Shown: piece by piece, positions 1 through 58,932 of the stretch
Layout of the letters: the number at the start of each line of letters is the position of its first letter
Position numbering within the stretch: the stretch's first letter is position 1
Assembly: GCA_964503975.1 (NCBI GenBank)
Contig: CAZDCI010000002.1
Span: forward strand, 1 to 58,932
Reading direction: 5' to 3'
Length of the DNA stretch: 58,932 nucleotides
Source of the DNA: Candidatus Woesearchaeota archaeon
GTDB taxonomy: Archaea > Nanobdellota > Nanobdellia > Pacearchaeales > GW2011-AR1
The notes under the pieces: generated by a model
The model's database searches: none
Told to the model about the DNA's origin: nothing
What the model saw: only the letters and a program-made list of their open reading frames with translations
Made by a program: the position numbers and the translations under genes

Positions 1-1
1 A

Positions 2-430
2 GTTATTTTTAAATTTCATAAAGAAAGCACTAAAGAATGGTTGCAAGAAACATGGAGTTTTTCTAAACTACTTTTGCCCTTATTGTTTATAGGGGTTTTC
101 ATTGCAGGATTTATAATGCCTTTACTTCCAGAAAAATTAATTTATAGTTTAGTTGGACAAAACACTCTTTTAGGAAATATTATCGCTTCTGTGTTTGGGG
201 CATTTATGTACTTTTCAACCTTAACAGAAATCCCAATACTGCAGGCCTTGATTGCTAAAGGCATGGATTCCGGGCCTGCACTTGCCCTGCTTCTTGCAGG
301 ACCTTCTTTAAGCCTTCCAAATATGTTAGTCGTAAGAAAGGTTTTAGGTAATAGAAAGACCGCAGTATATATTTTATTGGTTATTATTTACTCAACTCTT
401 GCCGGGTTGATCTTTGGAAAGTTTTTCTGA
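2..430 (+). CDS. Predicted permease (PF03773/ArsP-like family), C-terminal part; 5' end lies outside the window
   Basis: Frame is open from nt 2, with no stop before the TTG at 41. Product is hydrophobic helices with the GPALALLLAGPSLSLPNMLVV motif typical of this permease family. TGA stop at 428-430. Confidence 0.6.
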   Translation, partial: VIFKFHKESTKEWLQETWSFSKLLLPLLFIGVFIAGFIMPLLPEKLIYSLVGQNTLLGNIIASVFGAFMYFSTLTEIPILQALIAKGMDSGPALALLLAGPSLSLPNMLVVRKVLGNRKTAVYILLVIIYSTLAGLIFGKFF

Positions 431-447
431 ATTGTTTTTAAAATCTA

Positions 448-476
448 AGAGTTGGTTAAGGATTGGTTAAAACTCT
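448..476. repeat. Hairpin AGAGTT / AACTCT enclosing the conserved loop GGTTAAGGATTGGTTAA
   Basis: The same 17-nt loop recurs at 2158-2174 inside a different stem (GGGC/GCCC). Degenerate copies occur near 2623, 3172 and 49866. Confidence 0.5.
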
Positions 477-678
477 GAAACAACATGTCTATGACATGTT
501 ATTCTCAAATTTATTCTGAATATTTATTATATTCTTCTTTTTAAATATTTAATCTTTTGAAAGAATCACATACGATTATAATTATATTCGTAATTAAGAA
601 TACGATAGAACTGAATCCTTTATAATAAAAAAGAAAAAATAATAAAAAAAAGAAAAATTAAACAACTATTTGCAAAGA

Positions 679-1965
679 TTAGGCAACTGTTGCTGTTGGC
701 AATCCAAATCCAGAAGCAGGGTCATAATCTTCACTTGCATGCTGACCTTGTGTTATATCTTCTGATACGCTTTGTAAATGTGTTCTTGTTTCTGAAGCGT
801 TACTTTGCCATAACTTAGCTGCTAATCCGCTTATATGTGGAGTAGCCATAGATGTGCCTGAAATAGTATTATAACAACCATCCTTCCATGTCGACAATAC
901 ACTTACTCCTGGAGCTGCAACTTCCATGTATCTGTCATATTCAAAACTGAATGTTGTTGAATTAATTCCTCTTGAAGAAAAATCAGGAACTTTATCACTA
1001 CTATCTGTAGCTGCAACTGAAACTACGTTAGCAAATCCCCCTGGATAATTTATAGTATCTAAGTCAGGGCCCGAGTTTCCTGCTGCCGCAATAACTAAAA
1101 CTCCTGTTTCAACTGCTCTATCAATAGCGCTTTCTATCTGTGAGTCTGGAGAACTTCCTCCTAAACTCATAGAAATTATAGTTGCGTTATTATCTATTGC
1201 ATAATCTATACCAGCAGCGATATCGTCTCCGTAGCACCATCCTCTTTTATCACACACTTTAACTGTGATTAAACTAGCGTTTGGAGCGACTCCATAAATT
1301 CCTAATTTATCATCTCCTGCGTCGGCAAGAATTGTACCAGAAACATGAGTACCATGTCCATGTCCATCTTCACAATCTTTTGTGTCAGGATTAAATCTCG
1401 TTACTTTTGTTTCACATAATACAATTCTATTCTTCAAATCCAAATGCTCTTGCATAACTCCTGTATCAAGTACTGCTACATTTATACCTGCACCACCTAA
1501 TGTTGATTCAATCGTATTATCGTTGTAAATTCTTTCAATTCCCCATGGTGTTTGGTCTGATGGGTAACATTCTCTTGTAGGTTCTGGATCTGGCTCTTCT
1601 TCACCGTCATCTTCTATTAGAGCACACTCACCCATACCTCTGACAGCCTCACTTTTATCACAATACTCTCCTTCGCCACAATCTTTATCATTTCTACAAG
1701 GATCGCCTTCAGCTATAATAGTGAATATTCCAACTGGCTCTGTTTTTATTCCCATTATTTGAATGGCTTTTAACTGGCCTTTAGAAAGGTCTGCAGAAAA
1801 AACATTTCCAAAATCATGTTTTACATCAATTAATCCTTTTAACATCAAACTATCAGAATGTATGTAATAAGATTCTGGTGTAGTATCAACGTTTTGAGCA
1901 CTTATAAAACCTGTTAAAACAATCATAGTAGATATAATAACAAAAGTCATTAATTTATATCTCAT
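679..1965 (-). CDS. Secreted subtilisin-like serine protease (peptidase S8)
   Basis: Catalytic triad motifs VAVLDTGV (Asp), HGHGTHVSGT (His) and GTSMATPHISG (Ser). N-terminal signal peptide and I9-like propeptide. Cys-rich insert CRNDKDCGEGEYCDKSEAVRGMGEC. Confidence 0.9.
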   Translation of the reverse strand: MRYKLMTFVIISTMIVLTGFISAQNVDTTPESYYIHSDSLMLKGLIDVKHDFGNVFSADLSKGQLKAIQIMGIKTEPVGIFTIIAEGDPCRNDKDCGEGEYCDKSEAVRGMGECALIEDDGEEEPDPEPTRECYPSDQTPWGIERIYNDNTIESTLGGAGINVAVLDTGVMQEHLDLKNRIVLCETKVTRFNPDTKDCEDGHGHGTHVSGTILADAGDDKLGIYGVAPNASLITVKVCDKRGWCYGDDIAAGIDYAIDNNATIISMSLGGSSPDSQIESAIDRAVETGVLVIAAAGNSGPDLDTINYPGGFANVVSVAATDSSDKVPDFSSRGINSTTFSFEYDRYMEVAAPGVSVLSTWKDGCYNTISGTSMATPHISGLAAKLWQSNASETRTHLQSVSEDITQGQHASEDYDPASGFGLPTATVA

Positions 1966-2119
1966 TATTTTTCATTACCTCCTTTCAACCTTATCTCTCT
2001 TAAAGAGTGTAAATATGCAATCCTTTTAGAGTTTTTATAAATTTTGATTTTGGGCAAAACTCTAACGTTTTATTAAGCCCGCATTTTTTTCTCTTTTCTT
2101 GAGATTATTAGTTTATTTT

Positions 2120-2153
2120 CCGAGGGTTTTTAAGCAAAAGTTTAAACCCTAGG
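2120..2153. repeat. Palindromic element CCGAGGGTTT-N14-AAACCCTAGG, copy 1
   Basis: 35 of 37 nt identical to 3007-3043. Arms are imperfectly complementary. A related copy with a longer loop lies at 27079-27120. Confidence 0.6.
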
Positions 2154-2180
2154 GGGCGGTTAAGGATTGGTTAAAAGCCC
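2154..2180. repeat. Hairpin GGGC / GCCC enclosing GGTTAAGGATTGGTTAA, second copy
   Basis: Loop identical to 454-470 with a different, compensating stem. Lies 17 nt downstream of the stop of the 2197-2601 gene. Confidence 0.5.
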
Positions 2181-2196
2181 TTGTTGTTTTTATTTT

Positions 2197-2601
2197 TTAT
2201 TCTTCAAAAAAATATTGAGCAATTTTTCCTTCAGCAGAGAAATTTATGTGAACAGAATCAGGACCTGAGAAAATTTCATATCCATCAGTTAATTCCAACA
2301 TTATTTCGCTTTTTGGATGAATAGGATATGCTTCGTCAACAGGTCGCCTTATTTCGTGATCAAGTAAAATATATCCATTTGTTTCAGTACCTATTTTTCT
2401 TCCATAAAAAGGGTCCTCTAAAGAGTTTATCTTTAAGGTAACTTTGCTCTCGCCAGGAATAACTCTTACAGATTCTACATTCCCTTTTAAGAAATAAGAA
2501 CTATTATTCTCTCCACCACCACAAGCACCTAAAGCAACCAAACCACCAAGTGCTAATGCTTGTGCTCCGTGCTTAACTTTTTGTGTTAGTTTTTGTTTCA
2601 T
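2197..2601 (-). CDS. Hypothetical secreted protein or lipoprotein
   Basis: N-terminal hydrophobic segment ending in the lipobox-like LGAC. No recognisable catalytic motif. Confidence 0.6.
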   Translation of the reverse strand: MKQKLTQKVKHGAQALALGGLVALGACGGGENNSSYFLKGNVESVRVIPGESKVTLKINSLEDPFYGRKIGTETNGYILLDHEIRRPVDEAYPIHPKSEIMLELTDGYEIFSGPDSVHINFSAEGKIAQYFFEE

Positions 2602-2636
2602 TTTATTTTTTCTCCAGGGGGTGGGTTAAGGGCTAG

Positions 2637-2984
2637 TTAATTGTTTACGGGCTTAATATCATTTCCCCACACGCCTCTAGTTGATCCAGAGGCATACGTG
2701 ATAATTGCATCTAATTCTCCATCCCCTTCAAAGTCAACACCCAAGATATTGTGGGTTAAGGGAGAATATTTTGTGTTATCATTGATTTTTGTTTGGAATG
2801 TTTCAACAAATTCTTTTCTTTCTTCCCTTTCTTTTCTCAAGCTTTGCATGTAAGAAGTTTGTTCCACGGACATAAAACCTACAGCAAGAGTCGCGACGAT
2901 TAAGGGGGATACTAGAACCTTTCCAAATAGCCCTAGATCTTGATCTTTTAAGCCTTGGTAAATTTCTTTGATTTTTTTGGTCAT
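2637..2984 (-). CDS. Hypothetical membrane-anchored protein
   Basis: The ORF-track start at 3035 is a TTG. The ATG at 2984 is preceded by AGGAGG. One TM helix, then the FG-GAP-like stretch DFEGDGELDAI. Confidence 0.55.
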   Translation of the reverse strand: MTKKIKEIYQGLKDQDLGLFGKVLVSPLIVATLAVGFMSVEQTSYMQSLRKEREERKEFVETFQTKINDNTKYSPLTHNILGVDFEGDGELDAIITYASGSTRGVWGNDIKPVNN

Positions 2985-3009
2985 TTTCTTATTTTTCCTC
3001 CTTTCTTTC

Positions 3010-3043
3010 CCGAGGGTTTTTAAGCAAAAGTTCAAACCCTAGG
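3010..3043. repeat. Palindromic element CCGAGGGTTT-N14-AAACCCTAGG, copy 2
   Basis: Near-identical to 2120-2153. Ends about 27 nt upstream of the 2984 start codon on the minus strand. Confidence 0.6.
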
Positions 3044-3262
3044 AGAGAGTTCAGACCTAGCAATTAGTATGACCTGAAGCCTCTCCTGGGAAAAAAGAGG
3101 TGATATTATATCTAATTGTTTGTAGTATATAAATGTTTCGTTTGTGTTACTTCTGAAAAATGACAGTCAAGGATTAGTTTATAGTAGTACAACCCTACTC
3201 TAGAGTTCATACGGAATTAGGCACTACACTTATAGATGTTTTAGAGATAGTTAGGTACTACA

Positions 3263-3655
3263 CTAGCTCATCATTCCGGTAAAACCTTCTAAATATGTTC
3301 CACATTCATTACAATAAACATCGTAGCCCTCTCTTCCTGCTAAAGGAATATTATCTCTTATTGAAACATCGTCAACCACCCTTGGTTGTCCCAAGATAAG
3401 ATGTTCACAATGATGGCAAAGATAAGCAAACTTTATTCTCATTCCCTTACCCTCAGGTCTAAATCCATAAACAGTATAGTCTTCATTCTTTGATATAGCA
3501 ATTAATTCTTCATCAGACCCTAGTACTTCAGACATAACGTCTTTTAAATCTTCAAGAGGAATTACTTTTCCTTCTAGTCCGGGATGTTCCTCATACAACG
3601 GATACCAGCCAGCTCCTTCCATATCCCCTGGCGTAAGTTCTGGAATTAGATTCAT
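3263..3655 (-). CDS. Hypothetical zinc-ribbon protein
   Basis: CHHCEH...CNECG forms a four-ligand zinc-ribbon pattern. The ATG at 3655 has TATA-like CTTTTAATATAG about 25 nt upstream. The longer ORF starts with TTG. Confidence 0.6.
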   Translation of the reverse strand: MNLIPELTPGDMEGAGWYPLYEEHPGLEGKVIPLEDLKDVMSEVLGSDEELIAISKNEDYTVYGFRPEGKGMRIKFAYLCHHCEHLILGQPRVVDDVSIRDNIPLAGREGYDVYCNECGTYLEGFTGMMS

Positions 3656-3732
3656 ATAGGAAACACGTTTTTCTATATTAAAAGCATTATTGTGATACAA
3701 AATATTAAAAACAGTTTTAACATCTGTTTAAT

Positions 3733-4674
3733 ATGAAAAAAGAGGTTTTAAATCCGAAGAGAGATTTAACTCAAGAAGAAGTTGAAAATGAAATAAAGAG
3801 AGTCAATCAGGAGCAGATTCATGATATACTTTTCAATAGAGAGATAGGCTGGCAGGACATTATCTATGATTTAATCAACACCGAGCAGTTAGACCCGTGG
3901 GACGTGGATATAGTTATTCTTACTGAAAAATACCTCTTAAAAATTCAAGAGTTTGAAGATGCTGATTTTTTTGTCTCAAGCAAGGTTTTGCTTGCAGCAG
4001 CCTTGCTCCTTAGAATTAAGTCGGAAGTTCTTTTGAACGAGCACATCAAAAGTATAGACGATATTCTGTTTGGTAAAAAAGAGGAAAAAAGATACAAGAT
4101 GGAGCGTATAGAGCTGGATGAAGAAATTCCAAAAATACTTCCCAAGACACCGATGCCGCGTTTCAAAAAAGTCACCTTGAAAGAGCTTATGGATTCTTTG
4201 AACAAGGCAATTAAGACAGAGAACAGGAGAATCAAAAAAGAGATAATAAAAAAGAACGCCTTGAGAGAAACTTCCATTGCCTTGCCTAAAAAAACTTTAG
4301 GAATCAAAGACAAGATAAAAGAGCTTTATGAGAAGCTTAAAACACACCTCAAAGAAAACGACGGGAAAAAACGCGTTTCGTTTAATGAGTTTGTCGGAGA
4401 GGATAAAGATGAAAAAATCATCTCATTTTCTCCTTTATTGCATTTAGACCATCAAAAAAAAGTCTGGCTTGAGCAGGAAACCCATTTGATTGATTTTCAT
4501 ATCTGGCTTAAACACGTTTATTTTAAACACAATCCAGACCCTTTTGCAGACCTTAAAACGGAGGTGGAAAAGCAAGTTGAAAAAAAGCTTGAAGAGCTTG
4601 ACGATGATAAAAAACAGCGCTTAGAAAAGATCAACAAAGATTTTGAAAATCCTTTAGGAGAATTGTTTGGTTAG
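3733..4674 (+). CDS. scpA: Segregation and condensation protein A (kleisin ScpA)
   Basis: N-terminal ScpA signature (GWQDIIYDLINTEQLDPWDVDIVILTEKYL ... SSKVLLAAALLLRIKSEVLL) and typical length. Confidence 0.8.
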   Translation: MKKEVLNPKRDLTQEEVENEIKRVNQEQIHDILFNREIGWQDIIYDLINTEQLDPWDVDIVILTEKYLLKIQEFEDADFFVSSKVLLAAALLLRIKSEVLLNEHIKSIDDILFGKKEEKRYKMERIELDEEIPKILPKTPMPRFKKVTLKELMDSLNKAIKTENRRIKKEIIKKNALRETSIALPKKTLGIKDKIKELYEKLKTHLKENDGKKRVSFNEFVGEDKDEKIISFSPLLHLDHQKKVWLEQETHLIDFHIWLKHVYFKHNPDPFADLKTEVEKQVEKKLEELDDDKKQRLEKINKDFENPLGELFG

Positions 4675-4908
4675 TCAGGCTAATCCAATAAGCCTGTTAA
4701 ATCTTCTGAAAGCAGCATATTCATATCCTGCATCTCCCAACTCCTTCCTTGTCGCATCATTAGGCGCGTAAGCTTCATAAAATTCAGGGTCAACTTTGGC
4801 GTTTCTCCCGTTTCCGTCAAAATACTTCCTAACTTCTTCCGGAATAATATCTAAGTTCCTTGTTATTATTTCAAGTTCTCGCTGTCTCCTTTCTTCTGCA
4901 CACTCCAT
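4675..4908 (-). CDS. Hypothetical protein
   Basis: 77-aa ORF that fills the gap between convergent genes. No recognised motif. Confidence 0.4.
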   Translation of the reverse strand: MECAEERRQRELEIITRNLDIIPEEVRKYFDGNGRNAKVDPEFYEAYAPNDATRKELGDAGYEYAAFRRFNRLIGLA

Positions 4909-4952
4909 AGTTTAACAATAAAAAATCTGAGTTTAAAAACTTTTAGGCGAAA

Positions 4953-5198
4953 TCAGGCAACTTTTTTTATTTCGGCTTCCAAATCAGAAAGATATCTGTA
5001 AAAGCATAAATTAACCTCGCCGTTTTCATTGGGTTTATATCTTTCCCAAAATCTTTCGGTATATTTTGAAATTTCCCAGGAACCTAAATCAAAGATTACT
5101 AATCTTAAAAGCTCATTATTGAGATTGATGGAATGGAGCGCTATGTAAGACTCATTTAAAACGTCAAAAAGTTCTGATTCACCATTTCTCATTTTCAA
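4953..5198 (-). CDS. Hypothetical protein
   Basis: 81-aa ORF, divergent from the Dph6-like gene. No recognised motif. Confidence 0.4.
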   Translation of the reverse strand: MKMRNGESELFDVLNESYIALHSINLNNELLRLVIFDLGSWEISKYTERFWERYKPNENGEVNLCFYRYLSDLEAEIKKVA

Positions 5199-5252
5199 TG
5201 TAAGATGAAATCTTTTTTAAAAATTTATATAGTGCAAAAACAGAGTTTGTCC

Positions 5253-5930
5253 ATGGAACCTCTTAAACTCGGTGTTTTGTATTCAGGAGGAAAAGATTCA
5301 AACATGGCGGCATGGCTTGCGAAAAAGCAAGGACACGAACCGGTTTGCCTGATAACTATTGAATCTGAAAACCCCGACAGTTATATGTTTCACACCCCTT
5401 CAATAAAAAGGACAGAAGCCCAGGCTAAAGCAATGGGTTTGCCTCTTTTAACCGATAAAACCAAAGGAATCAAAGAGCTTGAACTAGTGGATTTGGAAAG
5501 GGCAATTCGTAAGGCTAAAGAGAAATATAAGATTGAAGGGATAGTCACAGGAGCCTTGCACTCAGAGTATCAGGCTTCACGGATACAAAAGATATGTGAC
5601 TCTTTAAATCTTAAATGTATAAATCCTTTGTGGCATAAAGACGAGATGGAGTATTTAAGGGAGATTATCAAAGAAGAATTTAAAGTTATAATTATTGGCG
5701 TAGCCTCTGAGGGCTTAAATGAGAGCTGGCTTGGGCGTGAAATAGATGAGTCTTTTATTGAAGATGTTAAAAAACTTCACGAGAAATACAAAATTCATGT
5801 TGCGGGAGAAGGAGGAGAGTTTGAAACATTTGTTTTAGATTGTCCACTATTCAAAAAGCCTTTGAAAGTCACAGACAAAAAGGTTTTTGGTAAGGGTAAT
5901 GCATGGAAAATGGAGATTTCAGTGCAATAA
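5253..5930 (+). CDS. Diphthine-ammonia ligase-like ATP pyrophosphatase (Dph6 / MJ0570 family)
   Basis: PP-loop LYSGGKDS, then GALHSEYQ and GEGGEFETFVLDCPLF motifs. Start moved to the ATG at 5253 because TTTTTTAAAAATTTATATAG inside the longer ORF looks like its promoter. Confidence 0.75.
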   Translation: MEPLKLGVLYSGGKDSNMAAWLAKKQGHEPVCLITIESENPDSYMFHTPSIKRTEAQAKAMGLPLLTDKTKGIKELELVDLERAIRKAKEKYKIEGIVTGALHSEYQASRIQKICDSLNLKCINPLWHKDEMEYLREIIKEEFKVIIIGVASEGLNESWLGREIDESFIEDVKKLHEKYKIHVAGEGGEFETFVLDCPLFKKPLKVTDKKVFGKGNAWKMEISVQ

Positions 5931-5946
5931 TTCTTATAAATGATAA

Positions 5947-6399
5947 ATGAATTTGACTTTTATGGTTATAGAGCGTATCTCAGAAGAACAAGGGGAAGAG
6001 TTAACTATAAGGTTTCCTGAACCCCAAGATTACGACGGTCTTATGGGGATTTTTTCTTATATATCAAGTGACTTGCCCTGTGATGTTTTTTATCACGCGG
6101 ACGAAAGAGGAAGATTTGAATCCGGCGAGGAAGTCCGCAGAAAAGCAAAGGTTGATGTAGTTCAAGTGAAATTTCCACAAGAAATTTACGCAGGAAGTTA
6201 TATAGGTCATATTATAATGGGTGTAGGGGAGGATATCTCTCACCCTCCTTCAAGAGAACGGAGATACAGTCATTTAAGGATGCGTCCAGAGGAACTACCT
6301 CCGTTTTTCGGTTCAGTAAGAATACCAAAAATTTGGGTGCTTTTCGGAAGGGTAAGAAGTTCAATAGATGATTATTTTAGCCAGCAAGCTTCCGAATAA
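5947..6399 (+). CDS. Hypothetical protein
   Basis: 150-aa ORF with no recognised motif. Confidence 0.45.
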   Translation: MNLTFMVIERISEEQGEELTIRFPEPQDYDGLMGIFSYISSDLPCDVFYHADERGRFESGEEVRRKAKVDVVQVKFPQEIYAGSYIGHIIMGVGEDISHPPSRERRYSHLRMRPEELPPFFGSVRIPKIWVLFGRVRSSIDDYFSQQASE

Positions 6400-6519
6400 A
6401 AATAAACTAAAACCTTTCTTCCCAGCCACTCAAGTCTTCTTCACCCACAGAATCATAAAACTCATCGTCTAACATGTTTACCTGTTAGGTTTTAAGTTTT
6501 TAAAGATTTATATTAAGAA

Positions 6520-6828
6520 TTAGTTAAGAGCCCCTTTGTGGAGACCTTCAATCAGGAGAACACCTAATCCTGATTTTCCTTCGTCGGTTTGGATTCTCGC
6601 TTCAAAATTTTCTCCAGAAAACATTCCAATTATTTGAGAACCTTTGTAATCAATACGCGCCTCATAATCATCTCCCGAGATGTCTCTCAAAGTGTCTTCA
6701 TTATAGTACATATCCACAATATTCCAGATTACATCTTTTCCTATTTCCCTTGCAAGAGCAGGGTCGGGATTTGTAAAAACATATCTCCATGCCTGCCCTT
6801 TGTAAAGTACGCTGTTGTAAAATGTCAT
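6520..6828 (-). CDS. Hypothetical protein
   Basis: 102-aa ORF with the promoter-like AAAAACTTAAAAACTAAAC (minus strand) just upstream. Confidence 0.5.
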   Translation of the reverse strand: MTFYNSVLYKGQAWRYVFTNPDPALAREIGKDVIWNIVDMYYNEDTLRDISGDDYEARIDYKGSQIIGMFSGENFEARIQTDEGKSGLGVLLIEGLHKGALN

Positions 6829-6889
6829 AAAAAACCCATTAATGTTTAGTTTTTAAGTTTTTGCGATTTTTAGTTTTTGTTTTGAGAAT

Positions 6890-8863
6890 TCACCGTCTTT
6901 TTAGACCGATAGTGACAATCAAAATAATTAGTATAATAATCCCAATAAATAAAACAATGGGAATCCAGACAGGAAATTTGGAAGGTTTTTGAATTTCAGG
7001 ATATTTTTTTTCATCAGGTTTAAATGGAATTGTTTTTTCTAACTTTTCAGTTTTTTCTGTTGATAAGACTATTGGCTCAAATATAATGGGAACGCTTTTA
7101 GTGACAAACACCGTCGCTGTTTTCTCATCTTTTTCTCCATCAAAAACAGCTTTTATGTTAAGAGTGTAGTTTCCTTCTTGAGTGCCGGAAGGAATTTCAA
7201 GAAAAAGTGTTTCTGAGTAAGTGTCATCATCACCAAATTCTTCAAGTTCAAAAACGTCACTCTTTGTGGAAACATCCAGTTTTTCTATCCCGGCAACTAT
7301 GTAAACATCTTCATCATTTTTTCCAACGTTCCAAACTTCTGCAAAAATGCTAATATTTTTCCCGGTGGTAATTGTTTCAGGATTTATCGAAAAATCTTTT
7401 ATCACCACACTGTGTTTTTCTCTTTCCAAGTCAATTTCTATTGCATCTTCAACACATTGAATTTTTTCATCACCGTCTTCATAAGCTTTTACAAAGACCA
7501 GATAACTACCATCCTCAAAATCATTTGGAACTTCCATAACAAACTCAAAAGTCTCATCTTCACCACCATCTATTTCTTTTTCATCTTCTAATTCTTCTAT
7601 AACTTCATCTTCATCAATATTGTATAAAGCAACTTCCATTACAATATCTTTATCATCATCAGCAGTGTTTTCCACATCAACCTCTATTTCAATTTCTTCC
7701 CCTGGTTTGAATTCGTCTCCATTGTCCGGATCTTGTATCGTTAAATATAAATCCCCAATTGTCCCTTCTTTACAAGTATCTAAGTCATCAAACAAGGTTA
7801 GATTGTATCTCTCTCCGCTTTCTCCAACCCTGAAAGAACTAAAATGTTCAACTTCAAACACAACCACCCCGTTCGTAGTAGGATTAGGAGTGTAATTTAG
7901 TATATTACAAAAATCACATTCTTTGTTTATTGAGAAAGGATTTACAGTAAACTCATTATTGTAGAATATTTTTGGAATTGTGTTGTAATTTAGTCCCGTA
8001 AGTGTTATTCTTGCAGGTTTACTTAACTGAGGATAAAAAGAAGAATTTATTGCTACAACTCCTTTGTTGATTTTTACTTTTTCATTTAAATTGGTAACGC
8101 CTGTTAAATTTAAATTTTCTAAAAATTCTATTTTTCCTTTTCCTGTTTTTTCCAAAATAACATTTGGAATATCTCCAAGTTCATTTAGATCAAGAGAATC
8201 AAGGTCAGTTGTATTCCCATCAAAACCACTTGTCTCGGGTCTTTCTATGATTAATATCCACTCTTCTGAAACAGTGAGAAATCCATCGGTTGCAAATATT
8301 TCTATCCTGTGAGTACCGCTATCATTGTTAAGAACCATATATTCAAAAGAACTTGAATTTATATCAGAAAAGCTTTTTGCTTCTTTCCCATCCAAGAACC
8401 ATGTATGATTTACAGAATCATTATATCCTGTGTATGTTGAAATGTTAAAATCTTGTACTCCCGTGTGGGAAACTCTTACCTCACTCTTAGAAGGGAAGAC
8501 TTCAGTAACATTTAGAGCTTTCTCTGTCAAGGTAGAGAGATTAAAAAAAACATCTTGTGGATAAACATAATCTATTTCTTGTTCTGCTTTATAATCTCCT
8601 ACAGTGATATTTATTGGTTGATTATAAAGTTCAGGATGTCCTTGGATAAACACCCCATATTCACTATTGCTGTCAACTGCAACATGCGCAAGTTCTGTTC
8701 CGTTCACTGAAAAGTTAACTAAAGTTCCTTCACTGGCAATTCTCCCGTCAATTTTTACATCACCTTTAAATAGAAGAAATTGAGGCACTTGGGGTATTGA
8801 GACAATCAAAGGTATACTTAATAACACACCTAATAAAACTATTGTGAGAATCTTTTTATCCAT
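6890..8863 (-). CDS. Secreted, C-terminally membrane-anchored acidic surface protein
   Basis: Signal peptide, many N-x-S/T sequons, Asp/Glu-rich Ig-like repeats, and a C-terminal TM helix with KRR tail. N-terminal module is shared with the two upstream genes. Confidence 0.75.
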   Translation of the reverse strand: MDKKILTIVLLGVLLSIPLIVSIPQVPQFLLFKGDVKIDGRIASEGTLVNFSVNGTELAHVAVDSNSEYGVFIQGHPELYNQPINITVGDYKAEQEIDYVYPQDVFFNLSTLTEKALNVTEVFPSKSEVRVSHTGVQDFNISTYTGYNDSVNHTWFLDGKEAKSFSDINSSSFEYMVLNNDSGTHRIEIFATDGFLTVSEEWILIIERPETSGFDGNTTDLDSLDLNELGDIPNVILEKTGKGKIEFLENLNLTGVTNLNEKVKINKGVVAINSSFYPQLSKPARITLTGLNYNTIPKIFYNNEFTVNPFSINKECDFCNILNYTPNPTTNGVVVFEVEHFSSFRVGESGERYNLTLFDDLDTCKEGTIGDLYLTIQDPDNGDEFKPGEEIEIEVDVENTADDDKDIVMEVALYNIDEDEVIEELEDEKEIDGGEDETFEFVMEVPNDFEDGSYLVFVKAYEDGDEKIQCVEDAIEIDLEREKHSVVIKDFSINPETITTGKNISIFAEVWNVGKNDEDVYIVAGIEKLDVSTKSDVFELEEFGDDDTYSETLFLEIPSGTQEGNYTLNIKAVFDGEKDEKTATVFVTKSVPIIFEPIVLSTEKTEKLEKTIPFKPDEKKYPEIQKPSKFPVWIPIVLFIGIIILIILIVTIGLKRR

Positions 8864-9519
8864 TTTCTAGGGGATTCAAATTTAATTAGTATCACCCCTA
8901 TTGCAAGAACAACCACAATTATTATAGCAACAATACCCTCTCCAGACCCTAAAAATCCAATAACATTGCCTGTTATCCCAAATTTTGTTTCTTTGTCCTT
9001 TGTTTCAGTTTTGTCTTCTTCTTTTTCAGTGTCTGAGATAGTTGTTAAGTTTGTTGGATTTGTTTCATTTGTTTGCGTACTGGAAGGAATGAAACCTCCT
9101 CCAGAAGAGCCTCCTCCGCCACCACTAGGGTTACCACTAGAAGAGGGGCTAGTTCCTGAACTTGTTGAAGTGCTCACAGCCAAATCAAGATAAATAGTCT
9201 CTCCTCCCTGTCTTGTTGAGTTTCCCGCTAATTTGTCCAGTATTTTGAATTCAATTATAGAAGGGGAAGTTCCCGCGATTCCAGTTTTTACATATAAATC
9301 ATATTTTCCTGCCTCTATAACATCATAGACAGATTCCAGCGTAGAGTCAACATAGACGCTTATTTGGGTTCCTACAGGGGCGTCTTGCCCGTCAATACTC
9401 GCGTTTCCTATGAAATGGTCTGGTATTGGTGGTACGGCAGAAACTAGACCAATTAAGAAGACACCAAACAAAATTAAGGTTATTTCTTTTTTCGCTTTAA
9501 GATTAATTTTCTTTTCCAT
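8839..9519 (-). CDS. Secreted, C-terminally anchored surface protein with Ser/Gly-rich linker
   Basis: Signal peptide ending VSA, module VPPIPDHFIGNASIDGQDAPVGTQISV, an SSGTSPSSSGNPSGGGGGSSGGG linker and a C-terminal TM helix. Overlaps the downstream gene by 25 nt. Confidence 0.7.
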   Translation of the reverse strand: MEKKINLKAKKEITLILFGVFLIGLVSAVPPIPDHFIGNASIDGQDAPVGTQISVYVDSTLESVYDVIEAGKYDLYVKTGIAGTSPSIIEFKILDKLAGNSTRQGGETIYLDLAVSTSTSSGTSPSSSGNPSGGGGGSSGGGFIPSSTQTNETNPTNLTTISDTEKEEDKTETKDKETKFGITGNVIGFLGSGEGIVAIIIVVVLAIGVILIKFESPRKWIKRFSQ

Positions 9520-9905
9520 ATTAAGAGTCCTGCGACAACGAGTACCAAAGCCACTCCAAAGTAATAAATCAGGTATGATTTTTCAACTTTTAAAGTTAAT
9601 TGTTTAAAATCACCACTTTTGTAGGATATGCTTTCATTAGTGTAAATTCCGTCGACATAAAAGCTAGCCTCTTGCCCTTCTTCAAGTTTTTGCAGGAGCA
9701 TAGAGAACTTACCCTCTTCACTTACTTCAGAATCTGCAATTTTTTCACCGTTTAACATAGCAGTAATTTCTGTGCCAACTTCTGCAGGCCGGTCATTAAT
9801 CGAAACATTTCCTGAAACGATCATTGGAAGCTGCGGCGGGGCTGCTGAAACAATTCCTAAAAAAATCATTAAGAAGAGAAACAAAAAAATAGGAAGGACT
9901 TTCAT
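9480..9905 (-). CDS. Small secreted, C-terminally anchored surface protein
   Basis: Signal peptide ending VSA, module APPQLPMIVSGNVSINDRPAEVGTEIT, and a C-terminal TM helix with poly-Lys tail. Overlaps the downstream gene by 40 nt. Confidence 0.7.
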   Translation of the reverse strand: MKVLPIFLFLFLMIFLGIVSAAPPQLPMIVSGNVSINDRPAEVGTEITAMLNGEKIADSEVSEEGKFSMLLQKLEEGQEASFYVDGIYTNESISYKSGDFKQLTLKVEKSYLIYYFGVALVLVVAGLLIWKRKLILKRKKK

Positions 9906-9913
9906 TTTACCTC

Positions 9914-12900
9914 CTATTTATCTACATAAACCCAATATCCTTCTCCAGGAATCATCGTACTATTTGCACTCATAGAGTTAAAACTATCAGTTGTTTCATT
10001 GTAGTTTATTACATAGAAAACAGGCAAATTCTCATTAGGAAATATGTCTGAGCTGAATGCAGAGCTTACATTCATCGCTTCAGTAGATGTTAATCCTATT
10101 AAATTCCAGCTATTCTCTAAAGCATCAATATTTATTTTTCCTGAAGGAAGGCACAAAGGTCCTGTACAATCTCCTGCATAATCTATACCAAACTGAGATT
10201 CAGGTGAACTATTAACCCAGTAACCTACACTTGGTTCTATCGTTGTTGGATTTTTCCATTTATTTTCTGGGTCTGTTTCGGTAGGATCATAATACCACAT
10301 TTCATTTTCTGGAGCTGAATCATCAACCAACTCTTTCGGAACAGAAACCAAATTCCATGTTGAATCCAAATTCCAGATTAAGTCGTTTACTGTTATTGTG
10401 TAACTTCCAGATTCTGGATCTCTTTCCTCATTTCCTGCATTGTCTTCAGCAGTTATATAATAAGTTACTGTTCCTTTTGAAGTTGAGGCAGGAATTGTAA
10501 ATTTATAGGAATCCCCGTCGATTATTGGACTGCTGTTTGTTTCTTCAGCAGCTTCATTTACAGAATAATGTAATGTTGCAGTTGAGCTATCAACACCACT
10601 TCCTTCATCAGTTATTGTTGCTGTTACACTTATTGAATCATCTATCGCAACACTGAAGTCACTCAATCCTGTTATTTGTGGAAGTTGTGTGTCGAGAGTT
10701 ATGTCATCTGAAAATTGGGCTACATTTCCTGCATCATCTCTGATTTCAAGGCTAACGGTCTTACTCCCGTCTCCGGATATTAATGTCCATGTCTTTGTCG
10801 CCGTGCAAGATTCCCATGGACTCCATGTGCTTGCATCGTTGCTAAATCTACATTCTAAATTATCATCTAAGTTATCATCAGAATCCAACGTTAAAGTCAC
10901 AGAATCAGATTCTGTATAAGCATCTCCACTGTTTACCGAAATGCTTCCTGTAGGGTCTGTAAAGTCAATTGAGAAGGTTCTTTCAACCATTCCAGAATCT
11001 CCATCATTTATTGAATTATCATTTCCAGAATTATCAATTGCCCATACTTCTATTTTACACGCATTTTCTCCTTCTGTCTCACAATAATTTGACGAATCAG
11101 AACCGACTAGTAGATTAAGTGGTTGTGAACAATCCCTATCTCCTTTGTTTTTTGTAACACTCCAATCATCTCCATTAAGACTTCTAACTCTCCATCTACA
11201 TTTTTGCAATCCTGCTCCATCAGTATCTTCATCTGTTATACTTACTTCAAGACTTGGAGTTGAATGCCAAGAACCTTCCGCGGGAGAAATTACCGTTGAT
11301 GTTGGAGAGTCATGGTCTAAATTTACATCTGCATCATAGGCCCATGGAGTATAATCAACATCCCCTTCAAACATTGAATCTGTTACAGAAGTTGTTCCCC
11401 ACCAGTTGTCTGTTGCGTTTAATGTGCCTGTGCCTGTACCCATTGTTGTCCTGAATATTCCATATTCATTATTATTTTTGATTGTATTATAATTTATACT
11501 TGGATATTCATTCCATGAAACAAATCCATAAGCATTGTCATGAACATTATTATCTTGTATTGTTGTTAAACTGCCAGCTTCAATATCAATACCTACATCA
11601 TTAGCATGAACCTCATTATATGATATGTCTAAATCAGCTGTAGTATCCATAATCAAAATTCCTGAACCAGTATCAGCGTTATCGTATCCTTTACCATCAT
11701 AACCTTCCCAAGAGCAACCACTAATTTTATTATCACTGATAGTTCCTGTAATACCTATGGCAGGAGGATAACCACTACCAAGAAGATAACCAATTTGTAT
11801 TCCGTTCGGTGCAATACTGTGATCTATTGTAGTAATAGTATTTCCTTCAATTTGAACAGAAGTGGCATAATAAACAACTATTCCACCCTTACCAAATTTA
11901 TCAATTATGTTATCTAAAATCTCAATATCTCCACCATTATCTATCCAAATACCTGAACTCTTTTGTCCTCCAATATTGATGTTTTTAATTATATTATTTT
12001 GAATAATTCCATCACTATTAGAATAATAAATAGCTCTAAAATATGTTCCACTAATACTATTAGCGTCAATGGTTAACCCACCAATAGTTATAGCTGTCGA
12101 GTCTACAACATCAACAAAAACCTGGTAATCATTGGTATCTACAGTATGTATAACTGGATTTCCTGATATTATAGCACCTTCCTCTCCTACAATTTCTAAA
12201 TTATCTTTTCCTTCAATTTTGAATCCATCATATCCTCCAGCAGCAACATTAATCGTTGCTCCTACAGAAGCATTATCAATAGCTGCCTGAACGCTCATAC
12301 CATCTTCAACATAATAATTATTTGTAGAAACTTCTTCAATATATCTTCCTTCTCCTGTTAAGTGTCCGTATGAAACAATTTGACCTGCTGTTTTAGCATT
12401 ATCTAATGTATCAAAAAACAATACTCTTTCTGTTGGATCATCGTCTTGTATTCCATGTAAGGCAAATTCAAGACCGCTATTTCTAAGATCAACATCTACA
12501 GAACTGCCATCATTTGAATAATTTATAGTACTCCCTCCATTTTCTATTTCTAGATAAATTCCAACCCCTCCTAGAGCCAATTCACCGAAACTATTTGTTC
12601 CAGAGAAAGTAATTCCTGTAGTGATTGGATCTGAATAATCACCATCAGTTGCTAAGGCAATTCCTCCCCAGAGGTTATTATTAGTTGTGATCTCTGAAAA
12701 AGCTATATTTTGTGTATTCTTAACAAAAAATCCTGCTCCCCCATTATCAATAACTTCTAAATTTGAAAGAGTTATGCCATTAGAATTAATTATATCAAAC
12801 CCTTGTCCTTTTGAATATCCTTCTGTATTCACTATTCCTTCTATTTTTACATTAGAGACAGTTACTCCCGAAACTCCGCTTAGTTTAATTGCTCTTGTAA

Positions 12901-14326
12901 TTGTAGTTTCTCCAGTTCCTCCTGAAACAGTAAATCCTTGCAATGTTACATCATCAGCCAAAACACAGATTCCACTTAAAGGGGAACATCCGGATGCTCC
13001 ATCAACAGAACTTACATCAATTATTACATTATCTTTACTTTTCCCTATAATGGAAATATTTGTTTTTGAAGAATCAATTAATAAATCCTCTGTGTAAGTT
13101 CCTTCAGCAATACTAATTTCATCGTTTATATTTGCATAATCAATTGCATCCTGTATTGAATCAAAAATTGTAAATTCCACAGGTGTTGAGAATGCTTCAT
13201 TTCCTGCATCATCCTTTGCATAACCACAAACCCATGAATGAGTATTTATTATTACAGAATCTTCTATATTGTAATCACTTGGGGTTTCAGAACAAGATGA
13301 GGGTTCTGTTGTGTGAATTTCATATCCTTTCTCACTACAACCACTTATATCGTCTGTACAACTTATTGTTGCACTTGTTCCTGTTTTATCGACAATTAAA
13401 CCTGTGAGTGAACTTGTTACATCTACATTTGGAACTGTTGCATCTATCTTAATATTAGCAGTTTTATGAGCTTCTTCATTTCCCGCATTATCAACAGACC
13501 AATATTCTAAAATGTGTTCTCCATCAGTTGAAATTGTAATTGTGGCAGAGTATGTCTGTGTTGCCCCACCATTTATTTTATAATAAATTGTATTACATCC
13601 TGAACCACCTATATCAGAACAAGTTAATGTTACATCAACAGAACTTGTTTGCCATCCAGTTGGAGCATTGTCTGTTGTTTCTGGATCAATTGTATCAACA
13701 GTTGTAGAAGCTTCAGCATCTTCAGATTTAATTTCAACATTTCCTGCTAAATCAGTTGCGATTGTATAAAATTCATATTTCCCTTCGCTATCAGCAGCAA
13801 ATTCAATAGGAGAATTTGTAAATGTTCCATAAGATGTCCAAGAAGAACCCTCATCTTTACTATAATATAATTCAACTGAATCAGGATTTGCATCTGTTAT
13901 TGTAAAAGGAATATCAAATGTTGCAGTATTTTGATAATCATCTAAGGAATCAGCAAAGGAAGTTGGGAGGATATTATCAATAGTAAAAAAACCAGAAACA
14001 GCATCTGCGAAAGTATTTGGTTCATAAACATAGATCCTATATTCTTCTCCATTTTTTGCATCTGTATCCCAATTTTTTGAAGTCTCTCCTTCAGGAACCT
14101 GACCTAAAAAAGTCCAGCCAGTTCCATCATTAAATTCTATTCTTACAGGCCCATCAGGAGTTCCGACAAAAGACCATTCTATATTAATTGTTCCACTGTA
14201 GTAATTTCCTTCAACAGGATTAATCAGATTGATATCAGACGCAGCACTCACCATCCCAAAAACACCAACGAGAATTAGCACTGAAAACGCAAAGAGAATT
14301 AAACTTTTTTTCGAATCCATATGCAA
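9914..14326 (-). CDS. Giant secreted surface protein with right-handed parallel beta-helix (PbH1/NosD-like) repeats and Ig-like domains
   Basis: 1470-aa ORF with a signal peptide. Repeated motifs include NNIIKNINIGG, ILDNIIDKFGKGGIVVYY and NNVHDNAYGF, typical of beta-helix repeats. First gene of a four-gene minus-strand operon. Confidence 0.85.
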   Translation of the reverse strand: MHMDSKKSLILFAFSVLILVGVFGMVSAASDINLINPVEGNYYSGTINIEWSFVGTPDGPVRIEFNDGTGWTFLGQVPEGETSKNWDTDAKNGEEYRIYVYEPNTFADAVSGFFTIDNILPTSFADSLDDYQNTATFDIPFTITDANPDSVELYYSKDEGSSWTSYGTFTNSPIEFAADSEGKYEFYTIATDLAGNVEIKSEDAEASTTVDTIDPETTDNAPTGWQTSSVDVTLTCSDIGGSGCNTIYYKINGGATQTYSATITISTDGEHILEYWSVDNAGNEEAHKTANIKIDATVPNVDVTSSLTGLIVDKTGTSATISCTDDISGCSEKGYEIHTTEPSSCSETPSDYNIEDSVIINTHSWVCGYAKDDAGNEAFSTPVEFTIFDSIQDAIDYANINDEISIAEGTYTEDLLIDSSKTNISIIGKSKDNVIIDVSSVDGASGCSPLSGICVLADDVTLQGFTVSGGTGETTITRAIKLSGVSGVTVSNVKIEGIVNTEGYSKGQGFDIINSNGITLSNLEVIDNGGAGFFVKNTQNIAFSEITTNNNLWGGIALATDGDYSDPITTGITFSGTNSFGELALGGVGIYLEIENGGSTINYSNDGSSVDVDLRNSGLEFALHGIQDDDPTERVLFFDTLDNAKTAGQIVSYGHLTGEGRYIEEVSTNNYYVEDGMSVQAAIDNASVGATINVAAGGYDGFKIEGKDNLEIVGEEGAIISGNPVIHTVDTNDYQVFVDVVDSTAITIGGLTIDANSISGTYFRAIYYSNSDGIIQNNIIKNINIGGQKSSGIWIDNGGDIEILDNIIDKFGKGGIVVYYATSVQIEGNTITTIDHSIAPNGIQIGYLLGSGYPPAIGITGTISDNKISGCSWEGYDGKGYDNADTGSGILIMDTTADLDISYNEVHANDVGIDIEAGSLTTIQDNNVHDNAYGFVSWNEYPSINYNTIKNNNEYGIFRTTMGTGTGTLNATDNWWGTTSVTDSMFEGDVDYTPWAYDADVNLDHDSPTSTVISPAEGSWHSTPSLEVSITDEDTDGAGLQKCRWRVRSLNGDDWSVTKNKGDRDCSQPLNLLVGSDSSNYCETEGENACKIEVWAIDNSGNDNSINDGDSGMVERTFSIDFTDPTGSISVNSGDAYTESDSVTLTLDSDDNLDDNLECRFSNDASTWSPWESCTATKTWTLISGDGSKTVSLEIRDDAGNVAQFSDDITLDTQLPQITGLSDFSVAIDDSISVTATITDEGSGVDSSTATLHYSVNEAAEETNSSPIIDGDSYKFTIPASTSKGTVTYYITAEDNAGNEERDPESGSYTITVNDLIWNLDSTWNLVSVPKELVDDSAPENEMWYYDPTETDPENKWKNPTTIEPSVGYWVNSSPESQFGIDYAGDCTGPLCLPSGKINIDALENSWNLIGLTSTEAMNVSSAFSSDIFPNENLPVFYVINYNETTDSFNSMSANSTMIPGEGYWVYVDK

Positions 14327-14440
14327 TCAAACAAGTAAGTGTTATTTAAATATTTTTGTCTTGCAAAATATTCCTTGTAAGGATTGTTTTCGAGTAGTTA
14401 CTTTATGTGATTACTTTTGTTTGATGAAACTTTTGAAATT

Positions 14441-14656
14441 TCATTTCTTCTTTTTGTCTGAGTTATCTTCTCTGATAAAATAAAGTGTTCCTTTCACTGG
14501 GTTGGAGACCCACCAAACCAAAAAGATAGCTATAATAATTAACAGGATCTTTTCAACATATAAGGACAAGACAATTAATACGCTAATTCCAATTAGAATT
14601 CTTACAATTATTTCCATCACCAACCAAAAAATTTGGTGTTTTGCTTCTTTTCTCAT
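14441..14656 (-). CDS. Small membrane protein (two TM helices)
   Basis: 71-aa hydrophobic ORF that overlaps the upstream AbrB-like gene by 4 nt. Confidence 0.5.
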   Translation of the reverse strand: MRKEAKHQIFWLVMEIIVRILIGISVLIVLSLYVEKILLIIIAIFLVWWVSNPVKGTLYFIREDNSDKKKK

Positions 14657-14835
14657 CTTTCTCTCCGCAACTTCATCTCACCTTTCTTAGCCTCAACTTT
14701 TAATTTATCACCAGCCTTGAAACCTGATTTTTTGAGTTCTTTCTCGGGCAAGACTATTCTGTATTTATAGTATTGCTTATTTTTATATTTTCTTGACTTG
14801 ACTTTCTCTATCTTCATAAAGCTATACATTACCAC
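14653..14835 (-). CDS. AbrB/SpoVT-like small DNA-binding protein (antitoxin-like)
   Basis: YRIVLPEKELKKSGFKAGDKLKVEAKKGEMKL matches the swapped-hairpin AbrB/MazE pattern. The true start may be an internal Met. Confidence 0.5.
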   Translation of the reverse strand: MVMYSFMKIEKVKSRKYKNKQYYKYRIVLPEKELKKSGFKAGDKLKVEAKKGEMKLRRER

Positions 14836-15359
14836 TAATTTATAAATATTTAGGGGACGAAAGGTTTATATAGTTTAGGGGGCTAAATACCATATGGCTT
14901 TTTGTTACCATGAGGAAGCGTTTGTATTGGGCGCATTTAGTATGTATATAATAGTCGTTGTATATGAGTTTTTTTGGGATGTGGTTGAAAAATGGATAAA
15001 AGAATGGAATTTATTTTCATAATATTTTTATAGAAGATAGATATTTTTATTGTTATGGTAAAAAACAAAAGAACAAAAAGAAATTTTGTGGATAGAGGAG
15101 AGCACGGATATAATATACTGAAGAGGGTTTGTTTTAGCCATTCAGATATATATTATATTTGAAGGAATTTCGATTATAAGAAATTATCTTGTTAACAGGA
15201 ATTTTGATTCTTGGCAATTAGGTATCTGGCTTGTTATTCTTATCTTATGGTGGATTGGAGAAATGATGACAGACAAAATATATCTAAAAAAGCCCAAAAG
15301 AGAATAAAAATATAATTTTTTTCAGAAAACCATAAAAATATCAGATTTCTTTATCAATC

Positions 15360-16601
15360 ATGACAAATTGTTCTTATTGTGGAGAACATATCAAAGATTT
15401 ATCTTTTGGATGTAGATATTGTAATGGAAGATATTGTGATAAACATAGATTACCTGAAGACCATAATTGTCCCGGATTGAAAAAACATAAGGAAAAGAAT
15501 AAAGATAAATGGGAAAAGGCAGTTAAAGGGAAAAGAAAGAAACACAAAACATACAGAAAAAAACATTCTAATCATAAAGATAAAAAACTTATTAAGAATA
15601 AAATATCTAGGTGGTTAAATAGAAGAGAGCATAGAAGATACAATTTTGATAGGAGATTAAACTACATTTTAGGAATGATCATACCTTTAGCAATTGCAAT
15701 AGTTGCTTATGCTATTTTCTATTCAAATGCTGAAAGGCTTAACGAAATTAATTTCTGGATTTTTAAGCTAGGAGGAATCTTGATTCTTGTTTCTGTGTTT
15801 TTCATCATAAAATATGGAATAAGATTAATTAAAGAAGCAACCAATTTCTTAAAAAGGCAAAGGAATTGGTTGAAATACCTCATAATTATTTTAGTAATTT
15901 TACTTCTTTGGCAAGGATATGTTCATAAAAGCACAGCGTTAAATCCTGTTTTTGATTTTTATGAAGAAACTAACTTTAGTTTGTATTCTCCAATTAGTTT
16001 AGGAAATTTTAGTTTTGAAAGTAATTCTGAAGATTCTGATGACCAATCTAATCCAAGCATAAGCAACGATAATTCTTTTCTTTCAAGTGTTAGTAAATTT
16101 TTCAAATCTGAACCAGAACGCAAAGAAGAGTGCATGATTACTTTTGATGAATTAAATTTAGTAAGAAAAAAATATGATGGGCCACAAATAAATTGGGATG
16201 ATAGGGCCTACAATCTTGCAATTTCAAGAGCTAAAGATATGTATGAAAGAAATTATTTTGATCATGTTACACCAGAAGGAAAATGCGCAGATGATTTTAA
16301 GAAAGATTATGGTTTTAGAAATTCTGAATTTCTAGCAGAGAATGTTGGAGGGATGAGTTATTATAGTAAGGGAGATGTGGCAGGCGATTGTGACGAGGCC
16401 TTAGAGGGATGGTTAAATAGTAGGGGACACAGGTATAATCTACTCTATACGACACATAAATCTGGTGCTATAGGTTGTTATTATGAAATTTGTGTTTTCT
16501 TTGGAGTTAATAATGATGGTTTTGGAGCAAAACCATGTACAACAGGCGAAGAGGGTCTGGCGTTTTGGGAGAACATACCAAAGCAACCAGGAGAAGTGTA
16601 A
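15360..16601 (+). CDS. AN1-type zinc finger - TM segments - CAP/SCP/PR-1-like domain fusion protein
   Basis: N-terminus CSYCGEHIKDLSFGCRYCNGRYCDKHRLPEDHNCPG is AN1 zinc-finger-like. It is followed by 3-4 TM helices. C-terminus (YNLAISRAKDMYERNYFDHVTPEG ... WLNSRGHRYNLL) is CAP/YkwD-like. Confidence 0.7.
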   Translation: MTNCSYCGEHIKDLSFGCRYCNGRYCDKHRLPEDHNCPGLKKHKEKNKDKWEKAVKGKRKKHKTYRKKHSNHKDKKLIKNKISRWLNRREHRRYNFDRRLNYILGMIIPLAIAIVAYAIFYSNAERLNEINFWIFKLGGILILVSVFFIIKYGIRLIKEATNFLKRQRNWLKYLIIILVILLLWQGYVHKSTALNPVFDFYEETNFSLYSPISLGNFSFESNSEDSDDQSNPSISNDNSFLSSVSKFFKSEPERKEECMITFDELNLVRKKYDGPQINWDDRAYNLAISRAKDMYERNYFDHVTPEGKCADDFKKDYGFRNSEFLAENVGGMSYYSKGDVAGDCDEALEGWLNSRGHRYNLLYTTHKSGAIGCYYEICVFFGVNNDGFGAKPCTTGEEGLAFWENIPKQPGEV

Positions 16602-16816
16602 AAATAAACGCTTTATTTAAAAAGATAAAAAAACATATTAGAAAATGTTAAATAAAGATATGCAAAATATTTTGTCCATTTTGACAATTATTTTGGTAAT
16701 CTATTTGTTATCTAGGATTCTTGTTTAGATAACAGAGGTGTATTTCCTACCTAAAAAGAAAAGGAAAATTAAGGGTTCCGGGGTAATACTCATTGAACAA
16801 TCCAGGCCCTTCAACC

Positions 16817-16855
16817 TCAAAACCCAACCAACTTCTGCTTTCCGGTTTTCAACAC
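16817..16855 (-). repeat. hisS 3'-end-derived direct repeat, copy F (most distal)
   Basis: Minus strand reads VLKTGKQKLVGF-stop, against the hisS tail ASGKEKLVGL-stop. Core is CCCAACCAACTTCTGCTTTCC. Confidence 0.7.
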
Positions 16856-16894
16856 AAAGAAAATCTTTAAGTATTTATTTTTGCTTGGAAATAA

Positions 16895-17692
16895 ATGAAG
16901 GCTGAGCAAAAAGAAAAGAGATTAAGGGAATTTGCCGAATCTGTCTTGAAATATCCTGAAAGTAGAGAAGAGATAAGACAGGTTTTATCTGTGTTAAATC
17001 TCAGCGAGGAAGAGGTAATAGAGGCATACATTAATTACGATATGGATGTTTTTTCATACGAAAATGAGATTTATGAACCTTTGAAGATGAGGGCTGTATT
17101 GTATATGCATTATCTTTTGAAAGGAAGCTGGCACCAAGACAGGCAGAATTCCATTCTTAAGCTGGTGAAAAAAATAAGTCCTGACTCTATTGTTGATATG
17201 GGATTCGGGGCTCCTACAAAATATATTAAAAAATATATTTTCAAAAACAAAACTAAGCTTGTTCTTGTGGACTTATATGAATCTGCATTTAAATTTAGTG
17301 AATCTTTGTTTGAACTTTGGGAGCCTTCATGGAGAGAATTTATTTCTTTCAGGAAATTAAATATGAATACTCATGAATACCCTGGAGATTTTGAGTGTTA
17401 TATCTTTCAGGATTCAATAGAACATGTTAAAGAAGCTGGAAGATACCTGACTAAGGTTGTTGATTTGTCTCCGAAAAATGCAAAGTTTATCCTTTCTTTG
17501 CCGATTGGACCTTTAGTTCCTGCCCATACAATTTCATGGAACACTAAAGAAGAAGCAGTAGAATGGTTGAATAAGTGCGGATTGAAAGTTTTAGAGTTAG
17601 ATAAAGTGTACATAAATCCAAAAGTTGATTTGTTTGCAGAAAAATTAAACAGGGAGTTTTATAACCTAATTGTCCTTTGTTCAAAGTTATAA
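16895..17692 (+). CDS. Putative class I SAM-dependent methyltransferase
   Basis: Motif I-like IVDMGFGAPT, acidic beta-2 end LVLVDLYES and motif-II-like YIFQDSIEHV. The assignment is tentative. Confidence 0.5.
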   Translation: MKAEQKEKRLREFAESVLKYPESREEIRQVLSVLNLSEEEVIEAYINYDMDVFSYENEIYEPLKMRAVLYMHYLLKGSWHQDRQNSILKLVKKISPDSIVDMGFGAPTKYIKKYIFKNKTKLVLVDLYESAFKFSESLFELWEPSWREFISFRKLNMNTHEYPGDFECYIFQDSIEHVKEAGRYLTKVVDLSPKNAKFILSLPIGPLVPAHTISWNTKEEAVEWLNKCGLKVLELDKVYINPKVDLFAEKLNREFYNLIVLCSKL

Positions 17693-17705
17693 TCCTCCTA
17701 AACCC

Positions 17706-17732
17706 CTACCCCAACCAACTTTTCCTCCCCGG
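17706..17732 (-). repeat. hisS 3'-end-derived direct repeat, copy G (frameshifted)
   Basis: Minus strand reads CCGGGGAGGAAAAGTTGGTTGGGGTAG, against hisS TCAGGGAAGGAGAAGTTGGTTGGGCTTTGA. Confidence 0.6.
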
Positions 17733-17749
17733 AATCTGTCTAAAAAACC

Positions 17750-18292
17750 TCACACCAAGATTTTCAACAAGTCGGATTTTGCAATTAAGCCGACAGCTTT
17801 TCCTTTCTCTGAAACTAAGACAACAGGAAAATGTTTAAGAAGAGACGTTATGACCAATATGTTTGTATCTTTTGATATCAAAGGAGGACTTTTAGTCATT
17901 AAATCTTCAACTTTTAAACCCTCAACGCTTTCTAACTTTTTTCCCAGTATATCTGATTCCGTTACCAAACCAATTACTTTCTCTTTTTCTATAACAGGCA
18001 ATTGAGAAATAGCGTATTTGTTCATTAAACTTACCACCTTTTTCATATTATCTTTTGGCTTAACAGAAATAATCTTTTTTATCATAATATCTTTAGCTTC
18101 TTTTTCTTTATGTTTAGTTAGGGAATTTATAGCATCTTCTATTTTCTTTACATACGAATAAGTTGGATCAAGTTTTCCGGATTCTATTTTTGCCACCATT
18201 GACTGACTTATTCCTATTTCTTTCGCAAGCTGATGTTGTGTCAAATCCAACTGTTTCCTAATCTTTCTCAGTTGTGCGACGTCAAAAATCAT
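17750..18292 (-). CDS. Transcriptional regulator, XRE-type HTH plus CBS domain pair
   Basis: The HTH_3 signature LTQHQLAKEIGISQSMVAKIESGK is followed by two CBS-like repeats. Confidence 0.8.
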   Translation of the reverse strand: MIFDVAQLRKIRKQLDLTQHQLAKEIGISQSMVAKIESGKLDPTYSYVKKIEDAINSLTKHKEKEAKDIMIKKIISVKPKDNMKKVVSLMNKYAISQLPVIEKEKVIGLVTESDILGKKLESVEGLKVEDLMTKSPPLISKDTNILVITSLLKHFPVVLVSEKGKAVGLIAKSDLLKILV

Positions 18293-18449
18293 AATTTAAT
18301 CAAAGATACGGGATTTATAAATATTCCTATAAGAATATTTTTGTCAGAAGATTATTTAAAGGGAAGCAGGGGTTTAAGAGAGATGACAGAAGACAAATTA
18401 GCCGAAAAGCAAGAAATCAGCTATTGTATACAGCAAACTAAACAATAAA

Positions 18450-18836
18450 ATGGCAAAAGAAAGAATCCCAAGACGTGATTTTTTAGCGTCTGTTTTAAGT
18501 GTAGGATTAAGTGGAACTGTATTAAGACGCAGTGCTTTAGAAGGTAAAGCCCTTGAAGAAGCAGAGTCAAAAGAGACAGAGGCACCAACCCAAGAATATC
18601 AGTGGAGACCCCACCTTCATTCTTATCTTGAAGAGGAGCTTCGCAGATTGAAATTTCAGAGCAGAGAAGACCTTGGATTAGCAATAGATCTTCTTTGGAA
18701 TGACAAAAGGCTAAGAGGGGTCCCATGGGACAGTCCCAATCATAAGGACATTGTCTTACCCAAAGAAGCAATTGAATATCTGGATGCAGAAGGGGTTAAA
18801 TTTAGAGTATATAAAAAATTAGGGAGGAAATATTAA
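18450..18836 (+). CDS. Hypothetical exported protein with twin-arginine-like signal peptide
   Basis: N-terminus is MAKERIPRRDFLASVLSVGLSGTVL (RRxFL plus an h-region). Confidence 0.55.
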   Translation: MAKERIPRRDFLASVLSVGLSGTVLRRSALEGKALEEAESKETEAPTQEYQWRPHLHSYLEEELRRLKFQSREDLGLAIDLLWNDKRLRGVPWDSPNHKDIVLPKEAIEYLDAEGVKFRVYKKLGRKY

Positions 18837-18849
18837 AACTAATAATAGA

Positions 18850-19572
18850 ATGACAACAGAAGAAGTTTCTTTTGAAGAAATACTTGGTTTAGCAGAGAGA
18901 GTTGAAGGAATTAAACTTTACAAGGTATCTCAAGAAAGGAAAAGTATATTTAAAGGTGATAAAGAAATTAAGGCCGTTTTAGATGGTGGTGATTCCCTGT
19001 ATCATTGGTTTGAAGATTTCTTTTATTATTTATATGAAGTTTCCAAGGAAGTTTTTTTTGACGGAGACAGGCATCCTTATTGGATAGCTTCTTTTGATGA
19101 GGAGTCTTTCAGACTGTATGATGGCTTGTTCTTAGGACGTTTTGGATGTGGCGGCTGGGGAAGATATTTATATGCTATGGGCAAGGCAAAGGAAAGTTTG
19201 TTTAATTCAGGAGAACATGATGATGTATTTATCCGGTATGAAGAATTTTATGAAAGATTCGAAAAGTGTTTGTCTCAAAGAGACAGGTTTGTTGCAGATA
19301 GAATCAGAGAACAGTTTGGAATTGAACCAAAAAATGGTTTGATTTTAGATGGCGAAGATTTAGTAAAATACTCTTCCTATGAAGAAGAGGGAGAAAACAA
19401 AGAGAATTTAATTTTTTGGCAGTGGTTCAGGGACCATTTTATTGACGAAGCAGAGTATGAGAAAAAAATGGAATTCATCACAAAAATTAATCACAGGGAA
19501 GCTTTTGATAGACACATTGAAGGTAAAATCAGAAGATTAGAGGATATTGGTTTTAGGAGGGCTTCAAATTAA
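18850..19572 (+). CDS. Hypothetical protein
   Basis: 240-aa ORF with no recognised motif. Confidence 0.5.
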   Translation: MTTEEVSFEEILGLAERVEGIKLYKVSQERKSIFKGDKEIKAVLDGGDSLYHWFEDFFYYLYEVSKEVFFDGDRHPYWIASFDEESFRLYDGLFLGRFGCGGWGRYLYAMGKAKESLFNSGEHDDVFIRYEEFYERFEKCLSQRDRFVADRIREQFGIEPKNGLILDGEDLVKYSSYEEEGENKENLIFWQWFRDHFIDEAEYEKKMEFITKINHREAFDRHIEGKIRRLEDIGFRRASN

Positions 19573-19593
19573 ATTGTTTTTTATTGATAAAAA

Positions 19594-20055
19594 ATGGTAA
19601 AAAGTTTTGCTAAATTGATAGTAGAAATTAGAGAACAGTATGGGTATAGCCAAAGAGACCTAGCTGAGGAGATTGGTACCGCGCGCAGTACAGTCTCAGG
19701 ATGGGAGATTGATGAAAAAAATCCATCACGTACGTATGTAAAAAAACTGGCACAACACTTTCCCGACTATGAAGAAAGATTGTATATGGCTGCTAGGCTG
19801 TTGCCCCTCAATCCTAAAGAAATTGATGATATAAAATTAGAATTCGGCAATCTGTTGCAAGAAATTCGGACACAACGTAACTATCGGCAATCCGATTTAG
19901 CAGAAAGAATCGGCGCCAACAAAGGGACTGTGTGTGAGTGGGAGACCGGCAAGCGACTTCCATTCCGAACCCGCATAGAGGATTTAGCTGCTGCCTTTCC
20001 AAAGCACAAAGAGAGAATTTATCACGCTGCTAGAATGCTCCCGCAAGGCGAGTAG
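19594..20055 (+). CDS. Tandem double XRE-family HTH protein
   Basis: Two HTH_3 repeats (YSQRDLAEEIGTARSTVSGWEIDEKNPS and YRQSDLAERIGANKGTVCEWETGKRLP). Visibly higher GC than the surroundings. The TAG stop is followed by 65 open in-frame codons. Confidence 0.75.
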   Translation: MVKSFAKLIVEIREQYGYSQRDLAEEIGTARSTVSGWEIDEKNPSRTYVKKLAQHFPDYEERLYMAARLLPLNPKEIDDIKLEFGNLLQEIRTQRNYRQSDLAERIGANKGTVCEWETGKRLPFRTRIEDLAAAFPKHKERIYHAARMLPQGE

Positions 20056-20268
20056 ATTCCCCATACACACCTTGTGACCTTTTTGGACGACGAAGAAGGC
20101 TATGAAGCGCTAGATGCTATGGGAGCTTACGGGCCAATTCGGTGCTTTGTTTATGATGATGAGGAAGTTTTTAAGATTTCACGTGAGCAGTATAGGGTGC
20201 TGAAGATGCTTGGCGTTTCCTGGCGTGAGATTGATATAGAAAGTAAAAATTGACCACTAAAAATTCTT

Positions 20269-20604
20269 TTATTTCAAGACCTTCGAGAATTTAAAACAGC
20301 CATGACCATCGAAAAACTCCGGAATGTGTTTTTCCTCTTTCCATCCTTTCTTAATGTAAAACTCCGTCGCGTTGTTAATATCTAAAGTGTAACACCAAAT
20401 TGTTTTACAGCCCTTTCTCTTGGATAACTCTTCTGCGAAATGTAGTAATTTTGAGCCGTAACCCTTTCTTTTGGGATTAACTGCTATCGCAACCAGTTCA
20501 CATTTATCATTAGTAAACTCAAGTTCTATGGCCCCTGTATTCTCTAGTATATAATATTCTTTTTTCCACGTCTGATGTTTTTCAGTATTTTGCCGGCTGA
20601 CCAT
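20269..20604 (-). CDS. Small GNAT-family acetyltransferase
   Basis: Acetyl-CoA motif A-like NPKRKGYGSKLLHFAEELSKRKG. At 111 aa it is short for the family. Confidence 0.6.
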   Translation of the reverse strand: MVSRQNTEKHQTWKKEYYILENTGAIELEFTNDKCELVAIAVNPKRKGYGSKLLHFAEELSKRKGCKTIWCYTLDINNATEFYIKKGWKEEKHIPEFFDGHGCFKFSKVLK

Positions 20605-20726
20605 CTTAACTTGGACCTGTACAAAACACCGAATATTTTTTCCAAAAGCAAACAGTCCTGCTCGTTGGCTTTTCGGATTTCCATTGAGAAATAAAAATTA
20701 AGTGATTATAAAAAAGTTACTTCACA

Positions 20727-21143
20727 TCACCCTTTCTCTTTATCATCAACCCCTCCTGCGAGAGGATTTGCATGACCTACTTTTTTCATAGCTTCAGGAG
20801 GCATTCTTTTTTCATACTCGTTTAAGGTTTCTTCCAGACCTTTTTCCGCATCTGTTTTTGTCTGGTTTGCTATCTTTAACAACAAGAACATTGTATCGCC
20901 TAAAAAATCCTGAACCTTATCCCTGTTTTCTTCAATAACTTTTTTCTGTTTTTCATCTCCAATCCACTTAACAAGACTCCAAAGCTCTCCGGTTTCTTCC
21001 GTTATGTTTAACATCAAATCTTTTAAATCCCAGCTATCATCCCATCCGCGAGCTTCGTCAAAATTCTTAATCAAATCCTGGGCGTCTTTTATATTCATAG
21101 AAAAAACATGTTTAAACAACTTATATTGTTTTCTGTTGTTCAC
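20727..21143 (-). CDS. MazG-like nucleotide pyrophosphohydrolase
   Basis: EETGELWSLVKW and LGDTMFLLLKIANQ helices carrying the EExxE/D pattern. The start may be the internal Met at 21098. Confidence 0.65.
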   Translation of the reverse strand: MNNRKQYKLFKHVFSMNIKDAQDLIKNFDEARGWDDSWDLKDLMLNITEETGELWSLVKWIGDEKQKKVIEENRDKVQDFLGDTMFLLLKIANQTKTDAEKGLEETLNEYEKRMPPEAMKKVGHANPLAGGVDDKEKG

Positions 21144-21185
21144 TATAATCCCAACAATATTTAAATAATCTTTTAAAGTAAAAGT

Positions 21186-21647
21186 GTGATGGAAAGAATC
21201 CAGATATCAACACATTATGAGTATCTTATAGAAGTAGGATTTTCTGAGTATGAGGATTCGGATTTGCCTGTTGGAAAGCGTCCGAAATTTAAAATAAGAC
21301 TTTCGGCAGAAAACCATAACGATGCGGTAGAGAAAGCTGAAAGTGCATATCCTAGCCCAAGGTACAGTGTTGTTAGTGTAAGGTCTGTGTCCGAAATTCC
21401 TGTCTTCACAACTTTGCTGACGCCAGAAGAAGTCAGTGAGGTAGCAAGGCTTTATCATCAGATCAAGAAAGCAGAGTTTGATTTGAAACGAGCAGATTAT
21501 GAAGGACCTAACGGCATAGTTGCTCAAAAGCAAGCCGTGCGCAGGCTGGCCGATGAATTAATTCCAAGATATAAAGAAAAAATCCCAAAAGAAATTCAAG
21601 ATAAGTTAGGTTTGGACATAGGAAAACTTGAAGAAAAATGTCGCTGA
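21186..21647 (+). CDS. Hypothetical protein
   Basis: 153-aa ORF, divergent from the MazG-like gene. Confidence 0.45.
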   Translation: MMERIQISTHYEYLIEVGFSEYEDSDLPVGKRPKFKIRLSAENHNDAVEKAESAYPSPRYSVVSVRSVSEIPVFTTLLTPEEVSEVARLYHQIKKAEFDLKRADYEGPNGIVAQKQAVRRLADELIPRYKEKIPKEIQDKLGLDIGKLEEKCR

Positions 21648-21692
21648 AGGAAGTATTTAAAATTCCTGCGAGATTTTTTTGAAATTAATAAT

Positions 21693-21716
21693 TCAACCCC
21701 AAACCAACTTCTCCCC
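21693..21716 (-). repeat. hisS 3'-end-derived direct repeat, copy E (short)
   Basis: Minus strand reads GEKLVWG-stop. Plus-strand core is CCCAAACCAACTTCTCC. Confidence 0.5.
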
Positions 21717-21740
21717 CTATTTTTCTCCCTCATACTCTGC

Positions 21741-21777
21741 ACGTCTACATCCCAACATTTATAAATATTGTAGACGT
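21741..21777 (+). promoter_or_regulatory. Perfect 9-bp inverted repeat ACGTCTACA-N19-TGTAGACGT bracketing a TATA box (TTTATAAATA); probable autoregulatory operator of the MNT-HEPN pair
   Basis: Arms lie at 21741-21749 and 21769-21777, with the TATA box at 21758-21767, about 25 nt before the ATG at 21787. Confidence 0.6.
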
Positions 21778-21786
21778 ACATATCTT

Positions 21787-22248
21787 ATGGCGTATACTGA
21801 GGTAAAAGAGAGAAACGGCAGGAAGTATTATTACAGAGTAAGGTCTATCAGAAAAGGTAAAAAGGTTTCCAAAGAAAGAATATATCTTGGAAAAAATCTT
21901 TCAAAATCAGAGCTTGAGAAAAAGGAGAAAGAAGCAGATGCTTCTTTGAATAAAAACAAAAGAAGCAAGGAGTTTGAAAAGTTAAAGGAGAAAATCGTAA
22001 AAATTCTCAAAAGCTACGGCATTAAAAAAGCAGGAATTTTTGGAAGTTATGTGAGGGGAGAGCAGGGAAAAGACAGCGACATAGATATCCTGATTCAGCC
22101 AAAAAAAAACATGAGTTTATTAGATATATCAGAGTTGAAGATTGAGATAGAGGAAGCTATCGGGAAAAAAGCAGATCTTGTGGAATATTCTGTAATTAAA
22201 CCATTGGTAAAAAATCGCATTTTAAATGAAGAGGTAAAAATAATATGA
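21787..22248 (+). CDS. Minimal nucleotidyltransferase (MNT, antitoxin-type) with a ~60-aa N-terminal extension
   Basis: GIFGSYVRGEQGKDSDIDILI is the G-S...DxD NTase motif. The upstream part of the ORF-track ORF covers promoter and repeat sequence. There is a 4-nt ATGA overlap with the HEPN gene. Confidence 0.8.
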   Translation: MAYTEVKERNGRKYYYRVRSIRKGKKVSKERIYLGKNLSKSELEKKEKEADASLNKNKRSKEFEKLKEKIVKILKSYGIKKAGIFGSYVRGEQGKDSDIDILIQPKKNMSLLDISELKIEIEEAIGKKADLVEYSVIKPLVKNRILNEEVKII

Positions 22249-22592
22249 AAAGAGACGTTAGTTTATTTATAAACGATATTTTGGAAAACATAGAAGACAT
22301 AGAATCCTTTTCTAAAGGACTTGATAAAAACAGGTTTAAATCAAATAAATTAGAGCAAAACGCCATTACGAGAAGCCTGGAAATCATAGGAGAAGCAACA
22401 AAAAATATTCCGCAGTCTCTTAAAAGCAAATATCCAAACGTTTCCTGGAAAGGAATAGCAGGATTTAGAGACATTCTAAGCCACGCTTATTTTGGGGTAA
22501 ATGCTGACAGGATTTGGAAAGTAGTTAAAGAAGACCTGCCTGTTTTAAAAAAACAAATGCAAAAGATAAAGAAAGATTTAGAATCTAACTAA
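22245..22592 (+). CDS. HEPN-domain (DUF86) toxin-type protein
   Basis: R-x4-H motif in GFRDILSHAYFGV. Size and gene order are typical of MNT-HEPN modules. Confidence 0.8.
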   Translation: MKRDVSLFINDILENIEDIESFSKGLDKNRFKSNKLEQNAITRSLEIIGEATKNIPQSLKSKYPNVSWKGIAGFRDILSHAYFGVNADRIWKVVKEDLPVLKKQMQKIKKDLESN

Positions 22593-22613
22593 CTTTTCCT
22601 TCCCGGTTTTCAT
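22578..22613 (-). repeat. hisS 3'-end-derived direct repeat, copy D
   Basis: Minus strand reads MKTGKEKLVRF-stop and overlaps the last codons of the HEPN gene on the other strand. Confidence 0.7.
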
Positions 22614-22694
22614 ATAATATCTAGAATAAATCTAATTTCTTTTAAGTGGTGACATAAGAGAAATGTTTATAAAAAGGATTTTTCTTAAATTTTC

Positions 22695-23327
22695 ATGAAA
22701 GTGAGATTGGATTTGCCACATATATACGAATGTTTAGAAGAGCCAGGAACAGTTAGCCCTCAAAACCAATTTTATTTGGAGGCAATAGAACAAATAAAAG
22801 CAGGAGAAGAATGGAAAGATAAAAAAGAGATACCTGTTTCTCCCAAAGAGATTGCAAGGACAATTCATTTAGGGAAAGCAATTTTACCAACTCCTTTTGA
22901 AAGCGTGGACGGTCATTTTAAAAGAGATGAAGGGGCATACGCGGGAAAAGTCAGGATTAGCATTCCAACATATAATGTTGATCCGGTTAAAACTAATGAA
23001 ACGTTAGAAATAGTGTATACAGGATTAAGAGATTTTTTTGGTAACGATTGGGTGCAAATGAACCCTACTTCAGGATATTTGATAGTAAGAGGCAAACCTA
23101 AAATAGCTGTTCAACCATCAAATCCATTTATATCTGTAAGTATTGGTGATTCTGGTATCCAGGAGGCCAAGTTTGGTGCTTACGAGACTTTTTCTAAAGA
23201 TGGTATGCTTTTGGAAAGTGTTGTTGATATTTGTGTAAATTCCGGAATTGAAGGAGCTGTATTAAGAGGAGATATGGATTCAAATCCAAATTTAGAAATA
23301 AGTTTGAGGCCAGTAAAATCTCTCTAA
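22695..23327 (+). CDS. Hypothetical protein
   Basis: 210-aa ORF with a TATA-like GTTTATAAAAAGG about 25 nt upstream. Forms a single-gene module between repeat copies D and C. Confidence 0.55.
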   Translation: MKVRLDLPHIYECLEEPGTVSPQNQFYLEAIEQIKAGEEWKDKKEIPVSPKEIARTIHLGKAILPTPFESVDGHFKRDEGAYAGKVRISIPTYNVDPVKTNETLEIVYTGLRDFFGNDWVQMNPTSGYLIVRGKPKIAVQPSNPFISVSIGDSGIQEAKFGAYETFSKDGMLLESVVDICVNSGIEGAVLRGDMDSNPNLEISLRPVKSL

Positions 23328-23431
23328 ATCTTCACCAACTTTTCCTTCCCTGTTTTCATATCCTTAACCTTAACCTTTCCTTGTTTTAAGAGGTTCACTT
23401 CTTTGTCGTCGATGAAAACCACTTTGATGTA
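23324..23431 (-). pseudogene. Remnant of a second, diverged hisS 3' end (35 codons plus stop), copy C
   Basis: Minus strand reads YIKVVFIDDKEVNLLKQGKVKVKDMKTGKEKLVKI-stop. The hisS tail reads YKKVIFLGDKEVNLLKQGKVKMKDMASGKEKLVGL-stop. Confidence 0.85.
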
Positions 23432-23438
23432 ACATTTA

Positions 23439-23470
23439 CCCCTTACATTATAAAAAGTATTTGTAAAGGG
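23439..23470 (+). promoter_or_regulatory. Imperfect inverted repeat CCCCTTACA-N14-TGTAAAGGG around TATA-like TTATAAAAA, upstream of the Fic gene
   Basis: Arms match at 8 of 9 positions. A second TATA-like CTTTATAAAG lies about 25 nt before the ATG at 23505. Confidence 0.4.
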
Positions 23471-23504
23471 TAAGCTTTATAAAGCACCTATTCCTAGATA
23501 TTTT

Positions 23505-24506
23505 ATGGTTTATATTTATAAGAAAACAATTGGAAAAAAACCCTATTATTATCTAAGGGCATCAGTTAGAAAAGGAGATAAAATAGTTGTAAAAGATCTG
23601 GCTTATCTTGGAAGCAATCTTAACGAGGTAAAAAAGAATATTGAAAATTCTAAAAAATATAAAAAAGAAATAAGGAAAACTTATCACACAATCAAATCTT
23701 TTCTTGATTCCAATTACTATCTGGAGAAAGTGGCTAAATTAAAGTTGAAAAAAGATAAATTTTTAGATAAAAAACTTCTGGAAGTAGAAGCCTGCAAAGA
23801 GCATTTCACAAAAAAATTTGGCAGGGAGCACGAGTTAACAAAAAAAGATTTATTCAAATATTTTTTAATTGGGTTTGCCTATAATACTACTTCTATTGAA
23901 GGAAATACAATTACTTTGAAAGAAGCTAAAAGTTTGCTTGAAGAAGGTTTAACTCCAAAAAACAGGACTTTAAGGGAAATTCATGATTTGAAAAATACAG
24001 AAAGTGTCTTCTATAAAATTTTAAGTTCAAAAAAAGAAATTGACAAAAATTTTATTATAGATATTCATAAAAAATTGATGAAAAATATTGATAATAGAAT
24101 AGGTTTTAGAAACTCAGATGTAAGAGTTTTAAGGGTTAAGTTCAAGGCAAGTTCAGCAAAGTATGTTGTAACAGATATAAATCTTCTTTTAGAGTGGTAT
24201 AGCAAAAATAAAAGTAAATTTCATCCTTTGGTTTTGGCAGCCCTGTTTCACCACAAGTTTGAAAAAATCCATCCTTTTTACGATGGAAATGGAAGGACTG
24301 GCAGAATGTTACTAAATTACATTCTTATAAAGAATAATTATCCTCCTTTAATAATCAGAAAAAAATTCAGAAAACAATATCTTGACGCTTTAGAAAAAGC
24401 AGATAATAGTCTTATTAGGGAAGCAAAAACAGAGAACTACTTTAGTTTAGTCCAGTATGTGGCTTCTGAGTTAATTAATAATTATTGGAATATTTTTTTG
24501 GTGTAA
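23505..24506 (+). CDS. Fic/DOC-family protein (AMPylase-type)
   Basis: Canonical Fic motif HPFYDGNGRTGR. The N-terminal ~40 aa resemble the N-terminal extension of the MNT protein. Confidence 0.9.
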   Translation: MVYIYKKTIGKKPYYYLRASVRKGDKIVVKDLAYLGSNLNEVKKNIENSKKYKKEIRKTYHTIKSFLDSNYYLEKVAKLKLKKDKFLDKKLLEVEACKEHFTKKFGREHELTKKDLFKYFLIGFAYNTTSIEGNTITLKEAKSLLEEGLTPKNRTLREIHDLKNTESVFYKILSSKKEIDKNFIIDIHKKLMKNIDNRIGFRNSDVRVLRVKFKASSAKYVVTDINLLLEWYSKNKSKFHPLVLAALFHHKFEKIHPFYDGNGRTGRMLLNYILIKNNYPPLIIRKKFRKQYLDALEKADNSLIREAKTENYFSLVQYVASELINNYWNIFLV

Positions 24507-24509
24507 ATT

Positions 24510-24564
24510 TCACAAAGCAATACTCTTATCCTTCCCTGAAGCCATATCTTTCACCTTAACCTTT
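24510..24564 (-). pseudogene. Remnant hisS 3' end (17 codons plus stop), copy B
   Basis: Minus strand reads KVKVKDMASGKDKSIAL-stop. A 37-nt stretch differs from the hisS tail at one position. Confidence 0.85.
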
Positions 24565-24795
24565 CAGACCAGAAAAATTTATCTCAAATGGAAGGCTAAA
24601 CTCTATTTCATCCAAATTTTTTGCCTTTTTCCTAAAGTTTAATATACCTATTCCAATAACCTCGTCAGTATCTTCATCTTTGAAAACCGTTATTCCCGGA
24701 GCAATTTCTTCCCCATAATTTGGTACACCTTTTCTTACAAATATCTCCAGGAAATCCCCTTCTTCATCATAGTATATTTTCATTTGCCCATTCAT
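24556..24795 (-). CDS. DUF2283-family small protein (antitoxin-like)
   Basis: YYDEEGDFLEIF ... VIGIGILNF matches the DUF2283 pattern. 4-nt overlap with the upstream gene. Confidence 0.65.
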   Translation of the reverse strand: MNGQMKIYYDEEGDFLEIFVRKGVPNYGEEIAPGITVFKDEDTDEVIGIGILNFRKKAKNLDEIEFSLPFEINFSGLKG

Positions 24796-25085
24796 TTTAT
24801 GTTCCTAGCATAGTGCACTGACATTACAAAACCATCTCCATTTAAATACTTAACGATGACTTTAAGGTATTTTGATTTTTGTTTTTTATGCTTGAAATAT
24901 TTATAGAAATTATTAACATCTTCTCTTTCATCAAAGGTAATCTTATCTGATTTTTTAAGGGTTTCATGAATTTCATCAGGAGTTTCAACATTAGGATGAT
25001 AGGCCTTAATATGTCTCCACTGCTTCTTTGTAAGCCTTATTTTCCTTTTGGTTTTATCTGTAACCTCAAAAATAATATCCTCCAT
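24792..25085 (-). CDS. Hypothetical small basic protein, toxin-like partner of DUF2283
   Basis: 97 aa, with KQWRHIKAYHPNV and KYLKVIVKYLNGDGFVMSVHYARNIK. The operon layout matches the DUF4258-DUF2283 pair at 30240-30658. Confidence 0.5.
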   Translation of the reverse strand: MEDIIFEVTDKTKRKIRLTKKQWRHIKAYHPNVETPDEIHETLKKSDKITFDEREDVNNFYKYFKHKKQKSKYLKVIVKYLNGDGFVMSVHYARNIK

Positions 25086-25139
25086 TGACTAATCAAAAAA
25101 ACACGCTATAAAAAATTATCTTAAATTTCAATATAGCAA

Positions 25140-26291
25140 TCAAAGCCCAACCAACTTCTCCTTCCCTGAAGCCATATCTTTCATCTTAACCTTTCCCTGC
25201 TTCAAAAGGTTCACTTCTTTATCTCCAAGAAAGATGACTTTTTTGTAGCTATACGAGTTAGCATATTCAAGAGCCTTGCTTGGTTTTCCGTAATAAATAC
25301 TTACAACTTCTCCGCGCTTTCTAAGTTTTTCAGCAAGTTTTATTGCCTTGCGGTCTTGCCCTATTGAAATTATTAGAGTTTTGTCTTTCTCAGCTTCCAA
25401 TTGAGAAACTTCAGCCAAACGCTCCAATCCAAAACTTATTCCAGTACATTGCTTACCATTAAACTCGTAGCTCCCACCGGCAATAACTGTCTCTTTTATT
25501 CCGCGAGCTTTCACCTCAAAAACGCTTCCATTGTAATAACTTAGGCCGCGAGCAATTGTCGGGCTGAACTCAACCCTAAAACCGTATTGCTTGCAATAAT
25601 CCATTAAACTGATTATTCTTTTATAGCTTGAAAATTGTTTGAAGAATTTTTCTCCTTTTTTTATATCATCTAAAAACTTTTCAGCATCATATTTTTTCAA
25701 AATTGATTTAAGTTTTTTCTCGCCAATTTTATCATACTTGTCAATTTCCCTAAGAACTTGGGCCCTCTTTTTTTTGTCAACTTTTTCAAACTCAAGAATC
25801 TCATCAAGCAATACTCTATTGTTAACCAAAATAACAGGCTTTATTCCCATTTCTTTAAACGCCTGATTCGTCAGTGCAAGAATCTCTGCCTCGTCTCTTG
25901 CAGGCGCGTCATCACTTATTCCAATAATGTCAGCATCTGCCTGGGTGAACTGCCTTAATCTGTTTTTAGATACGGGCTCATCTCTAAAAATCTGTCCTAT
26001 TTGATAACGTTTCCATGGAAGCTTTTGATTTTTCATCAAACGTTTAAGCTGAAAGGTAAATTCATATCTCAAGGCTAGTTTGCGTTTACCCCTGTCTTTA
26101 AGCTTAAATATATCCGAGACAGCCTCATCATCTGCGTTGTCACCTTGGACAAACTTTTCCTGCTCAATCACAGGAGTTTGCACAGGCTCAAACCCGTAAG
26201 CTTCAAAAGTTTCTTTTAAAATTTGCCTAATTCTCTCTATCTTTTCTGCATCTTTTCCTATGAAGTCGCGAAAGCCTTTAACTGTTTTCAT
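25140..26291 (-). CDS. hisS: Histidyl-tRNA synthetase
   Basis: Class II motif 2 (FRDEPVSKNRLRQFTQADADIIG), motif 3 (GISFGLERL) and a C-terminal anticodon-binding domain. Confidence 0.9.
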   Translation of the reverse strand: MKTVKGFRDFIGKDAEKIERIRQILKETFEAYGFEPVQTPVIEQEKFVQGDNADDEAVSDIFKLKDRGKRKLALRYEFTFQLKRLMKNQKLPWKRYQIGQIFRDEPVSKNRLRQFTQADADIIGISDDAPARDEAEILALTNQAFKEMGIKPVILVNNRVLLDEILEFEKVDKKKRAQVLREIDKYDKIGEKKLKSILKKYDAEKFLDDIKKGEKFFKQFSSYKRIISLMDYCKQYGFRVEFSPTIARGLSYYNGSVFEVKARGIKETVIAGGSYEFNGKQCTGISFGLERLAEVSQLEAEKDKTLIISIGQDRKAIKLAEKLRKRGEVVSIYYGKPSKALEYANSYSYKKVIFLGDKEVNLLKQGKVKMKDMASGKEKLVGL

Positions 26292-26728
26292 TTAAGTTTT
26301 TTCTCCAAAAGCACGCCCTTTTTACTCGGTAATAAACCTATTCTGTTATATAAATTCATTGCTCTACCATCTCTAGAAGCAATTCCTAAAACTTTTTTGA
26401 AACCCTTATTTTTGTAAATTTCAAATATTCTTTTCCAAACAAAAGTTCCTATCCCTTTATTTTGAAACTCTTTTTTTATCGCTATTTCTTCTGCAAAAGC
26501 AACATCGCCGGGACACATGAATAAAGGGTTAACGACAATAAATCCGACTATCTCATTTTTGTATTTGATGGTATATGTGTCAAAATTATCAAAGAAGAAA
26601 TCCATTTTATCCTTCATTATTTTATCGGTCCAATTCTCATTGTAGGGAGGTTTAGAAAATTCTGTTTTGTATATCTCAGAAATGACAGGCAAATCTTCTT
26701 TAATTGATTGGGTCAATTTAACATTCAT
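26288..26728 (-). CDS. GNAT-family N-acetyltransferase
   Basis: IAIKKEFQNKGIGTFVWKRIFEIYKNKGFKKV is the acetyl-CoA binding motif. 4-nt overlap with the hisS start. Confidence 0.75.
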   Translation of the reverse strand: MNVKLTQSIKEDLPVISEIYKTEFSKPPYNENWTDKIMKDKMDFFFDNFDTYTIKYKNEIVGFIVVNPLFMCPGDVAFAEEIAIKKEFQNKGIGTFVWKRIFEIYKNKGFKKVLGIASRDGRAMNLYNRIGLLPSKKGVLLEKKLK

Positions 26729-26753
26729 TTTTCAAAAAACTTCCTTTCAAAAG

Positions 26754-26825
26754 GGTGGAAGGGGAGAATCGAACTCCCGTTTTACGGACCACAACCGCAC
26801 GTTCTGCCACTGAACTACAACCACC
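26754..26825 (-). tRNA. tRNA-His (anticodon GTG) with genomically encoded G-1
   Basis: Manual cloverleaf: D stem GTTC/GAAC, anticodon loop TTGTGGT, T arm GGGAG-TTCGATT-CTCCC, G-1 opposite C73. Acceptor pairs 5:68 and 6:67 are U-U mismatches. Confidence 0.7.
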
Positions 26826-27078
26826 ATTACAATTTAATTTAGGAGAAAAAGGTATAAAAAACTTACTTAAAGAATATTTAGAATTTGCAAGGCTACGGCT
26901 AGAAATGTTTCTAATGATGCCGACACTTACCTTGTTTAGTCATTATTTTTAGCGGAGATTTTTATTTATAAAACTATTGATTATTTTTTTCCAAAAGGCA
27001 AACATCTTATACTGTTATAAAAATTAGAATTATCAATAAAAATCATCACCTTCATTTTATAATCAATTAAAAAGATAG

Positions 27079-27120
27079 AGAGGGTTTACTATTCCCTACA
27101 GTTAAGCAGGGCAACCCTCT
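27079..27120. repeat. Palindromic element AGAGGGTT-N26-AACCCTCT, relative of the 2120 and 3010 elements
   Basis: Perfect 8-bp arms and an inner CCCT/AGGG stem. Shares GAGGGTTT...TTAAGCA...AACCCT with the other two copies. Confidence 0.5.
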
Positions 27121-27244
27121 TAACTATCAACCATTATAATATAATTAAATGGATTTTGTTTATAAACTTTTCTACGCGCAGAAATTAACCCAAAAACCTC
27201 CAACTAAAAGTAAAAAGATCAAGAATTAGAATAAAAAATAAAAA

Positions 27245-27709
27245 TTAAAATTCAAACGTTCCTGTTTGTGAACAGAGCTGGTCATTTCCAGAAGCGTCTG
27301 TGAAGTAAGCGGTATATTCAAGCTTGTTAGCGTTTGTGACGCCTGTCTCAACAGTTTGCGTTGTAGTATCAAGCGCATCCATCGAAACCCCAAATTCAAG
27401 AATACCACTATTTTCTGTGCTGTTAAACATATTCAGTTTGACACCACTTATTGTGTCGCCACCTGAACTTCTTCTTAAGGTGACAGTATAGTTCCCTGCT
27501 TCTCCTGAAACAGGATTAACACTAACCGCTTCTAAATCAACAGCAAGACACCTGGAAGTTATATCAATCTGTTCGGCTCCTGTATCAACCACATTCCTCA
27601 CAACAACCCATATAATTCCCACGGCAACTAAAACCAGCAGTATTATAATAAGCGTCGTAACGACAGCCGACAAACCTTTATTGTTTTCCATCATCCTCCT
27701 TTTAATCAT
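27245..27709 (-). CDS. Archaeal type IV pilin-like protein (class III signal peptide)
   Basis: N-terminus is NNKG/LSAVVTTLIIILLVLVAVGIIWVVV, typical of the archaeal prepilin cleavage site and hydrophobic helix. Confidence 0.75.
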   Translation of the reverse strand: MIKRRMMENNKGLSAVVTTLIIILLVLVAVGIIWVVVRNVVDTGAEQIDITSRCLAVDLEAVSVNPVSGEAGNYTVTLRRSSGGDTISGVKLNMFNSTENSGILEFGVSMDALDTTTQTVETGVTNANKLEYTAYFTDASGNDQLCSQTGTFEF

Positions 27710-27769
27710 TTAATTATTACTTAAAACAGCCAAGTCTAATTTAAAAATGTTTTTATTCTTTAACAGACG

Positions 27770-28996
27770 TTATTTTTTGTTAAACGCGTCGAGAAGTTTG
27801 AAAAATTCTTTTTTTTCAATTACTTTATCATTTTCCGACAATCCAATTCTTTCGGCAAACTTCCAGAAAGCTTCAGACCGATAGCCTTGTTTTTTCAGAG
27901 AAACAAGGGTTGGAAGCTTTTCATCATCCCAGCCAGAATACTTATTTTCACCGATTCCTTTTTTAAATTCGGTTGTTGAAAGTTTCATGTCTTTAAACTT
28001 CACCCTGCCTAAGAAACCCACCCATGGAAACTTCTTTTTCAAATCTAAAGCAGAATAAATCATCTTTTGCCTTTCAGCATTATCCCTGTGATCTTTAGCA
28101 CGAATGATGTGTGTCATTCTTTGTTCTATATCATCAACAGCTACAGCAAGATTCATCAAAGGCCAAACCCTGTATTTGTTTCCTTGCCTTGCATGCTTTA
28201 CAGTATTAATTCTTGCCAATGGAAAATCACGCATCGCAGGATTTTTATGGGCCACTCCTGGTTTAGGGGTTTTAAATCTTAAAATGGCTTCCCCTGGTTT
28301 GAAATTATCTTTTGGATTTTTAGAAAGCATTTTTTTCCAGTCTGAAAGGTTTTCTTTTTGGCTTTTTTCCCTACACGGACAAGCTTTCTTTTTATCTATA
28401 AGTTCTTTGAATTTTTTTTGAGAGCAAGTACAGACATAAGCAGCTTTTTTCCTGATGAGCTTTTCAGCGTATTTGTAATAAGTCTTCATGTTATCTGATT
28501 GAATTACAACTCTGGCTTTTTTCTTAAAAAGCCAGTCGGAATCCTTTTTCAAAAGTTCATAAGCTTTAGGATAAATATTTTCAGGGTTTGTGTCTTCTAT
28601 CCTAACATAAAACTTTCCCTTATATTCCTGAACAAAAAGAAATGAAATACTTGCCGTCAAGGCATGTCCTATATGCATGGGTCCCGAAGCACTAGGGGCA
28701 AAGCGCATTACAACTTTTCCCTGCTTTGCGTCAGGCAACTCAGGCAAACCCTCTCTTTCAGGCCTCTCGGAAACATATTTCTCAAATTTTTCAAACTCTT
28801 TTTCCTGTTCTTCTTTTGAAAGCTCATTTACCGAAGAAACAATTTCATTTATTTTCTTTGAGTATTTGGAAACTTCCGATTTTTTCAAACCTTCATTGAA
28901 CAGCGCAGAAATAACCTTTCCTGGCTGAGCCTTTCCGTCGTAAGCAAGCGCGTTTTTCAACGCGTAGGCTTTAGCTATTTTTTCAAGGTTTTTCAT
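27770..28996 (-). CDS. gltX: Glutamyl-tRNA synthetase, archaeal type, lacking the C-terminal anticodon-binding domain
   Basis: YqeY/GatB-like N-terminus, HIGH motif (PSASGPMHIGH), RIEDTNPE and KMSKS-like MKLSTT. The ORF stops about 60 aa after KMSKS (408 aa). Confidence 0.8.
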   Translation of the reverse strand: MKNLEKIAKAYALKNALAYDGKAQPGKVISALFNEGLKKSEVSKYSKKINEIVSSVNELSKEEQEKEFEKFEKYVSERPEREGLPELPDAKQGKVVMRFAPSASGPMHIGHALTASISFLFVQEYKGKFYVRIEDTNPENIYPKAYELLKKDSDWLFKKKARVVIQSDNMKTYYKYAEKLIRKKAAYVCTCSQKKFKELIDKKKACPCREKSQKENLSDWKKMLSKNPKDNFKPGEAILRFKTPKPGVAHKNPAMRDFPLARINTVKHARQGNKYRVWPLMNLAVAVDDIEQRMTHIIRAKDHRDNAERQKMIYSALDLKKKFPWVGFLGRVKFKDMKLSTTEFKKGIGENKYSGWDDEKLPTLVSLKKQGYRSEAFWKFAERIGLSENDKVIEKKEFFKLLDAFNKK

Positions 28997-29144
28997 TTTT
29001 CAACCTCTTTATCTTAGCATTTAATTTTTTCTTCAATTCAGGAAGACGTTTTTTCCAGTCTTTTTTGAACAATCCATAAAGATGTTCGTCGTGAATTTTT
29101 CCTGTGGACTTTCTTAAAATAGGTCTTTTAGTCTCTATTTCCAT
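28983..29144 (-). CDS. Possible small basic protein (53 aa)
   Basis: ATG-started ORF MEIETKRPILRKSTGKIHDEHLYGLFKKDW..., below the ORF-track cutoff. Overlaps the gltX start by 14 nt. Confidence 0.3.
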   Translation of the reverse strand: MEIETKRPILRKSTGKIHDEHLYGLFKKDWKKRLPELKKKLNAKIKRLKNEKP

Positions 29145-29194
29145 GACACAAAGAAACAAAAAGAATTTATAAATTTAGTTAGTTTTTTAACTGA

Positions 29195-29638
29195 ATGAAA
29201 AAAGAGGTTTATTATAGATATCTTTATGGTAAAAAGAGTATCTTTAGTGCGATACCTATTTTATTTAATAAAGAAACAGATAAAAGGTTTGGAAAAAACT
29301 GGGCAAAGGAACACCGGCAGTGGACAGAGAGAATAAATAAAAAGATTTCATGGCTTCCTCATAAAGAGATGGAAAAAGGAGTTAAATTTTATTTTAAGGA
29401 AGCTGGAAAAGAAAAATATGAAAAAACTTTGTTTAAACTCCATAAAGAAATGTTAAATAAGAAAAAGACACCTTTTAAATTAAATAAAAAGCTCCTGAAT
29501 TTGAAAAAATTTAAAAGAATTAAAAAAATATGCTTCAGGAAAACTAAAGGCAATAAAAGGGAGCTTTACAACGCAAAAACTAAAAGAAAAATGGGGAATA
29601 TCGTTTATGAAGATAGATATCAAATCGGAATTGTTTAA
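29195..29638 (+). CDS. Hypothetical Lys-rich protein
   Basis: 147-aa highly basic ORF. Confidence 0.4.
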   Translation: MKKEVYYRYLYGKKSIFSAIPILFNKETDKRFGKNWAKEHRQWTERINKKISWLPHKEMEKGVKFYFKEAGKEKYEKTLFKLHKEMLNKKKTPFKLNKKLLNLKKFKRIKKICFRKTKGNKRELYNAKTKRKMGNIVYEDRYQIGIV

Positions 29639-29696
29639 TTTTTGAGCACCCTCTTTCTGAATTCTCTAACAATGTTGTCTGCACCCTCTTCTTTGA

Positions 29697-30215
29697 CTAT
29701 ATTCCATGCGCGCTTATATCGTGTATGTCTTTAAATTTATTAATATTTCTAATTAATCTTTCTTCCCTGAAAAGTTCAATGTAAATCTTTGAATGCATTG
29801 CATGTAAAGGAATGTGTATGATAGTATTCCAATTCTCGTCTTTGTATTTTTTCTTGAAAAAATTCCAAGATTTTTCTGCTTTTTTAAGGTTATCTCCTTG
29901 GATATAAATTTGGTGGATTAACTCATGCGTCAGGATGTCTATGGCAAAACTTAAATCATCATAAATAGGAAGAGTTAAGGGGTCTGAAAAGGGAACTGTT
30001 TTTTCAACAACGTAGCAAATAATTTTCTTTTCCTGCCACTTTAAACCACTAATTTTTCCAATTTCTTTAAGAACATTTTTCCCTTTTTTATTCCACTCTT
30101 TTTCCAGAGATTCCATGAAAGAATAAATCTTTTTTTCATTAGGATTGTCGTCTTCGTCAATCATTTCACTATAAACAAAAGAATATCTAAATTCTATATC
30201 CGGAATCATACGCAA
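29697..30215 (-). CDS. Hypothetical protein with HExxH metallopeptidase-like motif
   Basis: ILTHELIHQIY is the only recognisable motif. Confidence 0.5.
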   Translation of the reverse strand: MRMIPDIEFRYSFVYSEMIDEDDNPNEKKIYSFMESLEKEWNKKGKNVLKEIGKISGLKWQEKKIICYVVEKTVPFSDPLTLPIYDDLSFAIDILTHELIHQIYIQGDNLKKAEKSWNFFKKKYKDENWNTIIHIPLHAMHSKIYIELFREERLIRNINKFKDIHDISAHGI

Positions 30216-30239
30216 AAAAAGAAAAACTCATTAATAAAC

Positions 30240-30446
30240 TTAATTAACAGAAGCCTTCATTAATATATCTTTATTAAGAACTGCGCTGGCATTAAGAACC
30301 TCGATGCCTAAAAGCTTCCCGTCTTTATCAAAATCAAGAATTATATTTGAATCTAGTTCTATGGTTTTTACGGCTTCACCATCTTTTATTTCATTGACTA
30401 AATAAATATATCCTGCGTCAACATCTTTATCATACTCAATTTTCAT
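30240..30446 (-). CDS. DUF2283-family small protein (antitoxin-like)
   Basis: YDKDVDAGYIYL ... LLGIEVLNAS matches the DUF2283 pattern. Lies 2 nt downstream of the DUF4258 gene. Confidence 0.65.
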   Translation of the reverse strand: MKIEYDKDVDAGYIYLVNEIKDGEAVKTIELDSNIILDFDKDGKLLGIEVLNASAVLNKDILMKASVN

Positions 30447-30448
30447 GT

Positions 30449-30658
30449 TTATATCATTGTTACAATCTTTATATAATTTTCTTTCTTCACGTAAACTATT
30501 TTAGTTTCCCTGTTTTTTATTTCTCCAACCGCCTCTATTTTCCCATCAAAAGTCTTTTTTGTATATGAAGGATATTTTATGAGATGTTCAACTTCCCACT
30601 CTTCAATACCTCTTTGTTTGAGCCTCTTTTTTGCATGATGAGAATAAACCACATCCAT
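30449..30658 (-). CDS. DUF4258-family small protein (toxin-like)
   Basis: YSHHAKKRLKQRGIEEWEVEHLI matches the DUF4258 pattern. Start set at the internal ATG at 30658 to avoid overlapping the upstream gene. Confidence 0.6.
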   Translation of the reverse strand: MDVVYSHHAKKRLKQRGIEEWEVEHLIKYPSYTKKTFDGKIEAVGEIKNRETKIVYVKKENYIKIVTMI

Positions 30659-30698
30659 TAAATATGTTAAGAAAAATTCATTAATAAACTTGGCGCTT

Positions 30699-31094
30699 TC
30701 AATACCTACCAACATCTAATTTCCTTTCAAGAACCTCAATCCTTTGCTGCAGGTGATAAAGCTGATTGCTTAGATTTTCCACTTTGCTTGTCATCTCCAT
30801 AATTCTTTTGGCAAGTCGTTTTCTCTTTTCTCCCATTGAGTCTGAAAGATCAACAAATCCTTGTCCCGAATCTGTTCCTGCAGAATCCTGAGAAGTTTGA
30901 GATGTTTGTGCCTGAGGAGAATCAAACATTGCAAATCCTGCAGTGTTCTCTTTAGAGGGAGTTTGACTTTGTCCCTCAGCCTGATTTTGAGGTTGTGTTT
31001 GTTGAAACTCTTGTCCCTGTCGCTGCATCTCCTGCTGCTTCCTATATCTTTCACCTAAATCAACCACTTTCTTTTTCTTCTTAAACCAAGCCAT
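30699..31094 (-). CDS. Hypothetical Gln-rich / coiled-coil protein
   Basis: MAWFKKKKK N-terminus, a Q/S/T-rich low-complexity middle and a C-terminal heptad segment. Confidence 0.5.
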   Translation of the reverse strand: MAWFKKKKKVVDLGERYRKQQEMQRQGQEFQQTQPQNQAEGQSQTPSKENTAGFAMFDSPQAQTSQTSQDSAGTDSGQGFVDLSDSMGEKRKRLAKRIMEMTSKVENLSNQLYHLQQRIEVLERKLDVGRY

Positions 31095-31149
31095 AAACAA
31101 ACAAAGAGAAGGATATTTTTAAATTTACGTGTGGTTTGGAATAATTTAA

Positions 31150-32904
31150 TCAGTCCAATCCTTTTTGAAGTGTGTAAAGTTTATGATAAATTCCTTTTTT
31201 CTTCATGAGCTCTTTATGATTTCCAAGTTCGGCAATTTTTCCCTCATCCAAAACAACAATCTTATCTGCGTTTCTCACAGTGGAAAATCTGTGCGCGATG
31301 ATGAAAGTCGTTTTATTTTTTATCAGTTTTTCAATGCCTTCTTGAACTTTTTTCTCAGATTCGGCGTCAAGTGCTGCGGTAGGCTCATCAAGAATGAGGA
31401 TTTTAGGATTTTTGAGAAAAGCCATAGCTATTGCAATTCTCTGCCTTTGTCCCATTGAAAGTTTAATGCCTTCCTCTCCTACTTTTGTGTCATATCCTTT
31501 AGGAAGTTTGCTAATGAATTCATCCGCAGAAGCAGCCTTTGCAGCTTTCACTACTTCTTTCCTGGTCGCTTTTGGATTAGCGTATTTCAGATTTTTAAGA
31601 AGTGTATCATTAAACAAGTTAATATCCTGAGGAACTGTGGCAACCTTGTCTCTTAACCATTTCAGCTTAAATTTAGATATATCCACCCCATCTAGAAATA
31701 TTTTTCCGTCATTTGGCTGATAGTATCCCATTACCAGTTCAGCTAAAGTAGTTTTTCCTACCCCACTTTTACCAACCAAAGCCACAGTCTCGCCAGGTTC
31801 AATTTTGAGATTTATATTTTTTAAGACTTTTTTATCTTTTATATATCCGAAATCAACATTTTCAAAAATAACTTCTCCTTTAACTTCCTTAAGAGTTTTA
31901 TCTCCGTGTTCCATTTCTTCCGGAGAAATTTTCCTTAGTTTCAGGAATCTGTCTATGGCAACGTTTGCTCTTTTATATTTTCTATAAATGCTTCCAAAAA
32001 ATCTCAGCGGCCCAAACGCCAAGTTAATATACCCAAAAAACATCACAAATTCTCCAGGAGTTATATCTCCCTTCCTCAAAAAGAAAATAGCGCTTCCCAA
32101 AACGGCGACAAAACTGATACTATAAATTATTCCCTGAACAACAGATAGCTTTCTTGATCTCTCTGCAGCTTTTTTTACCGCAGGCAAAGTTTTGCCAACC
32201 AAAGACCTAAAAAATCTCTTTTTTTCTTTTTCTTCCATTACAAAATTTTTAACTAAAAACACATTGTACAGTTTGTCATAAACTCTTCCATATTGCTTTT
32301 CAAACACCTTATGTTCCCTTCTTCTCGCTTTCAGTTCTGGTTTTACAAGTTTCAGAGTAATTAACGCATAAATAAAAAAGAAAAAGAGAAGGATTACCGC
32401 AAGTTGCCACTGGATTATGAGCATAGCAATAAGGGAAAATACCAGCATAAGCCACTGAGGAAGAATGTCTGAAACTGTGGAAACTATATCTTGTAATCTC
32501 CAGGAACCCCTCGAGATTTTATGTAATACTTCTCCCCTTTGTTCTTTTTTGTGGAATAAAATAGGTAAAGTAAGAAAATGAGAATATGCTTCCGCTTCCG
32601 ATTCAAGAGACATTTTAGTTCCCAACACTTCACCCATATAACCTGTCATATTTGAAATATAAGTTGAAAAAAGACTTAAGACAAGCCATAAACCAATTAA
32701 AGATAAAAGAATATTTATGCTTGTGCCAGGAATAATAGACAAATCAAAAAGTTTACCATAAATGTAAGGAGTAGCGACTGTTAGAAGCGCTCCCACAGTG
32801 GCGACAAGTATTATTTTAGTTACTTGTTTTTGATTTCCTTTGAACATCTCAAGAACAAATTTTGTTGATTTTTTCATTCGCATTTGATGACTTAAAAAAG
32901 TCAA
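31150..32904 (-). CDS. ABC exporter, fused permease/ATPase (MsbA/MdlB-like)
   Basis: Six-TM domain, then Walker A GKSGVGKTT, signature LSMGQRQR and Walker B ILILDEPT. Confidence 0.9.
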   Translation of the reverse strand: MTFLSHQMRMKKSTKFVLEMFKGNQKQVTKIILVATVGALLTVATPYIYGKLFDLSIIPGTSINILLSLIGLWLVLSLFSTYISNMTGYMGEVLGTKMSLESEAEAYSHFLTLPILFHKKEQRGEVLHKISRGSWRLQDIVSTVSDILPQWLMLVFSLIAMLIIQWQLAVILLFFFFIYALITLKLVKPELKARRREHKVFEKQYGRVYDKLYNVFLVKNFVMEEKEKKRFFRSLVGKTLPAVKKAAERSRKLSVVQGIIYSISFVAVLGSAIFFLRKGDITPGEFVMFFGYINLAFGPLRFFGSIYRKYKRANVAIDRFLKLRKISPEEMEHGDKTLKEVKGEVIFENVDFGYIKDKKVLKNINLKIEPGETVALVGKSGVGKTTLAELVMGYYQPNDGKIFLDGVDISKFKLKWLRDKVATVPQDINLFNDTLLKNLKYANPKATRKEVVKAAKAASADEFISKLPKGYDTKVGEEGIKLSMGQRQRIAIAMAFLKNPKILILDEPTAALDAESEKKVQEGIEKLIKNKTTFIIAHRFSTVRNADKIVVLDEGKIAELGNHKELMKKKGIYHKLYTLQKGLD

Positions 32905-33052
32905 AATGCTTTATAAAGTTTTTATGGCTGAAAATTGCCTAAGAAAATTTTATATATTATGTTTTCTACCTTATAACATGGAAGAAGAGAGTAAAGAAGA
33001 TCTTTTTGATGATTATGACGATGCCGAAACTGACAATGATTTCTTGAGCGAG

Positions 33053-33104
33053 TTCTTTGAAGATGGGTAACTAACTCATTCTTTGAAGATGGGTAACTAA
33101 CTCA
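33053..33104 (+). repeat. Perfect 26-bp tandem duplication (TTCTTTGAAGATGGGTAACTAACTCA x2)
   Basis: Read directly from the sequence. It duplicates the last codons and stop of a 30-codon acidic mini-ORF starting at 32977. Confidence 0.85.
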
Positions 33105-33240
33105 ACTAACCATTAAAAACCTTTCAATTAGAAACATTTTTTAAACTCTTAAACTTCTTTCTATAATAAAGAGGAAACCATGTTTGTTAATTATGTAAAA
33201 GGAGGGAAGTTGACGGTCAAGAAACCGTAGGTGTCTTACC

Positions 33241-34713
33241 ATGGTCGCGACAATTGCTCAGATTCTTGGAAAAGTAAATCCTAAAGCGTATGCCGAAAAC
33301 GGAGAAGAGCTTTTGAAAAAATACAGTTCTGCTGAAAAGATACCTGCCGAAGAAATTAAAGAGAAACCCTTGAATGAGCATACCTTAACATACGATTCTG
33401 CTTCTGAAACTCTTGAACCGGTTTACTTTTTTATTTTAGATTTGATGAACGATTTTGACTTGGATGTTGAGAAACTCATAGATAACTTCTCTTCATCTCC
33501 CGGCTCGGGGCATTTCTCGGAGTTGGGGCAAAGAGCCACAGTTATGCAGCAGCAAGCTTCAAAAATAATGGGAGACATAAACACCGTCTTGCGCTCAGTG
33601 TTAAACATTATTTATGATTTGAAAGAATTCAGAATCCGTTTGCAGCATTATGATGATTTGAATGCCCCAGGTGAAGACAAAAAGCAGGCAGCAAGACTTT
33701 CTTTGAAACAAGTCTGGCTGGACAAGGTAGATATGAATAAAGGAAACTCAAGCATTAAAGCAATGGCTTTAGGACAGGCAGGTTTTCAGACTCTTCTTGA
33801 CGCTTTTCTTGTTGTCAAAGACCCTAAAGATGTTGATAAAGTAGATTTAAATGACAGAGTTAAACGAATTTTGCGCCCGAGGATTCTTGAGTTTAATGAC
33901 TGGCTTGAGCACTCGGAAAAAGAGCTAAGAAAAAGATATGAGCTTGAGAGAGATTATTTGCAAAGCCAAGTTAACAGCTTAAAACTTTATTCACGCTGGG
34001 CTAAACCTTACCTAATGGCTGCTCATCAGCTTGAAAACAAGCCTCAGGGAAGAGAGCCTGCAATGGTTAAAGCTTTCAATACGATACTTTTGGAACTTAC
34101 CTTGCTTGGAAAACAAAAAGTAAAAGTAGAAGATGAAGTAAAAGAAGGAAACTTTCCTAAAGAAGTTAAAAAACTAAATCAAAGAGATTATTACAGCTGT
34201 GTTCTTGTAGATTTTAGATTCAGGGGAATTCCTCAGCGTGTCAGTCAGCAGTCACATTACGCTTTCGGGGGCCGCGCTGAAATAACTTTCAAAGCTTATG
34301 CACTTAATGAAGAGGAAATTGAAAAACTGAATGAGGAGCTTGACGCGAGTGATTTGGGAGATGTTTTACGTTTAATTGAAGGAGCAACCTCAGACAGCTT
34401 GAAACACATGCAGGAAGAGATTGAATTTTTCCTTAATGAAAAAGAACGTGAAAGACCTCACCCACACAAAGAAGAAAGTGATGACTCAAACCCCTTCAAG
34501 GCTTTGCTCGGAGGATATGGAAAAAAATCTTCTGAATATAAAGAATCAAAAGGCGGGAAATTAGAGGGAAATAAAGGTCCTGTAACAATTAAAAAAGAAA
34601 ATTACGCGGAAAAAGAATACATCCGTCCTTTGGCAGGTGATGATGCAGAAGAGTTAGCATTCAAGTTCTTTGACATATACAAAAAGGCACACGACATGCC
34701 CAGTTACACTTAA
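33241..34713 (+). CDS. Hypothetical protein (490 aa)
   Basis: Long ORF with helical/coiled-coil stretches and no recognised motif. Confidence 0.6.
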   Translation: MVATIAQILGKVNPKAYAENGEELLKKYSSAEKIPAEEIKEKPLNEHTLTYDSASETLEPVYFFILDLMNDFDLDVEKLIDNFSSSPGSGHFSELGQRATVMQQQASKIMGDINTVLRSVLNIIYDLKEFRIRLQHYDDLNAPGEDKKQAARLSLKQVWLDKVDMNKGNSSIKAMALGQAGFQTLLDAFLVVKDPKDVDKVDLNDRVKRILRPRILEFNDWLEHSEKELRKRYELERDYLQSQVNSLKLYSRWAKPYLMAAHQLENKPQGREPAMVKAFNTILLELTLLGKQKVKVEDEVKEGNFPKEVKKLNQRDYYSCVLVDFRFRGIPQRVSQQSHYAFGGRAEITFKAYALNEEEIEKLNEELDASDLGDVLRLIEGATSDSLKHMQEEIEFFLNEKERERPHPHKEESDDSNPFKALLGGYGKKSSEYKESKGGKLEGNKGPVTIKKENYAEKEYIRPLAGDDAEELAFKFFDIYKKAHDMPSYT

Positions 34714-34734
34714 TTGTTTTACAAATTAAGACTT

Positions 34735-35232
34735 TTAAGAAAACCTAGGAAAACCCTGAACAGCAAGATTGTAATTGTCAAAACCTCTTATTCCGGTAAT
34801 TTCTTCACCAAACCATTCGGAAGGAACGAAAATCTCCATTTCTATCTCGTTATCAAATTCAATTTCCAGTGTTTTATGCCCCATAACTCCCTCGTGAGCA
34901 CCCCCGCTAAAAATATCCAGCTCAGCAGTGTACCTCCATACCGGAATTTCAAATCTTGTTTTCTCTACCCATCCGATTATTTCAGGCCACAGGGTTTCAA
35001 AGTATTCGTGGGGAATTTCTGTTTCGGCCTCAAGCCGTCCAGGAGGCTGGCCTATTTTTGAAGTATAAACATACAGTTCCCCCTCTTTTTTTAATTTCTT
35101 TTTGATTCTAAGCTCCAAAACTTCAGGGACAGGAGAAGGCAGATATCCTTGAATAATTTCAGAAGAAGGATACTCGTTTAGGTTATCAGGAAGATTTCTA
35201 ACCAAAAACCTTCTTTCAAGCTCTTCCGCCAT
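34735..35232 (-). CDS. CYTH-domain protein (triphosphate tunnel metalloenzyme)
   Basis: N-terminal ELERRFLV (ExExK-type CYTH signature) and typical size. Confidence 0.7.
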   Translation of the reverse strand: MAEELERRFLVRNLPDNLNEYPSSEIIQGYLPSPVPEVLELRIKKKLKKEGELYVYTSKIGQPPGRLEAETEIPHEYFETLWPEIIGWVEKTRFEIPVWRYTAELDIFSGGAHEGVMGHKTLEIEFDNEIEMEIFVPSEWFGEEITGIRGFDNYNLAVQGFPRFS

Positions 35233-35282
35233 AAACCCTTTAAGTTAATTAGATTTATATATTTCCCTGTTCTTAAGTATAT

Positions 35283-35921
35283 ATGACAAAAAAAGAAAAT
35301 TCAGACGCTGAAGGTTACGAAAATAACGAAGAAAGTGAGGAAGAGTCTGAACTGGAAGAGGCTCTTGAAGATGAAAAAAGCGAAGACGCAAATGAAGACG
35401 CCGAACCTGAAACCGAATTAAATATTGAAGAAATTGATGACATTAAAAATCTTGATTTTTCCCGGTTTACTCAAAGAATGCAAACTTTAGATATGAAAGC
35501 CCCTGTTTTGGAAGAAATCACAGAAGAACAGGAAGGTCCGAGATTTATCAGGACTGGTGGAACCACACCTGTTGGAAGTCAGTCTGGAGAAGATTCGGAT
35601 GAATTTACTTATATTCCCTCAAATACGCAGAATGAAGAAAACGAAACAAGATATGTTCCTTCAGAACAAATCTCGGCATCTCCTCAAAGAATTAACCCTA
35701 TGAAAGAAAGAATAAATGTCACCGGATTTAACGCTCCAAGTCCAGAAACGTTTTTTACTCAGTCGAGGGAAGCTTCTTTTGGAGGTGGATGGACTGCAGA
35801 AAAAATAAGGACGCAACCAGAAAGAGTAGACCCTAGAAAAGCGGGAAGAGAAGACCCATTTCAGCAGGAAGAACGTAAGTATGAAAAATACGAACCTGAC
35901 CGTCCGAGCGCGAGACCATAA
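35283..35921 (+). CDS. Hypothetical acidic protein
   Basis: 212 aa with a Glu/Asp-rich N-terminus. Confidence 0.5.
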   Translation: MTKKENSDAEGYENNEESEEESELEEALEDEKSEDANEDAEPETELNIEEIDDIKNLDFSRFTQRMQTLDMKAPVLEEITEEQEGPRFIRTGGTTPVGSQSGEDSDEFTYIPSNTQNEENETRYVPSEQISASPQRINPMKERINVTGFNAPSPETFFTQSREASFGGGWTAEKIRTQPERVDPRKAGREDPFQQEERKYEKYEPDRPSARP

Positions 35922-35956
35922 GTAAATTATATAAACAAAATTTTCCTGATTTAAAT

Positions 35957-37771
35957 ATGGCAAAAAAAGGTGATTATACTATCAGCGATATTTATCAGGG
36001 TGGGTATTCAAGTTTAAAGCCAAATTACACGGGCCCAAGTTACGGGGGAAAACATGTTTCTGCAGGAAGTTTAGCTCTCTCCACCGATCCAAGAACTGCA
36101 AACATACTGAAAGAAACCTCAGATAAGCTTTCCACAGGAGTTAAACAAATAGATATCACTGCAGTTTCTCCGGAAGTTTTTGATTCTATGCCAAAACAAC
36201 ATCTAAAAGAGGTGGACAGACTTTCAAAGCTGACAGGAGTAGACATTTCTATGCACGGCCCTGTAATGGACGTTGCAGGATTTACGAAGCAAGGAAGATT
36301 TGAAGATATGGAAAGGGAAAATGCAGAAAGAAAAGTTATGGATGCCTTACTCAGAGCCAAAGAACTCAAACCTGATGGAAACATTCCAGTTAATTTCCAC
36401 ACTTCAGAAGGAATTCCCGGAAGCCAATTTTTGCCTCCTGAAGAAAGAGAGAAGCTGAAAAAAGAAGGAAAAGACACAAAATACAAAAAGCTTTTGGTAG
36501 TCAACCGTGACTCAGGGCAAATTGCTCCTTTGAAGAAAGAAGAGAGATATTATCCCGGAACAGATTTAAAAAAAGCAGAGATAAGAGCTCCTGAAGAAGA
36601 AAGAAGCGTGTTGAATGAAAGTGAATGGCATAACAAAATAGATCAAATTGTTTTTAATAAAGAAAGGGCGGATGAGATTATCAAAAAAAGTGAACCTTTG
36701 CTCAGACGTTTTTACGAAGACGAAGACTTGAAGAAAAAAGTGGAATCAGGGGACTATAAGTATCTTTCACCACCCCAAAAAGAAGCCTTCAGAAGACTTC
36801 AGGTTATTAATAGCTATCTTCAAGATATTCATAAACAGGCAAATAATTTCTTTAGTGCAGCGTATAAGTATGGAACGTCTGAACAAAGAAATCAACTTGA
36901 AAAAGTCAACCAGGAATTTAAATCTAAAATAGAGAAAGATAAAACCCCATGGGCTCTGGCAGAAGCAATGGCTGATCTCGTTCAGGATTTAAAGAAAAAA
37001 AGCATGACTCCAGAAATGTGGGTTCCTTTAGAAGAATACACAAAAGGAAGAACAGCTGAAACTTTCGGAAATGCCGCTTTCCAAACATATAAAAAACTTA
37101 AAGGAAAAAACGTTCCTATTTTGAATATTGAAAATCCTCCTGCAACTCATGCTTTAAGCACAGGAGAAGATGTCAGAAATATTGTTGAGGAGTCGAGGAA
37201 AAAATTCGTTGATAATGCTATAAAAGAAGGAATGTCCAAAAGCAAAGCAAAAAAAGAGGCTGAAAAACTTATTGGCGCAACATGGGATGTAGGACACATA
37301 AATATGCTCAGGAAGTATGGTTACAAAGAAGAAGACATTGTTAAAGAATCAGAGAAAGTTAAAGATGTTTTGAAGATGGTTCATCTTTCAGATAATTTTG
37401 GATTTGAACATACTGAGTTGCCTATGGGAATGGGAAACGTTCCTATGAAGGAAATAATGGAAAATCTCGGGAAAAAAGGATTTGAAGCTAAAAAAATAAT
37501 TGAGGCAGGGCATTGGTGGCAACACTTTCAATCACCACCTTTCCAGCAAGTTCTTGAAGCTTCAGGTTCTCCTATTTACGGAATGAAAATGGCTCCTTAC
37601 TGGAATCAAACAAATCAATTACAAGAAGGTTATTTTGGCGGCTACGGACAAATGCTTCCTCAGACAAACTATGAAACTTTTGGCGCAGGATTTTCACAGT
37701 TGCCTCAAGAGCTTGGAGGCCAACGCCCGGGAGCTCAAGGCTCGAGAATGTCAGGAAGACAGATGGAGTGA
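35957..37771 (+). CDS. Hypothetical protein with xylose-isomerase-like / AP-endonuclease-2 TIM-barrel signatures split by a long insertion
   Basis: ISMHGP and NFHTSEG lie near the N-terminus, and WDVGHINM ... VHLSDNFGFEHTELPMGMGNVP near the C-terminus. About 250 helical residues lie between them. Confidence 0.55.
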   Translation: MAKKGDYTISDIYQGGYSSLKPNYTGPSYGGKHVSAGSLALSTDPRTANILKETSDKLSTGVKQIDITAVSPEVFDSMPKQHLKEVDRLSKLTGVDISMHGPVMDVAGFTKQGRFEDMERENAERKVMDALLRAKELKPDGNIPVNFHTSEGIPGSQFLPPEEREKLKKEGKDTKYKKLLVVNRDSGQIAPLKKEERYYPGTDLKKAEIRAPEEERSVLNESEWHNKIDQIVFNKERADEIIKKSEPLLRRFYEDEDLKKKVESGDYKYLSPPQKEAFRRLQVINSYLQDIHKQANNFFSAAYKYGTSEQRNQLEKVNQEFKSKIEKDKTPWALAEAMADLVQDLKKKSMTPEMWVPLEEYTKGRTAETFGNAAFQTYKKLKGKNVPILNIENPPATHALSTGEDVRNIVEESRKKFVDNAIKEGMSKSKAKKEAEKLIGATWDVGHINMLRKYGYKEEDIVKESEKVKDVLKMVHLSDNFGFEHTELPMGMGNVPMKEIMENLGKKGFEAKKIIEAGHWWQHFQSPPFQQVLEASGSPIYGMKMAPYWNQTNQLQEGYFGGYGQMLPQTNYETFGAGFSQLPQELGGQRPGAQGSRMSGRQME

Positions 37772-38128
37772 TTTCAAGGGATTAGAAATTTAAACAAATA
37801 AAAAGAATTAAAAACTATATACTCTAAAATATATAATAAGATACAAAAGAGGTTAAATGGAGAGACAAAGTTTTTGGGGAAGATATAAAGAAAGGAGACT
37901 CTGGATAATAGGGATATTAATAATATTGGCTTTAGCTTTAAGAGGTTTTGGAGTAATCTAATATAGGTTCGTTAAGAATCCTATCATATCTCCTTAGCTT
38001 CGGAGTCATAGCCTTTATAGGGCTTAAGGCCTTAAATACTGCATGTTTTAATGCGGGGGACATAAGCTTATCCCTCCTTGCATTAATTTTTTCAGTATCA
38101 GTAGAAATAACTTCAATAAAAGAATAAG

Positions 38129-38257
38129 ATGGCAAAGAAAAAATCTAAGAAAAAAAGCAAAGGTTTAGAAATTTTAAAATGGATTACATTAGGATTAGGA
38201 ATTATAGCAATAATACTTTTGATCATTGCAATATTAAATAATACAGGGTTAATATGA
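38129..38257 (+). CDS. Possible 42-aa membrane peptide
   Basis: MAKKKSKKKSKG plus one TM helix. Its first 26 nt are identical to the start of the 38440 gene. Confidence 0.35.
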   Translation: MAKKKSKKKSKGLEILKWITLGLGIIAIILLIIAILNNTGLI

Positions 38258-38260
38258 TAA

Positions 38261-38434
38261 ATGGTGAGAGATTTGGTTATAGATTGGATAATAAACCTAG
38301 TGAATTTGTTAATATACATCATGATTTTTATGAAAGCTTTGGGTACTCCTTTTTTCAACACTTTCGATTTATCGGCGGCTTTGGTTGGAATAAGTGCTGG
38401 TGTTTTATGGCTTTTCGTAAAAGTGATTAAATAA
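38261..38434 (+). CDS. Possible 57-aa two-TM membrane protein
   Basis: MVRDLVIDWIINLVNLLIYIMIF...LSAALVGISAGVLWLFVKVIK. The antisense ORF-track ORFs here look spurious. Confidence 0.35.
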   Translation: MVRDLVIDWIINLVNLLIYIMIFMKALGTPFFNTFDLSAALVGISAGVLWLFVKVIK

Positions 38435-38439
38435 TAAAA

Positions 38440-39360
38440 ATGGCAAAGAAAAAATCTAAGAAAAAGAAAAGTAAGGGTTCTTCAAAGAAATCCAAAGACA
38501 AAAAATCCAAATCTAAAAAGAACAAAAAATCTAAGAAGATTAAATCAAAAAAATCTAAGAAAAACGTGAAAGATTACCCTACACTTAAGTTCAAAAAAGA
38601 GAAAGACATAGCAATGGATTTTGCGACTAAAGCATACCAAAGGTTTGACAAGATGCTTAAATCTGTGGTTCTTTTCGGCTCTACGGCAAAAAATACCGAT
38701 GTTTCTGGTTCTGACATAGATATTGTTTTGATTATTGACGATGTGACAGTTAAGTGGAATCAAGAGTTAATAGCCTGGTATAGGACAGAGCTTGAAAAAC
38801 TGATTAAATCAAATCCGTATCAAAAAAGCCTTCACATAAACACCGTCAAGTTGAGTACATGGTGGGAAGATTTGATGAGGGGAGACCCTGTAGTGATTAA
38901 TATTTTGAGATACGGCGAGGCGATGATTGACCTTGCAGGATTTTTTGAGCCGTTGAAAATGCTTCTCATTGAAGGAAAAATAAAAGCCACACCCGAAGCT
39001 ATTTACTCTGCACTTCAGAGAGCTCCTCAGCACATAGTGCGAAGCAAGGTGGCTGAACTAAGTTCAATAGAGGGTGTTTACTGGAGTATGGTTGATTCTG
39101 CACACGCTGCTTTAATTGCTGCAAACGTTCCTCCCGCATCTCCTGAACACATTCCGATAGACTTGAAACAAACCTTTGTTGACAATAAAATGCTCAAAAT
39201 GAAATACGTTGTCTGGTATAGAGATGTTTTAATGCTCCACAAAAAAATATCACATGGAGAAATCAAAGATATAAAAGGCGTGGAGATAGACGAATGGCAG
39301 GACCGCGCTGAAGAATTCTTAAGTGTTATGGCTCAATTAGTTAAGGATATGGTGGAATAG
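38440..39360 (+). CDS. Pol-beta-superfamily nucleotidyltransferase-domain protein with poly-Lys/Ser N-terminus
   Basis: LFGSTAKNTDVSGSDIDIVLII is the NTase motif. The C-terminal helical region is paralogous to the 45001-46845 product. Confidence 0.7.
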   Translation: MAKKKSKKKKSKGSSKKSKDKKSKSKKNKKSKKIKSKKSKKNVKDYPTLKFKKEKDIAMDFATKAYQRFDKMLKSVVLFGSTAKNTDVSGSDIDIVLIIDDVTVKWNQELIAWYRTELEKLIKSNPYQKSLHINTVKLSTWWEDLMRGDPVVINILRYGEAMIDLAGFFEPLKMLLIEGKIKATPEAIYSALQRAPQHIVRSKVAELSSIEGVYWSMVDSAHAALIAANVPPASPEHIPIDLKQTFVDNKMLKMKYVVWYRDVLMLHKKISHGEIKDIKGVEIDEWQDRAEEFLSVMAQLVKDMVE

Positions 39361-39369
39361 TTTTGAAAA

Positions 39370-39786
39370 TTATCTTATGTCAATTCCCATTCTTTCCAAA
39401 TCACACGCATTAAAGGCTTTTCTTAGCTGAAATATATTTAACCTTTCAGGATGGAAAGCGAAATTGCTTTGCCCTTTACCCACAATTACATAGGTATCCA
39501 CTCCCGCATTTTCATAAAGTCTAGCTAACTCTCCAAGTTCTAAACCATCTCCGTCAGAATCATAACATTCAACAACATCTTCCTGAAGTCTTTTGTAAAT
39601 TCTTTCTCCCCTTTCTATTTGTTCGGTTCTTTCTCTCCAAACATCGTCCCACTGTGTGATGTTTTTTGTGCCTAAACTGAAGCTTCCTGCACAGTAAACC
39701 AATCCAACACCTAAGGGCAGGATGTAAGTCAAAGGCTCTTTTAACAGCTTTTTCAACTTGCTTGGTTTATGCTCTTTAAGTCTCAT
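39370..39786 (-). CDS. Hypothetical membrane-anchored protein with EF-hand/dockerin-like DSDGDG loop
   Basis: One N-terminal TM helix and a DSDGDGLELGEL loop. Confidence 0.45.
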   Translation of the reverse strand: MRLKEHKPSKLKKLLKEPLTYILPLGVGLVYCAGSFSLGTKNITQWDDVWRERTEQIERGERIYKRLQEDVVECYDSDGDGLELGELARLYENAGVDTYVIVGKGQSNFAFHPERLNIFQLRKAFNACDLERMGIDIR

Positions 39787-39804
39787 TTTAGAAACCGAAA
39801 AAAA

Positions 39805-40401
39805 TTACTCTTCTTTGGGTTTTAAGATTTGTTCAAGTCCACCACTAATAGCAGATGCTTGTCTATCATAAGCTTTTGAAAGACCCTTGCTATCGGAGTG
39901 TTTCATGTAAGCACCTATTAATTTTTGAATTTGTTTCTTTTCTTCTTCAGATCCTGATCTTAGAACTTCGTATACATATTCATCATTAATTTCCCCTAAA
40001 TCAACCCCACTACCAATTAATCGGACAATATCTCCGACCTTAACATATGTAAGAGAGTTCTGTATTACTCTTGAAGATGCTTTAAGGACGTCTCTTCCTG
40101 TTATGGATTCACTATATCTTCCTTCGCTTTTTGCGACAGCATCTGCAAAAGCCATGCCAAGAACATTTCTTTCATTTCCATCAGGACTATAAAAGTTAAC
40201 ATCTCCTGAAGTTACTGAAGGAAGGTATAGATTTTGATGAGAAACACCTTTGCTGCTTGGACCATATTGATCTTCAGATTCAACTCGGTCGGCAACTGCT
40301 AAATATCTCAAATCTTCAAATCCAGAATCTTCTAAATTCATTAAAGCATATTCTCTATGTCTTTCTCTTTCTTCAGGTGTTGGTTGTTCTTTGTTTGTCA
40401 T
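39805..40401 (-). CDS. Hypothetical protein
   Basis: 198-aa ORF with no recognised motif. Confidence 0.45.
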   Translation of the reverse strand: MTNKEQPTPEERERHREYALMNLEDSGFEDLRYLAVADRVESEDQYGPSSKGVSHQNLYLPSVTSGDVNFYSPDGNERNVLGMAFADAVAKSEGRYSESITGRDVLKASSRVIQNSLTYVKVGDIVRLIGSGVDLGEINDEYVYEVLRSGSEEEKKQIQKLIGAYMKHSDSKGLSKAYDRQASAISGGLEQILKPKEE

Positions 40402-40504
40402 TTTAACTTACAAAACACACGCATAAGGGGTTTATAAATCTTTCTATTAATAGTAATTTGTAAGTAGTAACAATATAAGAGCGCTTGGAGTTTGTCAGAT
40501 TGGT

Positions 40505-41047
40505 TTATTTTTCCCCTGGACGTTTATGGACTGTTTTGTATTTTCCCGGAAGCTTGGATTTTATCTGTTTCAGGATTTTTCTTGCGTAAGTAACCGCCTT
40601 TTCATTTGCCAAAGCAATCATGAATATCTTATTTCCTTTATTCACAATAGCTGCTTTTCCCGAAGATTTTCCGTATGAAAGCTGCATCCCTGACTGCATC
40701 CTGTCAGCTCCTGCACCCGTAAGCATTTTATTTTCTCTCTGAACATGATGAGGGAAAGTTATGACTTTAAAAAAGTATTGTCCTGATAAAGGTTTGTCAA
40801 GTTTTTTGTTAACAAATTGTCTGCAAGCTTCCAAAGCATTATGACGTATCTGGACTTTTTCCTGAGCAACAAGAATAAGGTGGTGGGGTAGTTTGCCTTT
40901 TTTGTAAAGCTCTTTGTCTCCCATTGTAAATTTCACAATCTTTTGTTGCGGAATTGTCTTTATGTAAGACTTCCCTTTTTTCTTGCTTACACGTGTGTAA
41001 GGAACCACGCGCTTTTTTGAATAAGATGATGCTTTTCTTAATGCCAT
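40505..41047 (-). CDS. rpl10e: 50S ribosomal protein uL16 (L10e)
   Basis: The N-terminus MALRKASSYSKKRVVPYTRVS and overall pattern are typical of archaeal L10e. Confidence 0.9.
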   Translation of the reverse strand: MALRKASSYSKKRVVPYTRVSKKKGKSYIKTIPQQKIVKFTMGDKELYKKGKLPHHLILVAQEKVQIRHNALEACRQFVNKKLDKPLSGQYFFKVITFPHHVQRENKMLTGAGADRMQSGMQLSYGKSSGKAAIVNKGNKIFMIALANEKAVTYARKILKQIKSKLPGKYKTVHKRPGEK

Positions 41048-41117
41048 TTTGATGTTTTAGTATTATTTAATTTCCTTATGTCTGTTTTTTGAATTATTGT
41101 ATTTAATGCCATCTTAT

Positions 41118-41366
41118 TTATTGGGTTGGTTTTTCATTGGTACTTGCAACATATACAAACCTGCCTTTTGTTTCCAAAGATTTTAGCTTCTTTCTTAATT
41201 CGCTTAAGACCAATCTCTTATATACTGTGGGTGGTTTTCCCTCAATATCATCTACCCTCACATTATAGGTTCCTTCTTCTAGTTGAGAAACAGGAACCAC
41301 TTCTCCATCTTCATTGCCTTCTTTAGTTATTTTATCTATTAAAATTACTTTTCTTTCAAGTACCAT
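41118..41366 (-). CDS. Hypothetical protein
   Basis: 82-aa ORF directly downstream of the eL33 gene. Confidence 0.45.
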   Translation of the reverse strand: MVLERKVILIDKITKEGNEDGEVVPVSQLEEGTYNVRVDDIEGKPPTVYKRLVLSELRKKLKSLETKGRFVYVASTNEKPTQ

Positions 41367-41367
41367 T

Positions 41368-41637
41368 TTATTTTTCTTTCACCTCAACTTTATCTGTAAT
41401 TGCCTGTCCGGGCAAACCTTTTTCGAAAATCGCGCGGACAACTCCTTTATTTCCATGAACGCCTGAAATTTTCCCTTTTATCACTTTCGACCTCTTCCCG
41501 GGACTTTCCCATTCAACGCTCTTTCCTACAAACTTTTCAGCATCTTTCCTGTTCTTCACTCCTGGAACTTCAATTAAATAATGCTTCTCTTTAACAGTAT
41601 GTCTTCCGCGACGGAAGTTAAGTATTTTCGCTTCCAT
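41368..41637 (-). CDS. rpl35ae: 50S ribosomal protein eL33 (L35Ae)
   Basis: MEAKILNFRRGRHTVKEKHYLIEVPGV... is L35Ae-like. The longer ORF-track version would overlap the ABC permease gene. Confidence 0.8.
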   Translation of the reverse strand: MEAKILNFRRGRHTVKEKHYLIEVPGVKNRKDAEKFVGKSVEWESPGKRSKVIKGKISGVHGNKGVVRAIFEKGLPGQAITDKVEVKEK

Positions 41638-41689
41638 AATAATTATCAAGAAATTTGATTTATAAAACTTCTCCTCTTGAAAACAGTCT

Positions 41690-42439
41690 TCATTTTCCAG
41701 CCCAATGAACAACTTTTTTTTCAGTAATCTGAACTCCTTGGTTAATGACATACCCAATTACTCCTGTTAAAATAATAGCGGCATACATTTCAGGAATTTC
41801 GTATAAGAGTTGAGAATCTATTATGATTTTTCCCAGGCCTGTTTTTGTTCCAATAAGCATTTCGGTTACAATTATCAAAACTAAAGACAAAGATATAGCC
41901 ACCCTCAAACCTGTGAATATCCATGGTAATGTATCAGGAAGAATTATTTTTCTGAAAAGAGTAAGCCTATCTGCTTTGAAAACTTTTGCCGTTTTTATCC
42001 TTAGACTTTTTATATTTCTTGCCCCATACATAGTATTGATAACAATTATAAGTGATGCGGCAAAAACAACCACTGCGACCTTAGATTTATTTCCTATACC
42101 AAAAAACAATAAAAATAGAGGAAGTAAGGCTGTTGCAGGAACACTTCTAAAGAAATCAATTATAAATTCCGCATAATTATATATTTTTTCATAATATCCA
42201 ACAATCAAACCCAAAGGAATTCCTATAACTATAGCCATCAAGTAGCCAGTAAATGTTCTACCAAGAGTTGCAAAAACATGCGGAAAAATGCTTCCGTTAA
42301 GGATAAACTCTATTATTCTAGAAAAAACAATGCTTGGAGAAGGGAGCAGTAAAGGGTTTACAATGCTGAAAAAACTTATAAAATACCAAACTAAAATAAG
42401 AATTAAAGGAACGAGAAACAAAGAATATAATCTTTTCAT
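41690..42439 (-). CDS. ABC transporter permease (NitT/TauT family)
   Basis: Six TM segments with a BPD-type permease pattern. In an operon with the ATPase and NMT1-like binding protein. Confidence 0.8.
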   Translation of the reverse strand: MKRLYSLFLVPLILILVWYFISFFSIVNPLLLPSPSIVFSRIIEFILNGSIFPHVFATLGRTFTGYLMAIVIGIPLGLIVGYYEKIYNYAEFIIDFFRSVPATALLPLFLLFFGIGNKSKVAVVVFAASLIIVINTMYGARNIKSLRIKTAKVFKADRLTLFRKIILPDTLPWIFTGLRVAISLSLVLIIVTEMLIGTKTGLGKIIIDSQLLYEIPEMYAAIILTGVIGYVINQGVQITEKKVVHWAGK

Positions 42440-43188
42440 TTTAAACCTTCATCAAAATACTTTAAGACGTCATTTCTTAAACTAAAGAAATTTTTTCCTT
42501 TTAACATATCTAGATTTCTTGGTCTTGGAAGATTTATTTTTACTTCTCCGATTATTTTGCATGGTCTTTTTGATAAAATAACCACTCTATCGGCTAGAAA
42601 AACAGCCTCGTCAACCGAATGAGAAACAAACAAAGTAGTTTTTTTAGTAGCGTTCCAAACCTTCAAAAACTCAAGCCATATTTTTCTTGTGGTTTGATAA
42701 TCTAATGAGGAAAAAGGCTCGTCAAGAATGAAAAAATCGGGATCATATGCAATAGCTCTAGCAATAGCTGTTAATTGATTAAGTCCCCCAGAAAGCTGGT
42801 AAGGATAATGATTTTTATATTCTTTAAGGTGAAGTTTTTTTAAAACATCATTTACAATCTTCTCTTTTTTCTTAGCCTGAACCTTTTCAACTTCTAATCC
42901 AAAGCCAACATTTTTTGACACTGTTCTCCAGGGAAGAAGAGATTCCGAATAATTCTGAAAGACAAATCCCATCTTTCTTCTTTCTGGTTTGATCCTTATC
43001 TTACCCTTATCGGGCTTGTAGATATTTGTTATGAGATATAGAAGAGTTGTCTTGCCACAACCATTTGGTCCAAAAAAAGCTACAAACTCGTCCTCTTTTA
43101 TATCAAGATTCAAGTTATCAATAACTCTGATAGTTTCGCCTTTTTTATGAAAATTCTTTACAAGATTCTTTATATTTATTTGAGACAT
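42436..43188 (-). CDS. ABC transporter ATP-binding protein (NitT/TauT family)
   Basis: Walker A GPNGCGKTT, signature LSGGLNQ and Walker B FFILDEPFSSLD. Confidence 0.9.
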   Translation of the reverse strand: MSQINIKNLVKNFHKKGETIRVIDNLNLDIKEDEFVAFFGPNGCGKTTLLYLITNIYKPDKGKIRIKPERRKMGFVFQNYSESLLPWRTVSKNVGFGLEVEKVQAKKKEKIVNDVLKKLHLKEYKNHYPYQLSGGLNQLTAIARAIAYDPDFFILDEPFSSLDYQTTRKIWLEFLKVWNATKKTTLFVSHSVDEAVFLADRVVILSKRPCKIIGEVKINLPRPRNLDMLKGKNFFSLRNDVLKYFDEGLK

Positions 43189-43194
43189 GGGAAT

Positions 43195-44196
43195 TTACTC
43201 CTGGATTTTATATATCATATCCCCCACATCAACTTCCGTCTTGATTAAGCCTAATTGAAATACCAAATCAGCAAAAGCCTGAACTTCCCCTTTAGCATTT
43301 GTTTCACTGTTTTTCCAATAATTATAAAGTTTACTTTTCATAGCGATTTCTTCAGATAATGAAGTATATTGTATCAGAATTTTTCTTGCTTCATCAGGGT
43401 TTTCCTTAATAAAATCTACCGCATTATCCATTGCCAGAACATATCTTTTAGACACCCCGGGATTTTCTACTATGAATTTAGAAGATAAAGTGCTAGCAGA
43501 AGCAGGGTAAGGATTTAAAACATATTTTGGCCTTGGGCCTTTGACTAAAATTTTCCCTGTATTTTTTTCAAGAATAATTGTCGCGTAGGGTTCCCAGATG
43601 AAAACAGCGTCGGAACTTCCCTCTATAAATGTAGAAGGAACCAAAGAATATTTCACCTGGATAAGGTTTACATCATCTAAAGTCAGCCCTATTCTGCCTA
43701 AAAAAGTTTCTGTAATGGCTCTTCCTGCTAATCCAGGCCCTGTAACAAGTGTTTTTCCTTTTAAATTTTTAGGTTCTGATATCTCAGACAGGTTTTTAAC
43801 TATAACAAAACTCGCAAAATTTTCTGTTGTTTCACCATTAGAATCAATTACTTCCATCTGATTCGGAAATTTTTCTTCTATAGCAAAAAGTGTGTTAAAT
43901 GCGACACTTCCGGACCCTTCAAGTTCTCCCTTTATAATGGAATCCATGATTAAGTTGCTGGATTCAAACTTAACCAGCTCTACTTCTATATCTTGGGAAT
44001 CAAAATAGCCTTTTTCTTTGGCTACAAAAAGGGGTAAGGATGCTGTTATGGGAAGATATCCTATGTGCACCTCATTGACTCTATTTTCTCGCACGGCTTC
44101 TCCAGTTCCTCCGGAATCTAAAATAAAAGGAACTGTTACAAGTGCGACTAAAAAAATAAATGTTATTGACAAAGCATATTTTTTCTTTTTATCCAT
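43195..44196 (-). CDS. ABC transporter substrate-binding protein (NMT1/THI5-like)
   Basis: N-terminal anchor, then the IGYLPITASLPLFVAKEKGYF pattern of the SsuA/NMT1 family. Confidence 0.75.
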   Translation of the reverse strand: MDKKKKYALSITFIFLVALVTVPFILDSGGTGEAVRENRVNEVHIGYLPITASLPLFVAKEKGYFDSQDIEVELVKFESSNLIMDSIIKGELEGSGSVAFNTLFAIEEKFPNQMEVIDSNGETTENFASFVIVKNLSEISEPKNLKGKTLVTGPGLAGRAITETFLGRIGLTLDDVNLIQVKYSLVPSTFIEGSSDAVFIWEPYATIILEKNTGKILVKGPRPKYVLNPYPASASTLSSKFIVENPGVSKRYVLAMDNAVDFIKENPDEARKILIQYTSLSEEIAMKSKLYNYWKNSETNAKGEVQAFADLVFQLGLIKTEVDVGDMIYKIQE

Positions 44197-44261
44197 GAAA
44201 ATTTTTTGAAATCGAAGTTTTTATAAATATGTAGTCATACTATATGACAACATAAAACACA

Positions 44262-44999
44262 ATGGAAAATGAGTTATTAAAATTTGGATTGACCAAAACA
44301 GAAGTAAGCGTTTATTTAGCTCTTTTAAAGACGGGCTCAACATCTTCAGGTTTAATCATTAAAAAAACAGAGTTGCATAGAGCTACTGTTTATGACGCAC
44401 TGAAAAGGCTTATGGAAAAAGGACTTGTGAATTATATTATTAAAGGTAAAACAAAATACTTTGAAGCGGTGGACCCTTCTTATTTTCAAGACTTAATAGA
44501 GCGCAAACAGTCAGAATTAGATAAGCTCAAGGCAAAAACCAAAGATGTCATTAAAGAAATGAATGAAATAAAAAAAGTTGCAGGAAAAAAGCAAGAAGCT
44601 CACATTTATTATGGTGTTGGTGGAGCAAAAACTGTTTTAGAAGACGTATTAAAACACAAATCTTATGACACTTTTAGCTCTAGAGGCGGAAGGCTCGGCG
44701 AGGTTATGGGTTCTTTTTATAAGTTTTTCCAAAAAAGAAAAAAGCAATTAAAGATAAAGCACAGAATGATAGTGAATAAGTCTTTGAAGGGCACAGAATA
44801 CATTAATAGTGTTTATGCTGAAAAAAAGTTTCTTCCAGAAAAAACAATTTCTCCTTATACAACAACCTTTATCTATGGAGAAAAGTTAGCCATATTTATA
44901 TGGCTAGAGCAGCCAATTATATTTGTAATAGAAAGTAAAGAATTGGCAGAAAGTTATAAGCTTTATTTTGAATTTCTTTGGGAAATCGCGGAAAGATAA
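44262..44999 (+). CDS. TrmB-family transcriptional regulator
   Basis: Winged-helix N-terminus LTKTEVSVYLALLKTGSTSSGLIIKKTELHRATVYDALKRLMEKGLV. Paralog of the 53617-54336 gene. Confidence 0.8.
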   Translation: MENELLKFGLTKTEVSVYLALLKTGSTSSGLIIKKTELHRATVYDALKRLMEKGLVNYIIKGKTKYFEAVDPSYFQDLIERKQSELDKLKAKTKDVIKEMNEIKKVAGKKQEAHIYYGVGGAKTVLEDVLKHKSYDTFSSRGGRLGEVMGSFYKFFQKRKKQLKIKHRMIVNKSLKGTEYINSVYAEKKFLPEKTISPYTTTFIYGEKLAIFIWLEQPIIFVIESKELAESYKLYFEFLWEIAER

Positions 45000-45000
45000 T

Positions 45001-46845
45001 TTACAAAATTATTTCAAAATCTCCGAGTTCTTTTTCAATCAACTCAAAGACGCGAGGGTTTACTTGCACCTCTCCTGTTTTTCCTGAAGTTTTTTGAGCT
45101 TCAACATGTTTTGAAACCTCGTTCATATCCGAGTCTTCAACCTTGTTTGTGATTTTTTTCACTTTATTCTCTGCAAACAAAAAGCTTGCATCATTGGTAT
45201 GCAAAACTTCAGCAATTTCAGATTTCCCTTTATCTTTGTGTTTTATTCTCATTCGCGATTTTTCAAGCTTCATTAACTCGGCTCTTTGTGAATACTCCAT
45301 AAGCTCGCTAATTAAAATACTGGCATTTTTACGTACCTTATCAACTTCATGACTTTTAAGTTTTTCTTGCTTGAAATCTTTCTCGGCTTTAACAACATCT
45401 TTAAGAATTCTTGAGTGATGCTGAGTGAATTTGCCTTCTTTTACAAGATTCTCAAACTCTTTAACAAGAGTGCTTTGAGTCTTTTTTCTTATAATGGCTT
45501 CAAGGAGTTTGAAAATATCTTCGTAAAGCTGCTCAATAGTTTTTTCGTGAGCTTTTTTCTCTATCTCTTCCCTGAGTTTTTCAAGACGTTTAAGATAAGC
45601 ATCAGAATCTTTTGTAAGTTTGTCTATTTCAGAGCCTTTGACAGTAATTTTAGGATTGTGCTCATAATCTCTAAACATTTTAACAAGTTTTTTTAAAACC
45701 ATAACTTCGGACTTTTTCAGCATTTTTTCTTTATCAACGAATATCTTTTCCATAAGTTTAGGAGTTTCTTTGTGTGTTGGTGGTGGGGAGCCATAAAGCA
45801 TAATTAAAGCCTGAGATGGATTTAAAACCTTGTAATAAAGATCAACCATTGCATCCAATAAACGACGTTCAACCATTTTCCCGGTTTTTTCTGCGGTACG
45901 CATGAACATATCTATAGCTTCAGGAGAAGGCTTCAAACGTCCCATTTTAAGCAAAGCTTTCCACGGCAAAAACGTACCTTTATCGTGCAAAGGCACACCG
46001 TCTCTTATAAAAGTAAACATCACAGGGTGTGCATCTTTTACAGATTCCCAAAAATCAGTCAAAAGGTAAATCTGAACATTAAGTATGTTTTTCTTTATCC
46101 CTGCAAGAGCTGAAGCTTCCGAGATATACTGATAAATCATACCCCTCAGCCTTTCTTTCAATTCCAGGCGCGGCATCCTTTTAACATCAGTATCATTAAT
46201 AATAACAAAAGAATCTACATCTGAAGTTTTTGTAACGTTTCCTCTCACAAGACTCCCTCCAACAACATAAGAAACAACATACTTGTCAAACTTTTGCAGC
46301 ACGAGATTTTTGTGAATCTCTGCAACTCTTAACGCAGAAAGAATTCCGGTATCATGTAAAGGATAAGACAAACCAATAAAATTCACGAGGTCAAACTTGC
46401 TGTCCATGCACGCTTCCCAAATGTCTACAGGAGTTTTGAGATAAATCCAGACATCCTGGTCCGACTTATCTGCAATTTCAACCATCTCTTTCTTTACCTT
46501 AGGAATCTCCTTGAATTTTTCTTCAGGGATAATCAGATAAAGATGGACTTTTTTCTGGAGTTTCTCCAGCTCTTCTTCAGGAACATTTTCTCCTATTTCA
46601 TCTTCAACAAAACTTTTTATTGCTTGCTGGGGCAAGATACCTATTGCCTTAACAAAACCATATTTTTTGACTATCTCTCCTTTAAGCTTGTCCAGTTCTT
46701 TGCGTGTCTCATCAAGCTTCTTTTGCATTTCGGAAGTATCTGGCATGACTGCTTTTTTGGGAGAGTAATTATTGTCAAGATTCATTCCGGGAATTTCTCC
46801 GGAATCTTTTTGACTGGTTTTCTTTCTTGCATTATGTTTAGCCAT
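45001..46845 (-). CDS. Large nucleotidyltransferase-domain protein
   Basis: VVGGSLVRGNVTKTSDVDSFVII is the NTase motif. The central region is paralogous to the 38440-39360 product. Confidence 0.7.
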   Translation of the reverse strand: MAKHNARKKTSQKDSGEIPGMNLDNNYSPKKAVMPDTSEMQKKLDETRKELDKLKGEIVKKYGFVKAIGILPQQAIKSFVEDEIGENVPEEELEKLQKKVHLYLIIPEEKFKEIPKVKKEMVEIADKSDQDVWIYLKTPVDIWEACMDSKFDLVNFIGLSYPLHDTGILSALRVAEIHKNLVLQKFDKYVVSYVVGGSLVRGNVTKTSDVDSFVIINDTDVKRMPRLELKERLRGMIYQYISEASALAGIKKNILNVQIYLLTDFWESVKDAHPVMFTFIRDGVPLHDKGTFLPWKALLKMGRLKPSPEAIDMFMRTAEKTGKMVERRLLDAMVDLYYKVLNPSQALIMLYGSPPPTHKETPKLMEKIFVDKEKMLKKSEVMVLKKLVKMFRDYEHNPKITVKGSEIDKLTKDSDAYLKRLEKLREEIEKKAHEKTIEQLYEDIFKLLEAIIRKKTQSTLVKEFENLVKEGKFTQHHSRILKDVVKAEKDFKQEKLKSHEVDKVRKNASILISELMEYSQRAELMKLEKSRMRIKHKDKGKSEIAEVLHTNDASFLFAENKVKKITNKVEDSDMNEVSKHVEAQKTSGKTGEVQVNPRVFELIEKELGDFEIIL

Positions 46846-46876
46846 AAAAAGAATTAAGATTAAAGGCTTATAAAAC

Positions 46877-46899
46877 TTTTGAAAGAAAAACTTAAAAGC
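46877..46899 (+). promoter_or_regulatory. 23-bp direct repeat copy 1, TTTTGAAAGAAAAACTTAAAAGC (BRE/TATA-like), 20 nt upstream of the LD-carboxypeptidase start
   Basis: Identical to 47949-47971. Contains the AAAAACTTAAAA promoter consensus seen upstream of other genes in the window. Confidence 0.6.
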
Positions 46900-46919
46900 A
46901 GTAGGATCCTGGATCTCTT

Positions 46920-47933
46920 ATGAGTAAAAAATACCCTGGACTATTAAAGAAAGGTGATACTATTGCCTTAATTGCTCCTTCTGCTGGATTATCTGCAATT
47001 TTTCCACACAGATTGGAAAATGCAATAGAGTTCTTAAAGTCCCAAGGATATAAAATAAAAGAATTTCCTTGTTCTAGAACAATAAACGGATGGGAGTCCG
47101 CTCCTGCGGAAGACAGAGCAAAAGATATCATGAGTGCTTTTCTGGATAAAGAGGTTAAAGCAATAATCTCTCAAATAGGGGGAAACACAATAAACAAAAC
47201 CTTAAAATACCTCAATTTTGAAAAAATTAATGAAAATCCAAAAATATTCTGTGGATATTCTGACATTAGTGTATTGCATTATGCAATAAATAGAAAATGT
47301 GATTTTTCAACATTTTACGGTCCTTGTGCTTTAACCCAATTAGGAGAATTCCCAAAACCGCTCGATTACACGATTAAATATTTTAATAAGGCTTTAGTGG
47401 ACGGAAAAATAGGGGAAGTTGAAGCTTCCAAAGAGTGGACTGACGAGATTCTTGATTGGGGTCAAAAGAAGGATCTTGAGAGAGCTAGAAAAATGAAAGA
47501 AAACACAGGATTTGAATGGTTAAGAGAAGGACAATCAAAAGGAGAGATAATAGGAGGATGTTTACATTCCATAACCCATTTGATAGGAACTGAATACTGG
47601 CCAAATCACGAGGGTAAAATATTATTCCTTGAAACTCCAGAAGGAGAAGATTTCTCGAGAGGAGAATCCTTAGCAAAGATTGATGCCCAACTAGCCGACC
47701 TAGAGATCGCAGGCATATTCAAAAAGATAAAAGGTCTGATCGTTGGCAGGCCCTTTAGATGTTCTGAAGAAGAAATAAACAAATTCAAAGAGATAGTCAT
47801 AAAAAACACAAAAGAATACGATTTCCCTATTCTTTATGGGGCGGACATAGGTCATACAGACCCTCAAATAACAGTCCCCCTTGATTCAGTCGCAGAAATA
47901 GATAGTAAAAAAAATCAATTCTTAATCCATTGA
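46920..47933 (+). CDS. LD-carboxypeptidase / MccF-like serine peptidase (S66)
   Basis: GDTIALIAPS, the nucleophile motif GYSDISVLH and IGHTDPQITVP. Confidence 0.8.
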   Translation: MSKKYPGLLKKGDTIALIAPSAGLSAIFPHRLENAIEFLKSQGYKIKEFPCSRTINGWESAPAEDRAKDIMSAFLDKEVKAIISQIGGNTINKTLKYLNFEKINENPKIFCGYSDISVLHYAINRKCDFSTFYGPCALTQLGEFPKPLDYTIKYFNKALVDGKIGEVEASKEWTDEILDWGQKKDLERARKMKENTGFEWLREGQSKGEIIGGCLHSITHLIGTEYWPNHEGKILFLETPEGEDFSRGESLAKIDAQLADLEIAGIFKKIKGLIVGRPFRCSEEEINKFKEIVIKNTKEYDFPILYGADIGHTDPQITVPLDSVAEIDSKKNQFLIH

Positions 47934-47948
47934 TTCTCTAACCTTTAA

Positions 47949-47971
47949 TTTTGAAAGAAAAACTTAAAAGC
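47949..47971 (+). promoter_or_regulatory. 23-bp direct repeat copy 2; probable tRNA-Val promoter
   Basis: Ends 26 nt upstream of tRNA-Val position 1. Confidence 0.6.
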
Positions 47972-47997
47972 TCTTCTTCTCTTATTTCTTTAATCGC

Positions 47998-48070
47998 GGT
48001 CCCATAGTCCAACGGCTTAAGACGTCTCGTTTACACCGAGCAGACCCAGGTTCGACTCCTGGTGGGACCA
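47998..48070 (+). tRNA. tRNA-Val (anticodon TAC)
   Basis: Manual cloverleaf: acceptor GGTCCCA/TGGGACC, anticodon loop TTTACAC, T arm CCAGG-TTCGACT-CCTGG, discriminator A. Confidence 0.85.
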
Positions 48071-48080
48071 TATTCTAAAA

Positions 48081-48557
48081 ATGAAACTTAAAATAAACTG
48101 GAAGATACTAATAGTTTCTTTAGTCGTAGTTTATCTTGTCGCTTTTGCAGGAAGTCTTTTTACTTCTCCTGTAACAGCTTCTGAATGGTATGAATCAATC
48201 AAACCAGAAATCACGCCACCAAATTATGTTTTCCCTGTTGTTTGGAATATCTTATTTTTCCTGATTGCTATTTCACTTTACCTTTCATGGACAAATTCCA
48301 AGAAAAAAATAGAAAGAAAAGAAATTGGGAGTGTTTTCGGAATAAACCTCTTCCTTAACGTTTTATGGAGCGTCCTCTTTTTTGGTTTGCAACAGCCTGT
48401 AATCGCATTTTTTGAACTCTTGCTGTTATGGCTCTCAATAATTGCAATGATTTACGCAACACACAAAATAAACAAAACATCGTCGTGGCTTCTTGTGCCT
48501 TACTTTTTATGGGTTAGTTTTGCCGGTGTGTTAAACTATTTGGTTGCGTTTAGTTAA
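48081..48557 (+). CDS. tspO: TspO/MBR-family tryptophan-rich sensory protein
   Basis: Five TM helices with the WYxxLxKPxxxPPxxVFxxVW and NxxWSxxFF patterns. Confidence 0.85.
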   Translation: MKLKINWKILIVSLVVVYLVAFAGSLFTSPVTASEWYESIKPEITPPNYVFPVVWNILFFLIAISLYLSWTNSKKKIERKEIGSVFGINLFLNVLWSVLFFGLQQPVIAFFELLLLWLSIIAMIYATHKINKTSSWLLVPYFLWVSFAGVLNYLVAFS

Positions 48558-48772
48558 ATTTAAAAATGACTTCCTCTAAAAAAATGAATGGAAACTATTA
48601 GGACGTTAAAGGGGGATATTGATATTACGGGAAGTTACTTGGAATTAGATGAAAAAAATTAAAAAAGTATTCTGAAAGATTAAGAACCCGAAGGGGACGT
48701 TTAACGAACAAATTATTCAGAAATGAAATAATTGAAAACACTTTACAAAGCAGTTTTGAAATTGCCTATCGA

Positions 48773-49120
48773 GTGATTAATCTGCTAGGATTTCCCCACC
48801 CGATTAATTTAAGAATTTTGGCTGCACACGGAGATTCTTCTAAAGAATATGGTAAAGATATTTACATTTATGAAGAAAGCTCTGAAATCGGAGAAAGTGT
48901 GCAGGAATGGATTGATAATTACGATGGAGATTACGACGGGCTATTTATTTTTTCATGTAATCCTGCAGGAGTTGAAGTAAATTCTTCAAAATCTTTTGTT
49001 ATTTATCCTTCAACAATCCACCAGGTACTTTTATCTATGAATTGTATTTTAGAAGAAGATATGGGGGGATTAGAGAGTCTCTTTAAAGCCAGCGATCCGC
49101 AAAACCTTCAGTCAATGTAA
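48773..49120 (+). CDS. Hypothetical protein
   Basis: 115-aa ORF with a GTG start. The frame is open for about 30 codons upstream without an ATG. Confidence 0.4.
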   Translation: MINLLGFPHPINLRILAAHGDSSKEYGKDIYIYEESSEIGESVQEWIDNYDGDYDGLFIFSCNPAGVEVNSSKSFVIYPSTIHQVLLSMNCILEEDMGGLESLFKASDPQNLQSM

Positions 49121-49154
49121 AACTATAAAAAACACGGTTTTTTAATTCCTATAT

Positions 49155-49347
49155 GCGTGTGTAGTTTAGTGGTAGAATATCTCGTTGCCAATATGGGGCA
49201 CCAAGGTTCCCCTTATAGTAACCCCCCCTTTGGAGAAGTTGAGGAACTGACAATCAAGGTTCTTTTACTAACTCCTTTTCAGGAGAAATGGTAAAAAGGG
49301 TGAAAAGTAAAAACGAGGTGGCCCGGGTTCGAGTCCCGGCACGCGCA
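49155..49347 (+). tRNA. tRNA-Gly (anticodon GCC) with ~122-nt intron at the canonical 37/38 site (about 49191-49312)
   Basis: Acceptor GCGTGTG/CACGCGC, anticodon stem TCTCG/CGAGG, anticodon GCC at 49187-49189, T arm CCGGG-TTCGAGT-CCCGG. Confidence 0.8.
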
Positions 49348-49444
49348 TCCACTTTCTACTTACAAGATTTTGATATTTAGTCTGTGTGGGCACGAATTTA
49401 TATATTTAGAATTTTGTGCCCACATGAATTTTAAACAACAATAC

Positions 49445-49822
49445 TTATTCTCCTAAAATTTCAGGAATAAATTTCCCTTTAGACATTATTGTTTTTCCAT
49501 CAACATAAACATCACAATCTCTCATAACCATATCACAATGAACATCGCTTTTCCATTCAGCTCCCGTGTCTTCTCCCAAAGGATCTCCGACTGCTATATG
49601 CACGCCGGGGAATTTTTCATCATGCAACATATTTCCAAGTAAACCTGTCAAACCAATATTAGTTCCTATTGCAGCCTCTCCAAACCGATTTGCGTTTTTA
49701 TCCGTATGGATATATTTCCAAAATTCATCCATAAGTTCTCTATTACTAGATTGAGCAGATACAATTCTTCCGTTTTCTGCTTTTATTATTAAAGGCGTTT
49801 CCTCAAGCAAGCCATACTCCAT
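49445..49822 (-). pseudogene. C-terminal fragment of an M29 (AmpS/PepS-type) aminopeptidase
   Basis: FGEAAIGTNIG ... HIAVGDP ... DVHCDMV matches the last third of M29 enzymes. No N-terminal two-thirds is found upstream in any frame. Confidence 0.55.
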
Positions 49823-50053
49823 AACTCGTGAACTAAAACAACTTTTTTAAAGATTATTAGGGTTTAAGGATTAATCCCGGATAGCACAATGATACTACAC
49901 TTGGTTCGAGCTCAAGGTCCTTTCGGACGTCCAAGTTCGATTTCTGGTCTAGGCGTTCTTCCGAAGTATGAATATGTATTCAAAACAAAAGATTTATAAA
50001 GTATTATGCATATGTATTCATAACTAAACAACGTAAAACAACAGAAATTTAAA

Positions 50054-50215
50054 ATGCCTAACAGAGACGGAATAGGTCCTGACGGAGAGGGTCCAAGAAC
50101 AGGAAGACAAATGGGAAACTGTGAAGATGCAAAACCTAATGAAGATGCATCCGACAGACCTCTAAGAAGAAGAGGCTTCGGCAGAAGACCAAGAAGATTC
50201 CGAAACAGAAAATAA
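50054..50215 (+). CDS. DUF5320-family small protein (53 aa)
   Basis: MPNRDGIGPDGEGPRTGRQMGNC... has the family pattern MPxxDGTGPxGxGPxTGR. Below the ORF-track cutoff. Sits immediately upstream of the DUF134 gene, the usual pairing. Confidence 0.65.
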   Translation: MPNRDGIGPDGEGPRTGRQMGNCEDAKPNEDASDRPLRRRGFGRRPRRFRNRK

Positions 50216-50220
50216 ACAAA

Positions 50221-50499
50221 ATGCCCCGCCCAAGAAAAAGAAGAAGAGTAAGAGGCCGGCCTAACTCTTCTTATTTCAAACCTGCAGGAATAAGAATACA
50301 TGAGCTAGATGAAATTGCCCTTTCTTTGGAAGAGTTTGAAGCAATAAGATTGATTGATTTAAACAAAGTTTCGCAAGAAGAAGCGGGGGAAAAGATGAGA
50401 GTTTCTCAGTCAACACTTTCAAGGATTCTAAATTCAGCACGTCAGAAACTAGCTGACGCCGTTGTTAAAGGAAAAGCTATAAGAATAAATAAAGAATAA
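50221..50499 (+). CDS. DUF134/UPF0251-family HTH protein
   Basis: MPRPRKRRRV ... FKPAG ... LSLEEFEAIRLIDL ... SQEEAGEKMRVSQSTLSRIL. Confidence 0.8.
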   Translation: MPRPRKRRRVRGRPNSSYFKPAGIRIHELDEIALSLEEFEAIRLIDLNKVSQEEAGEKMRVSQSTLSRILNSARQKLADAVVKGKAIRINKE

Positions 50500-50531
50500 A
50501 AATATAAAACATAATTCTTTCTTTTTTCCAA

Positions 50532-50668
50532 GCCCGGATGGCAGAGCGGTCTAATGCAACGGTCTCGAATGAGGGACACCTCTAGGTTTCCCTTACACTA
50601 ACCCTTCCTTTAGGGGAAGAGAACACCGTGCCCTTCGGGGCTCTCTGGTTCGAATCCAGATCCGGGCG
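50532..50668 (+). tRNA. tRNA-Ser (anticodon CGA) with ~54-nt intron at 37/38 (about 50570-50623) and a long variable arm
   Basis: Acceptor GCCCGGA/TCCGGGC, anticodon stem ACGGT/ACCGT, variable arm GCCCTTCGGGGC, T arm TCTGG-TTCGAAT-CCAGA, discriminator G. Confidence 0.8.
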
Positions 50669-50731
50669 TTTTATCAGAGTAGTTTCCGGGCGTTCCACAA
50701 ATTTTAATAATGAAAATATGTTGAAACAAGT

Positions 50732-51904
50732 ATGAAAAAGGGGCAAAAAAAGAACCATTTAAAAAACCACAAAAGATTTCATGAAAACCCGAAAAACGTA
50801 AAACTCCTTGGAGGTTCAAGTTTTTTCAATGACATTGGAAGCGATATGATTTCTCCTATTTTACCTTTTTATATTGTTGCTCTTGGCGGAGGGGGAATTG
50901 CGATAGGGCTCATTTCTGGATTGCGTGAAGGCCTTTCAAGCATTTTAAAAATTCTTGGAGGGTGGGTTTCCGACCGAACTGGAAAAAGAAAAAAATTTGT
51001 TTTTATGGGTTATCTCATCTCGGTGATATTCAGATTTATGATTCTTATTGCGGCGACATGGCAACAAGTTGTGGCTTTTGTTTCGATAGAAAGGTTTGGC
51101 AAGGCACGTGATGCCCCAAGAGATGCAATAATCTCAGATTCTACGAAAAAAAGAGGACATGGTTTCGGCTTACAGCAAATGATGGACACTTCCGGAGCAG
51201 TTTTAGGAACCCTCATTGTGCTGTTTTTGTTTTGGAAATTCCAACCTGATTTCAAAAGCATAATCCTCTTAGCATCATTGATTGGAACGCTTTCGCTCGT
51301 CCCAGTTTTGTTTGTTAAAGAACCAAAATTCAAAAAATCTAAAAAGAATTTGCTTAAAGGCGTGGGTTCATTGGATAAAAATTTAAAATATTTTATTTTT
51401 GTCGCATCTGTCTTCACGATTGCAAACTTCGGTTTGTATATGTTTTTGCTTCTAAGAGCAGAAGAGCTCTCAGGAAACTTTATTGTGCCTTTGGCAATGT
51501 ATGCCTTGTTTAGTTTGTTTTATGCAGGTTTCTCTATTCCCTTTGGAAACCTTTCTGACAAGATTGGCAGAAAAAAAGTTTTATTCTCTGGATTTTTGCT
51601 TTTCTTTTTCATGACCTTAGGATTCATTTACGTGACTAACTTATTTGTTTTTGGTGGACTTTTTGCTCTTTACGGTATGGTGTATGCAATAACCAAGCCG
51701 AACATGGTTGCATTTGTTTCTGACTTAGCAAGCGAAATGAAAGGAACGGCTTTTGGTTTTTACTACTTCTTGACAGGATTGATAACAATTCCTGCCGGAG
51801 TAATTGCAGGAGTTATATGGAACATCAGTTACAGCGCAATGTTTGTTTACTTAGCAACAATCTCGCTCATTGCTATTATTCTTTTGACTTTTGTGAAAGA
51901 GTGA
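50732..51904 (+). CDS. MFS transporter
   Basis: About 12 TM segments, with the loop 2-3 motif GWVSDRTGKRKKF. Confidence 0.85.
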   Translation: MKKGQKKNHLKNHKRFHENPKNVKLLGGSSFFNDIGSDMISPILPFYIVALGGGGIAIGLISGLREGLSSILKILGGWVSDRTGKRKKFVFMGYLISVIFRFMILIAATWQQVVAFVSIERFGKARDAPRDAIISDSTKKRGHGFGLQQMMDTSGAVLGTLIVLFLFWKFQPDFKSIILLASLIGTLSLVPVLFVKEPKFKKSKKNLLKGVGSLDKNLKYFIFVASVFTIANFGLYMFLLLRAEELSGNFIVPLAMYALFSLFYAGFSIPFGNLSDKIGRKKVLFSGFLLFFFMTLGFIYVTNLFVFGGLFALYGMVYAITKPNMVAFVSDLASEMKGTAFGFYYFLTGLITIPAGVIAGVIWNISYSAMFVYLATISLIAIILLTFVKE

Positions 51905-52055
51905 TTTTTAAAAACCGAGAACCAAAACCCTTATAAACTAATAATTCCATAATAAATATGTCTAACTTCGGTTGGACACTGTCTCGCTTTATGTGAGACG
52001 CTTTGAAGAAAGCGAACCTCGGTTTGTTTTCTTCTCCTATTTATAATAAATTAAA

Positions 52056-52664
52056 ATGACACACGTATTGCCTGAGCTTCCGTATGATTTTGATTCTTTA
52101 GAACCTTACATAGATGCTAAAACAATGGAAATTCATCATGACAGGCATCATGCAGGTTATGTTAAAAAGTTAAACGCTGCTTTGGAAGATACAGGCTTGG
52201 AGGACAAGCCTGTTGAAGAGCTTTTAAACGATTTAAGCGCTTTGCCTGAAGACAAAAAACAAGCAATTATTAATAACGGCGGAGGACACCTAAACCATAG
52301 TTTTTTCTGGCCTTTGCTAAAAAAAGAAATTTCACCTCAAGGAGAAGTTGTTGAAGCGATTAAAGAAAAATTCAACTCACTAGATGAATTTAAAGAAGCT
52401 TTTGCCGAAGCAGCAACGGGACAATTTGGCTCAGGATGGGCGTGGCTTGTCGTTAATGAAAATGGTGAGCTTGAAATCATTTCCACTACAAACCAAGACT
52501 CTCCTATTAGTGAAGGTAAAAAACCCGTCTTAGGTTTGGATGTTTGGGAACACGCATACTATGTTAAGTATTTCTGGAACAGACCTAAGTATATAGATGC
52601 CTTCTTTAATATAATCAATTGGGAGCAAGTTGAAAAAAATTATCAAGAAGCTAAGGCAGAATAA
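52056..52664 (+). CDS. sod: Fe/Mn superoxide dismutase
   Basis: LPELPY, EIHHDRHH, GGGHLNHSFFW and DVWEHAYY provide the metal ligands and family signatures. Confidence 0.95.
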   Translation: MTHVLPELPYDFDSLEPYIDAKTMEIHHDRHHAGYVKKLNAALEDTGLEDKPVEELLNDLSALPEDKKQAIINNGGGHLNHSFFWPLLKKEISPQGEVVEAIKEKFNSLDEFKEAFAEAATGQFGSGWAWLVVNENGELEIISTTNQDSPISEGKKPVLGLDVWEHAYYVKYFWNRPKYIDAFFNIINWEQVEKNYQEAKAE

Positions 52665-53474
52665 TCATTTTCCATTATTAAGCCAATTTTCTACATAAGA
52701 AACTTTTTCTGGCTTTAATTTTATAGTATGAAACTTATCAAAAAATCTTTGGATATATTCTTTCCTATAAATTCTAAGATGGTAGGAGGTTTTATTTCCA
52801 TTCCAATGGAGTTTAGGTTTCTGAATTGAATACCTCGCTTCAATGTTAAAATGTCTCTTGAATAATTTTCTAATTACCTCTAAAATAGAGTAGTCTGTGT
52901 TACATATATCTAAACATATTTTTGGAGTTTTTCTTACTTTTTCTTTTATTATTTTAACACATCCTTCAGCATCAAAATATCCTTCAATAAATTGTAGGGC
53001 TTTCTCATGATTTTTCGTTTTAAATAAATTCTTCAGAGATTCTAAATCTTTTCTGGTATTTCTTAATAAAAGATACAATTCAATATTCCATGTTCTAAGA
53101 TGCCATACGTTTTTACTTTTTTCAGGATATCCCTTAATCCTTCTTTTCATACATACTAAAAGTTTATCTGAATATTTATCAATAAATTCTTTTTCTCCAC
53201 TTACAATTACCATGTATTTATTCTGTTTTTTCCAATGGTAGGCACAACCATCTCCTAACAAAGCACCCAAAACATAAAACAATTCCTTATTATATTCTAA
53301 TTTTCTTTTTCCAAAAGGAGAATTACCGTACTTATACCATCCATACATAGTATGATAGGGTAAACCAAACTTATCTTGAACTCTCTTTAATAATTCTGTT
53401 TGAGGCACATTATTTCTCTTCAATTTTAACATAAAATTATATGCATTCACCCTTGTTTCTACAGCAGAAATCAT
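52665..53474 (-). mobile_element. Free-standing double-motif LAGLIDADG homing-endonuclease gene
   Basis: Motifs LGALLGDGCAY and IEGYFDAEGCV. Its stop codon abuts the sod stop. It sits between the functional sod tail and a sod-tail remnant. Confidence 0.8.
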
Positions 53475-53538
53475 CTTACAATAATTTACACAAACTTCTA
53501 TAAATACATTTATAACGACGATATAATGGCAAACATAA

Positions 53539-53616
53539 AATCATATACAGGCTTTCTGGAACATTGTCAACTGGGAAAAGGTCAACGAGAATTATTTGAA
53601 AGGTAAAAGCGAGTGA
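53539..53616 (+). pseudogene. Remnant of a diverged sod 3' end (25 codons plus stop)
   Basis: Reads NHIQAFWNIVNWEKVNENYLKGKSE-stop, against the sod tail KYIDAFFNIINWEQVEKNYQEAKAE-stop, and lies 952 nt downstream of it. Confidence 0.85.
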
Positions 53617-54336
53617 TTACTTTTTGGCAATTTTCCATAACGTATTAAAATATCCTCTGTAAGAATTTGCAACTTCTTTGTTTTCTATTAAAATAACATA
53701 ATAAGGATCTGTCCAGATAAAATTTGCAATTTTATTTTTGTAAACCACTGTTGTTGTTTTTGTAAGGTATTCGTTTGGCAGAAATTTAAATTCAGAATTT
53801 TTTGACTTTACAGTTTTGCCCTTTAATTTTTCATTAACCAAAACCTTTTCATGTATTTTGTTTCTAACCATTTCATTAAGGAATTTTTCTATATCTATAG
53901 GTAAAACATCCTGAAATCTCCCTTCTTCCCCAAATGCAACGAAATCTTCTTTAGTATTTATGATATCCTTAAGAATTGTTTTAATTCCCTCCCTGCCTTT
54001 GTAAACGTCAACCTTGGTATCTTGCTTTACTCTTTTTTGTCTTGCTTTAAGTTTCGGAAGAATTTCCCTCAAATTTTTTTCTTTTTCGCGAACATTTTTT
54101 AACAAAATATCTGGAGGTGCGGGAGAAAAATATTTTACATTGTTTTTCAATACATGTGAGGCCAGCCCCTTTCCTATCAAATTGTCAAGGATTTGGTATG
54201 TATGAACTCTTCCAATACCTGTTCTTTTAGAAATAAGAGTAGCTGTGGCTTCACTTAACTCAAGCAATGCCAAATAAGTTTTCGCTTCGTGCTCTTCAAA
54301 ATTCAACTCCTTTAAGATATCCAGCTCATCAATCAT
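53617..54336 (-). CDS. TrmB-family transcriptional regulator
   Basis: Winged-helix N-terminus FEEHEAKTYLALLELSEATATLISKRTGIGRVHTYQILDNLIGKGLA. The C-terminus parallels the 44262-44999 product. Confidence 0.8.
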   Translation of the reverse strand: MIDELDILKELNFEEHEAKTYLALLELSEATATLISKRTGIGRVHTYQILDNLIGKGLASHVLKNNVKYFSPAPPDILLKNVREKEKNLREILPKLKARQKRVKQDTKVDVYKGREGIKTILKDIINTKEDFVAFGEEGRFQDVLPIDIEKFLNEMVRNKIHEKVLVNEKLKGKTVKSKNSEFKFLPNEYLTKTTTVVYKNKIANFIWTDPYYVILIENKEVANSYRGYFNTLWKIAKK

Positions 54337-54437
54337 AAAAATAAATAATTTTAAGGGTATTTAAATCTTCCTAATGTTGTAATTATATTACAACAAATTT
54401 TTAAATACTTCAGCATACCATTTTTTAGTGAGTAAAA

Positions 54438-55070
54438 ATGGAAAATGAATTAATGGAACTTTTATCCATGCTTTTTGGATTAGCTGCAATCGGAACTTTA
54501 GGTGCGCCTTTTATAGTACAATCATACGCTTATGATGACGATAAAAAGATGTATTCTGAATTGAGTTCTTCTACAAAAGCTTCACTAGTGGAACCTAAGT
54601 TACATGACTATTTAAAAAGAGGGGTTAGATTTTTTACGCTCCTTGGAAAAAAAGATGAACGTGTTATCGACAGTGTTAACAATTATCGACAATCTAGAAA
54701 ATATTTGGAAGCTTATGCCAAAGATGTGGGGGTTAAAATAGACGAAACAAAAGAGGGACATTATGTTGTAAAACCTGTATACTGTGACCCAAATGATACG
54801 CAAAGGCAAGTTTATATTAAAGGAGGTAGGAGTGGGTTTAATGTAATTGAAAGAAAAGAATTTGGAGTAAGGGTATATGGAGTATTCAGAAGTTTTTCTG
54901 TCGATACGTATAATAAACGTATAATAAATACCGCTAAGACTAAAGATGAAGCTAAAGAAAAGAGTAAAGAAGCGGCAATCGGTGTCGGAAAAGATGTGGC
55001 ATACAAACAGGACTTGAAAAAAATGACTTTCAAAGATTTGGAAAAAAGAGTAACTGAAATTTATCTATAA
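54438..55070 (+). CDS. Hypothetical protein with N-terminal TM/signal segment
   Basis: 210-aa ORF with no recognised motif. Confidence 0.5.
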   Translation: MENELMELLSMLFGLAAIGTLGAPFIVQSYAYDDDKKMYSELSSSTKASLVEPKLHDYLKRGVRFFTLLGKKDERVIDSVNNYRQSRKYLEAYAKDVGVKIDETKEGHYVVKPVYCDPNDTQRQVYIKGGRSGFNVIERKEFGVRVYGVFRSFSVDTYNKRIINTAKTKDEAKEKSKEAAIGVGKDVAYKQDLKKMTFKDLEKRVTEIYL

Positions 55071-55071
55071 A

Positions 55072-55788
55072 ATGCCAAAGAATTTAGAACAAATAGCAAA
55101 ATTTGAAGCTAAAGAGGTCGTTGAAGGGCTCGCTGAGGAAGGATATTCAAGAGGAGAAATTATGGACATTTGCAGGTCTAATGTTGAAACATTATCACTT
55201 AATCTAGATTATGTTAGCGATGCTATTTCAAGTTGGTATGAAAACAAAAAGAAAAATCTTATAAAAAAATCCAAATTTTTTTTAAAGATGGCATATCTGT
55301 CCTCCTTTACATATGTTGCTTTTGGTTTTTTAGCGAGTCACTCTATTGAACATTTAAGGAGAACGCCTTATCGAGAGTTAATTAACGAACATACAGAAGA
55401 AATATTAGAATATGAAAACTTACGGGAAACACTTTCAGGACAAAAATCTTGGTTTCAAGAATATAGGGTTTCTTTAAATGAATTTCCTTCTTCCGAAATC
55501 ATTCCTTACCACCCCCAAAAAGAATTGCAAAATATGAGGGATGGATTGAGGGAAAATGCAGCAGTTTTACAATCAAAAACCAAAGAAATTGAAGAATCTC
55601 CCATAATTGAAGAATATAATCACTATAAAGAAAAATACAAGGAACGTTCGTTATGGGGTTTTTTTCTCCTCCCTCTTTCATGGGTAGCTGGGGTTTTTTT
55701 TGGATTCGTCCCTTTCCTATTCAATTCCAAAAAATATGAACATGAAGCAGAAAAATTAGAAAAAATGTTTGCTGAATCTACCGACTAA
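55072..55788 (+). CDS. Hypothetical membrane protein
   Basis: 238-aa ORF with two TM segments. Its last 8 codons lie inside the tandem duplication. Confidence 0.5.
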   Translation: MPKNLEQIAKFEAKEVVEGLAEEGYSRGEIMDICRSNVETLSLNLDYVSDAISSWYENKKKNLIKKSKFFLKMAYLSSFTYVAFGFLASHSIEHLRRTPYRELINEHTEEILEYENLRETLSGQKSWFQEYRVSLNEFPSSEIIPYHPQKELQNMRDGLRENAAVLQSKTKEIEESPIIEEYNHYKEKYKERSLWGFFLLPLSWVAGVFFGFVPFLFNSKKYEHEAEKLEKMFAESTD

Positions 55789-55792
55789 TTTC

Positions 55793-56146
55793 CTAACCAT
55801 ACATATAGATTCCTGTAATCATCAGCACATGTATGATAATCCAGAGAAAATTTGCCAAAACTATTGGTTTGTTTTTAATGAAGACCCCGTAAGCAAGCCA
55901 GAAGGTAGCAAGGAAAAGAAACGCAACCCATGTTATCGGGGACAAACTCGAGGCGCTTTTTTCTGCATAAATCTTGAAAACCTGTGGGATTGTTAAAGCG
56001 GGACCCGCAATACTAAATAAAATCACTGTATCTCGTATAAAATTAGAAATTTTCTTTTGGGCGGGTTTTGAAAGACTTTCTTCAAACATTCCAAGTTTTT
56101 CAATTATGAATTCTGAAATTCCAAAATCACCTCCAAATAAACTCAT
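55793..56146 (-). CDS. SemiSWEET / PQ-loop family transporter, copy 1
   Basis: Three TM helices with PQ motif LTIPQVFKIY and PIVLANFLW. Has a ~35-aa N-terminal extension. Confidence 0.7.
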   Translation of the reverse strand: MSLFGGDFGISEFIIEKLGMFEESLSKPAQKKISNFIRDTVILFSIAGPALTIPQVFKIYAEKSASSLSPITWVAFLFLATFWLAYGVFIKNKPIVLANFLWIIIHVLMITGIYMYG

Positions 56147-56235
56147 AATAAACTATAAAACAGCAAGGCTTAAAAAACTAACGAACGCTGTTAAATCATG
56201 AAAACCAATGTTTGCTGAATCTACCGACTAATTTC

Positions 56236-56589
56236 CTAACCATACATATAGATTCCTGTAATCATCAGCACATGTATGATAATCCAGAGAAAATTTGCCA
56301 AAACTATTGGTTTGTTTTTAATGAAGACCCCGTAAGCAAGCCAGAAGGTAGCAAGGAAAAGAAACGCAACCCATGTTATCGGGGACAAACTCGAGGCGCT
56401 TTTTTCTGCATAAATCTTGAAAACCTGTGGGATTGTTAAAGCGGGACCCGCAATACTAAATAAAATCACTGTATCTCGTATAAAATTAGAAATTTTCTTT
56501 TGGGCGGGTTTTGAAAGACTTTCTTCAAACATTCCAAGTTTTTCAATTATGAATTCTGAAATTCCAAAATCACCTCCAAATAAACTCAT
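56236..56589 (-). CDS. SemiSWEET / PQ-loop family transporter, copy 2 (identical)
   Basis: 117-aa product identical to copy 1. Confidence 0.7.
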   Translation of the reverse strand: MSLFGGDFGISEFIIEKLGMFEESLSKPAQKKISNFIRDTVILFSIAGPALTIPQVFKIYAEKSASSLSPITWVAFLFLATFWLAYGVFIKNKPIVLANFLWIIIHVLMITGIYMYG

Positions 56590-56640
56590 AATAAACTATA
56601 AAACAGCAAGGCTTAAAAAACTAACGAACGCTGTTAAATC

Positions 56641-56868
56641 ATGAAAACCAAAATAACCAAAGACATGAACATCAACGAGCTTATAGATAAATATCCGGAT
56701 GTAATTCCTGTCTTGATGGCTTACGGATTGCGTTGCGTGGGATGTAATTTTGCACAGCACGACACTCTTGCTACAGGAGCCAAACTGCATGGAATTAAAG
56801 AAGAAGAGCTGAAACTAATGATTAAGGATGTCAATAAAGTTCTGGATAAGAAAGAAAAAATTAAATAA
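56641..56868 (+). CDS. DUF1858 / hybrid-cluster-protein-associated redox disulfide domain protein
   Basis: ITKDMNINELIDKYPDVIPVLMAYGLRCVGCNFAQHDTLATGAKLHGI carries the CxxC motif. Its first 4 codons are also present at 56198 in the first duplication unit. Confidence 0.75.
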   Translation: MKTKITKDMNINELIDKYPDVIPVLMAYGLRCVGCNFAQHDTLATGAKLHGIKEEELKLMIKDVNKVLDKKEKIK

Positions 56869-56874
56869 TTTTAA

Positions 56875-58824
56875 TCAAGGTTTTCCTATTCCAGAAGCTG
56901 CTGCACTATTGCCTGCTGATGAAGAACCTGCACTGCTTCCGCCACGGGAACTTTGTGAGTTTTCTTTCTGAACTTCTGACCTTACTCTGTCTTGTACTTC
57001 TTTTATCTTGGTTTTTGCAGGATCTTCAAGTCCATTTAATACTTTGTCAATATCTTCTTCAGGTTTTTCGGTTTCGGTTTCAATTTCTTCTTCAACTCCT
57101 TCATCTCCCCCGTCAGTTTCTGTTTCTTCTTGTTCAGATTCCTGTATTTCTCTCAAAGCATTAACAGCTTCTTCCCTGCCTCTCGCACTATTTTCAATCG
57201 CCTGTTCAATTGAAGGTCTTGCCTGCTCAGGAACCTTGTTATAAATCTCTCCCAAAACTTTCAAATGTATTGAAGTGGCCTCTGCAACAAGCTCATCAAC
57301 TGTTGTTGTGTTTTCTCCTAAGCCTCTTGCAATTTCAGATATTCTTCTCGAATTATTTAAACTCTCTCCATACTCTCCAATAGATTTTCTTGCCTTTTCA
57401 GTTTCTCCCTCTTCAAGCAATAGGTGTGCCTCAGCAAGCCTTTCTTCACTGTGTTTTACATGAAGTTTTGCTTTTTCCAAAGGATCAAACGTTAAAGCCA
57501 AACCAATTCTCTCAAAAAGCCTGTCCAGTCCATAGAAAACATTTCCGGGTTTTATTCCTGCGCCAAAACCCGGGGACTCTTCTATTTCTTCGTCTTCAGG
57601 TGTTTCTTCAGTTTCATTGCTTGGTTCTGTTTCATTTTCTGCTGGCTCTTCTGTCACATTAACAAGAGAAAGATAAGATTCATAAGCATCAACTCTTCCG
57701 GCTCCCTGGGTATTTTCGTCCAAACCCAGGTCAAATGCATTTGATTTTAATATCTCTTTTATATCCGCCGGTTTTAGTGAGGATTCTAGTTCCAAAAGCA
57801 AGGCAACAACCCCTGAAACATGGGGTGATGAGACGCTGGTTCCTGAAAAAACCCTGAAAGAATTATCTTTCCACGTGGAAGTTATTGAAACACCCGGAGC
57901 TACCAAGTCTGGTTTTGTTCTTCCGTCGCTTGTGGGTCCTCTGCTGCTAAAACTCGGAATAGTGTCGTCATCGTCAACTGCTCCAACAGCTATACCTTCT
58001 TTTGAACATGCGGGAGTTGTGATTGTCTCTGAATCAGGACCTGAATTTCCAGCAGCAATTGCTACAACAACGCCGCTTTTTACGGCTTCGTCAACTGCCC
58101 GTGAAACGGAATCTGTTCCGTCACAATTATCAATCTCTGCTCCAAAGCTGATGCTGATAATCTCTGCTCCATTATCAACTGCCCATTCAATTCCTTCAAT
58201 AACATCGGAACCGAAACCACTTCCGTCCTGATTTAAAACCTTGACATTAAACAAATTAGAGTCGTAGGCAACACCCTTATAATTTGAATCGGTGGAAGCG
58301 ATTATTCCTGCAACATGAGTCCCATGTCCATGCAAATCATCAGTGCCTTCCCCGGTGTAATCTATCTCTCTTGCAACAAACAAAGCAGGATGTTCATCAT
58401 GAATTCCTGTATCAAGAACAGCGATATCAATATTTTTTCCCGTTAGACCTGTCTCCCAAACTTCATCTGCTCGAATTTGTGGAATACTTTTATCAAGAAC
58501 CAATTTTACTTCGTAATCTGGCTCAACTAATTCAACAAAGGCCCTGTTTGCAATTTTCTCTGCAGCCTGAGCAGGGAGTTTTGCAGCAACCGCATCAATT
58601 ATTTTGTATTGATACTTTATACTTGCCCCATCCGACTTAATAATGCTTATATCTGCAGGAGTAGGGGTATCCACAAACAAAATTATTACGGAAACATTTT
58701 CAGTTGCAGGTGTTTCAGAAAGAATCTCAGATAAATCCGGTTTAAGTTCGCCTGCGGGAATCATTGGAACTAAAAATATCAAAACAAGCATTACCAAAAT
58801 ATATGTTCCTGTCCTTTTTACCAT
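56875..58824 (-). CDS. Secreted subtilisin-like serine protease (S8) with long helical/acidic C-terminal extension
   Basis: AVLDTGI, HGHGTHVAG and GTSVSSPHVSG motifs. Signal peptide. About 250-aa Glu-rich helical C-terminus ending in a Ser/Gly/Ala tail. Confidence 0.9.
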   Translation of the reverse strand: MVKRTGTYILVMLVLIFLVPMIPAGELKPDLSEILSETPATENVSVIILFVDTPTPADISIIKSDGASIKYQYKIIDAVAAKLPAQAAEKIANRAFVELVEPDYEVKLVLDKSIPQIRADEVWETGLTGKNIDIAVLDTGIHDEHPALFVAREIDYTGEGTDDLHGHGTHVAGIIASTDSNYKGVAYDSNLFNVKVLNQDGSGFGSDVIEGIEWAVDNGAEIISISFGAEIDNCDGTDSVSRAVDEAVKSGVVVAIAAGNSGPDSETITTPACSKEGIAVGAVDDDDTIPSFSSRGPTSDGRTKPDLVAPGVSITSTWKDNSFRVFSGTSVSSPHVSGVVALLLELESSLKPADIKEILKSNAFDLGLDENTQGAGRVDAYESYLSLVNVTEEPAENETEPSNETEETPEDEEIEESPGFGAGIKPGNVFYGLDRLFERIGLALTFDPLEKAKLHVKHSEERLAEAHLLLEEGETEKARKSIGEYGESLNNSRRISEIARGLGENTTTVDELVAEATSIHLKVLGEIYNKVPEQARPSIEQAIENSARGREEAVNALREIQESEQEETETDGGDEGVEEEIETETEKPEEDIDKVLNGLEDPAKTKIKEVQDRVRSEVQKENSQSSRGGSSAGSSSAGNSAAASGIGKP

Positions 58825-58932
58825 GTTTATACATAATAAACTGAATTTATAAATATTTTTAATCTTATCGGGGAAAAGGCTTTGCGCATAAATTACTCAC
58901 AGCCTATTAAAATAACGAAGACGTCTATTATT

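Follow-up and report, generated by a model that had tools for sequence, protein, structure and literature searches.

It is established that elements integrate into archaeal protein genes at their 3'-distal part, that one site used repeatedly gives rise to arrays, and that CIMEs (cis-mobilizable elements) retain att sites although they have no integrase (PMC6563490, PMC8371274, PMC5704250). Islands related to ICESt1 and ICESt3 in Streptococcus thermophilus, located at the fda 3' end, exemplify CIMEs and site-specific tandem accretion (Pavlovic 2004, Bellanger 2011, via PMC5704250). The locus described here belongs to a DPANN (Woesearchaeota-like) archaeon, in which modules are stacked downstream of the histidyl-tRNA synthetase gene hisS. 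CIMEs (PMC5704250) resemble the hisS modules in that they have neither integrase nor transfer genes and are delimited by attL/attR, copies of a protein gene's 3' end, and CIME accretion is similar in that arrivals insert at a gene-end att site, giving a tandem array and leaving the target gene intact. They differ in being bacterial and conjugation-linked; they generally measure kilobases to tens of kilobases and descend from ICEs or IMEs that can still be recognised. Their cognate integrase lies in a tandem partner, whereas the hisS array has neither a partner element nor an integrase in the 59 kb; its six units measure 0.65-3.9 kb, carry a promoter and one gene or operon each and reside in an archaeal host.

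Integrated elements of Thaumarchaeota and other archaea (PMC6563490; PMC8371274) share with the hisS array the archaeal host, direct repeats of a gene 3' end, a stop codon supplied by the element, relatives with empty and occupied sites, tandem integrations and integrase-less "cryptic" elements. However, they are far larger than the hisS modules and mostly integrase-bearing; hisS is absent from the targets listed in the passages covered, and these mention no array of six one-gene modules. In Prochlorococcus tycheposon islands (bioRxiv 10.1101/2020.12.28.424599), successive integrations at the same site push older elements inward to the island, partial target copies lie between elements and scattered, and the cargo serves defence or adaptation. 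Their target is a tRNA gene, active elements encode a tyrosine recombinase and integrase fragments are seen, whereas the hisS array contains no integrase or fragment and uses a protein-gene target (the related arrays use tails of tRNA-Asn and tRNA-Asp). Integrons and CALINs (PMC9668308) also stack small cassettes, often toxin-antitoxin genes, each with a terminal recombination site, and a further likeness is that integrase-distant arrays are common, with cassettes movable in trans. The hisS array differs in its lack of IntI, its unstructured gene-end sites, its own promoters and one module in the opposite orientation. It is best read as a CIME-like variant of tandem accretion and not as an integron. 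The array had been called undescribed; its kind is established, while the exact combination of six promoter-bearing, recombinase-less 0.65-3.9 kb modules at a protein-gene-tail site in DPANN was not found in the literature searched.

The window (the whole stretch of 58,932 nt, 59 kb, that was analysed) contains hisS and the following copies of its 3' end.

25140..26291, minus strand: hisS, histidyl-tRNA synthetase, 383 aa (Pfam tRNA-synt_His, 1.3e-34), target gene of the array
25140..25247, minus strand: live hisS tail, attL-like, final 108 nt including the stop codon, containing core GGGAAGGAGAAGTTGGTTGGG
24510..24565, minus strand: remnant 1 (rem1), 41 nt at 95% identity to the live tail
23324..23431, minus strand: remnant 2 (rem2), longest copy, 98-108 nt at 73-77% identity to the live tail
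22578..22615, minus strand: remnant 3 (rem3), MKTGKEKLVRF-stop, 29.9 bits (weight matrix)
21693..21716, minus strand: remnant 4 (rem4), shortest and weakest copy, GEKLVWG-stop
17704..17741, minus strand: remnant 5 (rem5), intact core, 36.3 bits (weight matrix)
16817..16855, minus strand: remnant 6 (rem6), outermost copy, VLKTGKQKLVGF-stop

The hisS gene is complete through its stop codon and was aligned over its full length with 29 homologues, with invariant residues as far as E378. Its live tail was the reference copy in all repeat comparisons. All six remnants lie downstream of hisS in the orientation of the live tail, each at or within a few bases of the position given in the sequence-only reading. 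The seven copies are on the same strand, anchored at the stop-codon end and reaching 24-108 nt upstream; the same 21-nt core is present in every one, while the other retained sequence varies. Frame and stop codon are kept in five of the six (rem1, rem2, rem3, rem4 and rem6), as had been claimed, and the altered ending of rem5 extends the frame by three codons before a stop. Beyond its 41-nt match, rem1 has a diverged ending (...GKDKSIAL-stop). The rem2 copy comprises 35 codons plus the stop (peptide YIKVVFIDDKEVNLLKQGKVKVKDMKTGKEKLVKI), and 17 of its 29 differences from the live tail are at third codon positions. The final 12 nt of rem3 double as the last HepT codons on the opposite strand. 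By score alone, rem4 is the weakest copy, with an ungapped weight-matrix score of 16.5 bits against a shuffle maximum of 18.2; it has an exact 13-mer (GGAGAAGTTGGTT) in common with the live tail, is oriented alike and is located at a module boundary. Differences between the tails were mostly at the third codon position and often synonymous, as expected if each copy once served as a working hisS end. This supports the earlier proposal that the tails stem from different hisS alleles.

The 20-nt core CCAACCAACTTYTCCTTCCC, with at most three mismatches, had five matches, all on the plus strand and all within 16.8-25.2 kb, versus 0.02 expected by chance, and five were reached in none of 100 shuffles; the copies thus lie far above chance. 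A position-weight scan of the whole 59 kb detected no further tail copies. In control searches, the terminal 60 nt of 44 further genes and the two tRNAs yielded nothing beyond scattered single chance matches, and among the window gene tails and tRNAs tested, the hisS tail alone had five same-strand downstream copies.

The copies delimit six modules of 0.65-3.9 kb with toxin/defence-type genes in the 8.4 kb downstream of hisS.

24566..25139, minus strand: module 1, a 97-aa orphan (24792-25085) and a DUF2283 gene (24556-24795; Pfam DUF2283, 1.8e-06)
23432..24509, plus strand: module 2, a Fic gene (23505-24506; Pfam Fic, 2.3e-22; PADLOC PDC-S04/SoFic)
22616..23323, plus strand: module 3, a 210-aa ORFan (22695-23327) with its own TATA and a stop codon overlapping rem2
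21717..22577, plus strand: module 4, MNT (21787-22248; Pfam Polbeta, 8.1e-17) and HepT/HEPN (22245-22592; Pfam HepT-like, 2.3e-31)
17742..21692, genes on both strands: block 5, 3.9 kb (Pfam, NCBIfam and weight-matrix scan)
16856..17703, plus strand: module 6, a 265-aa protein (16895-17692), possibly a divergent SAM-methyltransferase

Module 1 is co-oriented with hisS, and the other modules converge on it. The modules are compact, with no spare non-coding DNA or pseudogene debris. The proposed promoter for each module was borne out by a TATA box (TTTATAAA or similar) 21-23 nt upstream of the first ATG. The close fit of genes to boundaries also proved correct: 0-46 nt separate gene ends from the next copy, and the stop codons of two genes overlap copies. 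The module 1 promoter (TTTTTATA) begins right behind the hisS stop. In module 2 the TATA (23475-23484) is preceded by an inverted repeat, TTTACCCCTT (23435-23444) and AAAGGGTAAG (23465-23474), and in module 4 it is flanked by one, ACGTCTACA (21741-21749) and TGTAGACGT (21769-21777).

Related loci contained variable numbers of modules, as the sequence-only reading had expected. The far side of the empty site, according to relative L001, is marked in the window by the following gene.

5205..5930, plus strand: dph, diphthamide synthase gene (Pfam Diphthami_syn_2, 1.1e-70)

In L001 (hisS 70% identical), dph is found 11 nt past the hisS stop, so that the site is empty. In L084 (hisS 72% identical) the order is hisS, DUF2283, remnant, Fic, remnant, a 130-aa gene and dph; of the modules, just the two nearest hisS are present, together with their remnants, and the DUF2283 module is without the 97-aa gene. 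Window positions 24799-23334 and L084 positions 1229-2695 are 95.7% identical at the DNA level over 1467 nt, and the Fic proteins are 95% identical, whereas identity is 71-72% for the core genes hisS, dph and ScpA. The stretch of high identity begins right behind the hisS stop and fades within rem2. These results indicate recent horizontal transfer of the modules, in which two distant lineages acquired a 1.5-kb integrase-less block at one and the same site, or exchanged it there. The rem6 copy and the outermost remnant of L084 end alike (GTTGGGTTTTGAGG; 89.7% over 29 nt to L084 2679-2707); therefore, rem6 is probably the ancestral hisS end. The modules common to both genomes are hisS-proximal and the four extra window modules are distal, which, together with the common outermost ending, fits growth at the live tail and agrees with the serial insertion of replacement tails proposed earlier.

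The remnants themselves are mosaic. In L084, rem1 is conserved save for a 6-nt patch (GCTTCA versus AAAACN) that in each genome corresponds to its own live tail, and the flanks on both sides of the patch belong to modules. In rem2, the part from -108 to -82 is 89% identical to the L084 copy and travels with the Fic module, whereas the part from -33 to 0 is only 64% identical. Between the two array-bearing genomes, the hisS tails agree at about 75-85% of positions, and their exact runs are short. The array was found in only these two genomes and was absent from 80 other hisS loci (53-64% identical). Judged by these comparisons, the region behind hisS is a genuine hot spot of insertion whose modules are exchanged horizontally.

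The Fic module was also detected at tRNA-gene ends in other Nanoarchaeota. In every other Fic context found, the homologous gene has the same inverted repeat and TATA. In L090 and L091 the module starts 0-1 nt past the 3' end of tRNA-Asn, and in L089, L094-L099, L102 and L104 it lies behind a 14-mer resembling the 3' end of tRNA-Asp. The unit occurs with an unchanged left boundary in at least three other att contexts. The tRNA-Asn and tRNA-Asp tail cores recur in direct orientation, separating small modules. Over 3.4 kb, L095 and L097 share 99.6% identity; beyond this stretch all similarity is lost, and the right breakpoint falls inside the 14-nt core. Since the tRNA-tail copies share as little as 14 nt, too short for ordinary homologous recombination, a site-specific enzyme is indicated.

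As the sequence-only reading had stated, no recombinase is nearby: no tyrosine or serine recombinase domain was present in the 50 window proteins scanned (59 kb), and none was listed among the called genes of related loci. Circular forms or attP-bearing free elements were not found, and viral-contig scans for three cores and Fic were negative. The repeats showed no attC-like fold (DNA z from -1.4 to +1.0), and neither dyad or dif-like symmetry nor imperfect palindromes were found in them. Most characterised tyrosine recombinases require dyad symmetry. An asymmetric 3'-end class of tRNA targets has been noted in a review (PMC8371274).

We suggest that integrase-less mini-modules were inserted one after another by site-specific recombination, each with a replacement hisS tail, while a recombinase acted in trans, and give this reading about an even chance of being right. 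The 8.4-kb tandem array would be the product of recombination that took place again and again within the final few dozen bases of hisS. An incoming module would be a small circle that carries a single gene or operon under an archaeal promoter of its own, and its attP-like site would be a 24-108-nt sequence imitating the hisS 3' end. Recombination of this site with the chromosomal hisS tail would insert the module, leave hisS with a hybrid but functional tail including a stop codon and displace the previous tail to the far side of the module. The next insertion would again use the live tail, so that the newest modules would adjoin hisS and the ancestral tail would be outermost. HepT and the 210-aa ORF, which are antisense and belong to older neighbouring modules, run 4-12 nt into the end of a remnant; thus, the extreme tail end would be part of the older module and the crossover would lie upstream of it, in the conserved core. 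The enzyme, most likely an integrase of the tyrosine type, would be encoded at another genomic locus or by a plasmid or virus present transiently, and would act on the asymmetric ~21-nt core GG(G/A)A(A/G)G.A.AAGTTGGTTGGG. Against serial insertion stand the negative searches for a recombinase, a circular form and an attP-bearing free element, the lack of dyad symmetry in the core, the variation of the left homology boundaries (-24 to -108), unusual if one integrase were responsible, and the restriction of the known array to two genomes. The rem1 and rem2 junction mosaics also misfit one fixed crossover point, so that additional exchange, or gene conversion between copies, has to be postulated.

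Campbell-type homologous recombination could act without a recombinase, with host RadA looping modules out between adjacent tail copies and small circles or fragments passing between cells, where a single crossover with any hisS tail would duplicate the tail. This would agree with the integrase found nowhere searched, the homology arms of variable length (24-108 nt), the sites without symmetry or fold, the mosaic, variable crossovers (the rem1 patch follows the live tail as gene conversion would give) and the synonymous divergence of the long arms, as if these were refreshed repeatedly from working hisS genes. We nevertheless consider it rather unlikely. Several remnants match the live tail over only 21-30 nt, mismatches included, the tails of the two hosts would be a poor substrate at their level of identity, the 21-nt core is kept by all seven copies whatever else is retained, and the tRNA-Asp-tail copies go down to a 14-nt core with strain-level breakpoints exactly there. 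Alternatively, integrase-bearing plasmids or proviruses may have inserted serially at hisS and decayed to dead one-gene stubs between att sites, following the standard three steps by which CIMEs and islands strewn with partial tRNAs arise (PMC5704250; bioRxiv 10.1101/2020.12.28.424599). Integrase loss is frequent in archaeal integrated elements (PMC8371274), and block 5, with its 3.9-kb length, mixed orientation and higher GC, resembles a decayed larger element. However, DUF2283-Fic has the same boundaries and no integrase in both genomes at 95.7% identity, and two independent identical decays soon after transfer are unlikely; the compact modules with closely spaced promoters and the recurrence of the Fic unit in other att contexts also make decay improbable.

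An integron or CALIN proper, in which IntI captures cassettes via folded attC with the hisS end as attI, is contradicted by the fold and symmetry tests; it would be the strict form of the integron-like platform that had been offered as an alternative. Although the array consists of mostly single-gene, toxin-antitoxin-rich units, and integrons and IntI-less attC clusters occur in Archaea, DPANN included (PMC9668308), IntI was not found, the cassettes have their own promoters and mixed orientation and the sites are copies of coding sequence, making this reading very improbable. An artefact, either chance similarity in AT-rich DNA or a chimeric assembly, is hardly credible. The data are metagenome-assembled and chimeras can arise at shared repeats, but the core count and the gene-tail control argue against chance, and Logan contigs from two runs (SRR7048218, SRR7048220) were 100% identical to the window at 26872-24773, 21758-23160 and 16888-18342. 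These exact junctions in independent assemblies argue against mis-assembly there. The rem5 junction was recovered in Logan contig L088, and rem1 of L084 carries a patch of that genome's own hisS tail, unlike a chimera.

Most of the module contents read from the sequence were recovered, namely DUF2283, Fic, MNT and HepT (together PADLOC PDC-S09), HTH_3+CBS, 2xHTH_3, GNAT and MazG. The "toxin-like" 97-aa protein of module 1 gave no family match. The 210-aa ORFan of module 3 had neither a family match nor a homologue among 5.8 billion proteins. Block 5 encodes HTH_3+CBS, a 128-aa protein with a weak Tat-signal match, a 240-aa orphan, 2xHTH_3, a 59-aa protein, GNAT, MazG and a 153-aa orphan. The weight-matrix scan detected no hisS-tail copy in its interior, and its GC content is 0.376-0.385 versus about 0.34 in the surroundings. 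The 265-aa protein of module 6 had no Pfam or NCBIfam match; sub-threshold Methyltransf_12 matches in two of the 172 representatives of its family faintly suggest that it may be a divergent SAM-methyltransferase.

The hisS gene of the window is full length (383 aa), its alignment reaches the gene end in comparison with 29 homologues, and its product ends in ...DKEVNLLKQGKVKMKDMASGKEKLVGL-stop. The 3' end of this gene, the live tail (25140-25247, minus strand), recurs as six displaced copies, here called remnants 1-6, and these seven same-strand copies flank six modules as direct repeats (attL/attR-like). The target gene stays complete, and the remnants consist of the tail only.

Features of the hisS-tail array, numbered outward from hisS
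25140-26291, minus strand: hisS (Pfam tRNA-synt_His, 1.3e-34)
24792-25085 and 24556-24795, co-oriented with hisS: module 1, 97-aa orphan and DUF2283 gene
24510-24565: remnant 1
23505-24506: module 2, Fic
23324-23431: remnant 2
22695-23327: module 3, 210-aa ORFan
22578-22615: remnant 3
21787-22592: module 4, MNT and HepT
21693-21716: remnant 4
17750-21647: block 5 (3.9 kb), HTH_3+CBS, 128-aa, 240-aa, 2xHTH_3, 59-aa, GNAT, MazG and 153-aa proteins
17704-17741: remnant 5
16895-17692: module 6, 265-aa protein
16817-16855: remnant 6

The copies listed by the sequence-only reading were recovered by a repeat finder in overlapping families: a 41-nt copy at 24525-24565 (95% identical), a 98-nt copy at 23334-23431 (77% identical) and 22-28-nt copies at 22588-22615, 21693-21714, 17704-17741 and 16817-16854. 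Every copy was anchored at the stop-codon end and reached 24 to 108 nt upstream, while the sequence past the stop codon had nothing common to the copies. The core CCAACCAACTTYTCCTTCCC, with three mismatches or fewer, was detected five times against 0.02 expected, always on the plus strand and always within 16.8-25.2 kb. When both strands of the entire window were scanned with a position-weight matrix, no copy beyond those known emerged, with none added inside block 5 or within 5.9-16.8 kb. The weakest copy, remnant 4, has an exact 13-mer in common with the live tail, and its score alone (16.5 bits) is within reach of the shuffle maximum (18.2 bits). As a control, the terminal 60 nt were taken from each of 44 other genes and from the two tRNAs, and several same-strand copies were found for the hisS tail only; the tail of dph, a diphthamide synthase gene, had no duplicate in the window. 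Logan assemblies from two independent runs were 100% identical to the window over 26872-24773, 21758-23160 and 16888-18342, spans which take in the live tail as well as remnants 3 and 5. Mis-assembly, considered as a possible source of the array by the sequence-only reading, is therefore unlikely, the junctions at these three tails being reproduced. The hisS-tail array is real and well supported.

Module 1 displayed the opposite orientation to modules 2, 3, 4 and 6, and the genes of block 5 were located on both strands. Each module has a TATA box 21-23 nt ahead of its first ATG, which is the usual geometry of leaderless archaeal genes. Converging genes stop 0-46 nt short of the next hisS-tail copy, and the intergenic space at module ends is below 110 nt. 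The last 4-12 nt of a remnant double as the final codons of HepT and of the 210-aa ORF, therefore the extreme tail end is physically part of the older, distal module. Concerning gene content, the label "TA/defence-type" was fair for Fic (PADLOC PDC-S04/SoFic) and MNT (PADLOC PDC-S09), and the description of the 265-aa protein as SAM-methyltransferase-like found only faint support. Four of the array proteins were orphans; for the 210-aa protein, a search meant to trace a second module found no homologue in the protein database.

Fic and MNT, otherwise unrelated enzymes, have a common N-terminal domain of ~38 aa (window 23505-23620 and 21787-21900; pattern G.K.YYY.R.S.RKG.K....YLG.N; 45% identity, pairwise E 7e-06), for which no significant Pfam match was obtained. 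An inverted repeat precedes or brackets the TATA of both genes, TTTACCCCTT/AAAGGGTAAG for Fic (promoter 23435-23484) and ACGTCTACA/TGTAGACGT for MNT (promoter 21741-21777). The shared domain may bind DNA and act in autoregulation, with the inverted repeat as its operator.

The hisS homologues placed the organism among the Woesearchaeota/Pacearchaeota (Nanoarchaeota or DPANN), and two related loci, L001 and L084, carry a hisS 70% and 72% identical, respectively. In L001, the converging dph gene begins 11 nt past the hisS stop, with ScpA next, and this locus therefore represents an empty site; in the window, dph and ScpA are localized at 5205-5930 and 3733-4674. The L084 locus (GCA_964530945.1) is arranged as hisS, DUF2283, remnant, Fic, remnant, a 130-aa gene, dph and ScpA, without the 97-aa gene of module 1. 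Array occupancy thus varies, from none in L001 to two modules in L084, with dph and ScpA conserved on the far side, in agreement with the variable cassette number and conserved boundaries expected from the window alone.

Nucleotide identity between the window and L084 was 71-72% for hisS, dph and ScpA, and 95.7% over 1467 nt for window 24799-23334 against L084 1229-2695. The high identity starts just past the hisS stop and fades inside remnant 2. Therefore, an integrase-less 1.5-kb block recently entered, or passed between, the two lineages, which are as distant as different genera, and did so at a site that is the same to the nucleotide. A chimeric origin of L084 is unlikely because its remnant 1 carries a 6-nt patch of L084's own hisS tail. 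The young modules common to both loci adjoin hisS, the four further window modules are distal, and the outermost remnant ends in GTTGGGTTTTGAGG in both; this polarity fits growth of the array at the live tail. A total of 80 more distant metagenomic hisS loci (53-64% identical), of which ~25 have more than 5 kb downstream, were checked by a C-terminal HMM and a 24-nt self-tail scan and contained no remnants, therefore the hisS array is restricted to a small clade.

L001 and L084 both lack window 5947-16800, the ~11 kb that separate dph from the outermost hisS remnant. Encoded there are a 1470-aa beta-helix/Ig-like surface protein, a 657-aa CARDB-like protein, a zf-AN1+CAP protein and orphans, and no hisS-tail or dph-tail copies were located at its bounds. 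This makes a second variable region, unlike the array in kind.

In comparisons among the live tail and remnant 2 of the window and of L084, 14-17 of the 22-29 differences fell at third codon positions and about half of the changed codons were synonymous. This bias agrees with the earlier proposal that the copies are tails of different hisS alleles and suggests that they are the ends of once-working alleles; the copies are also mosaics. Positions -108 to -82 of remnant 2 were 89% identical between the window and L084 and only 59% identical to the window live tail, so this stretch travels with the Fic module. From -33 to 0, remnant 2 was 64% identical between the two genomes, and the L084 version was 94% identical to the window live tail. 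Remnant 1 has module-like sequence on either side of a 6-nt patch, GCTTCA (Ala-Ser) or AAAACN (Lys-Thr), but the patch itself matches the live tail of its own genome. In this comparison no single crossover position accounts for remnants 1 and 2 together; extra exchange or short-tract conversion among copies must be assumed.

No recombinase domain was detected by Pfam in the 50 window proteins across 59 kb, including any Phage_integrase-type match to IntI, and neither a partner element nor an integrase was found in the window. The orphan proteins were also scanned against NCBIfam and PHROGs, and those of 265, 240 and 210 aa against PDB sequences, without identifying a recombinase; the module proteins contain no recombinase or transfer domain. 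A LAGLIDADG endonuclease gene in the window (52665-53474, minus strand, 269 aa) is free-standing, adjoins a superoxide dismutase gene (52056-52664) and is 27 kb from the array with no evident link. When the seven copies were folded as DNA, none was more stable than shuffled sequences (z -1.4 to +1.0), and an Rfam scan of 15-27.5 kb found tRNA-His as the only family. Viral or plasmid-like contigs scanned for Fic and for three core patterns gave no matches.

The 333-aa Fic protein is widespread in Nanoarchaeota. Its promoter was constant across the contexts examined, with the inverted repeat TTACCCC...GGGTAAG followed by TTTATAAAG, and the promoter unit begins 0-1 nt past a short G-rich motif; in the window and L084 it begins ~5 nt past the end of the hisS homology. 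In the related loci L090 and L091, an intron-containing tRNA-Asn(GTT) gene ends in this motif, which occurs again after Fic and again after a 144-aa gene (GGGTGGAGGGAT, three exact copies against 0.03 expected). The L090 locus (9782-11610; also L091) is arranged as tRNA-Asn(GTT) with a 76-nt intron, Fic module, partial tRNA 3' end, 144-aa orphan and partial tRNA 3' end, and its two tRNA remnants share ~40 nt (TGAACACTTTTGAACGGyTCwGGGTGGAGGGAT). In L089/L100, L094-L099, L102 and L104-L108, the motif is the 14-mer CTCGGCGTGGGCG(T), the T-stem and acceptor 3' strand of a tRNA-Asp(GTC) that is intact in L058 (10420-10493). Direct repeats of this tRNA-Asp-type core lie between small modules of several Nanoarchaeota contigs (L089, L094-L099, L100-L102, L104-L108); some copies have the 14-nt core alone in common, and others also a left arm of up to ~60 nt.

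Two of these loci, L095 and L097, were 99.6% identical over 3.4 kb and unrelated beyond, with the right breakpoint inside the 14-nt core and the left ~30 nt ahead of another core. Such a difference is equivalent to modules being swapped in a population. No recombinase family occurred in the Pfam lists for genes called at the tRNA-tail loci, and the tRNA-Asp-type copies showed no conserved structure. Among 80 tRNAs in ~970 kb of related loci, only the tRNA-Asn of L090/L091 had a downstream partial copy of its own end, therefore such arrays are uncommon; no intact tRNA-Asp gene adjoins the tRNA-Asp-type copies in this set. Other observations at these loci include a LAGLIDADG gene and an IS200-type Y1 transposase near Fic in L105 and a 3-mismatch tRNA-Asp-type core copy after the GrpE-DnaK-DnaJ operon of L094. 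A conserved promoter-like sequence, GTCGACAAGATTTATAAA, was located downstream of Fic in tRNA-Asp-type arrays (L095 3850-4035; L102 8820-9000 and 7480-7740; L104 10945-11100). It is followed by a ~150-nt short ORF or transcript ending at the next core in L095, L097, L099 and L102, and in L102 the whole unit lies on both sides of Fic.

The first alternative of the sequence-only reading, serial insertion by elements bringing a replacement tail, was essentially right. The repeats, their polarity, the empty and partial sites, the recent transfer and the lack of a recombinase in cis are demonstrated. The best-supported explanation, given about an even chance, is serial site-specific recombination at the hisS end by integrase-less mini-modules and an enzyme in trans. 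The incoming unit would be a mini-module with a hisS-tail mimic, probably passing through a circular intermediate; the attP of the free element would be a copy of GGRAAGGARAAGTTKGTTGGG beside a module-like gene, and a putative recombining enzyme would cross over inside or just upstream of the core AAGTTGGTTGGG. Recombinase-free homologous recombination of the Campbell type would account for the mosaics, for arms of variable length and for the lack of an enzyme, but is unlikely, since imperfect homologies of 14-30 nt and breakpoints within cores suit it poorly. Decay of ordinary integrase-bearing elements seems quite improbable: it would have to be identical and rapid in two genomes and leaves unexplained the compact promoter-gene-site units recurring at several att types, even though it is the textbook route to CIMEs, the integrase-less cis-mobilizable elements bounded by att sites. 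If the arrays are decayed ordinary elements, the locus still represents a clean archaeal case of tandem accretion at a protein-gene end.

The integron-like platform offered as the second alternative was not upheld, and a true integron is highly improbable. IntI, an attC fold and dyad symmetry are missing, and integron and CALIN cassettes are mostly promoterless, co-oriented and expressed from Pc, whereas the array modules have their own TATA and mixed orientation. An artefact is scarcely conceivable and is ruled out by the core count against expectation, the Logan junctions and the gene-tail control. In a wider sense, and only tentatively, the arrays might belong to a cassette system of Nanoarchaeota (DPANN), in which promoter-bearing one-gene or operon modules with a short unstructured imitation of a host-gene 3' end are inserted at that end, stacked and swapped by a recombinase never located in the module. 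The imitations would then be of hisS here and of tRNA-Asn and tRNA-Asp in related arrays; the system would be a functional analogue of the integron without IntI or attC, carrying defence and toxin genes, the widespread 333-aa Fic among them, from one distant lineage to another.

Features of CIMEs and tandem accretion are found here: direct repeats of a 3' end, an intact target gene with a replacement end, an empty site and variable occupancy, conserved outer boundaries, and no integrase or transfer genes. Of 68 integrated elements with defined sites in Thaumarchaeota, 14 are located in the 3'-distal region of protein-coding genes, and arrays arise where elements with tyrosine recombinases use one integration site repeatedly (PMC6563490). 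Tandem integration and integrase loss were noted for archaea generally (PMC8371274), CIMEs and accretion of newcomers at an att site holding a gene end are established in streptococci (PMC5704250), and partial tRNAs are left by successive tycheposon insertions in Prochlorococcus islands (bioRxiv 10.1101/2020.12.28.424599). The locus works like these four cases. Archaeal integrons and IntI-less attC clusters exist (PMC9668308), and the site of Xer/dif elements (IMEX, dif modules) consists of a 6-nt spacer with an 11-nt inverted arm on either side (PMC2958812, PMC8371274). In contrast to the latter, the hisS, tRNA-Asn-type and tRNA-Asp-type cores have no significant dyad; in an 11-N(4-8)-11 scan of nine sites, the best inverted repeat was no better than in shuffled sequences. 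Target-site duplication by a transposon or casposon was rejected, as the copies are 24-108 nt long and 73-95% identical with coding-like differences, not identical and of fixed length; no terminal inverted repeats occur at the module ends. An SSV-type "suicidal" integrase element, which once integrated has a split integrase, Int(N) and Int(C), at its two ends, was also rejected: the intergenic spaces at module ends are <110 nt, and no integrase domain was detected. The hisS array is not an integron, dif module, casposon or SSV-type element.

DPANN archaea have tiny genomes, and their gene gain and exchange are poorly understood. The locus provides a concrete route of gene gain, with the end of one essential gene as landing pad for one-gene defence or toxin modules, common to lineages whose core genes are only ~71% identical. 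In the literature searched, we did not find described hisS as an insertion target, a DPANN host for such an array, a row of six compact modules that have their own promoters but lack a recombinase in cis, near-identical modules shared by genomes of ~71% core identity, or one cargo unit at hisS, tRNA-Asn-type and tRNA-Asp-type sites. If the modules move as units with an enzyme in trans, this would be a minimal form of cassette exchange with plain target-mimicking sites, and the candidate recombination site would be short, roughly 21-40 nt. Its signature, repeated gene or tRNA tails between small modules, could then guide the search for the missing recombinase and further arrays.

A single small gene separates hisS from the tRNA-His(GTG) gene that lies closely upstream (window 26753-26824; L001 9328-9400). 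In L085, the match to the tRNA-His region (286-437) was 93% identical and hisS only 76-80%. tRNA-His and its synthetase gene are in conserved linkage. In L084, a 62-aa gene and a ParE-toxin-like gene form a pair (6428-6908) adjoining a permease gene. A 71-nt intergenic repeat (window 2094-2164 and 2984-3054; 77% identical) has a conserved centre, CCGAGGGTTTTTAAGCAAAAGTTyAAACCCTAGG, which includes a palindrome, and a further partial copy was found at 437-472/2141-2176. A 300-nt tandem duplication (55755-56054 and 56198-56497; 99% identity) covers two paralogous 117-aa genes at 55793-56146 and 56236-56589 on the minus strand.

Follow-up and report, generated by a model that had tools for sequence, protein, structure and literature searches.

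The window, a 58.9-kb stretch of DNA from a Candidatus Woesearchaeota archaeon that was analysed at its full length, carries a tRNA-Gly(GCC) and a tRNA-Ser(CGA) gene, each interrupted by an intron at the canonical anticodon-loop position 37/38 (Table 1). The original prediction had placed canonical-site introns at about 49191-49312 (~122 nt) and at about 50570-50623, and ARAGORN with intron search returned the same boundaries for both, with lengths of 122 and 54 nt; an AA repeat leaves the Ser boundary ambiguous by 2 nt. Neither gene was recovered by default ARAGORN or by Rfam at the gathering score; with Rfam in E-value mode the tRNA-Ser(CGA) gene gave a tRNA match of 40 bits (E=1.5e-6). The sequencing runs found to contain the window are all DNA metagenomes.

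Table 1. Positions of the two interrupted tRNA genes, their introns and the repeat copies within them
Feature	Position	Strand	Detail
tRNA-Gly(GCC) gene	49155..49347	+	5' exon 49155-49190, intron 49191-49312, 3' exon 49313-49347; ARAGORN -i
122-nt tRNA-Gly intron, canonical site (37/38)	49191..49312	+	ARAGORN -i
Full repeat core in Gly intron (ATATGGGGCACCAAGGTTCCCCTTATAGTAACCCCCCCTTT)	49191..49231	+	nhmmer E=1.2e-12, profile of non-window copies
Degenerate 3'-half core copy in Gly intron (CAAGGTTCTTTTACTAACTCCTTT)	49255..49279	+	local alignment p<2e-4
tRNA-Ser(CGA) gene	50532..50668	+	5' exon 50532-50569, intron 50570-50623, 3' exon 50624-50668; ARAGORN -i
Full repeat core in Ser intron, GGGA/UCCC subtype (TGAGGGACACCTCTAGGTTTCCCTTACACTAACCCTTCCTTT)	50570..50611	+	nhmmer E=3e-11
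Ser intron hairpin 2 and intron 3' end	50604..50623	+	CUUCC 50604-08 pairs with GGAAG 50615-19

A repeat core shared by the two introns

Both introns start at their 5' end with a common core of 39-41 nt (consensus ATGAGGGGCACCAAGGTTCCCCTTACACTAACCCCTCCTTT), slightly larger than the module of about 35 nt that had been claimed. An nhmmer profile built solely from copies in other genomes, with the window copies left out, matched both introns, and the two full copies were its sole matches in the window. The significance of the module rests on its full length and on its recurrence elsewhere rather than on any short pattern: a degenerate 19-nt pattern with 3 mismatches gave 3 matches against 2.9 expected, whereas the full-length profile was significant. 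The motif GGGRCACC, described as preceding the copies, is present but lies inside the module, where it forms the 5' strand of a hairpin.

Among 69 distinct copies from outside the window the core is nearly invariant across about 41 nt. Hairpin 1 is 92% paired and includes three pairs with double changes, values that none of 500 shuffles equalled; in the window it extends from approximately intron nt 1-2 to about 49216 in the predicted fold of the Gly intron, and over 50570-50595 in the Ser intron. Hairpin 2 is found in 13 of 14 intron copies as compared with 19 of 64 other copies (p=6.5e-5). Folding energies are unremarkable (z of about -1.5 to 0), and the ends of the core, TGAGGGG and CCCCTCC, are imperfect inverted repeats of just 6-8 nt.

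The Gly intron had been credited with two copies of the module, of which the first is a full copy and the second only a degenerate 3' half, followed by a small hairpin of its own (CUCC/GGAG). By itself this half copy has no nhmmer match; its local alignment score is 24, which none of 5000 shuffles and 0.1% of genomic windows attained. The same layout of one and a half copies occurs at six further loci (L003, L005, L014, L031, L069 and L071), and the large size of the Gly intron is explained by a full copy plus a decayed half copy. In a related locus, L015, the exons of tRNA-Gly are identical to those in the window and the intron is 47 nt long, without the module. The tRNA-Ser(CGA) introns at L015, L051 and L077 share the GGGA/UCCC subtype of the Ser copy.

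Both introns can form the central part of a bulge-helix-bulge (BHB) motif. In tRNA-Gly, nt 32-35 (UUGC) form four of four pairs with the intron sequence GUAA at 49307-49310, and 3-nt bulges (CAA and AAA) flank this 4-bp helix. In tRNA-Ser, nt 32-35 (CUCG) pair at three of four positions with AGAG (50618-50621), a relaxed central helix.

No known RNA family accounts for the module, for which Rfam in E-value mode gave no match even at E<=5. A C/D-box guide RNA of the tRNA-Trp type would have a C box (RUGAUGA) near its 5' end, a D box (CUGA) near its 3' end and a guide of at least 10 nt between them. The Gly intron has only UUGAGGA followed directly by CUGA in mid-intron, and the Ser intron has neither box. 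The suggestion that these introns encode such a guide was rejected because there is no sensible box arrangement, nor any match to an Rfam C/D family at E<=5.

Distribution of the repeat family

Scanning 185,579 species genomes with an exact pattern yielded 26 loci, all of them in Woesearchaeota, Pacearchaeota or Nanoarchaeota MAGs, where by our own arithmetic about three chance matches would be expected. Metagenomes added 76 loci, of which about 70 are true copies; L028, L040, L053, L086, L087 and L090 represent a low-scoring unrelated repeat that fits the pattern by accident, and were left out. Altogether there are 87 unique copies, at low copy number (at most four loci per MAG under the strict pattern). 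The family belongs exclusively to one branch of the DPANN archaea, the Woesearchaeales/Pacearchaeales. The module was not matched in the viral contigs scanned, and we found no published account of such a repeat of about 40 nt in the literature searched. The recurrence that the original prediction called for, in other introns and genomes, was found: roughly 100 additional copies are known, and a single archaeal lineage contains them all.

The repeat is strongly associated with tRNA genes: 42 of the 87 unique copies lie in a tRNA or within 150 nt of one, as against 4.7% of bases (p=4e-32). The module occurs in the canonical introns of 11 tRNA isoacceptors, and the same isoacceptors lack an intron in other MAGs. 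All 16 intron copies in our context table are in the sense orientation, with their 5' hairpin at the 5' splice site, and every module-bearing intron is at the 37/38 site, with none at a non-canonical tRNA position. Across 18 distinct module-bearing introns TGAGGGG begins at one of intron nt 1-5, in 15 cases at nt 1-3, and in 12 of the 18 all four of tRNA nt 32-35 pair with intron nt n-5 to n-2; two of the module-bearing introns were placed two nucleotides off by ARAGORN. The two intron ends do not pair with each other as an outer helix (h'); instead, the local hairpin 1 begins at intron nt 1-3. The 5' end of the intron copies is conserved and coincides with the predicted endonuclease cut, and their 3' tail is variable. 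The idea of a mobile intron core is supported in so far as a homologous, mobile-like module is present in introns, but the module is not restricted to them, as about three quarters of unique copies lie elsewhere.

Copies outside tRNA introns

Copies just upstream of tRNA genes follow a duplicated 5' fragment of the tRNA, usually of 14-15 nt, and some copies are antisense and flush with tRNA position +1. More generally, the 5' end of non-intron copies can be flush with tRNA +1, nt 14 (in the D-loop) or nt 73. Other copies are found in an rRNA spacer and in intergenic DNA, on both strands relative to the adjoining genes. Tandem arrays of flank plus element are present at L022 and L049, and at L005 flank repeats surround a 2.75-kb insert in the same layout; none of the three ORFs of this insert has a recombinase domain. 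The module is also located in P3 of RNase P RNA. In a metatranscriptome, a single contig matched the 11 kb of locus L029; it covers 252 nt of RNase P RNA and retains the module, showing that the module alone is not removed from this transcript.

In protein genes, in-frame copies were found in three families of methyltransferases (RsmB/NOL1, TRM5/TYW2 and MTS/HemK-like), at the C-terminus of an RNase H, and in other proteins. Every coding-sequence copy is read in one of three stop-free frames. No copy was seen to break a gene by in-frame stops, and on this ground we rejected the reading that in mRNAs the module acts as a self-contained RNA intron. The RsmB/NOL1 insert is present in 1 of 80 homologues and amounts to exactly 13 codons, being a clean 39-nt core in antisense, with neither an intron tail nor a flanking duplication.

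In 16-19 of 78 unique copies the element lies between direct repeats of its 5' flank, compared with 5 of 156 controls. These duplications range from 7 to 40 nt and are mostly of 14-15 nt, a length found at about 20% of copies, while other copies have none at all. A uniform target-site duplication was rejected, and no single transposition chemistry fits all copies, because most of them, including the clean RsmB insert, lack a flanking duplication. The reverse complement of the flank, a fold-back signature, is not enriched overall; a degenerate form of it is enriched in tRNA leaders only. A target-site logo showed weak preferences only, for T at -7 and A at -1. When the 686 ORFs of the loci were clustered all against all, no recurrent neighbour gene emerged (transposase, integrase, reverse transcriptase or Cas1), nor any recurrent transposase-like neighbour that might point to an autonomous parent sharing the ends of the repeat. 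Vertical inheritance, as opposed to repeated insertion, is clear at the Ser(CGA) intron, at the RsmB insert and at loci of the L001/L010 type.

Discussion

We consider it likely that the repeat is a small non-autonomous mobile DNA element, selfish in nature and strongly tRNA-associated, for which tRNA introns are a safe niche where it is spliced out. Movement at the DNA level is suggested by its presence and absence at homologous sites, namely the RsmB/NOL1 homologues, the tRNA-Gly of L015 and the intronless isoacceptors. Where a sense element in a canonical intron begins at intron nt 1-3, the 5' hairpin (GGGGCACC/GGUUCCCC) would directly adjoin the 3-nt bulge that holds the 5' splice site, in the place of the BHB outer helix, and hairpin 1 presumably acts as this h' helix. 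A tRNA-specific 4-nt strand from the 3' end of the intron would pair with tRNA nt 32-35, and the conserved CCCCUCC tail would close into the second hairpin. The geometry of the module-bearing introns is compatible with a BHB, and they are probably spliced; the splicing endonuclease and ligase would take out the whole element along with the intron, and a copy would therefore cost its host little. Outside introns, the element would persist only where it is tolerated, in spacers and leaders, in a hairpin at the periphery of RNase P RNA and in ORFs at permissive protein loops.

That two AT-rich, low-complexity introns should resemble each other by chance deserves practically no credence. The 19-nt degenerate pattern is indeed not enriched in the window, but chance likeness is refuted by E-values of 1e-12 and 3e-11 against an independent profile and by about 100 further copies that all fall in one archaeal lineage. 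We also regard it as improbable that the repeat is a functional RNA or protein-binding signal (for example, a pre-tRNA processing or chaperone site, or a stable intron-derived small RNA) that is kept by selection and inherited vertically without being mobile. Such a signal would accord with the very high sequence conservation across divergent MAGs, the covariation in the hairpin, the fixed place at the 5' splice site and the fact that several genomes retain the module orthologously in their tRNA-Ser(CGA) introns. It is difficult to reconcile, however, with copies on both strands relative to adjoining genes, with copies in frame in unrelated proteins, in P3 of RNase P RNA and in intergenic DNA, or with the existence of tandem arrays and flanking duplications; furthermore, most homologous sites are without the module, and it matches no Rfam family.

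A rather unlikely, though more serious, alternative is that the module is first and foremost a BHB intron that moves, comparable in archaea to the "introner" elements of eukaryotes. It would bring half a splice site with it, give rise to a tRNA intron or replace an existing one where it lands, and propagate as RNA. Its route would run from excision by the endonuclease through RtcB ligation to other RNA ends, or reverse splicing, to reverse transcription and recombination, and the copies that lie in genes, leaders and spacers would have arisen as side effects. A conserved 5' end at the endonuclease cut together with a variable 3' tail is what excised intron RNA would look like, the 5' ends of non-intron copies are flush with tRNA RNA ends or loops (+1, nt 14 and nt 73), intron presence is polymorphic among isoacceptors and species, and flank duplications of such variable length are as in target-primed events. 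Against this, no reverse transcriptase turned up near any copy and there is no module-bearing intron at a non-canonical position, the RsmB insertion is a clean antisense core lacking the intron tail, the module by itself stays in RNase P RNA, and the reverse complement of the flank is enriched in tRNA leaders but not generally. In the same vein, and equally doubtful in our judgement, an element of about 40 nt bearing a BHB outer helix might make or remodel an endonuclease-spliced intron upon landing in or near a tRNA gene. Its movement would rely either on the splicing machinery (intron RNA, RtcB ligation and reverse transcription) or on a hitherto undescribed tRNA-targeting integrase making 14-15-nt duplications.

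The element joins traits of several known kinds of element. In Thermoproteales, transposed and near-identical introns in different tRNA genes imply intron gain or spread (Fujishima et al. 2010, reviewed in PMC4090602 and PMC4033280), and the L3-loop splicing endonucleases of DPANN archaea probably have relaxed specificity (PMC5829648). The two systems share homologous introns in different tRNA genes, here of 11 isoacceptors, that depend on a BHB in lineages whose endonuclease is probably relaxed in specificity. They differ in that the module-bearing introns are all at the canonical site, and in that a sharply bounded core recurs here across many species, as opposed to within one genome, and is also common outside introns, proteins included. 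The Caldiarchaeum subterraneum tRNA gene disrupted by an integrating element (Sugahara et al. 2012, PMC3293823) presents the same order of tRNA 5' fragment, inserted DNA and complete tRNA that we observe at no fewer than 14 loci, including the L005 insert. That insert is 1.8 kb long with a recombinase, whereas ours are mostly of 41-146 nt without an ORF, what is duplicated here is the initial ~14 nt of the tRNA, and no recombinase was found. tRNA-targeting integrative elements in general are set apart likewise, since our inserts contain no integrase or recombinase and the short ones are free of ORFs.

Rickettsia palindromic elements (RPEs) and certain other MITEs insert in frame (reviewed in PMC10969869). 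As with RPEs, we see a short, palindromic, non-coding repeat in intergenic DNA, in RNA genes and, as in-frame peptides at permissive sites, in unrelated housekeeping proteins, in a host with a small reduced genome and a symbiotic lifestyle; as with MITEs, the repeat is short, ORF-free and dispersed in several copies. At 39-41 nt it is considerably shorter than RPEs (about 95-150 nt), to which it has no sequence relation, and its strong association with tRNAs and introns is absent from them. REPs and REPINs, which RAYT (Y1) transposases mobilise, are comparable in size (about 35-40 nt), imperfect hairpin, conserved 5' flank and the lack of a transposase inside the element, and a RAYT-type gene has been reported from a Pacearchaeales genome (bioRxiv 10.64898/2026.05.13.725050). 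However, REPs are extragenic and usually number hundreds per genome, and the intragenic copies found here argue against a strictly extragenic repeat. Flank duplications are not known as a feature of RAYT (Y1) transposase chemistry. Casposases make a 14-15-nt duplication and prefer the ends of tRNA genes; this sole resemblance to the archaeal repeat offers a lead, although there is no Cas1 gene and there are no long terminal inverted repeats here, casposons are about 200-fold larger than the element, and many copies are without a duplication.

It has long been asked by what steps archaea gain tRNA introns and what lies behind the many disrupted tRNA genes of certain lineages; prior evidence has come mainly from intron similarity in Thermoproteales and from the one Caldiarchaeum locus. 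Here, one recognisable 40-nt element in one lineage ties together the canonical introns of many tRNA isoacceptors, duplicated tRNA 5' fragments, tandem arrays in tRNA leaders, an expansion segment of RNase P RNA and in-frame peptides of RNA methyltransferases. The repeat provides a concrete marker by which gains and losses of introns can be dated and counted across several hundred DPANN genomes, a defined substrate for the requirements of the DPANN splicing endonuclease, and, on our favoured reading, an instance in which selfish DNA has shaped the proteins of archaea with reduced genomes. If the introner reading were true, the repeat would illustrate, in a process still under way, the origin of tRNA introns and of split or fragmented tRNA genes in archaea. 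On a practical level, the usual searches for tRNAs and RNase P overlook genes that bear the element or give them low scores, and such genes may contribute to the "missing" tRNAs of DPANN MAGs.

A repeated module in two tRNA introns

Both intron-bearing genes of the original prediction, tRNA-Gly(GCC) and tRNA-Ser(CGA), are given by ARAGORN with intron search; default ARAGORN and Rfam at the gathering score missed both in the window, and Rfam in E-value mode recovered Ser alone. The tRNA-Ser intron boundary can slide by 2 nt because of an AA repeat. Aligning the three proposed window copies gave a common block. A shared ~35-nt module preceded by GGGRCACC had been described; the sharing holds, but GGGRCACC is the 5′ strand of a hairpin inside the module (hairpin 1, GGGRCACC...GGUUYCCC), which is therefore ~41 nt rather than 35. 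This hairpin covaries, with GGGG/CCCC in the Gly copy and GGGA/UCCC in the Ser copy, and flank comparison delimits sharply a nearly invariant core, (A)TGAGGGGCACCAAGGTTCCCCTTACACTAACCCCTCCTTT. The proposed second Gly copy is real but not full-length, being a decayed 3′ half (49255-49279) whose score was reached by none of 5000 shuffles and by 0.1% of genomic windows. The same layout, a full core followed after ~15-25 nt by a 3′ half core, occurs at L003, L005, L014, L031, L069 and L071 (loci from other genomes or metagenomes), both in further introns and leaders and within coding sequences.

The short degenerate pattern originally proposed is not significant alone within the window. A profile built only from 69 distinct non-window copies scored at 49192-49231 (E=1.2e-12) and 50569-50612 (E=3e-11), and nowhere else in the window; this full-module significance, with recurrence in other genomes, excludes chance resemblance. 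The two window copies are not mutual closest relatives. The Gly copy represents the main subtype. The Ser copy falls in a GGGA/UCCC, CCCUUCC subtype that is also present in the tRNA-Ser(CGA) introns at L015, L051 and L077, and that intron is thus inherited.

Coordinates of the window tRNA genes and of selected module loci
Locus	Feature	Position	Details	Source
Window	tRNA-Gly(GCC)	49155-49347	122-nt intron 49191-49312, between nt 37 and 38	ARAGORN with intron search
Window	tRNA-Ser(CGA)	50532-50668	54-nt intron 50570-50623	ARAGORN with intron search
L011	Archaeal RNase P RNA with module	7350-7674		Rfam RF00373
L029	Archaeal RNase P RNA with module	about 7378-7702		Rfam RF00373
L049	Tandem array	9047-9280	four 64-nt units (repeat + about 15 nt upstream flank) directly before tRNA-Thr(CGT)	
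L022	Tandem array		two 96-nt units before tRNA-Met	
L005	Insert	4672-7385	2.75 kb between 14-nt tRNA-Ser 5′ fragment + repeat and complete tRNA-Ser(GGA)	
L024	16S-23S spacer	3120-3620	tRNA-Ala on strand opposite rRNAs	

Distribution across genomes

Recurrence in other genomes, proposed as a check on the original prediction, was found. One genome for each of 185,579 species was scanned with the exact pattern. This gave 26 loci, where our arithmetic puts the chance expectation at about 3, and all 26 lie in Woesearchaeota, Pacearchaeota or Nanoarchaeota MAGs; a metagenome collection gave 76 loci, and viral contigs scanned with the module pattern gave none. Among copies scoring at least 40 bits, 87 were unique after removal of duplicates, and 42 of these lie in or within 150 nt of a tRNA gene, compared with 4.7% of the same loci's bases (p=4e-32). 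Six loci (L028, L040, L053, L086, L087 and L090) were rejected and left out of all counts, as they hold an unrelated repeat (..ATTGCGGACACCTTAGGTTGCCCTTAGAATAACCCC..) from two metagenomes that fits the pattern by chance.

Several variants were also seen. Two paralogous intergenic loci (L001/L036/L039/L063/L085 and L010/L057/L075/L080) have in common a longer ~85-nt unit, TGTAAGRCAC, core, then CCTTTGAGTTAGCTTGA..ATCAACYTCC, whose conservation extends over several metagenomes and which could represent either a small RNA gene or an element subfamily of greater length. A sister family (..GGGAACC..GGTTCCCCTAACAAGTCACCCCTCC..) shares the module's placement, at the 5′ splice site or in a tRNA leader, and occurs in a tRNA-Gly intron (L007), a tRNA-Lys intron (L065) and around position 750 of L059. 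In two cases, L068 (about 690-900) and L070 (about 3200-3250), the hairpin loop of a module copy contains a nested GC-rich segment, of about 170 and about 20 nt respectively, with GGGCAC on either side.

Geometry of the module introns

All 16 intron copies among those scoring at least 40 bits are in sense orientation, and module introns occur in 11 isoacceptors (Gly-GCC, Ser-CGA, Ser-GGA, Ser-GCT, Ser-TGA, Cys, Asn, Ile-GAT, Lys-TTT, Lys-CTT and Thr-GGT). Geometry was assessed on 18 distinct module-bearing introns, two of which (L014, L060) ARAGORN puts two nt off 37/38. In 12 of the 18, tRNA nt 32-35 pair at all four positions with intron nt n-5 to n-2 (n being the last intron nt), leaving 3-nt bulges that contain both splice sites, the archaeal bulge-helix-bulge (BHB) geometry; the central helix of the window Gly gene is UUGC/GUAA, and Ser(CGA) introns form 2-3 pairs only at nt 32-35. 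TGAGGGG starts at intron nt 1-5 in 18/18 (nt 1-3 in 15), so that hairpin 1 adjoins the 5′ bulge at the place expected for outer helix h′. Across 34 distinct variants hairpin 1 is 92% paired, and three of its pairs show double changes; none of 500 shuffles reach these values, with the caveat that the sequences are related. A second hairpin, between the conserved CCCCUCC tail and a variable downstream strand, forms in 13/14 intron copies as against 19/64 others (p=6.5e-5); folding energies are unremarkable. DPANN endonucleases with an L3 loop accompany more disrupted tRNA genes (PMC5829648), which makes it plausible that module introns are relaxed substrates for such enzymes.

Copies outside introns

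One class of copies, just upstream of a tRNA gene, is in sense orientation and preceded by a duplicate of that tRNA's first ~14 nt, with the junction ...GCTCA/TGAGGGG or ...GCATA/TGAGGGG and the complete tRNA 41-146 nt further on. Flank and element together form tandem arrays at L022 and L049, and at L005 the leader layout encloses an insert with three opposite-strand ORFs; none has a recombinase domain, and one matches DUF4325 (STAS-like) weakly. Antisense copies lie flush with tRNA +1 at L017, L038, L043, L045, L078, L059 and L024; the last, a 16S-23S spacer, contains two copies in inverted orientation, one of them flush with the tRNA-Ala 5′ end.

At L011 and L029 the module replaces the P3 hairpin of archaeal RNase P RNA, and because of this replacement the match (78 bits, E=8.5e-22; 44-nt insert versus 13 in the model) falls just under the gathering score of 84. 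Over 11 kb of L029, a groundwater metatranscriptome has a single mapping contig. It is 252 nt long, lies in the RNase P RNA gene, starting a few nt ahead of the predicted 5′ end, and is 100% identical to L029, with the module included and no joint. The module alone is therefore not excised, and so its predicted excision needs a tRNA splice-site context.

Within coding sequences (protein names from Pfam), the antisense strand of the core reads KGGVSVRGTLVPL in RsmB/NOL1-, TRM5/TYW2- and MTS/HemK-type methyltransferases, always immediately ahead of motif IV (DKILVDAPCSG, FDVIVMPRP, WDVIIFNPPY), and four other proteins contain EGHQGSPYTNPSF, read from the sense strand. Three of the core's six frames are open and each in-gene copy uses one of these; no gene among the copies found is split by stops in the module, and at L052 and L089 the gene's stop codon is the element's TGA.

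Origin of the element

The reading with the best support takes the element for a small non-autonomous mobile repeat belonging to a single DPANN lineage. Only 1 of 80 RsmB/NOL1 homologues from different species carries the insert; compared with the nearest relatives, this gene has exactly 13 extra codons (39 nt) and no duplication. L015 shows synteny with the window (Val-Gly-Ser). Its tRNA-Gly is identical, and the 47-nt intron there has a different 5′ hairpin and lacks the module; other MAGs have the same isoacceptors without introns. For 16-19 of 78 unique copies versus 5 of 156 controls, the 14 nt of 5′ flank recur as a direct repeat within 130 nt, with 13/14 or better identity; repeats are mostly 14-15 nt (outliers 7, 19, 23 and 40), with one case, L008, away from tRNA. 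No recurrent transposase-like neighbour gene was found at module loci.

The main rival is that the element is primarily a mobile BHB intron moving through RNA, which would account for a fixed 5′ end coinciding with the endonuclease cut, for junctions flush with tRNA ends and loops, and for variable flank duplications, but sits poorly with the clean antisense RsmB insertion, the retention of the module in RNase P RNA and the lack of a reverse transcriptase near copies. The range of contexts does not agree with a purely functional signal inherited vertically. As a mobile repeat, the element would either prefer tRNA genes strongly or owe its frequency there to a strong bias in survival; a canonical intron may offer it a safe niche, since the splicing machinery of the host would remove the element, whose 5′ hairpin would have become part of the splice-site structure.

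The element mixes traits of four known systems without being a full member of any: Thermoproteales intron transposition (PMC4090602, PMC4033280), the Caldiarchaeum "tRNA fragment, insert, tRNA" model (PMC3293823), REP-sized hairpin repeats and RPE-like in-frame selfish DNA (PMC10969869). Neither the core sequence nor its peptides were found in the literature searched, nor was the element described in that on DPANN tRNA introns and repeats.

Surroundings of the window tRNA genes

Directly downstream of tRNA-Gly, an inverted repeat (49383-49425, TGTGGGCAC...GTGCCCACA) may be a terminator hairpin; its GGGCAC arm is similar to the module's GGGGCACC. Between the two tRNA genes, a 125-aa ORF (49445-49822, minus strand) aligns with Peptidase_M29 aminopeptidase over the C-terminal quarter alone (profile positions 281-390 of 406) and probably represents a gene fragment. 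About 580 nt upstream of the intron-containing tRNA-Ser(CGA) lies a degenerate tRNA-Ser(CGA)-like pseudogene without an intron (49875-49955, plus strand); it has acceptor and D stem mismatches and is visible only at relaxed ARAGORN thresholds. Further on, at 52665-53474 (minus strand), is a free-standing 269-aa LAGLIDADG-type ORF (PF14528, E=2.8e-15) with no recognisable surrounding intron or intein.
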